Shown here: in pieces, positions 1 through 17,209 of the stretch | How the letters are laid out: every line of letters begins with the position of its first letter | Position numbering within the stretch: the first letter of the stretch is position 1 | Assembly (NCBI GenBank): GCA_965215605.1 | Contig: CBDCDX010000005.1 | Coordinates: 1 to 17,209, forward strand | From: an uncultured Candidatus Binatia bacterium | GTDB taxonomy: Bacteria; Desulfobacterota; Binatia; UBA9968; JAJDTQ01 | Length of the DNA stretch: 17,209 nucleotides | Reading direction: 5' to 3' | Program-made: the position numbers and the translations under genes | The notes under the pieces: model-generated | Databases searched by the model: none | What the model was told of the DNA's origin: nothing | What the model saw: the letters and a program-made list of their open reading frames with translations, nothing else

Positions 1-1
1 G

Positions 2-172
2 GGTGCCGTGGCCGGCCTGTCCCGGGACCACCTGGGCGCGTTCCTCGGCGGCCTCGCCGGCGCCCCGTCCGCCGTGATCCTGAGCGGAGTCTCGATGCTC
101 GCGGTGGTGGGGATCACCGCGGTCGCCAACCAGGGGGTGCGGGAGTTGAGGCCGGAAGGGCCGGCGGATTAG
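2..172 (+). CDS. 3' end of a probable MFS-type membrane transporter (partial)
   Basis: Open frame from the window edge: GAVAGLSRDHLGAFLGGLAGAPSAVILSGVSMLAVVGITAVANQGVRELRPEGPAD, TAG at 170-172. Hydrophobic Gly/Ala-rich helices ending in VREL resemble MFS C-termini; GC-rich third codon positions. Confidence 0.55.
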   Translation, partial: GAVAGLSRDHLGAFLGGLAGAPSAVILSGVSMLAVVGITAVANQGVRELRPEGPAD

Positions 173-287
173 AAGGCCCGTGAGGAGTTCCCCCGTAGCC
201 CAGGTATTTGCGCACTCCCATCTTGCCCCATCCCCAGTCTTCAGGCTCACCGCTCCTTGGAGTCCACGTCCTCCTTCAGACTCATTT

Positions 288-336
288 GTCTTTGGAAAGA
301 CTTTGACTCGAACAATGACTTAAAGTAAATTAAGTC
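288..336 (+). promoter_or_regulatory. Putative sigma70 promoter of the NHLP precursor with two palindromic operator-like sites
   Basis: TTGACT (303-308), 17 nt, TAAATT (326-331). Inverted repeats GTCTTT-GG-AAAGAC (288-301) and GACTTAA-AGTAAA-TTAAGTC (317-336, overlapping the -10). AT-rich patch in GC-rich context. Confidence 0.6.
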
Positions 337-404
337 CAATGGGCGTGGAAAACGGCAGGACGTAATGTCGCTATGGCGATGTTCAGAGAATAGGGGGAAC
401 AGAC

Positions 405-665
405 ATGAGCACACAATCACAAATCGAGGCGCAGGTACTTGCCAGGGCTGACGAGGACGGAGAATTCCGCACCCGGCTCCTGAATGACCCGAAGGCAGCC
501 ATCAAGGAGGCAACCGGGCTTTCGGTTCCGGACGGCATCAATATTCATGTCGTTGAAGACAACGCCACCGACTATCACCTCGTCCTGCCACCGGCGGGCC
601 GCAACCTGTCGGATGAGGAAATCAGGGGCGTTGCCGGCGGGATTGGTGACATCAACACTTGGTGA
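405..665 (+). CDS. NHLP-leader (nitrile hydratase-like/proteusin) RiPP precursor, core IGDINTW
   Basis: Leader motifs ARADEDGEFRTRLLNDPKAAI, IHVVED, YHLVLP and double-glycine site LSDEEIRGVAGG; core at 642-662; purine-rich RBS AGGGGGA upstream. Confidence 0.93.
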   Translation: MSTQSQIEAQVLARADEDGEFRTRLLNDPKAAIKEATGLSVPDGINIHVVEDNATDYHLVLPPAGRNLSDEEIRGVAGGIGDINTW

Positions 666-769
666 GTATTGTCGGGTCTCCGGCAGTGATCTGCTGATTT
701 TCTGCCGGAGCCATTCTTCCTGCCAAGCAATGCCGTCGTGCCAATGTTCAGAGAACAGGGCGAACGGAC

Positions 770-960
770 ATGAACTCACCGTCACAGATCTAGGCACAGG
801 CGCTTGCCAGGGCCGACGAGGACGGAGAATTCCGCACCCGGCTCTGAATGACCCGAAGGCAGCCATCAAGGACGCAACCGGGCTTTCGGTTCGGGACGGC
901 ATCGCCATCCATGTCCTTGAAGACAGCGGTGCCATTCCCGAATTGTCGCGACTGAGTTGA
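770..960 (+). pseudogene. Degenerate duplicate of the NHLP precursor
   Basis: Nucleotide near-copy of 405-~562 plus its upstream RBS region (atgttcagagaa). GAG->TAG stop at 791-793, 1-nt deletion near 844 (ctcctgaat -> ctctgaat). Similarity is lost after GAAGAC, so there is no GG motif or core. Confidence 0.88.
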
Positions 961-1383
961 ACCGGGCATTGCACGCGATACTCTGTCCATGCCGACCGGG
1001 TCCGACCGGCCTGGAGTCTGCACCATTTCCTTTCGGGTGAGTTGCCGTCTCTTCCAGCGGGACTTCCATCCGCCAGCGCTGCCGGTCATGGGTGCACGCC
1101 AATTTTGGGTCAGGCTGCGGCCATCCGTTGGGCCGCTGGTCATCCCTGATTTGTCGTCAGAGCCGAAATCGGCATTGACATGCTCCGGATGCCGAACTCG
1201 AGATCGGAATCGACATTTTGAGCATCACATGTGTCGGCATTATTCCCATGCTGCCCGGTCCCAGACTTCCGGGTCTGGTCGATGCCTCCTATGTCAGACT
1301 GCAGATTTTGTCCACACTGAACCGCCCTGTACCAGGTCCGGCAATGGCGCGAATGCGCCAACTCGACCGTCCAGAGGCAGGTT

Positions 1384-2898
1384 ATGCACAATAGGAAAAT
1401 CAGGAAACTCGTGATCGCCGGCGGTGGGACTGCCGGATGGATGGCTGCGGCAATGTTTGCCCGGCAGCTCCGCGAAACCCTGGACATTGCCCTGGTCGAA
1501 TCCGACGAGATCGGTACTGTCGGGGTGGGTGAAGCAACGATTCCACCGCTGCGACTTTTTCACGAATACATGGATGTCAGGGAGACTGATTTCCTGCGGG
1601 CTGTACAGGGCACCTTCAAGCTTGGAATTTCGTTCGAGAACTGGCGGGACCTGGGCGAAGACTACTTCCATTCCTTCGGGTGGGTCGGCAGGGAGCGCTG
1701 GACCGCCGGCTTTCAACATTACTGGCTGAGGGGCCATTTGCTGGGCCTGGCCCGGGATTATGGCGACTATTGTCCGGAAACAACGGCGTCGCTGCGCAAC
1801 CGCTTTGCAATCAGCCTGCACAACGTTCTGAACTACGCCTATCATATTGATGCCGGACTGTACGGACAATTCCTGCGAGGTATTGCCGAGGAGCTTGGCG
1901 TTGTCCGGCATGAAGGACGAATTGAGCAGGTGGAACAGGATCCGACCAGTGGATTCATAACCGGTCTGCGCCTGCAATCCGGGCAACTCGTCACCGGGGA
2001 CCTGTTCATCGACTGCACTGGCTTTCGCGGGCTCCTGATCGGGCAAACCCTCGACGTCGGCTTCGATGATTATGGCGACTGGTTGCCCTGTGACCGCGCA
2101 ATCGCGGTGCCAACCGAATCGTCGGGAGCCGCGCAACCATATACCCGCTCGATAGCCCATGAAGCGGGGTGGCAATGGCGCATTCCGCTGCAGCACCGGG
2201 TCGGGAACGGCATGGTGTTCTCCTCCCGGCACTGGTCCGACGACGAGGCAAGGGCGCGGCTGCTCGACAATGTGCAGGGTCGGGTGCTTGGAGAGCCGCG
2301 GCTGATCCGTTTCAGAGCCGGCCAGAGGCACAGGTACTGGCACAAGAACTGCGTTGCCATGGGACTGGCATCCGGTTTCATCGAACCGCTCGAATCGACC
2401 AGCATCCACCTCATTCAGCGTGGCATCACCCGCTTGGTCCAGATGTTCCCCGATAACGGAATTCGCGAAGCCGGGATCGCAGAGTTCAATTCCCACATGC
2501 AGCTTGAAATCGACAATATCCGGGATTTCATCATCCTGCACTACCATGTGACCAACCGCTCGGATACGCCGTTCTGGCGGCAGTGCCGGACCATGAACAT
2601 TCCCGACTCCCTCGAACACCGGATCAAGTTGTTTCGTCAAACGGGCCGGATAGCGTGGAACCAGGCGGAACTATTCGGCACCACGTCATGGGCACAGGTC
2701 ATGCTGGGTCAGGGTCTGATTCCGGAACAGTATCACCCGATTGCCAATGCGATGAGCGACGAGGAACTGGGGCAATATCTGGCCGACATCCACGAAAATG
2801 TCGACAAGCAGGTGAACGAGTTTCCGGACCACCAGCAATTCATTGACGATTACTGCAAGGCACAACCGCCCGAATTCCAGGACCTGCCGACGTCATGA
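1384..2898 (+). CDS. Flavin-dependent halogenase, tryptophan halogenase (PrnA/RebH) family
   Basis: 504 aa. FAD motif GGGTAGW, GVGEATIP, catalytic Lys context QGTFKLGISFENW, FIDCTGF, WQWRIP (WxWxIP), FIEPLESTSI. Confidence 0.96.
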   Translation: MHNRKIRKLVIAGGGTAGWMAAAMFARQLRETLDIALVESDEIGTVGVGEATIPPLRLFHEYMDVRETDFLRAVQGTFKLGISFENWRDLGEDYFHSFGWVGRERWTAGFQHYWLRGHLLGLARDYGDYCPETTASLRNRFAISLHNVLNYAYHIDAGLYGQFLRGIAEELGVVRHEGRIEQVEQDPTSGFITGLRLQSGQLVTGDLFIDCTGFRGLLIGQTLDVGFDDYGDWLPCDRAIAVPTESSGAAQPYTRSIAHEAGWQWRIPLQHRVGNGMVFSSRHWSDDEARARLLDNVQGRVLGEPRLIRFRAGQRHRYWHKNCVAMGLASGFIEPLESTSIHLIQRGITRLVQMFPDNGIREAGIAEFNSHMQLEIDNIRDFIILHYHVTNRSDTPFWRQCRTMNIPDSLEHRIKLFRQTGRIAWNQAELFGTTSWAQVMLGQGLIPEQYHPIANAMSDEELGQYLADIHENVDKQVNEFPDHQQFIDDYCKAQPPEFQDLPTS

Positions 2899-3881
2899 TG
2901 TGGCAGCGGGATTTGCCGCCGGATTGGCCTTGCGCCAGACAGTTTGACAGGGCCAGTGCCATGAGAACGCTGCCATTGTTTCCCAATACGCCGTTTGTTG
3001 TTTCGGAAAGTGCCTTCGTGAATCCGAGATACCGGGGGTTCCGGCTGCCATGCCACGGTGATGGGGCCGATCATTCGGAGATGCTCGTTGTCAAGCCGAT
3101 CCGCGTTCACGATGCGCGCGCCCTCGAACCGGCCGCCACCATCGGGCGCATGGGGTTCGAGCTGGTGCATGCGCCGATCGATATCGATTACGGCAATCAG
3201 GACGATGTCGTTTCCCGGTTCTACGACCAGTGCGCGGAGCTGGTCATGGCGGCAACCGGATGCCTTTGTGCACGGACCATGCAGCACGAGTTTCGCACCG
3301 GTGTGCCAATTTCGCCCAACGGCGCCGGAACCTATGCGGAGACGCCCCACTCGGATCTGACTCCCTATGTCGAGGATGTGCTCGACATACCTGATGGCCA
3401 TCACTTCGGCGTCTACACTGTCTGGCGCAGCATAGACCCCCTGCAGGCAATCGAGTCAAAACCCCTTGCCTTGTGCGACCATTCGACCATCTCGGCCGAT
3501 GACATGATCAGTTCCGATGGATGGCGCCTGACTGAGCCGGGCACCCGCGTGGTATTGTACCGCCTTGTTCATGACATGGCCCAGAGCTGGCATTACTTTC
3601 CACGAATGGAGCCGAACGAGGCGATGATCTTCAGGCAATACGATTCCCGCATCAAGGATCTGGCCTCCCGGGTCACCTTTCACACCGCCTTCAACGATCC
3701 GACGACACGGGAGGATGCGCCAAGGCGGCGTTCTGTCGAAGCCCGCGTGGTCGCGGTCTTTGCCGAAGAAGATCCGACAGGCCGAAAATCAAGATACCAA
3801 GCCGAAATTCCAACGATGTATCCGGATGGCAGAACGTCATCCTGGCGCCACGAGAAGATGCTTGACTGGGGCGTGGATTGA
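2895..3881 (+). CDS. CmcJ/NvfI-family Fe(II)/2-oxoglutarate-dependent oxygenase
   Basis: Motifs GFELV, HSD (HxD), VWRSI...PLALCD, WHYFPRMEPNEAMIFRQYDS, FHTAFNDP (distal His), RRSVEAR. ATGA overlap with the halogenase stop; alternative start ATG at 2961. Confidence 0.8.
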   Translation: MMWQRDLPPDWPCARQFDRASAMRTLPLFPNTPFVVSESAFVNPRYRGFRLPCHGDGADHSEMLVVKPIRVHDARALEPAATIGRMGFELVHAPIDIDYGNQDDVVSRFYDQCAELVMAATGCLCARTMQHEFRTGVPISPNGAGTYAETPHSDLTPYVEDVLDIPDGHHFGVYTVWRSIDPLQAIESKPLALCDHSTISADDMISSDGWRLTEPGTRVVLYRLVHDMAQSWHYFPRMEPNEAMIFRQYDSRIKDLASRVTFHTAFNDPTTREDAPRRRSVEARVVAVFAEEDPTGRKSRYQAEIPTMYPDGRTSSWRHEKMLDWGVD

Positions 3882-4173
3882 ACGGAACCTCTGCCGCGTC
3901 GTCTGCGAAGGCTGTGGCGGCGTGATCTACACGCGGGTAGGGCGAGGGAACGGCGCCGGCATCTCTGCGGCCGGCGCCTACGAGGTCGGCGCCCGTTGAG
4001 ACAGTAGATCGCACGCCGGTCAAACGCACGGCAAGGAGAGGCAACGGGAAGCTTGTATGCTCGACCTCAAGGCACCCTTTGCTGGGCTACGCGTACCCCA
4101 GGGGCGCCTGTTTCAGTCCCCCGGACAATCCACAGTTCATCGCAACGGCCGGTGGTGCGATGGTTGCGGGCGC

Positions 4174-4799
4174 TTACACGGACAAGCCAAAAAACCAGTC
4201 CCGTCTGAGTGGAATGAAGTTATCGACGGCTCTTCCAAGCTCGTACCCGGAGGCGGGAGAAGCCGCGAATACCCTTTTGCCCGATTTCTTGACGGTTTCG
4301 ACTGCTGGTACGAAATCCCCATCTGCCGAGAGAAGATACGCTACATCGTATTGTCCGTCGTGCGCCATTGTAACCATGTCTACGGCGATTGAAACATCGA
4401 CCCGCTTCTCGGTGTACTGAGGGACGGACATTTTGCACAAGGCTTCAAGTTCGACGAGAATTGACCCACGGAGATCGGACTTATGGGCTGCGACTACGTC
4501 CTTTAGCCTCCCGATCAATGGATTGTCGTTCGGGGGACCATCCTGCGCTCGATTCGGCCCTTGAAAACCTCTACGCCTTGGCTCTGGATCCTGTTCAGAA
4601 ACTTTTGTTGAGATGAGCGCCGGGAGAGATTGCCGGAAACCTGTCCGACATAGTATCGGATACCGGCCAGTTGCCGATTCATAACGAGTTTCTCGGCCAA
4701 TTTCTGATAGTCGAGTTCTCCCGTGGCGATCCCGATGTTCTTGGCGGCATGGTAAAAGTTGCTTCCGTCGATGAAGAGGACCGCGCGTTCTGGTGCCAT
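4174..4799 (-). pseudogene. NYN-domain (LabA/DUF88, PIN-like) RNase split by a 1-nt frameshift
   Basis: N-half 4515-4799 has FIDGSNFY and IRYY. C-half 4174-4518 has EKRVDVSIAVDM, LLSADGDFVPAV and GKRV. One extra base in the G5 run at 4532-4536 joins them as MVPPNDNPLIGRLK, so this may be a sequencing error. Confidence 0.88.
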
Positions 4800-4808
4800 A
4801 AGGAACTC

Positions 4809-4853
4809 AAAAAAAACCCCCGGGGGCCGTTTCCGGCTCGATCCCGGGGGGGG
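4809..4853 (-). terminator. GC-rich intrinsic terminator hairpin in the 5' leader of the NYN gene
   Basis: Minus strand: CCCCCGGG-ATCGA-GCCG-GAAA-CGGC-C-CCCGGGGG followed by T8, ending 9 nt before the NYN ATG. Confidence 0.8.
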
Positions 4854-4873
4854 TTAGCAAGCTAGTCGGGCGG

Positions 4874-4902
4874 ATTTTACCTTTGCCGCCACCGCATGTC
4901 AA
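4874..4902 (-). promoter_or_regulatory. Near-consensus sigma70 promoter for the leader RNA/NYN gene
   Basis: Minus strand TTGACA (4902-4897), 17 nt, TAAAAT (4879-4874). Confidence 0.85.
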
Positions 4903-5013
4903 GCGGCTTGCCTGAGACGGCTTTTCTTTGCTCGCCGTTCAGCCGCTTGGACGTGTCTGTCCGAAACACCGCCCCTCAGCTTCCGCCAATCCGCGCTCGC
5001 GCTCCTTCTCTGG

Positions 5014-5331
5014 TCATGCGATCCCTGGACCGACACCCTTTCCTGGAACGCTCGCCTTGGTCGGCAGATGACGTATCTCGGCGCCGGTCTCCCTGTCGGC
5101 CTGCACCAAGTCGTACTGGGTCTGAAGGTTGAGCCAGAACTGAGGGTCGCTGCCGAACCAGTGACCTAAGCGTAACGCGGTGTCGCCCGTGACCGAACGC
5201 TTGCCGGCGACAATCTGGCTAACCCGGTTTGGGGGGACGTCGATCTGCCGCGCGAATTCCGTCGGAGTGATCCCCAACTCTTCCAACTCGCCTTTCAAGA
5301 CCTCGCCGGGATGGACAGCTCTCATGAACAT
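5014..5331 (-). CDS. higA: HigA-family antitoxin (XRE HTH), orphan
   Basis: VHPGEVL...VPPNRVSQIVAGKRSVTGDTALRLGHWFGSDPQFWLNLQTQYDL; strong RBS AAGGAGGAGG. Confidence 0.92.
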   Translation of the reverse strand: MFMRAVHPGEVLKGELEELGITPTEFARQIDVPPNRVSQIVAGKRSVTGDTALRLGHWFGSDPQFWLNLQTQYDLVQADRETGAEIRHLPTKASVPGKGVGPGIA

Positions 5332-5719
5332 GCGGTCCTCCTCCTTGTCATCGGTGGTAGTCTGGTCTTACCCGGTCCCGGGCCTTGCTTTACCAATCCT
5401 TCACTGGAAGGTACGCTGCATGCTGCTCATCAACAACCAGGAAGTCGAAGAGCAGACCGACATAAAGGTTCGTCTCAAGGCGCGCTGGAGATGGATTTTG
5501 GGGACTTCGCGCACAACGACGCCGTTTGCCGGCCCCGGCCGTGGGTGTGGCTACCGTGCGAGCGGCCGGATGACCATCAACGTTGGACACCATGGAGCCA
5601 GCCATACCATCGGCTCGTTCGCCATCCGCATGAAGTCGGACTTGGTCCATTGGGCTCGGCGACATCGAGGAGGAGTATTGCATGGAGCCTGGCCACTGAG
5701 GCGGGCTCATCAGCCATTC

Positions 5720-5747
5720 TTGACAGTCGCGGGCGGCGGCTTACACT
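5720..5747 (+). promoter_or_regulatory. Putative sigma70 promoter of hicAB
   Basis: TTGACA (5720-5725), 16 nt, TACACT (5742-5747), 8 nt upstream of the hicA ATG. Confidence 0.65.
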
Positions 5748-5755
5748 AGGAGTAG

Positions 5756-5968
5756 ATGAACGGGCGGCAGTTCATCACCAGGGTCCGCCAATGGGCAAGG
5801 GCCCGGAATTTGGAGATTCGCTTCGTGGTGTCGGAAGGGCCGGGATCGCACGGAACGCTCTACGCGGGAGATCGGAAGACGAGCGTCAAGGATCGAAAGA
5901 AGGAGATCGGCAAGGGACTGCTCGCCAAGATGCTTGCCGACCTCGGGATCGACAGGGACGAATTCTAG
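5756..5968 (+). CDS. hicA: HicA-family mRNA interferase toxin
   Basis: 70 aa basic protein with GPGSH motif and C-terminal EIGKGLLAKMLADLGI; directly upstream of a HicB-like gene. Confidence 0.85.
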   Translation: MNGRQFITRVRQWARARNLEIRFVVSEGPGSHGTLYAGDRKTSVKDRKKEIGKGLLAKMLADLGIDRDEF

Positions 5969-6010
5969 TGGGTGAGTACTGGAGCTGCCCGAATCTGGAG
6001 AACTGAGCCG

Positions 6011-6448
6011 ATGTCTGACACATACAACTATCCCGCCGAGATCGAGCGCGACCAGGACGGCCGTTATGTCGTCGCGTTTCCGGATTTCGGGTGGGGCGCA
6101 ACGGACGGCGCGACTCGCGACGAGGCGCTGGTCGAAGCCCGTGACCTGCTTCGAGAGTTGATCGCGGCTACGATGCGTGAGGGTAGGGACCTGCCGAAGC
6201 CATCGCGCGCGACTAGGCGTCGGCCGATTGTTGTTCCCCCGGTGCCGATTGCGCTGAAGGCGGCCCTCTACGAGGCGTTCCGTAAGGCTGGCATGTCGCA
6301 AAGCCGTCTCGCCCACGACCTCAATGTTGCCGAGAGCGAGGTGCGGCGCATGCTGAATCCGGATCATGTCACGAAGGCAGCCACCATCGACCGCGCATTG
6401 CGCCGGTTGGGGAAGCGTGTGAGCGTGACAGTCGGCGAGGCCGCGTGA
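6011..6448 (+). CDS. hicB: HicB-family antitoxin with C-terminal HTH
   Basis: YPAEIERDQDGRYVVAFPDF...TDGATRDEALVEARDLL...GRDLPKPS, then HTH MSQSRLAHDLNVAESEVRRMLNP. ATG 6011 preferred over 5972. Confidence 0.92.
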   Translation: MSDTYNYPAEIERDQDGRYVVAFPDFGWGATDGATRDEALVEARDLLRELIAATMREGRDLPKPSRATRRRPIVVPPVPIALKAALYEAFRKAGMSQSRLAHDLNVAESEVRRMLNPDHVTKAATIDRALRRLGKRVSVTVGEAA

Positions 6449-6620
6449 TCTGCTTTCGGTGATCTCACCCGCTGTGGTTGTCCGCAAGAAATTGGGGATT
6501 CGTGCATATCAGGTCATCTTGTGTTCTGTTGATGAATACGGTGTCTGGCCCGTCAATAATCCAAAAGGGGACTTGAAATCGAACTTTATGACTGATGCTA
6601 TCCCATCCGCTCTACACCCC

Positions 6621-7180
6621 CACCTAGTGTCGTGTCTGGTTAATCGGCGCTATGTGATTCCACCGACCCAGACAAGATCAAGCGCCCCTCCGTCGCGCGT
6701 ATGCTGCGAAATACTCCGGCACTCCGAGCCAGACTCGAGTCGGCCAAAAGTAAGTCTGACGGAAAAGTGCAGTTTGCGGTTGGAGGCCACCGGATTGCGA
6801 AAGTCATGCTCAAGCTTGCAAGAGGCCACGCGGCTTTTGAGCTTAGCTTGCCGTGCCGGAGTGAACCAGACCATTTTTGGTGTGTTCCAGTTTCTGAGCT
6901 GTCCAGTGACGCGCGTGATGCATTTAATGCGACACATGTTCGGAGGGTATTCGGTGAAGTTGGGTCTCGTGGGTTGCAGCGAATGCTCGTAACCCATGTT
7001 GCTCTGCAATCAGAATCGGGCGAACAATCCGAACTGCGGTTGCTTGTGACGGACTGGATCCATGTTCAGCAGGACCTGTACCGGTACCTTGCCGTCGACG
7101 ATGTCGGTGTGCTCGTGATCAGAATCGTCGTGGCCGAGTACCTTGCTTACGAAGTTGCGTGGCACCTGGGCACGGCCTAA
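6621..7180 (+). pseudogene. 5'-truncated, frameshifted gene; C-terminal part resembles an HNH-endonuclease-associated family
   Basis: The ORF 6701-7180 frame extends upstream as SALCDSTDPDKIKRPSVARMLRNTP and joins HLVSCLV across a 1-nt gap near 6641. KLARGHAAFELS, GEVGSRGLQR and IVVAEYLA.EVAW match my recollection of proteins with an N-terminal HNH domain, which is absent here. Confidence 0.5.
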
Positions 7181-7297
7181 CCACGCGATGATGTCGGGCC
7201 GCTGCTCTCCCGGACCGCCAAAGGCTAATTTGCGGTTTGCACCACACTGGTGTACCTAGACGTAAAATAGGCGGGCGTCCCCTGCTAGGTTGCCCAA

Positions 7298-7484
7298 GTG
7301 GCAACGGTGCAGCAAGGGAAACGGGCGGCTGACAAGGGCACCGTTCGAAAGTGGTTAGCGGCAGCCGCGCGCGAGCAACATCGTAGAGAGCGTGGCCCAG
7401 GAAAGCCGCGTCTTCGTAGCCTGGCTGGTTCGCGACGCTGTCTCGCTTTACATTTAGGACCGTTGACCTATGCTTGGGCCCTAA
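7298..7484 (+). pseudogene. Decayed ribbon-helix-helix (CopG-like) regulator
   Basis: Across frameshifts reads ...GTVR...REQH..ESVAQESRVSVAWLVRDAVSLYI*DR*PMLGP*, with in-frame TAG (7455) and TGA (7464); ends 9 nt before vsr. Confidence 0.6.
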
Positions 7485-7493
7485 TTCCAGACC

Positions 7494-7916
7494 ATGGACA
7501 CCGTCCCCGCCGAACGCCGATCGGAAATCATGTCGCGCGTCCGCAGTCGCGACACGCGCCCCGAGATGACCGTCCGCCGACAAGTCCACCGGCTTGGCTA
7601 TCGATACCGCCTTCACGGCAAGCGCCTGCCGGGACGGCCGGATCTCGTGTTCGCGAGCCGTCGTAGCGTCATCTTCGTCCATGGCTGCTTTTGGCACCGA
7701 CATCCGGGCTGCGGCCTCGCACGAACACCCAAATCCCGGGTCGTGTTTTGGCGCACGAAGCTCGACCGGAATCGTGAGCGCGATCTTGGCAACCAAGGGG
7801 AACTTCGTCGCATGGGCTGGCATTTTCTGGTGGTATGGGAGTGCGAGTTGCATGACCTCGAATCCGTCACGAAGCGGGTCGTGTGCTTCCTTGAGGATCG
7901 CCGTGAAGTCGGTTGA
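7494..7916 (+). CDS. vsr: Very-short-patch repair endonuclease
   Basis: MDTVPAERRSEIMSRVRSRDTRPE, LPGRPDLVF, IFVHGCFWHRH, FW..KLDRNRERD, GWHFLVVWECEL. Confidence 0.97.
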   Translation: MDTVPAERRSEIMSRVRSRDTRPEMTVRRQVHRLGYRYRLHGKRLPGRPDLVFASRRSVIFVHGCFWHRHPGCGLARTPKSRVVFWRTKLDRNRERDLGNQGELRRMGWHFLVVWECELHDLESVTKRVVCFLEDRREVG

Positions 7917-9144
7917 ACTGTTCGCCGGGGCGGGAGGGCTGGCGATGGGCGTCGCACGGGCGGGTTTCCAACATCTTGGGATCGTCGAGGCCGATCAATG
8001 GTGTTGCGAAACCATCAACCACAACCGCCTGCGGCGGGTTTCACCCGTCGCCGATTGGCCCACCGTTACGCCCACGGACGTCAAGAAGTGCGGGTTCGAC
8101 GGGTTTCCGAGCGACATCGCCCTCGTTTCCGGCGGCCCTCCCTGTCAGCCGTTCTCGCTAGGCGGCAAGCACCGCGGCCACGCCGACGCCAGGAATCTGT
8201 TCCCCGACCTTGTTCGAGCGGTACGGGTTCTCCGCCCTCGCGCGGTCATTGTCGAGAACGTGAAGGGCCTGCTACGAAAGTCCTTTGACCCCTACTTCAA
8301 GTACATACTTCTCACGTTGACCTACCCCACATTGGTGCAACGCGCCGGCGAGGACTGGCGCGCTCACATGGCCCGCCTCGAACGGCACCACACGTCGGGC
8401 GGCGAGTTGGAGTACCGAGTCGACTTCGACGTCCTGAACGCTGCCGACCACGGTGTTCCTCAGCACCGCGAACGCGTGTTTATCGTCGCGTTCCGCGCCG
8501 ACCTGGGCGTCCAATGGTCGTTTCACGATGATCTTCCCAGCACCCACAGTCCGGATAGGTTGCTTTGGGATCAATGGGTCACCGGGGAATACTGGGATCG
8601 GCACCGGATTCCCTCTACCAAACGACCCCCCGCACCTTCGCCACGTTACGCGCGTTTGAAGGCTCTTTCGTGTTCCCTTAATCCACCGCGCAGCGAACCT
8701 TGGGTGACGGTCCGGGATGCGATTTCCGACCTTCCAGACTCGGGCTCGGAAGAGGCCCGCACCGTTCTCAACCATCGTTTCAACTCCGGTGCCAGGAGCT
8801 ATCCCGGGCATACCGGCAGTCCATGGGACCGACCCGCGAAAACGCTCAAGGCTGGCGACCATGGAGTTCCAGGCGGTGAGAACACCCTTCGGCATCCGAA
8901 CGGCCGCGTCCGATATTTCACCGTCAGGGAAGCGGCTCGCCTGCAGACCTTCCCGGATCGCTTCGAGTTTCACGGCTCTTGGACTGAGACCATGAGGCAA
9001 CTTGGGAACGCCGTGCCCGTCCAACTCTCTTTCAATGTCGCCGAGAGCGTGGCGGCGGCGTTGCGGCGGGTTGGATCACGCCCGCCGGACATACTAGGGA
9101 GGGCAACCAAGTCTCACAAGTCAGCGAGGAAGTCCATGGCCTAA
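7903..9144 (+). CDS. DNA (cytosine-5) methyltransferase
   Basis: GTG start at 7903 with GAGGA RBS, overlapping the vsr end. Motifs ELFAGAGG (I), GGPPCQPFS (IV), ENVKGL (VI), PQHRERVFIV (VIII), REAARLQTFPD (IX), QLGNAVP (X). Confidence 0.96.
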   Translation: MKSVELFAGAGGLAMGVARAGFQHLGIVEADQWCCETINHNRLRRVSPVADWPTVTPTDVKKCGFDGFPSDIALVSGGPPCQPFSLGGKHRGHADARNLFPDLVRAVRVLRPRAVIVENVKGLLRKSFDPYFKYILLTLTYPTLVQRAGEDWRAHMARLERHHTSGGELEYRVDFDVLNAADHGVPQHRERVFIVAFRADLGVQWSFHDDLPSTHSPDRLLWDQWVTGEYWDRHRIPSTKRPPAPSPRYARLKALSCSLNPPRSEPWVTVRDAISDLPDSGSEEARTVLNHRFNSGARSYPGHTGSPWDRPAKTLKAGDHGVPGGENTLRHPNGRVRYFTVREAARLQTFPDRFEFHGSWTETMRQLGNAVPVQLSFNVAESVAAALRRVGSRPPDILGRATKSHKSARKSMA

Positions 9145-9201
9145 CGTCCATTTTCTAACCCCAGGTCAGAAAAACAATCTTACAGTTTTGGAGCCTCACT
9201 C

Positions 9202-11517
9202 ATGGCAACTAACGAACTGGACCTCACCCCCGACCCGAGGATCCTGAAGATGCTGGGCGAGATCGACCTCCACCAGTGGCGGTGTTTCGCCGAACTCATC
9301 GACAACTCCATTGACGGGTTCCTTCACGCGACTCGCGCCGGTGATCCGATAGAGCACGCCGAGATCGCCGTCACCATCCCGACGGCCGACGCCGACACGG
9401 TGCGAGTCGTGGTTAAAGACAACGGACCCGGGATGTCAATTGAGACGCTCGAAAACGCGGTCAAGGCGGGATGGTCCGGCAATGACCCGCTGAGTAACCT
9501 CGGGTTGTTCGGGATGGGCTTCAACATCGCAACAGCTCGTCTTGGTCTCGTGACCGAGGTTAGGACCACTCGCGCGGGCGACCCCGAGTATGTGGGTGTC
9601 CGCATAGACTTGGACGAGCTGCGAGCGACTCGGAATTTCAGGGTTCCGCGGCGGACCCTCCCGAAGCCAGACCACGCCGATCACGGTACCGAGATTGTCA
9701 TTTCGCGCTTGAAGCCCGACCAGCGTAGGTATCTTTCGCGTTCGAACAACCGCACGACGATCCGCAAACACCTGGCGCGGACGTATTCTTCGCTGCTCGT
9801 CGATTCGGTTGCCGGCGGGATCAAGCTCACTCTCAATGGCACTCGTGTCTCGCCGCGACGCCACTGCGTGTGGGACGGGTCGCGTTCCGTCGAATTGCCG
9901 GACAGAACCAAGGTCGAGGCGGTTCAGTGTATCAACGTGCCGCTCGCGCCTCGACGCTATTGCACTTATTGCATGCGCACACTGACGAACAACGAAGAGA
10001 CCTGCCCCACCGCGAGTTCAAGCTGCAATGTCGAGGAGGCCTCGAGGCAAATAACGGGCTGGGTCGGGATCCAAAGATACCTGCACAACACGGAGTTCGG
10101 GATCGACTTCGTTCGAAACGGTCGCAAGATCGAAATCGCAAACAAGGATTTGTTCGTTTGGAGCGATGGTGACACCGCGGAGGTCGAGTACCCCATCGAC
10201 GACCCACGCAACCGCGGCCGCTTTGTCGGCGAGATACATATCGATCATTGCAGAGTCAGCTATACCAAGGATCGGTTTGAGCGCGATGATCCGTCATGGA
10301 GCGAAATGGTCCGGGTGGTTCGGGGAGATGGGCCTCTTCGTCCAGTCGTGGCAGGTCAACGCGGCTACGAGGGCAATGAAAGTCCCCTGTTCCAACTCTT
10401 TCAGGCCTTTCGGCGGTCCAGCCCGCAGGGCAAGAACGGCTTGTGGTCAAGGGTTTTGGTGGTCAAGGACAACGATCGCGCGCAACAAATGGCCGACGCT
10501 TTCGCGAACGAAGACCCCGAATACTTGACCGACCAGCGATGGTGGGATCTCATCGAGGAACAGGACAAGGAGCTCCTCCGCGACACTGACCCGGGCGCTC
10601 CATCCGTGATTCCGGGCGGTTTCCTGGATGACCCCGACGACGAACCCGGAGGCGGCGAAACCGACCCACCGGAACCTCCACCCCCACCGCCGCATCCTCC
10701 CCGGCGCGCATTGCACGAGCTGACCAGGAAGTACGTGCACCCGACGTTTCGCGTCGAGTACGACATCCAGGCGTTCGCGGTTCAACGCAACGATTCTGAG
10801 TTGGTCGCGGGCGTGCCATGGGTGTTTCAACTGGACGATGTGGCCACGCGGACCTACGCGTTATTGGTGGACTTGGAGAACGAGGTGTTTCGCTCGACCA
10901 CCATGACGCCACTCGACGGCTTGTTGGCGGAACTCGCTCATAGGACTGTTGACTTTCTCAAAGGACAAGCCCAGGACGTTACCCTCGCGGGCGTGCTCGC
11001 GGACTTTCGCAAACAGTACTGTGTCGACACGCGCCTTGACCCCCAGGAGATCATCGCGTTCGCGACCGCAGTGCTGGACGAGATCGGTCGCGCCATACCC
11101 GACCTCCTCGCACCGGGACAAGGTGTCGAGCTTTACGCCGAACTCACGGAGGCCGAGAGGAACGCCGTCGCGCAACGAATGGCCAACCGAAACGTGGGAA
11201 ACCCCAATGAGACCATAGCCGACGGACGCTTCTGGGCATACGCCGAGTTCCAGTCCCTGAGAGGGCTATTCACGCGTCATCCCGAGCTGTTTCTCGATGG
11301 AAAGTACTGGGAGGACGCCTACGAGACGCTAGACTACGGGACCCCCCGGGTCACCGCCGATGCGAGAGTGAGTGTGGTCTCGCGATACGACGCGTATCTG
11401 GGCGACGCCGTCTGGATCGCAAATCAGACACCAGCGGATCTCGAAAGTACGAGCCGTGACACCATCATTCGCGCAACTTGTTCCCTGCGGCTATTGGGAT
11501 CCGACGTGGCCGGCTAA
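9202..11517 (+). CDS. GHKL (MORC/MutL-like, HATPase_c_3) ATPase with large C-terminal region
   Basis: 771 aa. AELIDNSIDG, DNGPGM, LGLFGMGF, HGTEIVI; S5-like GIDFVRNGRKI...GRFVGEIHID; CxxC...C...C insert; acidic/Pro-rich linker. Confidence 0.9.
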   Translation: MATNELDLTPDPRILKMLGEIDLHQWRCFAELIDNSIDGFLHATRAGDPIEHAEIAVTIPTADADTVRVVVKDNGPGMSIETLENAVKAGWSGNDPLSNLGLFGMGFNIATARLGLVTEVRTTRAGDPEYVGVRIDLDELRATRNFRVPRRTLPKPDHADHGTEIVISRLKPDQRRYLSRSNNRTTIRKHLARTYSSLLVDSVAGGIKLTLNGTRVSPRRHCVWDGSRSVELPDRTKVEAVQCINVPLAPRRYCTYCMRTLTNNEETCPTASSSCNVEEASRQITGWVGIQRYLHNTEFGIDFVRNGRKIEIANKDLFVWSDGDTAEVEYPIDDPRNRGRFVGEIHIDHCRVSYTKDRFERDDPSWSEMVRVVRGDGPLRPVVAGQRGYEGNESPLFQLFQAFRRSSPQGKNGLWSRVLVVKDNDRAQQMADAFANEDPEYLTDQRWWDLIEEQDKELLRDTDPGAPSVIPGGFLDDPDDEPGGGETDPPEPPPPPPHPPRRALHELTRKYVHPTFRVEYDIQAFAVQRNDSELVAGVPWVFQLDDVATRTYALLVDLENEVFRSTTMTPLDGLLAELAHRTVDFLKGQAQDVTLAGVLADFRKQYCVDTRLDPQEIIAFATAVLDEIGRAIPDLLAPGQGVELYAELTEAERNAVAQRMANRNVGNPNETIADGRFWAYAEFQSLRGLFTRHPELFLDGKYWEDAYETLDYGTPRVTADARVSVVSRYDAYLGDAVWIANQTPADLESTSRDTIIRATCSLRLLGSDVAG

Positions 11518-13192
11518 ATGCGGGAGCCCTTCCTCGATACGCGTCGACTTCTGAGAGGTCCTTGGCAAGCGTTCGAACGCGACGTCGCACGCCTCCTCGT
11601 TTACAACGGTTTTGACGACGTCCGCGTTGTGGGCGGTGCCGGCGACCGGGGAGCCGATGTCCTCGGCGTCAAGAAGGGCGAGCTTTGGGTCATCCAGTGC
11701 AAGTACACATCGTGCGGCTACCCGCCTCCTTCAGCCGTTAACGAGGTCGGGGAGGCCGCCCGATTCTACGGAGCCGATCGGATCTTCGTGGCATCGTCCC
11801 GACCTATCGGCCCCGGCACTCGAGACGCGATACAACGCTGGCGCGCCCTGGGAATGAAGATTGAAACCTTACAACCCAACACCCTTTTGGATATTGTGGC
11901 ACGCAGCCCCGAATATCCTCCGTGCCGCCGCGATCTCAGAGACTATCAGGAGGACGCGGTGGCCAATTTCGTGGCTGCACTCCGAGAGACTGGACGCGGT
12001 CAAGTCGTCCTGGCCACGGGTCTTGGCAAGACGGTGGTCCTCGCGGAAGCGGTGGCGCAGCTATTCCGTGACGAAGCCGTCCGTCACGGTCGAGCGCTTG
12101 TGCTCGCCGGCACGAGAGAGCTCGTCGACCAACTGCACCGTGCCTTTTGGGACCAGATCCCGAAATGGATAGCAACCCACGGTTTGATCGGCGGCGAGAC
12201 GCCGTCCCACTGGGATGGTATTACCTTCGCCACCGTGCAAAGCGTGGCTTCGCGCATCGACGAGCTTCCCGAATTCGGAGTTGTTCTCATAGATGAGGCG
12301 CACCACGTAGGCTCGGAAACGTTCAGACGTGTCACTGACCATCTATCCAGCGCAATGATTGGTGGAGTCACCGCCACCCCGTGGCGCGGTGATCGCTACG
12401 ACATCGACTATCTCCTAGGCCCGCCCGTGATTAGGATAGGCATTGCTGAGGGACTTCGACGGGGTTTCCTCTGCGAGGCCGACTACCGCATGCTGGTCGA
12501 CAATATAGACTGGGAGTTGGTCAGGTCCCGCTCGCGCAACAGCTATTCCATCTCCCAGTTGAATACACTGCTGCTCCTCCCGACTCGGGACGAAGAGGCG
12601 GCCAAAACAGTCCGAGAGACCTTCGATACCGATAAACGCCGCGCGGCCATCGCCTTTTGCTCGTCCATCACACATGCGAAGAGCTTCGCCGCCACGTTAC
12701 GCCTTTTCGGTTTTCGGGCCCGATCGATCACCAGCGACATGGAGGCAAGAGAGCGTGATCAAACCATGGCTTCCTTTCGAAGGGGTACGTTGGAGGTCGT
12801 GACGACGCGCGATTTGTTCAATGAGGGCGTCGACGTTCCCGACGTTGACATGATTGTGTTTATGCGGGTTACACATAGTCGGCGGATTTTTGTGCAACAA
12901 CTCGGTCGGGGACTCCGAGTGACTCCCAGAAAGGACAAGGTGATTGTGCTGGACTTTGTCAGTGATCTCCGACGCATCGCGGAGGTGATAGAGCTGGAAA
13001 AAGCGTCCCGCAGCGACATTGAGAGGCTCCGTATTCCAGGAATCATACAGTTCCGAGACGAGGGCGCTGGCAGCTTTATGCTTGACTGGATGCGAGATCA
13101 AGCAGATCTATTCAACCGTGAGGGGGACCCGCATCTCGAACTTCCCGTCTTCGGGGTACCGCCGCCGGAGCAACAAGGGTTCGATGCAATGA
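11518..13192 (+). CDS. Mrr-like restriction endonuclease fused to SF2 (ResIII/DEAH) helicase
   Basis: N-terminal WQAFERDVARLL...GDRGADV...IQCKY. Helicase motifs LATGLGKT, IDEAHH, GVTATP, LFNEGVDVP, QQLGRGLR. TAAATG coupling to the ATPase gene. The ORF track runs to 13569, but the real end is probably TGA 13190-13192 after a 1-nt indel near 13178. Confidence 0.9.
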
Positions 13193-13786
13193 TGCGTCTC
13201 GGTGAATGCTGTCGCGACGAGATTAAGACTCGACTCTGGGCCACGGCGGGGCACCCTCGGTACTGGTCAACGTTGTCGGACTTCCTGCGGTTCGCCGCGA
13301 ACTACTATGGGGTCTGGACACGCGACTCGGGCATTGCCGGCCAACTTGGCCGAGCTTCATGGATCCAAGGGCAAGGTACGAGCGGCCGATCAAGGCTACA
13401 CCCGCAACAAGCTTCTTCGAACGGCCGCGGAGTGTCGCTTCAACGACGAAGATCTCAACGAGCAGGCGTCTTTTGTGGCTCCGAGAGAACAGGACCAACG
13501 TGCAGCCGGCTACGGCAAACCACATGGTCGAGCGGTCCGGTCGGATCGCTTTGCAGAATCGTATGCTGAGCAACAGAGCGCTGCTGCCCTTGGCGAGTTG
13601 ATCCGTACATGACGGCATTTGAACGCCAGGCTCACGCCCAACCGGGACCCGAGCGCCCCCTGCTCCGTTCACCCTGGAGGTCGAGCGCCGCCCGCTGAGC
13701 GTCTATGCGGAGCACCGGTGTCAGCTTGTCAGGGCCGAGGCAGGCAAGCGCTTGGCGAATTCAGAAACTCGGCATGGCGGGAGTAA
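13189..13786 (+). pseudogene. Multiply frameshifted hypothetical gene coupled to the helicase
   Basis: Protein-like blocks in alternating frames: RDEIKTRLWATA, WSTLSD, YYGVWTRDSGIAGQLG, FMDPR, YGKPHGR, MTAFER, AWRE* (TAA 13784-13786). ATGA overlap at 13189-13192. Confidence 0.55.
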
Positions 13787-13813
13787 TGCCTCGGTGAGAC
13801 CTCAAGAGATATC

Positions 13814-14205
13814 ATGACATGTTATGAGTGGATTCCCTGAAGAGGCTTCAGATACATGGGATACGGCGTCATATTCGTTCCGGACGCCAACATCCTACTC
13901 CACCGACTGCGTCATTCTGGACACCAACGTGCGTGAACAGCTGCTACCACTCGGCAAGGCGCTGTCTAAACGACTCGACTTGGACTTCTCCTATCAAGTT
14001 TGGCGTCGTTGATCCATCGAAACCTCCAGGATGTCGAGGGCCGGCGATCTCGAGACGCTTCCGATCCGTGTCACCGACCTGCTGCACGGCCGTATTTGAG
14101 CAAACTTTTTTTCCCACGCGCTGCACGGTCCGCGCGACAATACCCTCATTCACCCGGAGCGGGAACTCGCGACACGCGGGTGGTGGTGACCCGTTGATTT
14201 TCAGG
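13814..14205 (+). pseudogene. Degenerate PIN-like domain gene
   Basis: Frameshifted blocks in the expected order: EEASDTWD, IFVPDANILLH, VREQLL...LSKRL, YQVGV..HRNLQDV, DLLHGRI, GDPLIF. This resembles the D(A/T)N.LL...HQV..E..RN...GD.IIW pattern of PIN-like proteins. Confidence 0.5.
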
Positions 14206-14234
14206 CCCGCATGCAAGCTTTTCTGAATGCATGC

Positions 14235-15030
14235 ATGGGCGCATCGACTACAAGGCCCCGGTGCTCATCGCAGGCCGATGACCGGCAGCTCGCAGGAGGT
14301 GGTGCGGCAGGCTGGAGAACCCAAGGGGGTCGAGCCGTTGGCGCCGCGAAGCCTGACTTGAGGTCCAGGTCGCCGGGGACGCATCGACTACAAGGCCGTC
14401 GGCTCCCGGCTGATCGCAAGCCGATGACCATGTGAGCAGATCGAGCGATGTGGTGGCAGTTCCTGGGCGGGTACGAGCGCACGGGTACGACCATCGGTCA
14501 ACGCCAAGTTCGTGCCCCGGATCGCTTCGTACGTGCGCAATCTCGACCCAACGACGGGTTTGCTCCAGGTCGGAGCCCAAAGGACGTGGCGCCGCTCCTG
14601 GGCCCGGTGGTCTACGGCCTCGGCGGCACCGAGCCCACGGTGTGCGACGCCGAGGTGGCCCTGGGGTATCTGAAGCTGGACTATTTTCTGGGCGGCCATC
14701 TCTCTCTGGACAAGGCGCCATGGCCGCTATCGGGGGGGGCGGATCGCCAAGCCTTGGGCATGAGCGTGACGGACGCCGCAGGAGGGATCTTCCGTGCTAT
14801 ACACGCCCACATGAACGATCTCATCCGCCACGGTTGAGCGCGGGCACGATCCACGGGAGTTCACCATGGTGGCCATGGGTGGTTCCACGCACACGGCGCG
14901 CTGTGCGCTCCAGCTCGGCGTGCACAAGGGGGTGGTCCCTGTGACGGCATCGGTCCACGCGGCCACCGGCCTGATCTCCGCGGACGTGACCTACGAGTAC
15001 GGCATGTCCGACCATGTGGTGGCGCCGCGG
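14235..15030 (+). pseudogene. Hydantoinase A/oxoprolinase-family fragment
   Basis: GPVVYGLGGTEPTVCDAEVALGYL..DYFLGG.LSLD, LGMSVTDAAGGIF, FTMVAMGG, VVPVTASVHAATGLISADV; several frameshifts, both ends missing. Confidence 0.8.
14241..14429 (+). repeat. Imperfect direct repeat with exact 17-nt core GCATCGACTACAAGGCC
   Basis: Core at 14241-14257 and 14381-14397, each followed shortly by ATCGCA(G/A)GCCGATGACC. Confidence 0.75.
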
Positions 15031-15111
15031 ACCCGGACCGCCTCAACGCCGGGTTCGAAGCGCTCCGTGCCCGAATCCGGCAGCAGCGTTAGCGAGGAGG
15101 ATGACAGTCCG

Positions 15112-15363
15112 ATGAAGCGACCGTTCAGAGAGAACCTTGAGTTGGACCTGGATTCGGCGCCGTCGCGGGTCCTGTGCGCTCGGTGCGGCTTCGTGTTCGG
15201 CGGAGAGGCCGACTGGAAGCGGCGCAGCCGCCGGAAGCTGTCGCCCCCCACCGCGGCCGGTCCGCTCATGAAGGACCTGGAAGGCCAGTTCCTCCTGGAG
15301 CAACTATTCTGTCCCTCCTGCAAGACCCTGCTCGATTCGGAGATCGTGGAGGCGTCGAGCTGA
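15112..15363 (+). CDS. Acetone carboxylase gamma-subunit-like Zn-binding protein
   Basis: 83 aa with CARCG and FCPSCKTLLDSE; GAGGAGG upstream; adjacent to the hydantoinase-family remnant. Confidence 0.7.
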   Translation: MKRPFRENLELDLDSAPSRVLCARCGFVFGGEADWKRRSRRKLSPPTAAGPLMKDLEGQFLLEQLFCPSCKTLLDSEIVEASS

Positions 15364-15612
15364 CGCCCCGCCGGTCGCCGAACCGCTGCCGCCGCGCTTG
15401 CATCCGATATCGTTTTGCGTATATTCCAATCCTTTGTTATTATTCTACGCGGTATGCTTCCACAGTAATCGATTTGGTTGTCGTCGTGACTTGAACAGCG
15501 AGCTACGCCCCTCCTTTTGGTGTTCGAGAGGCAAGTGCGGGGTTGCTTCAAGGCCCGCTGCCCGTTGCGGTTGTGTCCTGGTGGACGGAACAACGGTTCT
15601 GATTCAACAGGG

Positions 15613-15654
15613 ATTTCCAGGGATAAGGTAACAATTTCCAGGGATGACGTAACA
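15613..15654 (+). repeat. Tandem 21-bp direct repeat immediately upstream of the Fic gene
   Basis: ATTTCCAGGGATAAGGTAACA (15613-15633) and ATTTCCAGGGATGACGTAACA (15634-15654), 19/21 identical. Confidence 0.85.
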
Positions 15655-15656
15655 GT

Positions 15657-17197
15657 TTGGTGGCGGATGTGACTCTTCAGAATAGTTTTACCGGTCCTGT
15701 TAGCATATTTCAGGAACGGCGGCTTCCCGTTTCCGCCACCCCGGCCGGCTACGCGGCTTTGATCAGGGGTTACGGTCTGCGCGTGCCGCTCCCTCGCATC
15801 CTGTGCGCCGTGGCAGACCGGTCGATTCGCATGGAAGAACGCGGATGGCGCATTTTCCCACCGCGCTACGCTCCCGATGCCACCCTGGAAGACCACCTGA
15901 CCTTCGCCCTCAAATACGAAGGGCTCGACCTGGCCGTCCTCAAGCGCCTGTTCGTCGCGACCGGTCCCGGCCCGGTCCAGGCATTGGTCAGGGCAACGCC
16001 CACGGGGTCCTACGCGCGGCGCGTCTGGTTCCTCTATGAATGGCTCACAGGAGAACGGTTGGCTTTGCCGGACGCCGATCGCGGGGCCTATCCCCACGTC
16101 GTCAATCCGGCCCAACAATACGCGGGACGGGGCGAAATCTCTTCCCGGCACCGGGTGAAGAACAATCTGCCGGGAACTCCGGATTTCTGTCCGCTGGTGT
16201 TTCGGACCGAGGCGCTGGAAGCGTTCGTAGGCATGGACCTGCAGGCCTGCGCCCGGCAAGCGGCAGCGGCGGTACCCCGCGATCTGCTGACACGGACCGC
16301 CGCTTTCCTCTTGCTGAAGGACTCCAGGTCCAGCTTTGCCATCGAAGGCGAGCGCCCGCGCCAGGACCGCATTCAGCGATGGGGCCGCGCCATCGCCCGG
16401 GCCGGCAGGCAGCCCATCGATCTCGACGAGCTGCTGCGCCTGCAGCGGATCATCATCGCCGATTTCCGGTTCCTGCGTCCCGGCCTCAGGACCGAGGGCG
16501 GCTTCGTCGGCGCGCACGATCGTGACACGCGCATGCCGATACCGGACCACATCAGCGCCCGGGCCGGCGATCTGGCGCGGTTCGTGGACGGCATGATCGC
16601 GTTCGACAAGGAGGCCGCGCCGCACCTCGATCCGGTGGTGGCCGCGTCCGCGCTCGCGTTCGGGTTCGTCTTCGTGCAGCCCTTCGAGGACGGCAACGGC
16701 AGGCTGCATCGGTACCTGATTCACCATGTCCTGGCCGAGCGTGGATTCAACCCGCCCGGCGTCGTCTTCCCGGTCTCGGCGGTGATCCTGGACCGGATGG
16801 ACGGTTACCGCGCGGCGCTCGAAGACTATTCCCGGAGACTGTTGCCCGCCGTGGACTGGGAGCCCACCGGCGACGGCAATGTCCGCGTGCTCAACGACAC
16901 CGCCGATTTCTACCGGTTCTTCGATGCGACGCCTCAGACGGAGTTTCTGTACGGGTGCGTGCGGAGGACCGTCGAGCAGGACCTGCCGGAAGAGGCGGCC
17001 TTCCTGAAACGGTACGATGCGTTCCGGTCCAGGTTGGACATCATGTTCGATATGCCGGACCGTCTCGCTGATCTCCTCTTCCACCTCCTGCAACAGAACG
17101 CCGGGAGGACGAGTTCGCCGCGCTGAGCGACGAAGAGGTGGAGCGGGTTGAGGCGGCCTACCGCGAGGCTTTCGGAAAGGGCGAGCGCCGGGACTGA
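15657..17197 (+). CDS. Fic-family protein with variant motif and C-terminal frameshift
   Basis: FVQPFEDGNGRLHR motif, SSFAIEGE helix. The ORF stops at 17126, but a protein-like tail EFAALSDEEVERVEAAYREAF...* continues in another frame to TGA 17195-17197. Start uncertain (15657/15660/15669). Confidence 0.9.
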
Positions 17198-17209
17198 AAA
17201 CCGGCCACC

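Follow-up and report, generated by a model that had tools for sequence, protein, structure and literature searches.

A probable reduced copy of a sponge-associated RiPP operon, with an NHLP precursor, a halogenase and a CmcJ/NvfI-type oxygenase, in a Candidatus Binatia bacterium

Do an NHLP precursor gene, a flavin-dependent halogenase gene and a CmcJ/NvfI-type oxygenase gene standing side by side form a complete RiPP cluster, and does the oxygenase act on the peptide? This question is raised by a stretch of 17,209 nt (the window) from an uncultured Candidatus Binatia bacterium (GCA_965215605.1, contig CBDCDX010000005.1), in which an earlier note had described three co-oriented genes as a minimal halogenated-RiPP cluster. 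All three genes were confirmed, each with an intact reading frame (Table 1); the gene calls rest on an ORF list and protein family searches. We consider it fairly probable that a RiPP operon which has spread horizontally among sponge-associated bacteria is present here in reduced but intact form, with maturation by the two enzymes encoded here and export in trans.

Table 1. Features of the module in the window (C1, chromosome of the same assembly; L022 and L024, related loci).
Feature	Position	Strand	Basis and remarks
Sigma-70-like promoter match TTGACT-17-TAAATT	303-331	+	upstream of precursor; weak
NHLP-leader RiPP precursor, 86 aa	405-665	+	TIGR03793 profile match; alignment of 30 precursors
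Stem-loop, possible attenuator/terminator	677-711	+	just past precursor stop; weak evidence
Decayed tandem copy of precursor gene and its upstream region	~744-928	+	alignment; 88% to C1:237695-237511
Flavin-dependent halogenase, 504 aa, probably Xcc4156/BrvH type	1384-2898	+	PF04820 629 bits; motifs; solved relatives
Deletion scar	2899-2960	+	alignments with canonical loci; L022/L024 matches
CmcJ/NvfI-family Fe(II)/2-oxoglutarate oxygenase, 306 aa from M23	2961-3881	+	NF041278; ORF also open from 2895

The precursor matched TIGR03793 with 76.3 bits (cut-off 50.9), its residues 3-79 covering model positions 1-77 of 77. Since the model ends at G79 of VAGG, the leader comprises residues 1-79 and the core left over is IGDINTW (nt 642-662), which bears out the seven-residue core with a C-terminal Trp after GG that had been read from the sequence; its unmodified mass, given before as about 817.4 Da, was recomputed as 817.40 Da from standard residue masses. 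The core has no Cys, and the precursor combines an NHLP leader with a C-terminal Trp on a short core (5-7 residues), as described for substrates of SrpI. Four promoter-like sites were found versus 1.1 expected, so the match upstream of the precursor is weak evidence; the homology block common with the chromosomal copy starts at 303, the same position as this match. The stem-loop had an MFE of -27.9 kcal/mol (z -2.72; 2/200 shuffles fold as well), and a terminator-like site was predicted within it at 681-696. The decayed second precursor, which was overlooked in the earlier note, has an ATG at 770, an in-frame TAG at 791-793 and a 1-bp deletion, and its C-terminal part and core are lost.

In the halogenase, the PF04820 match was accompanied by a GxGxxG motif (GGGTAG at 13-18), the catalytic Lys (K79), a WxWxIP motif (WQWRIP at 263-268) and the conserved Glu in EPLES (334-338), and K79, WxWxIP and EPLES are also present in Xcc4156 and BrvH. 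Among 30 solved matches Xcc4156 (6y1w, 632 bits) ranked first and BrvH (6frl, 481 bits) third, both near full length, and MibH (5uao, 194 bits), which served as the search hook in the discovery of SrpI according to a passage of PMC12615548, was the weakest. In the tree, the halogenases beside these clusters grouped in a single clade with a support of 99, to the exclusion of 28 general homologues, and the window enzyme, unlike Xcc4156 and BrvH, belongs to this subclade adjoining NHLP precursors. To our knowledge, neither Xcc4156 nor BrvH has a genetic link to a peptide. Judged indirectly, via solved relatives and the halogenase tree, the window halogenase is probably of Xcc4156/BrvH type and not of SrpI type. 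Another halogenase, on chromosome C1, has K84, Y102, P105, S109 and Y110, which agree in residue number with those given for SrpI in a passage of PMC10286304.

The oxygenase ORF (2895-3881) matched the NF041278 CmcJ/NvfI model with 155 bits (cut-off 80); the Pfam copy searched gave no match for it, and its homologues bear the precomputed label PF27522. H152, D154, H263, R278 and R284 were invariant in 30 oxygenase sequences and reached 100% in the RiPP-linked clade and its sister clade; as assigned from NvfI, the His/Asp/His/Arg set would make up the 2-His-1-carboxylate iron triad and the 2OG-binding Arg. The AF2 model (pLDDT 87.9; residues 1-25 below 50) has a double-stranded beta-helix fold like that of NvfI, and Foldseek retrieved NvfI (E 1.6e-20, TM 0.62-0.78) and CTB9 (E 2.3e-17), both of which are small-molecule tailoring enzyme entries. 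NvfI (7de2), CTB9 (7eus) and CmcJ share the family HMM and the HxD...H triad plus Arg with the window enzyme, but it is only 23-25% identical to known members, and unlike them it has a clade-specific N-terminal segment (residues 24-68), predicted to be a leader-binding surface, and a ribosomal peptide as its genomic partner in place of a terpenoid, polyketide or beta-lactam pathway. CmcJ acts on a small molecule, by C-alpha hydroxylation on an N-acylated carbon. The statement that no CmcJ/NvfI-family enzyme was known as a RiPP maturase held in the literature searched, a limited collection: we found no paper tying such enzymes to RiPPs, no CmcJ-type maturase described among the matches listed for NHLP/proteusin with 2-oxoglutarate enzymes, only fungal terpenoid work for NvfI with a precursor peptide, and no paper treating BrvH together with SrpI.

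The window was compared with 79 related loci, which are not independent, as some lie on one contig or are near-duplicates (L036/L051, L063/L067, L056/L057, L058/L059, L032/L033). The canonical operon begins with one to three NHLP precursors, followed in some loci by a halogenase; then come an NHLM C39-peptidase ABC exporter, a second ABC exporter and finally the CmcJ-like oxygenase, with two to three tandem precursors in canonical loci. In L024-L031, for example, the NHLP precursor lies at about 1-2 kb and the halogenase at 2-3 kb, followed by PCAT (4.9 kb), ABC2 (7.0 kb) and CmcJ (9.9 kb). Most members of the related group of 48 loci have these exporters (PCAT 41/48, ABC2 41/48, NHLP precursor 35/48, both 32/48, halogenase 17/48). 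As the earlier note had stated, the window's other ORFs yielded no peptidase, exporter or flavin reductase, and next to the window precursor the NHLM C39-peptidase/ABC exporters are represented only by a relic. Indeed, the sequence between the halogenase and oxygenase genes consists of 2899-2923, found 3' of the halogenase stop in canonical loci, 2924-2947, which is the last seven codons (LALRQTV) and TGA of the NHLM ABC2 exporter gene (a 24-nt relic), and 2948-2960, the conserved spacer preceding the oxygenase ATG. L022 9991-10067 matches L024 3479-3557, and L022 10069-10130 matches L024 9949-10010. The alignments indicate that a deletion of about 6.4 kb took both exporters out of the window copy, and that the layout of this copy, taken before as a minimal architecture, is a deletion derivative of the five-gene operon and not a designed minimal cluster. 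The ATGA overlap reported for the two enzyme genes is present at 2895-2898 but is probably not the gene junction, since in the alignment of 30 homologues the start is M23 (nt 2961), the probable true start, and the intervening stretch is the scar. We therefore regard as highly improbable a self-contained cluster with translationally coupled enzyme genes served by generic peptidases and exporters of the host: the reading frame does extend from the ATGA, and the two enzyme genes of the chromosomal copy do overlap, stop with start, as ATGATG, but 2899-2960 is a recognisable non-coding or foreign-frame relic, the residues before and just after M23 (1-25) are predicted to be disordered, and dedicated NHLM exporters stand in most related loci.

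Chromosome C1 of the same assembly carries a copy of the whole module, 94-97% identical to the window, which the earlier note had overlooked. Beside this copy lie another precursor (core SWSALW), another CmcJ-like gene and two intact exporters forming a pair; these exporters are full-length matches just under the NCBIfam equivalog cut-offs (849.7 versus 853.3 and 665.1 versus 709.4), and no HlyD-type NHLM partner was above cut-off anywhere in the assembly. Because an NHLM-type C39 exporter pair lies on the chromosome beside so similar a module, cleavage and export in trans are plausible. The window contig is closer to the chromosome of a named relative (97-99% identity) than to that of its own assembly (94-97%), so it may belong to a co-assembled strain, and the in-trans exporter would then sit in a different cell line. 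The assembly has a single YcaO (C1:495332-496348), near a separate NHLP with the core LCCCGI, and neither a CmcJ-family match nor a halogenase was found near this srp-like locus.

Could the window copy be a decaying remnant that lost its exporter-peptidase, yields no mature product and consists of three recently orphaned ORFs? The deleted exporter genes with their scar, the second precursor as a pseudogene, a junction that is still eroding (a further 66-nt loss in the C1 copy, and about 88 nt fewer in the window than in L022) and the placement on a contig of 17 kb, next to a variable defence island, would fit such decay, to which we nevertheless give a small chance: all three ORFs are intact with their catalytic residues in place, the reduced module is kept at two genomic places and in the named relative, and the assembly encodes a compatible pair of exporters, with leaders that are very similar between the two precursor copies. 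Moreover, the three genes are under purifying selection, with dN/dS between the window and the C1, L024 and L022 copies of 0.13-0.20 for the halogenase, 0.16-0.42 for the oxygenase and 0.19-0.34 for the precursor, where counts are small and the precursor has too few changes against L022 for a ratio.

The CmcJ-like oxygenases linked to RiPPs formed a clade with SH-aLRT 97 that comprises 51 tree rows, 47 of which have an NHLP precursor or an exporter within 10 kb. In the sister clade such context was present in 0/33 rows, the neighbours being sulfatase, GFO/ThuA and MFS genes and no RiPP genes. All precursor tails (43/43, 28 distinct) end in W (31) or Y (12), and this C-terminal aromatic residue is the sole invariant feature of the cores. 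The RiPP-linked clade spans many phyla, and its hosts, judged from record titles, are sponge-associated. A correlation between halogenase presence and a Trp core was dropped, because most halogenase-free loci are Trp-cored as well as the 16/16 halogenase loci with a visible precursor, and because the loci are not independent.

Further, the complex of the oxygenase (residues 23-328) with the precursor was predicted with a score of 0.62 (best control 0.00) and passed; this mark was reached by 116/157 solved complexes and 2/215 mismatched pairs, counts that hold only roughly because the alignments were self-made. The runs shared at least 56% of contacts, with a partner pLDDT of at least 78. Contacts were predicted on precursor residues 3-11, 39-47, 60-68 and 72-76, and the confident ones are on the leader only, with none on the core. 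Together with the genomic context, the complex prediction supports the proposal that a CmcJ/NvfI enzyme serves as a RiPP maturase.

Alternatively, both enzymes may act off the peptide, the oxygenase on a small molecule and the halogenase on free indole or a small aromatic, with the NHLP linkage reflecting co-transfer or, for example, immunity. NvfI, CTB9 and CmcJ are all small-molecule tailoring enzymes, and the surroundings of the sister clade also point this way. In passages of PMC7336383 and PMC7754283, Xcc4156 and BrvH brominate free indole in vitro, tryptophan is not accepted by BrvH and the native substrates are given as unknown, yet the crystallographers of Xcc4156 themselves suggest a peptide substrate in a passage of PMC7336383. 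We think this alternative improbable in view of the invariably aromatic tails, the complex prediction with its controls at 0.00 and the proximity to NHLP precursors or NHLM exporters across many phyla, often with the oxygenase as the only non-transport enzyme of the locus.

The family resembles several known systems in part. PoyI of polytheonamide biosynthesis is an Fe/2OG hydroxylase acting on a proteusin; the window oxygenase is likewise an Fe/2OG enzyme with an NHLP-type precursor, but of a different lineage by NCBIfam assignment, PoyI being likened by description. The srp clusters (SrpE precursor, SrpC YcaO, SrpI brominase), whose gene content is taken here from passages of later papers, share with the window the NHLP precursor, the short Trp-ending core, the adjoining flavin-dependent halogenase and, going by record titles, sponge-symbiont hosts; in contrast, the window has no YcaO and no core Cys, and the conserved enzyme of its family is the CmcJ-like oxygenase, so the claim of an NHLP-type RiPP locus distinct from published srp stands. 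According to passages of PMC10286304 and PMC12615548, SrpI needs a C-terminal Trp on a core of 5-7 residues behind an NHLP leader, and in passages of PMC10858898 and PMC11791876 it needs a Pro-rich stretch and L(X)4L in the leader, for which the window equivalent is LVLPPAGRNLSDEEI, with L68-x4-I73 where the consensus of 30 aligned precursors has L68-x4-L73. The NHLM export system (TIGR03796/TIGR03797) with NHLP precursors goes back to Haft et al. 2010, as cited in a passage of PMC12426817; canonical relatives and the C1 copy carry both exporters, whereas the window has lost both.

For the reduced but intact operon copy that we favour, we infer every chemical step and the trans-acting export as follows. 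A deletion of about 6.4 kb in the window lineage would have removed both exporters and joined the halogenase gene to the oxygenase gene. The 86-aa precursor would be made from its own promoter, and the CmcJ-like oxygenase would bind the NHLP leader in its C-terminal part (LVLPPAGRNLSDEEI) and oxidise the short core, the target being most likely the invariant aromatic residue at the C-terminus or a position adjacent to it. The Xcc4156/BrvH-type halogenase would halogenate the core Trp, bromination being likely by analogy, and cleavage after GG and export of the modified heptapeptide would fall to an NHLM C39 exporter whose gene lies elsewhere in the genome.

The analysis suggests, for the first time in the literature searched, a link of a CmcJ/NvfI-type oxygenase to such peptides. 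Beyond this, we put forward with low confidence, as a proposal more likely wrong than right, that CmcJ-like enzymes mark a new class of RiPPs, widely transferred, in sponge symbionts. In this class an Fe/2OG oxygenase that binds the leader would remodel the obligatory Trp/Tyr at the C-terminus of a 5-9 residue core, and an Xcc4156/BrvH-type halogenase would act on a ribosomal peptide. Possible reactions of the oxygenase are C-alpha hydroxylation or a decarboxylative desaturation that would leave a (bromo)indolyl or phenol enamide at the C-terminus. Halocyamines and celenamides are marine-invertebrate peptides with bromo-dehydrotryptamine or styrylamine ends, which the products would resemble. 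A second, unrelated lineage of leader-guided Trp halogenases would be useful, since such enzymes already serve peptide and protein labelling (a passage of PMC10286304). Should the CmcJ-like enzyme prove to mature peptides, RiPP biosynthesis would be extended by an enzyme family, and probably a C-terminal chemistry, new to it, a compact cluster of precursor, exporter and oxygenase common to many phyla titled as sponge-associated groups would be defined, and the leader-bearing Trp peptide would be a concrete candidate substrate for the Xcc4156/BrvH halogenase branch.

The three co-oriented genes claimed for this contig (C6) in the earlier note, encoding an NHLP precursor, a flavin-dependent halogenase and a CmcJ/NvfI-family oxygenase, were all recovered with family matches above the cited cut-offs, and the proposed heptapeptide core after a GG site agreed with the end of the TIGR03793 model. 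C6, which the window spans in full (17,209 bp), is one of 8 contigs and has a GC content of 0.605 versus 0.659 for the 3.96-Mb main contig, C1. The oxygenase had no match in our local copy of Pfam; its AlphaFold2 model from a 30-homologue alignment (mean pLDDT 87.9) retrieved NvfI (E 1.6e-20) and CTB9 (E 2.3e-17) in Foldseek, and H152, D154, H263, R278 and R284 were invariant among the aligned homologues.

Features of the window and of contig C1 (unprefixed positions are those of the window)
Feature	Position	Strand	Detail
Promoter-like site	303-331		weak evidence
NHLP precursor, 86 aa	405-665	plus	TIGR03793, 76.3 bits (cut-off 50.9); model stops at VAGG, core IGDINTW, 817.40 Da unmodified
Stem-loop 3' of precursor	677-711		weak evidence
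Decayed tandem precursor copy and its upstream region	~744-928		ATG 770, TAG 791-793, 1-bp deletion, C-terminal part gone
Flavin-dependent halogenase, 504 aa	1384-2898	plus	PF04820, 629 bits; GGGTAG, K79, WQWRIP, EPLES present
CmcJ/NvfI-family oxygenase	2895-3881 (ORF)	plus	homologues' start M23 = nt 2961; NCBIfam match, 155 bits (cut-off 80)
Deletion scar, part 1	2899-2923		matches sequence 3' of halogenase stop in canonical relatives
Deletion scar, part 2	2924-2947		matches final seven codons (LALRQTV) and stop of the ABC exporter gene 5' of the oxygenase in canonical relatives
Deletion scar, part 3	2948-2960		conserved spacer
94-aa ORF	4515-4799	minus	N-terminal part of NYN domain only (profile positions 1-64 of 145)
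Defence/mobile island	7594-13569 and 15657-17126		most of remaining contig
C1 array: Hal2, divergent halogenase, 424 aa	C1:244670-245944 (= L020:18670-19944)	plus	
C1 array: NHLP precursor			core SWSALW
C1 array: NHLM C39 exporter			TIGR03796, full-length, 849.7 bits, just below cut-off 853.3
C1 array: second exporter			TIGR03797, 665.1, below cut-off 709.4
C1 array: second CmcJ-like gene			57% identical to window's oxygenase
C1 array: module copy			precursor (core IGDIHTW), halogenase, CmcJ-like gene, in that order
C1 srp-like locus: NHLP precursor	C1:488001-488264		ends SAGLCCCGI (core LCCCGI); ABC transporter just upstream
C1 srp-like locus: only YcaO of assembly	C1:495332-496348		~7 kb from LCCCGI precursor
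Outgroup CmcJ/NvfI-family paralogues	C1:324471-325262, C1:3119114-3119902, C1:3337172-3337942		NF041278, 295-308 bits; unlinked to NHLP genes

The ATGA at 2895, earlier read as the point where halogenase and oxygenase join, is probably not the gene junction: homologues of the oxygenase begin at M23 in the alignment, and residues 1-25 have pLDDT <50 in the model. The 62 nt between the halogenase stop and M23 (2899-2960) are, judged by comparison with relatives carrying the canonical five-gene operon, a deletion scar. In L022, a related MAG chromosome, the junction fuses the equivalents of ~3557 and ~9949 of the comparison locus L024. The ~6.4 kb lost contained the C39-peptidase exporter, the greater part of the second one and a fragment of an IS. 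The window junction has lost roughly 88 nt more than that of L022, and the C1 copy a further 66 nt, so that its oxygenase ATG overlaps the halogenase stop. A minimal architecture was thereby contradicted, and the module is a deletion product with an exporter relic at its junction.

The module region of the window (303-3877) was 94-97% identical to C1:234586-237771 (minus strand), which forms the end of a larger array whose exporter pair indicates that a dedicated peptidase-exporter is present in the assembly; cleavage and export in trans, as formerly proposed, would thus be right in kind, with the genes on C1. Window 1-6506 was collinear with L022 at 97-99% identity, and the upstream flank of L022 corresponded to C1:3134891-3141915 (92-97% identity). 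C6 is therefore nearer to L022 than to C1 of its own assembly, for which contamination was estimated at 5.74%. Instead of a second copy carried by one cell, C6 may represent a variant from a co-assembled strain. The L022 record also carries the SWSALW/exporter cluster (L044), at a distance of some tens of kb from the module; on C1 the two abut, so the module occupies different positions in close relatives. Window 6507-17209 had no counterpart in the 21-kb L022 stretch compared, L022 being otherwise collinear. The island there encodes a C5 cytosine methyltransferase that scores 406.7 bits on PADLOC MTase_II, a GHKL-ATPase protein of 771 aa that PADLOC did not match, an mREase_IV-like fusion of Mrr nuclease and helicase, and a Fic protein that matches PDC-S24 at 619.7 bits. 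The 94-aa NYN ORF is probably a gene fragment.

Comparison of the window genes with the C1, L024 and L022 copies gave dN/dS of 0.13-0.20 for the halogenase, 0.16-0.42 for the oxygenase and 0.19-0.34 for the precursor, the last from small counts and with too few changes for a ratio against L022. A remnant is a live alternative, since the exporters have been lost, the second precursor has decayed and the junction is eroding, but the intact ORFs and the dN/dS values, small counts included, favour a window copy that is functional and maintained.

An oxygenase profile search of a species-representative genome collection yielded 250 confirmed stretches, and the best 79 loci were retained; by record title these 79 were MAGs of many phyla, including Binatia, several Alphaproteobacteria, Gammaproteobacteria, Nitrospirales and Poribacteria, and a number of these names belong to sponge symbionts. 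All six-frame ORFs of the loci were scanned with C1 proteins in BLASTP and with an HMM, iterated once, that was seeded with the precursors of the assembly itself. This revealed a recurrent order of precursor(s), optional halogenase, C39-peptidase exporter (PCAT), second exporter (ABC2) and CmcJ-like oxygenase, flanked by housekeeping genes or transposases and with no further enzyme. In the related group of 48 loci (L022-L067, L069, L093), PCAT was present in 41, ABC2 in 41, a precursor (E < 1e-30) in 35, precursor plus exporter in 32, window-type halogenase in 17 and Hal2 in 1. Four loci had neither precursor, exporters nor halogenases (L038, L043, L049 and L063); L043 and L049 begin at a contig end, and L063 and L067 are overlapping stretches of a single chromosome. 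The loci are partly non-independent (L036/L051 and L063/L067 on shared contigs; L056/57, L058/59 and L032/33 near-duplicates). Tandem CmcJ-like gene pairs were seen 3' of the exporters in L048 (9124, 10052) and L050 (9042, 9932), from Nitrospirales/Nitrospira, with cores AVPTGDW and AVPTSGGW.

In a maximum-likelihood oxygenase tree, rooted with three canonical C1 paralogues, the RiPP-linked clade held 51 rows (SH-aLRT 97; RiPP context in 47, none in 4), and its sister clade 33 rows (support 87; RiPP context in 0), one example locus of which had sulfatase, GFO/IDH, ThuA and MFS genes as neighbours. Copies 89-94% identical to the window's oxygenase occurred in records titled Binatia, Rhodospirillales and Poriferihabitaceae, and no homologue was found at E 1e-30 in 30 relatives searched, 18 of the same genus, which together point to horizontal spread.

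All 43 precursor matches (28 distinct tails) ended in an aromatic residue (Trp 31, Tyr 12), the cores following a GG, AG or GS site with a length of 5-9 residues (IGDI[NHD]TW, FGHGGFAW, TNNYGPWGW, SWSALW, [FWI]APT..SY, FAPGGDSW, AVPTGDW, YAPSNGNW, FGQGW), and no other core position was conserved among the 43. Tyr-ending cores grouped with one oxygenase subclade. Because a universal oxygenase accompanies a universal terminal aromatic residue, we infer that the oxygenase acts at this residue. In L058, L059 and L061, a window-type halogenase (67% identical) lay at ~10.6-11.2 kb, and the cores WAPTSSSY and WAPTSDSY begin with Trp and end with Tyr; in these clusters the halogenation target may be the non-terminal Trp.

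The complex of oxygenase residues 23-328 with the precursor, each with a 30-row alignment, was predicted with a score of 0.62 (best of 3 controls, 0.00), a mark reached by 116/157 solved complexes and 2/215 mismatched pairs, counts that are rough because custom alignments were used. Contact agreement between runs was at least 56% and partner pLDDT at least 78. Confident contacts covered precursor residues 3-11, 39-47, 60-68 and 72-76, including LVLPPAGRNL and the start of an L(X)4L-like segment, and oxygenase residues 24-34, 40, 60-68, 198 and 226-229; no core residue was among them. We know of no solved complex of such a kind, so that a pass through memorisation by the predictor is unlikely; the prediction supports, short of showing, binding of the precursor by the oxygenase. 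The predicted contacts include the region bound by SrpI, the brominase of the srp clusters, which maps to a Pro-rich stretch and L(X)4L of the leader (PMC10858898, PMC11791876).

The best solved relatives of the window halogenase were 6y1w (Xcc4156, 632 bits), 9luq and 6frl (BrvH), and MibH (5uao) was the weakest of 30 solved matches (194 bits). Xcc4156, from Xanthomonas campestris, is a brominating halogenase, and the paper on it repeats the idea that a peptide may be the substrate of enzymes of this sort (PMC7336383); BrvH prefers bromide, does not accept free tryptophan and has an unknown native substrate (PMC7754283); SrpI was mined with MibH as hook (PMC12615548), its similarity network comprising 124 sequences (PMC11791876). 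Thousands of homologues of the window halogenase exist at 66-71% identity; in a tree, a single clade with a support of 99 united 18 cluster-linked halogenases with 6 database proteins and excluded the 28 general homologues sampled, which suggests one recruitment into this RiPP family.

Hal2, which lacks the canonical WxWxIP motif and adjoins the SWSALW precursor, carries K84, Y102, P105, S109 and Y110, an unexpected and exact match to the published SrpI numbering; in SrpI these are the catalytic Lys, self-brominated Tyr residues and part of a leader-contact loop (PMC10286304). Hal2 may accordingly be the SrpI-like enzyme of this genome, and the window halogenase a second, independent lineage. 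The assembly's only YcaO lies at a separate srp-like locus on C1 with no halogenase or CmcJ-like gene. The precursor there has the core LCCCGI without terminal Trp, whereas the published SrpE core is LCCCW, and the missing halogenase fits this absence. The open frames around two sub-threshold NHLP-leader matches, at C1:3418576-3418974 (241 aa) and C1:3804605-3804994 (344 aa), are long, and instead of RiPP precursors they probably encode genuine alpha subunits of nitrile hydratase or proteins related to these.

The RiPP-locus interpretation as a whole thus stands in kind for a CmcJ-type maturase, trans export and a non-srp type, and fails for the architecture; all chemistry ascribed to the locus is putative. 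Our literature search, whose scope did not take in the founding srp description and its supplements, found no paper on an NHLP/exporter/CmcJ-like cluster. The broader finding, beyond the window's reduced copy, is that many phyla share a compact cluster in which an NHLP precursor is combined with exporters and a CmcJ-like oxygenase, a halogenase of the Xcc4156/BrvH type being an optional addition.

Follow-up and report, generated by a model that had tools for sequence, protein, structure and literature searches.

The window analysed here, a stretch of 17,209 nt, carries on its minus strand a compact unit made of a promoter, a predicted small RNA and a gene for an NYN-domain nuclease. The -35 hexamer TTGACA (4902-4897), at which the homology to genus relatives begins, and the -10 hexamer TAAAAT (4879-4874) are separated by a 17-nt spacer and together match the consensus at 11 of 12 positions, as expected of a near-consensus promoter of the sigma-70 type; in the 3 kb that were scanned, 2 promoter-like sites reached at least 9/12, with 0.9 expected from shuffles. 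The promoter is followed by a predicted small RNA, or 5' leader, of about 55-60 nt (4809-4867, minus strand), which scores 74.3 bits with the covariance model R1 described below and whose 5' end (~4867) and 3' end are placed from the promoter and from the U-tract, respectively. Within it, the motif CUAAC (4857-4853) overlaps a run of eight C (4853-4846), and the single-stranded 5' flank CUAAC-CC (4857-4851) is near-invariant among the NYN-linked copies. A two-part GC hairpin (4850-4817), supported by RNAfold and by comparison, comes next and consists of an 8-bp outer stem, in which CCCCCGGG (4850-4843) pairs with CCCGGGGG (4824-4817), an internal loop with AUCGA (4842-4838) facing a single C (4825), and an inner hairpin GCCG-GAAA-CGGC (4837-4826). 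The outer stem runs directly into a U8 tract (4816-4809), which completes the shape of a putative intrinsic terminator, that is, a GC stem followed at once by a U-run; a U-rich tail is also present in the relatives. Nine nucleotides (4808-4800) then lead to the NYN start codon, an ATG at 4799, and no Shine-Dalgarno motif was found before it. A sequence-only reading of this DNA had described the promoter, the parts of the hairpin, the U8 tract, the 9-nt gap and the want of a clear Shine-Dalgarno motif, and every one of these details is correct.

The NYN gene itself is interrupted in the window. Its N-terminal piece (4799-4515, minus strand; 94 codons, then a premature stop past the frameshift) covers PF01936 positions 1-64 and shows 94% identity with the intact orthologue (residues 1-90); the C-terminal piece, in the shifted frame (4518-4174, minus strand), covers positions 72-144 and is 90% identical to residues 79-208. 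The two pieces score 32.2 and 58.7 bits against PF01936 (gathering cut-off 24.2), and an intact relative (L070) scores 82.5 bits. The break lies at a C5 run (4536-4532, minus strand) that is C6 in the intact relatives, which read ...MVPPNDNPLIG... across this site, so that a 1-nt deletion leads to the frameshift. Read contigs of near relatives from runs X1 and X3, which differ from the window at 4-5 further positions, contain the additional C, and the C5 form of the window is matched by a single X3 contig of depth 3 that shows no differences; because of this contig, the deletion is probably real in a minor strain rather than an assembly error. Another relative (L071) carries a separate frameshift close to the 3' end of NYN. 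With its NYN gene broken, the module is probably non-functional in this window: judged from the sequence, the nuclease is inactivated while the promoter and the RNA are intact.

In the relatives, the nuclease looks functional. An AF2 model of the protein reached a pLDDT of 88.4, and its best Foldseek matches were VPA0982 (2qip) and the NYN domain of MARF1 (5yaa, 6fdl), with E = 9e-9 to 1e-4 and target TM-scores of 0.67-0.77; 2qip was the sole sequence-profile match as well. Five acidic residues (D11, D135, D141, D160 and D162) are invariant in 16 sequences, and some of them presumably bind metal. The fold is the same as that of the NYN proteins of known structure (2qip, MARF1), with a helical insertion of ~45 residues (roughly residues 88-125 in the model) that belongs to this subfamily. 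For these solved NYN proteins we know of no RNA partner encoded upstream. The protein subfamily comprises 158 clusters at E ≤ 1e-10 in a set of 5.8 billion proteins, and tblastn of the intact orthologue against plasmid and phage collections returned no match.

The window makes up the whole of contig C6, which has a GC content of 60.5%, and the main contig of the 4.06-Mb assembly has 65.9%. Upstream of NYN on the minus strand lies a gene for a HigA-family antitoxin (5331-5014; TIGR02607). No HigB-like frame was found anywhere on contig C6, and both higA paralogues on contig C1 adjoin a HigB-like frame. A HicA-like and HicB-like pair beyond higA was recognised by eye (no family match), and further neighbours include vsr, a C5 methylase, a GHKL ATPase and an Mrr-helicase; the toxin-antitoxin and restriction-type surroundings attributed to the locus from sequence alone are therefore found. 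A relative (G021) has the same hicA-higA-NYN context with an intact NYN of 208 aa and, immediately ahead of the -35 box, ~410 bases that the window does not have, from which we conclude that the window lost them and retained TTGACA. Taken together, the orphan higA, the 410-nt deletion and the NYN frameshift make the locus look as if it were decaying.

Comparison with other genomes shows that the unit is conserved as a whole. In four genus relatives, the stretch that aligns with the window begins exactly at the -35 box (4902) and ends at the NYN stop (4179), with 84-90% identity and different flanks; identity is 97% for a fifth relative (G021) and 71% for a sixth. A back-translated search recovered 27 loci. 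In 19 of them the NYN is close (45-95% identical in the C-terminal piece), and all 19 have the hairpin, the U-tract and the 5' flank just upstream of NYN, a presence that was noted before any covariance model existed; the GC hairpin and U-run showed already in the translated frame ahead of the start. The case made from the sequence alone had been staked on a conserved leader in homologues, and that leader is there. The DNA before each of the 19 genes follows the pattern CUAAC-C8-GGG ... CCCGGGGG-U5-8, and according to their record titles the loci belong to Binatia, Gammaproteobacteria, Nitrospirales, Azotimanducaceae, Pseudomonadales, Arenicellales, Dehalococcoidia, Myxococcota, Thermodesulfobacteriota and others. 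At the 8 distant or partial NYN loci among the 27, the element is absent. Several of the element-bearing records have sponge-associated names.

At different loci the unit has unrelated neighbours (MTHFR, hydantoinase, AIR synthase, GST, amidase, methylases, transposases, a Panacea-domain antitoxin), and across the loci no conserved protein partner or antitoxin candidate was found beside it, in agreement with the earlier suggestion of an RNase that has no protein antitoxin. The unit thus appears to be a self-contained, horizontally spread single-gene module. Since promoter, RNA and nuclease gene travel together across phyla, the RNA probably restrains or partners the nuclease. In the window, the hairpin lies 163 nt past the higA stop on the same strand, which would suit an ordinary terminator of higA behind a chance promoter-like match. 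This explanation is hardly credible, because the hairpin has its own -35 box, conserved together with it, and because elsewhere the unit stands behind other genes, among them those for MTHFR, hydantoinase, AIR-synthase and transposase; the hairpin cannot be solely the terminator of higA, and the alternative that the sequence-only reading had named against itself falls away. Indeed, a promoter of at least 9/12 lies within 100 nt upstream of 25 of the 26 NYN-proximal elements (close relatives counted), 19 of the 26 having an exact TTGACA, and the same holds at the 9/12 level for 20/22 copies of the RNA that stand without NYN (hereafter orphan copies). Moreover, 19 of 23 NYN starts have no Shine-Dalgarno motif; the lineage of G069 and G083 has GGAGG before its NYN start.

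The hairpin of the window folds at -27.3 kcal/mol (RNAfold), a value that is not unusual for its composition (z = -1.45; 18/200 shuffles equally stable). Because this single-sequence energy is unremarkable, the case for a non-chance structure rests on comparison and not on energetics. We built the covariance model R1 from a 23-sequence alignment that included 17 of the 19 close loci, and it scores 52-76 bits at these 19 loci. The structure was then evaluated on a 52-sequence alignment fitted to R1, with 47 distinct rows and many kin: 94.9% of the cells are paired, 7 of the 12 pairs show changes on both sides and none of 500 shuffles was as good, counts that overstate independence, given how many close kin the sequences include and that several of them went into R1. 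When the pairing partner was slid as a control, pairing fell to 40-67%, and a MAFFT alignment gave 93.1% paired cells and 4 pairs with double changes (0/500 shuffles). The outer stem hardly varies, so the covariation comes mostly from the 4-bp inner stem and from one or two outer pairs. A covarying structure upstream of NYN homologues, which had been proposed as a check, is thus borne out by the inner stem. The Rfam search proposed with it was fruitless: Rfam 15 gave no match in window positions 3500-6500 (E up to 1) or at 5 related loci (E up to 0.1).

The alignment also speaks to the level at which the element acts. Fourteen U-G wobble cells are consistent with a sense RNA only, and R1 reaches just 12-14 bits on the reverse strand. 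Both findings argue against a DNA-level element, such as a recombination or insertion site or a repeat marking the end of a mobile NYN cassette, even though such an element would account for the many unrelated contexts, some of them near transposases and methylases, and for the sharp start and stop of the homology to relatives. The orientation of the element and its distances to promoter, U-tract and ATG are fixed, a 4-Mb genome holds just 2 copies and an unsystematic look revealed no flanking repeats, and we therefore consider a DNA-level role very improbable.

Conservation of the RNA goes beyond its shape. Over 120 locus pairs, the 5' flank, the outer stem and the start of the U-run are 93% identical, compared with 59% for the NYN coding DNA and 58% for the inner loop and hairpin of the same pairs. 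A terminator requires a GC stem and not a particular sequence. An identity of 93% in this core exceeds what a terminator needs, which argues that something reads the sequence; its natural reader, we infer, is NYN itself. The sequence-only reading had instead pointed to the internal loop as exceeding the needs of a plain terminator, an argument that is weak because no other part is conserved so little; conservation is concentrated in the 5' flank and the outer stem.

The element is also specific to this NYN subfamily. A terminator-like hairpin precedes 18/19 genes of the subfamily versus 1/28 canonical PF01936 genes from a sample of the same phylum, using a detector that covers -150 to +15 of the domain start and has a background of 0.055 per 165 nt. 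R1 matched none of 8 distant NYN loci (the other NYN genes of the genus and two viral-contig loci). The element is rare, and matches outside the R1 set point the same way: an exact-pattern search of metagenomes gave 3 loci, all 3 with an NYN of this subfamily downstream, G069 and G083 have one R1 match each, followed by NYN, and the second NYN paralogue of G065 has an R1 match too. As a control, we picked 49 terminators from viral contigs that share the outer stem and U-run; at E up to 0.01, R1 had 20 matches among them, all at 31 bits or less.

Copies of the RNA are also found apart from NYN. The 4-Mb genome of the window has only 2, the one in the window and one at C1:2352068-2352132, which begins ~10 nt past the stop of an etfA-like gene and has its own promoter (TTGACA-18-TAAATA) and a small extra 5' hairpin. 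This second copy is without NYN; a conserved ORF of 75 aa, of no known family, lies ~200 nt downstream. Of 27 further genomes from the genus, 24 have the R1 element, in most cases one copy that is syntenic, has its own promoter and stands apart from any NYN; an NYN of the subfamily is present in only 5 of the same 27 genomes. In 33 genomes from the other families of the order, R1 found no copy. Genomes G061-G064 have one copy each, before NYN, and G065 (Poriferihabitaceae) has five: three tandem promoter-RNA units precede one NYN, a fourth copy lies before a second NYN paralogue and the fifth after that paralogue, ahead of an epimerase-like gene.

The conservation of orphans in genomes that have no NYN could reflect a function of the RNA that is unrelated to NYN. 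The RNA might thus be an independent sRNA, for example a seed plus terminator with a C-rich CUAACCC tail, that has its own targets and behind which NYN merely rides. The genus orphan would fit, being single and syntenic (between the etfA-like gene and the small ORF), with a conserved promoter and an extra 5' hairpin, and so would the G065 copy before the epimerase gene. However, outside the genus all the copies examined adjoin an NYN of the subfamily, with one G065 copy as the exception, the 33 genomes of the order's other families have none, and the orphans keep the 5' motif less strictly than the NYN-linked copies do. We hold an independent sRNA to be unlikely.

A more serious competitor is an attenuator that acts in cis only. 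Promoter-terminator-gene order is a signature of attenuation and of RNA-controlled toxins of type III and AbiF type, and an insulated cassette would place its terminator ahead of the promoter. The terminator and the start without Shine-Dalgarno motif would then keep a harmful nuclease low, with no role for the RNA in trans; feedback is conceivable too, by NYN cleaving or binding its own leader. The order of promoter, terminator and gene agrees with this, and so do the lack of a Shine-Dalgarno motif, the closeness of the hairpin to the ATG, its textbook terminator shape and the absence of repeats. Such an attenuator leaves unexplained, however, why the 5' flank and outer stem keep 93% identity across phyla, why three tandem units precede one gene when only the last could attenuate it, and why promoter-bearing copies without NYN occur in 24/27 other genus genomes. 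Cis-only attenuation is therefore possible and, on balance, somewhat unlikely: the sequence constraint, the tandem RNA units and the promoter-bearing orphans together favour an RNA that acts in trans.

Between the -10 box and CUAAC, the leader spans 5-40 nt (one locus excepted); its sequence is unrelated between lineages, and in several units it is only 5-7 nt long, so that the RNA would begin almost at CUAAC; by inspection, this leaves little room for an aptamer. Inspection revealed no alternative pairing that would serve as antiterminator, and by eye no pairing was seen between the CUAACCC tail and the NYN start region. Pairing of the 5' leader with the region just before the AUG was considered and dropped, being inconsistent in other lineages by eye. 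Contigs from RNA libraries (X20, X21; relatives of the window) bridge the hairpin and the NYN coding sequence at 4687-4843, 4751-4845 and 4751-4858; they are of partial cover, possibly derive from DNA and give no RNA ends, strand or level, and are a weak hint compatible with read-through. In read contigs of the runs that cover the locus best, summed depth is 267-415 at the hairpin, ~15-20 in the unique flanks and 121-142 in the most conserved NYN segment. The depth of the hairpin, far above that of the flanks, indicates that many organisms in the sample share the element.

Type III systems (ToxIN, CptIN, TenpIN) show the same order of an RNA gene, a terminator and an endoribonuclease gene behind one promoter, have no protein antitoxin, and use the terminator to set the RNA:toxin ratio; the present unit would resemble them in this layout. 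Type III antitoxins are, however, arrays of short tandem repeats that the toxin processes, and Tandem Repeats Finder (minimum score 30) found no array in 4100-5400, where there is a single hairpin unit. Where the RNA is multiplied, in G065, the copies are separate promoter-terminator units, unlike type III repeat arrays. The toxins differ in fold as well, since ToxN/AbiQ, CptN and TenpN are set against a nuclease that is NYN/PIN-like by Pfam, PADLOC and fold.

The closer parallel is AbiF/RCd22 from a Clostridioides difficile prophage. There, transcription is reported to end mostly at the terminator, while the RNA also binds the protein directly and so neutralises it in trans; RCd22 is an experimentally supported precedent for the combination of a cis terminator with trans binding (bioRxiv 10.1101/2025.04.15.648962). 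The two share one sigma-A/sigma-70 promoter, a repeat-free structured RNA, a Rho-independent terminator and then a promoterless toxin gene. They differ in that the toxin of AbiF/RCd22 belongs to the Abi_2/AbiD/F family and the protein of the window is an NYN, that the RCd22 RNA as described is 88-132 nt long with two abiF motifs and a separate terminator whereas here the terminator hairpin itself is conserved, at about half the size, and that abiF has a ribosome-binding site whereas most NYN starts here have no Shine-Dalgarno motif. Neither the abiF RNA motif (no Rfam match) nor an Abi_2 protein (the protein is an NYN) was found at the locus, so that only the layout is shared. With no repeats, a different toxin fold and no abiF or other Rfam match, the module is a member of neither type III nor AbiF systems, although it would work like both. 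The earlier label of a type III-like module therefore stands for the layout, which is closer to that of AbiF/RCd22, and fails for the tandem repeats and the ToxN-like fold; overall, the RNA-antitoxin interpretation is partly supported.

On the protein side, the nearest described candidate is HEC-09. The intact orthologue matches the PADLOC HEC-09 profile PDLC04163 with E = 8.8e-24 and 82.3 bits, a profile that has no curated cut-off, and the match is partial, in two stretches of which the best covers protein residues 122-184. In the accessible portion of its description, HEC-09 is an NYN candidate embedded in Hma systems that failed to protect E. coli from the phages tried, and that portion mentions no leader RNA (Payne et al., bioRxiv 10.1101/2024.01.29.577857). 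This want of phage defence in a related candidate weighs against the reading that we favour below. Within the limits of this portion, both proteins are stand-alone NYNs of ~200 aa with a MARF1 NYN-like fold. The literature that we searched held no description of an RNA partner of NYN. NYN/PIN-like nucleases normally have protein antitoxins or no partner, and only few toxin families are known to have an RNA antitoxin that targets the protein.

In this setting we favour, with confidence that is evenly balanced, a control of NYN in two steps. A near-consensus sigma-70 promoter would drive an RNA of ~50-60 nt made of a CUAAC-CCC tail, the two-part GC hairpin and the U-tract. In the first step, in cis, the hairpin and U-tract would form an intrinsic terminator, 9 nt ahead of an NYN gene without Shine-Dalgarno motif, so that a presumably toxic nuclease would be made only from rare read-through and by poor initiation. 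In the second step, in trans, the terminated RNA would accumulate and, being abundant, serve as the specific partner of NYN, to which it would bind most likely as an inhibitor or pseudo-substrate. The terminator would thus throttle NYN at the level of transcription, and the RNA itself would hold the protein.

A broader reading, which we put forward more tentatively and consider possible rather than probable, is that these modules form a new RNA-protein class of toxin-antitoxin or defence system in which a ~50-nt RNA inhibits NYN. Under this broader reading, the terminator-hairpin RNA with its CUAACCC tail would be a sequence-specific inhibitor (pseudo-substrate) of a stand-alone NYN RNase, and the chromosomal orphan RNA genes would make the cell immune to incoming modules. 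Other NYN lineages may also follow the promoter-hairpin-NYN logic, with hairpins unrelated to this one. The support for such recurrence is one viral-contig NYN (L098; 34% identity), which has an unrelated hairpin and U-run ~18 nt before its ATG and whose search for relatives returned only itself.

Our results add an unannotated RNA family to uncultured bacterial genomes. The module joins a one-gene nuclease to a compact conserved RNA, and the question of how the two interact is directly testable in E. coli, where the CUAAC tail, the sequence of the outer stem and the covarying inner stem are available as mutational targets, and where the tandem RNA copies, the orphan RNAs and the broken nuclease offer natural variants for comparison. 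Control by such an RNA could also explain why cloned NYN candidates of the HEC-09 type look inert.

The genes around the NYN module in the window include a HigA-family antitoxin gene (5014-5331, minus strand; TIGR02607). No HigB-like frame was found anywhere on the whole contig, and the gene looks like an orphan antitoxin. Two 85% identical paralogues are present on the main contig of the same genome (C1), and each of them is adjoined by a HigB-like frame. Divergently oriented from higA, a HicA-like ORF of 70 aa (5756-5968, plus strand) and a HicB-like ORF of 158 aa (5972-6448, plus strand) follow a promoter-like site, TTGACA-16-TACACT (5720-5747). This pair was recognised by eye only, as neither ORF has a clear counterpart in Pfam, NCBIfam or PADLOC. 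Further along, a restriction-type island (7494-13569, plus strand) carries vsr, a C5 cytosine methylase, a GHKL ATPase of 771 aa, whose match to BbrUII/HgiDII is faint, and a protein of 683 aa combining an Mrr-nuclease and a helicase, which matches a type IV methyl-directed enzyme in PADLOC.

Comparison with C1 revealed about 96% identity between window 303-3877 and C1:237771-234586, a stretch that encodes a tryptophan halogenase and an oxidoreductase of the CmcJ/NvfI family, and further parts of the contig match C1 around 343-347 kb. These matches make the contig one of three things: a mosaic, a duplicated region or a strain variant. Moreover, window 13277-13750 shows about 74.5% identity to four places on C1 and is a dispersed repeat, which is possibly IS-related.

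Hairpins also precede NYN genes in other genomes. On a viral contig (L098, 1451-1500), a 10-bp hairpin with a U-run lies about 18 nt upstream of the ATG of an NYN gene whose product is 34% identical, and a clear Shine-Dalgarno motif is missing before this start; the layout thus repeats that of the window with a hairpin of unrelated sequence. A thaumarchaeal NYN relative (L033, 1-210) has a perfect 10-bp hairpin of about 24 nt in two copies upstream of its start, and this might be a different leader. At L071 (1-666), a YacP-like NYN gene (PF05991) lies immediately upstream of an NYN module, the NYN of which bears a separate frameshift close to its 3' end.

The leader RNA has a conserved single-stranded 5' tail, CUAACCC (window 4851-4857, minus strand), complementary to GGGTTAG, a sequence that the animal telomere repeat contains in one of its registers. 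As only a 7-mer is involved, this complementarity is very likely a coincidence. The records of several relatives carry sponge-associated names.

The second copy of the leader RNA, an orphan without NYN (C1:2352068-2352132, minus strand), has orthologues at L048-L069, and in this set of copies a conserved inverted repeat, CCGTA-N5-TACGG, encloses the -10 region. Across the genus, conservation extends over the whole intergenic stretch as far as an ORF of 75 aa (MKSLTLLDV...) that belongs to no known family.

Follow-up and report, generated by a model that had tools for sequence, protein, structure and literature searches.

In the Mza system (mzaABCDE), a Dcm-type methylase, Vsr and a GHKL ATPase are accompanied by additional ATPase and nuclease genes. 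In the type I HsdR and type III Res subunits, a PD-(D/E)xK nuclease and an SF2 translocase are joined in one protein, and ATP-driven translocation is presumed to precede cleavage. A 'type 1' prokaryotic MORC operon was predicted to be a restriction-modification (R-M) system by Iyer, Abhiman and Aravind (2008; PMC2292703). In the accessible part of that paper, the operon is made up of a GHKL+S5 MORC protein, a Rad25-like SFII helicase with a RE-fold nuclease, a DCM and a VSR, and is sporadically distributed and laterally mobile. An October 2026 preprint (10.64898/2026.09.30.754977), in the available portion of its text, calls the role only 'proposed', and its tree sets the prokaryotic MORC clade apart from Tiamat. 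Our literature search found no experiment on this cassette family.

Here, we analyzed a stretch of 17,209 nucleotides (the window) from an uncultured Candidatus Binatia bacterium (GCA_965215605.1 CBDCDX010000005.1:1-17209), in which all positions are counted from the first letter. A first-pass annotation had described the locus at 7494..13786 as a candidate uncharacterised defence operon. The window holds a partly broken member of the already predicted R-M architecture; 'uncharacterised' is right as regards experiments, but not as regards the architecture, which the accessible text of PMC2292703 describes and predicts as R-M.

Gene content of the locus

The locus begins with four co-oriented, tightly packed genes (Table 1), and their junctions are as first annotated: a vsr/methylase overlap, a 57-nt gap (9145-9201) between dcm and the ATPase gene, and TAAATG (11515-11520) between the ATPase and helicase genes. 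Their motifs are intact. The vsr gene, read from ATG 7494 to TGA 7916, exceeds the cut-off of TIGR00632 (8.8e-39; 132.5 bits, cut-off 97.85), and residues 1-134 of its product align with relatives. The dcm gene belongs to the open frame 7594..9144; its start codon is GTG 7903, which gives a 14-nt overlap, or ATG 7852, and with either start it overlaps vsr. Its translation matches PADLOC MTase_II (2.6e-122), contains the catalytic motifs FAGAGG, GGPPCQPFS, ENV, QHRER and GNAVP, and is 77% identical to the methylase of the related locus L001. Over 94% of its length it is 47.6% identical to the methylase of the small Eco29kI plasmids from E. coli, which on NC_001537.1 adjoins an 'Eco29kI family restriction endonuclease'. 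No Eco29kI-type endonuclease was detectable in the window.

Table 1. Features of the cassette in the window
Feature	Position	Strand	Evidence
vsr, very-short-patch repair endonuclease, 140 aa, intact	7494..7916	+	Pfam Vsr 2.7e-27
dcm, C5 cytosine DNA methyltransferase, Eco29kI-like family, intact	7903..9144	+	PF00145 DNA_methylase 6.2e-57
Prokaryotic MORC-type GHKL ATPase, 771 aa, intact	9202..11517	+	HATPase_c_3 3.2e-9
Mrr-type PD-(D/E)xK nuclease fused to SF2 (Rad25/RadD-like) helicase	11518..13188	+	Mrr_cat 2e-10, ResIII 3.4e-25, Helicase_C 4.8e-16
Frameshift site, one extra base near 13170	13160..13192	+	DNA alignment, vs 6/6 aligned relatives
g5 remnant, first ~51 codons, now in helicase frame (g5 ~175 aa in relatives)	13189..13353	+	
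PIN_8 (PIN-like) nuclease gene stub, split over two frames	13836..13976	+	tblastn

Judged by its sequence, the window ATPase is MORC-like, in agreement with the first-pass annotation. The protein combines an N-terminal Bergerat fold and a MORC S5 motif with a cysteine cluster (CxxC...C...C), a proline-rich linker and a C-terminal domain that is helical. The GHKL ATP-binding motifs I-IV are intact (ELIDNSID, DNGPGM and GLFGMGFN in the translation), and E31, N35, D73, G75, G77, G101-G106 and T163 are invariant in the alignment of relatives, of which the full-length ones are 43-100% identical. The top solved-structure match in a PDB profile search was MORC3 (E 3.9e-4). The S5 pattern GhXhhpXXRhl, as given in the accessible text of Iyer et al. 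(2008; PMC2292703), is followed by G300-IDFVRNGRKI at 10 of 11 positions, the one deviation being a K at an 'h' position, and G300, D302, F303, R305, N306, G307, R308, K309 and I310 are invariant. Foldseek matched GHKL modules only, namely the ATPase modules of Hsp90, TRAP1, MutL and SMCHD1. An AlphaFold2 model from a 15-row alignment (mean pLDDT 56) was confident only in the GHKL part and the helical C-terminal domain (about 610-760), with the S5 region below 50. Pfam returned no family for residues 200-470, residues 500-771 or the fused tail, and the C-terminus matched only unnamed clusters in the Atlas. In the cassette proteins, with this poor ATPase model, no sequence-reading domain was identified. 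The ATPase also matched the BbrUII/HgiDII family NF050001 with 21 bits (cut-off 550) over residues 69-292 only; since the match is partial and far under the cut-off, identity with that restriction enzyme was rejected, and the similarity serves only as a hint that a named endonuclease family contains GHKL-like modules.

The helicase translation contains ADV...IQCK, ATGLGKT, DEAHH, TATP and QQLGRGLR. Across 33 sequences, neither the catalytic residues of the Mrr domain nor the helicase motifs vary. Among NCBIfam models it matched RadD (5.1e-38), EcoAI HsdR (6.1e-28) and XPB (1.4e-19), all far under their cut-offs, and rad25 (2.2e-8). The top PADLOC match was mREase_IV (PDLC03659, 1.1e-45), covering profile positions 235-571 of 945, which is the helicase core only.

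Decay of the 3' part of the window copy

Homology of the helicase to its relatives extends to about residue 554, after which the ORF runs out of register to 13569, giving 683 aa compared with ~557 aa in relatives, which end in ...GxVQ*. The extra base near 13170 causes the native stop (ATGA, 13189-13192) to be missed, so that the ORF runs on. In the window, the conserved CAATGA stop/start overlap (ATG 13189-13191, TGA 13190-13192) is out of the helicase frame. Thus, the ATGA junction reported for a fifth gene is present, but the helicase frame reads ATG there and no intact gene follows up to 13786. The profile of the small conserved protein g5 matched at positions 2-51 only (13195-13353, helicase frame, E 3.1e-7), and tblastn gave 38-39% identity to g5 of L008 and L036. 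A collinear match in another frame (13397-13549) was insignificant (E 0.2) with nothing after it, and DNA identity to relatives beyond 13353 equals that of the shuffled control. The proteins of L008, L025 and L026, of which the first is PF18476 PIN_8 (2.1e-56), detected the PIN_8 stub by tblastn at 13868-13918 (76% over 17 aa, E 5e-4) and 13847-13933 (E 0.001).

Because the fifth gene is a remnant and the helicase end is frameshifted, the window copy is partly broken and probably not functional. With the last residues of the helicase lost to the frameshift and only remnants of g5 and PIN_8 left, the restriction half is probably dead or dying, whereas dcm and vsr survive. Loss of restriction with retention of the methylase is the usual route of R-M decay. 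We consider it fairly probable that the window holds a dead relic, with an orphan Dcm/Vsr pair, non-functional downstream genes and no present defence role: the helicase is frameshifted at its end, g5 homology is lost after ~51 codons, PIN_8 is a stub, and the region from 13600 to 15600 yielded no long ORF that matched any family. Against this, the ATPase (771 aa) and 554 helicase residues are still open, at full length and with all motifs, so any inactivation must have happened recently. An assembly error could account for the single extra base, but not for the loss of g5 homology. The relic reading bears on the state of the window copy, not on the nature of the family.

The small protein g5

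In relatives, g5 (175 aa) belongs to no known family, and its fold model is confident. A fold search against the PDB gave no match at E<=0.001; the best was a CdiA-CT toxin (E 0.031), followed by weak matches to the RE-fold nucleases T7 endonuclease I, EndoMS/NucS, EcoT38I and Can2 (E 0.08-0.2), and the Atlas gave NucS_C at 0.79. Together, these matches are a weak lead that g5 may have a degenerate RE-like fold; by eye, its alignment contains no canonical D...(D/E)xK motif. PDB sequence matches to BLIP-II were rejected, as they rest on a short DGxVxxWG-like repeat. The g5 domain is elsewhere fused to PIN_8 and DUF4365 nucleases, which suggests a nuclease-associated adaptor rather than the specificity subunit proposed in the first-pass annotation, for which no result gave support.

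Conservation across related loci

At least 444 of 591 pattern-matched stretches from species-representative genomes encode a relative of the cassette, and the comparative counts rest on 78 kept loci. These are spread over many phyla, in which the cassette occurs sporadically, and their arrangement is far from chance. ATPase and helicase genes are adjacent, in this order, in 76 of the 78 loci, and 71 loci have g5 downstream; of the other seven, five are contig ends and only L005 and L057 truly lack it. A homologous Eco29kI-family cytosine methylase is found in 76/78 and Vsr in 73/78. Both the synteny of the trio (ATPase, helicase, g5) and its linkage to the methylase are conserved. The PIN_8 nuclease gene is frequent. 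In public annotation the cassette genes go only by 'ATP-binding protein', 'DEAD/DEAH box helicase' and 'hypothetical protein'. Models for the ATPase, the small protein and the PIN_8 gene are absent from PADLOC v2, and searching a phage collection with the ATPase gave no match.

The order and orientation of the methylase/Vsr (M/V) module vary, while the trio is fixed. Ten loci have the window-like gene order and nine the order M-ATPase-helicase-g5-V. This combination of a variable module and a fixed trio indicates selection for linkage, not shared ancestry of one arrangement. A standalone type II endonuclease had been noted as lacking, which is true of the window but not of its relatives: 45/78 carry an Eco29kI-type (Eco29kI-family) endonuclease beside the methylase, which there needs no trio partner.

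The cassette methylases belong to one family only, constant across relatives. In 17/17 methylase pairs examined, TRD identity was at least core identity minus 0.03, or above it, and a fixed site common to methylase and trio would give such a pattern. The methylase of L031 is 46-49% identical to those of its nearest trio relatives (Vsr 70-78%, trio 91-96%), and that of L017 is ~62-65% identical beside a near-identical trio. These swaps were rejected as a test of whether the trio is indifferent to specificity, because TRDs are as conserved as cores and the swapped methylases may well share one site. On the Deinococcus plasmid pDrdI (D. wulumuqiensis), the sole C5 methylase homologue adjoins the trio; one 5mC methylase, M.DrdVII (YCGCGR), is tabulated for this plasmid (PMC6430315, Table 1).

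A broken or missing trio gene beside an intact methylase ORF was observed in five loci (L002, L005, L027, L028, L057) and the reverse, an apparently frameshifted methylase with an intact trio, in one (L078). Decay across loci is thus asymmetric. The L078 arrangement is unexpected under restriction unless it reflects an assembly error or a second methylase copy.

The context of the cassette is mobile and defence-like: copies lie on plasmids (Ruegeria YS9, D. wulumuqiensis pDrdI), integrase and AbiEi-like genes are neighbours in relatives, and the PADLOC candidate PDC-S24 lies 2 kb downstream in the window.

Comparison with known systems

The accessible legend of Iyer et al. (2008) names Roseovarius sp. 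and Erythrobacter sp., and our survey contains Roseovarius sp. 217 (L041) and an Erythrobacteraceae locus (L063), a match by name. The available text of that paper makes no mention of the 175-aa protein, the PIN_8 gene or the Eco29kI-type endonuclease. In agreement with the first-pass annotation, the cassette is not Mza: MzaB scored 14.8 bits (cut-off 850), no Z1/AIPR was found by PADLOC in the 14 window ORFs scanned, and the partner here is an Mrr-helicase with g5. The exclusion of DISARM likewise stands, with only a generic DrmMII match to the methylase (6.4e-42) and no DrmA/B/C among the matches listed. Unlike type I and III systems, the cassette has a stand-alone C5 methylase and the MORC ATPase as an obligatory neighbour; the EcoAI HsdR match reached 97.6 bits against a cut-off of 550, and no HsdM, HsdS or Mod genes were found in the window. 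Eco29kI type II R-M (5mC methylase and GIY-YIG endonuclease) shares the methylase and, in many loci, the endonuclease, but the Eco29kI plasmids have no counterpart of the trio. Hma and Tiamat are likewise R-M-like arrangements of an ATPase, a helicase, a nuclease and a methylase (10.64898/2026.09.30.754977). However, according to the available text of the preprint, the HmaA nuclease is DUF3883, whereas here it is Mrr_cat (no Pfam match to DUF3883/NOV_C at E<=0.01), and the methylases neighbouring Tiamat are mostly adenine methylases, whereas here it is a C5 enzyme. As far as their accessible texts go, Caulobacter ScmA/VsrA (PMC12907096) and the paraMORC two-component-like system (PMC8011034) are different systems, and V. 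cholerae VcSduA (PMC12137116) is paraMORC3/Shedu, not a member of this family.

Discussion

On balance, we favour the reading that the window carries a class-B copy, with the order vsr-dcm-MORC-helicase, of an R-M-like cassette. This cassette would be ATP-dependent, consist of several genes centred on a prokaryotic MORC ATPase, and move horizontally. Most likely, the cassette is or was an ATP-dependent restriction module with 5mC as self mark. The gene set and its linkage agree with the multi-subunit system of the first-pass annotation, although the window copy has partly decayed. In this module, the Eco29kI-like Dcm would methylate a CG-rich palindrome on host DNA, and Vsr would repair the T:G mismatches that arise by 5mC deamination. 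A MORC dimer may clamp or loop DNA with unmethylated sites through ATP-driven N-terminal dimerisation and engage the HsdR-like Mrr-nuclease/SF2 motor, leading to translocation and cutting. The g5 protein, whose translation is coupled to that of the helicase in relatives, could act as an accessory or adaptor, and PIN_8, where present, as a second nuclease.

Alternatively, the trio could be a modification-dependent (type IV-like) or methylase-independent nuclease-helicase defence riding beside an Eco29kI-type R-M/Vsr set, which we regard as unlikely. The mREase_IV match of the helicase, Mrr_cat being a domain of Mrr, the complete M+R(+V) type II set in 45/78 loci and the reassortment of trio and methylase in L017 and L031 are consistent with it. 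The mREase_IV match is not full length, however, and a cognate-looking methylase is linked in 76/78 loci, from one family only, unlike what an indifferent neighbour would have. In nine compact loci the trio sits between M and V, all in the same orientation, and no other endonuclease was found there. Next to a 5mC methylase, a nuclease that depends on 5mC would also risk attacking its own host's DNA.

That the cassette is instead a self-contained VSP/mismatch repair kit travelling with a mutagenic 5mC methylase, without restriction (Vsr nicking at T:G, the MutL-like MORC as matchmaker and the helicase-nuclease as the UvrD/exonuclease part), is quite improbable: the frequency of Vsr, the divergence of the L031 methylase from a conserved Vsr and trio, and the MutL/UvrD/Vsr analogy in the accessible text of Iyer et al. 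(2008; PMC2292703), which allows occasional recruitment to repair, fit such a kit, but L060, L061, L078 (with room for the gene) and pDrdI keep the trio without Vsr, a translocase bearing an invariant Mrr-type nuclease has the architecture of a restriction subunit, the top PADLOC and NCBIfam matches of the helicase are restriction enzymes of types IV and I, PIN_8 and Eco29kI-type nucleases are associated, the setting is one of plasmids and defence islands, and the cassette is scattered sporadically over phyla.

To the predicted restriction architecture our survey adds a strictly conserved fifth component, a frequent PIN_8 nuclease, the Eco29kI-type nuclease and a partner methylase of a single family. 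With its 3' half decayed, the window copy lends itself poorly to testing; intact, tractable loci are found on the Ruegeria YS9 plasmid and on pDrdI, with its known YCGCGR methylome motif. More tentatively, the trio might be a distinct class of ATP-dependent restriction machine, in which a MORC clamp senses an unmethylated CCGCGG/YCGCGR-like site, or acts on DNA nicked there, and passes it to the HsdR-like nuclease motor, while the 175-aa adaptor couples the effectors. Prokaryotic MORC operons are taken as ancestors of the eukaryotic MORC chromatin ATPases and, if true, the trio would be a prokaryotic prototype of methylation-linked eukaryotic MORC action.

Cassette genes and described systems

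As the first-pass annotation had claimed, the ORF listing and domain scans of the window revealed four co-oriented genes, encoding Vsr, a Dcm-type methylase, a MORC-type GHKL ATPase and an Mrr-nuclease/SF2 helicase (see table). Catalytic motifs were found in the translations of all four; in the ATPase and helicase they do not vary among relatives. The methylase overlaps vsr, since it starts at GTG 7903 or ATG 7852 and the vsr stop codon is located at 7914-7916. A 57-nt spacer containing GGAG precedes the ATPase start codon, and the ATPase/helicase junction is TAAATG. Two invariant elements of the MORC protein fall in its central part, where the structure model is poor: a CxxC-x10-C-x6-C cluster (residues 254-275) and a GEIHxDHC motif (residues 343-350). 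They may form a zinc ribbon or metal site.

Iyer, Abhiman and Aravind 2008 (PMC2292703) define prokaryotic MORCs by their GHKL motifs and by an S5 domain in which the signature is GhXhhpXXRhl. In the operons that they class as 'type 1', an RE-fold DNase is fused to the N- or C-terminus of a Rad25-like SFII helicase, and cytosine methylases and Vsr are often encoded alongside; a restriction-modification (R-M) function with DNA looping driven by MORC was predicted. The window ATPase has GIDFVRNGRKI at the signature, with one deviation, and its top sequence match among solved structures is MORC3. The cassette falls outside Mza, DISARM, the BbrUII/HgiDII REases, type I HsdR and the type IV full-length models. 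PADLOC, proposed as a check at first pass, has in v2.0.0 no model for the ATPase, for PIN_8 or for g5, the small gene 3' of the helicase. No experimental study of the cassette family was found in literature searches, and a preprint of October 2026 still terms the prokaryotic MORC role 'proposed' (10.64898/2026.09.30.754977). The window cassette is a partly decayed copy of a known, predicted architecture. The first-pass interpretation of an uncharacterised restriction system is reasonable, but the R-M role of this architecture was already predicted in print (PMC2292703).

Features of the window and of selected related loci
Feature	Sequence	Coordinates	Strand	Remarks
Tryptophan halogenase, CmcJ/NvfI-family oxidoreductase	window	1384-3881	+	PF04820, 5.8e-189; NF041278, 2.8e-45; 4-nt overlap
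NYN-domain fragment, 94 aa	window	4515-4799	-	Pfam 1.8e-7; PADLOC HEC-09 7.5e-10
HicB-like antitoxin	window	5972-6448	+	HicB_lk_antitox 1.1e-5, slightly under cut-off; weak, sub-threshold HTH-like match in C-terminal part
vsr	window	7494-7916	+	Pfam Vsr 2.7e-27; TIGR00632 132.5 bits, above cut-off
C5 cytosine methyltransferase	window	frame of 7594-9144	+	PF00145 6.2e-57; PADLOC MTase_II 2.6e-122
GHKL ATPase, 771 aa	window	9202-11517	+	HATPase_c_3 3.2e-9
Mrr-nuclease/SF2 helicase	window	from 11518	+	Mrr_cat 2e-10; ResIII 3.4e-25; Helicase_C 4.8e-16
g5 positions 2-51	window	13195-13353		E 3.1e-7
g5 positions 61-109	window	13397-13549		E 0.2
PIN_8 nuclease stub	window	13836-13976	+	in two frames
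Long ORF without family match	window	14991-17207	-	opposite Fic/DOC gene
Fic/DOC-domain protein, 489 aa, intact	window	15657-17126	+	Pfam Fic 3e-10; PADLOC PDC-S24, E 9.6e-187
Split Vsr gene	L003	7085-9950
Truncated Vsr, gap, ATPase in three frames	L027	7097-10000
Divergent 233-aa gene	L044	9175-9876	-	also L035-L043, L046-L048, L050, L053, L056, L032
M.DrdVII-MORC-helicase-g5 block and surroundings	L080 (pDrdI)	46773-60068

Gene linkage among relatives

The ATPase family is large, with 3603 proteins at E<=0.001 among 7999 candidates scored. The best 120 relatives show 63-100% identity; those with a name are annotated as nothing more than 'ATP-binding protein', 'hypothetical protein' or 'Histidine kinase-, DNA gyrase B-, and HSP90-like ATPase'. 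Among 591 pattern matches listed (one genome per species), at least 444 stretches encode a relative, and the best 78 of these were compared. They derive from Alpha-, Beta- and Gammaproteobacteria, Acidobacteriota, Nitrospirota, Verrucomicrobiota, Gemmatimonadota, Planctomycetota, Myxococcota and Thermodesulfobacteriota.

The synteny survey suggested at first pass confirmed the linkage of ATPase, helicase and g5 (hereafter the trio). A helicase match lies directly 3' of the ATPase at 76 of the 78 loci (L005 lacks the helicase, and the contig of L065 stops inside the ATPase) and g5 is found at 71 (five misses are contig ends; L005 and L057 genuinely lack it), the order of the three being invariable. 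A homologous Dcm is present at 76 loci, both misses (L024, L034) being contig ends, and Vsr at 73, where L034 and L072 are contig ends and L060, L061 and L078 are genuinely without it. The methylase/Vsr module has no set place: it occurs upstream or downstream of the trio, divided between its two sides, or in inverted orientation. The window's gene order is common to 10 of the 78 loci, and nine have compact methylase-ATPase-helicase-g5-Vsr blocks; L066 and L074 are two such compact, intact loci. Another intact copy lies at about 3259-11552 of the Ruegeria sp. YS9 plasmid NZ_CP102414.1, in the order Vsr-methylase-GIY-MORC-helicase-g5-PIN. At L003, ~2.5 kb of inserted DNA separates the halves of the Vsr gene, and at L027 a similar gap precedes the ATPase; an insertion element is likely.

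Decay of the 3' end

The helicase ORF has 683 aa in the window versus ~557 aa in relatives, whose helicases end in GxVQ before the stop codon; tblastn homology ends at residue 554 in most loci. In a DNA alignment with six relatives, the window has one surplus base near 13170, which may be an assembly error. All seven sequences retain a CAATGA stop/start overlap, the ATG of which is in relatives the start of g5, a conserved gene of ~175 aa. Since the helicase frame of the window reads the ATG (13189-13191) and not the TGA (13190-13192), the ATGA reported at first pass is an ancestral but non-working junction, while the other three junctions were recovered as described.

Searched with a profile built from 71 g5 proteins, the window gave a significant match only to positions 2-51, which here continue the helicase reading frame. 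Positions 61-109 align collinearly in a different frame but without significance, and past 13549 no further match to this profile was found. The fifth gene proposed to end at 13786 has no real gene end there. DNA identity between the window and four relatives is 68-70% over the last 528 nt of the helicase, 51-56% over g5 nt 1-165 and 48-50% over g5 nt 166-528, the latter equal to the shuffled control (47-52%), as against 65-67% for g5 between relatives. The next gene after g5 in 36 of the 78 relatives encodes a PIN_8 nuclease, of which the window keeps only a stub. A recently inactivated relic is the likeliest state of the window copy.

The g5 family

No Pfam, NCBIfam or PADLOC match was obtained for g5. 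AlphaFold2 predicted its structure with confidence (pLDDT 94.7), placing five helices in the N-terminal half and a beta-beta-beta-alpha-beta-alpha-beta arrangement in the C-terminal half. Foldseek against the PDB returned nothing at E<=0.001, the weak matches including several restriction-endonuclease-fold proteins, and comparison with the Atlas returned unnamed clusters only, with NucS_C as a sub-threshold lead.

An exhaustive profile search yielded 371 representative clusters, 198 of them at E<=1e-10 and nearly all of 170-210 aa. Two clusters separate at 50% identity (P0247 and P0270, ~505 aa) combine an N-terminal PIN_8 with a g5 domain at 313-477, and cannot be a read-through artefact because this domain order reverses the gene order g5-PIN_8. 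In P0269 (371 aa), DUF4365 is fused to the N-terminal half of g5. P0121 is a single helicase-g5 fusion whose 732 aa exactly equal the two gene products added together, and it may reflect a junction slip like that of the window. In our reading, g5 is a partner of nucleases with an adaptor or regulatory role. The specificity subunit envisaged at first pass is not borne out: nothing indicates DNA sequence reading by g5, and nuclease fusions are found instead.

Partner genes and surroundings

Clustering of neighbouring ORFs (>=90 aa, <=4 kb from core genes) showed that an Eco29kI-family GIY-YIG endonuclease adjoins the methylase in 45 of the 78 loci; other endonuclease families may occur in the remaining 33. 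The Eco29kI-family genes form two clusters, of 36 and 9 loci (RE_Eco29kI Pfam matches 5.9e-28 and 1e-7; PADLOC REase_II 6.4e-24). No Eco29kI-type endonuclease was found in the window, so the absence of a standalone type II REase noted at first pass holds for that type there, but not for these 45 relatives. In 17 of the 78 loci, a divergent 233-aa gene without Pfam, NCBIfam or PADLOC match is found 5' of the MORC ATPase; it may have a regulatory role or encode another component of this subclass of loci.

The Fic/DOC protein of the window matches the phage-defence candidate PDC-S24 nearly end to end, and the long ORF opposite looks like its antisense shadow. The halogenase and oxidoreductase are a small tailoring-enzyme pair with no relation to the cassette. 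Since the stretch at 3.9-7.4 kb has no long family-matched ORFs apart from the NYN fragment and the HicB-like gene, it suggests a degraded island.

Methylase family and likely site

Over 94% of its length, the window methylase shares 47.6% identity with that of small E. coli plasmids which also encode an 'Eco29kI family restriction endonuclease', and it is 46% identical to that of pDrdI (D. wulumuqiensis NEB 479). Directly 3' of the pDrdI methylase, the only C5-methylase homologue of this plasmid, lies a diverged trio (ATPase 33% and helicase 47% identity, g5 profile E 2.3e-36); the intact locus spans 51439-57344. The one 5mC methylase of pDrdI is M.DrdVII, YCGCGR, without an assigned R gene (PMC6430315, Table 1). 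In the record annotation, this block is accompanied by an HNH endonuclease, a DUF2726 protein, an AAA ATPase, a nucleotidyltransferase and an E2/UBC-family protein, and the surroundings look like a defence island on a megaplasmid.

In 17 of 17 methylase pairs across classes, TRD identity is within 0.03 of core identity or higher, and the family probably has one or a few CG-rich palindromic sites in common, with a CCGCGG- or YCGCGR-like motif expected; the specificity of Eco29kI we take to be CCGCGG. Two loci combine a near-identical trio with a different methylase: at L031 the enzyme shares 46-49% identity with the methylases of its trio relatives, and at L017 it comes from a different cluster. 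Both were ruled out as proof of a sequence-blind trio, because the TRD is conserved as much as the catalytic core.

Proposed function

On the best-supported reading of these comparisons, the cassette would restrict DNA in an ATP-dependent way, guided by the site that the methylase modifies: MORC may clamp or sense DNA under ATP control, the Mrr-helicase may translocate and cut, and g5, with or without PIN_8, may be an accessory. The observations in its favour are indirect: the methylases found with the trio all belong to one family, some compact operons have no other nuclease, no nuclease or motor motif varies, plasmids and PDC-S24 in the window point to a mobile, defence-like context, and decay is asymmetric, with a damaged trio beside an intact methylase at five loci versus the reverse at one, small numbers in which MAG assembly errors are possible.

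Against a simple restriction module, more than half of the relatives already own a type II REase, and no sequence-reading domain was identified in the cassette. A methylase-independent or type IV-like nuclease-helicase that merely neighbours an R-M module would fit the first of these points, but given the constant methylase partner we consider it unlikely. A Vsr-centred repair kit, favoured by Vsr at most loci but disfavoured by its genuine absence from three, is also unlikely. The by-products of the survey, namely the g5 family, its nuclease fusions, the PIN_8 and Eco29kI partners and the M.DrdVII link, may outvalue the window.
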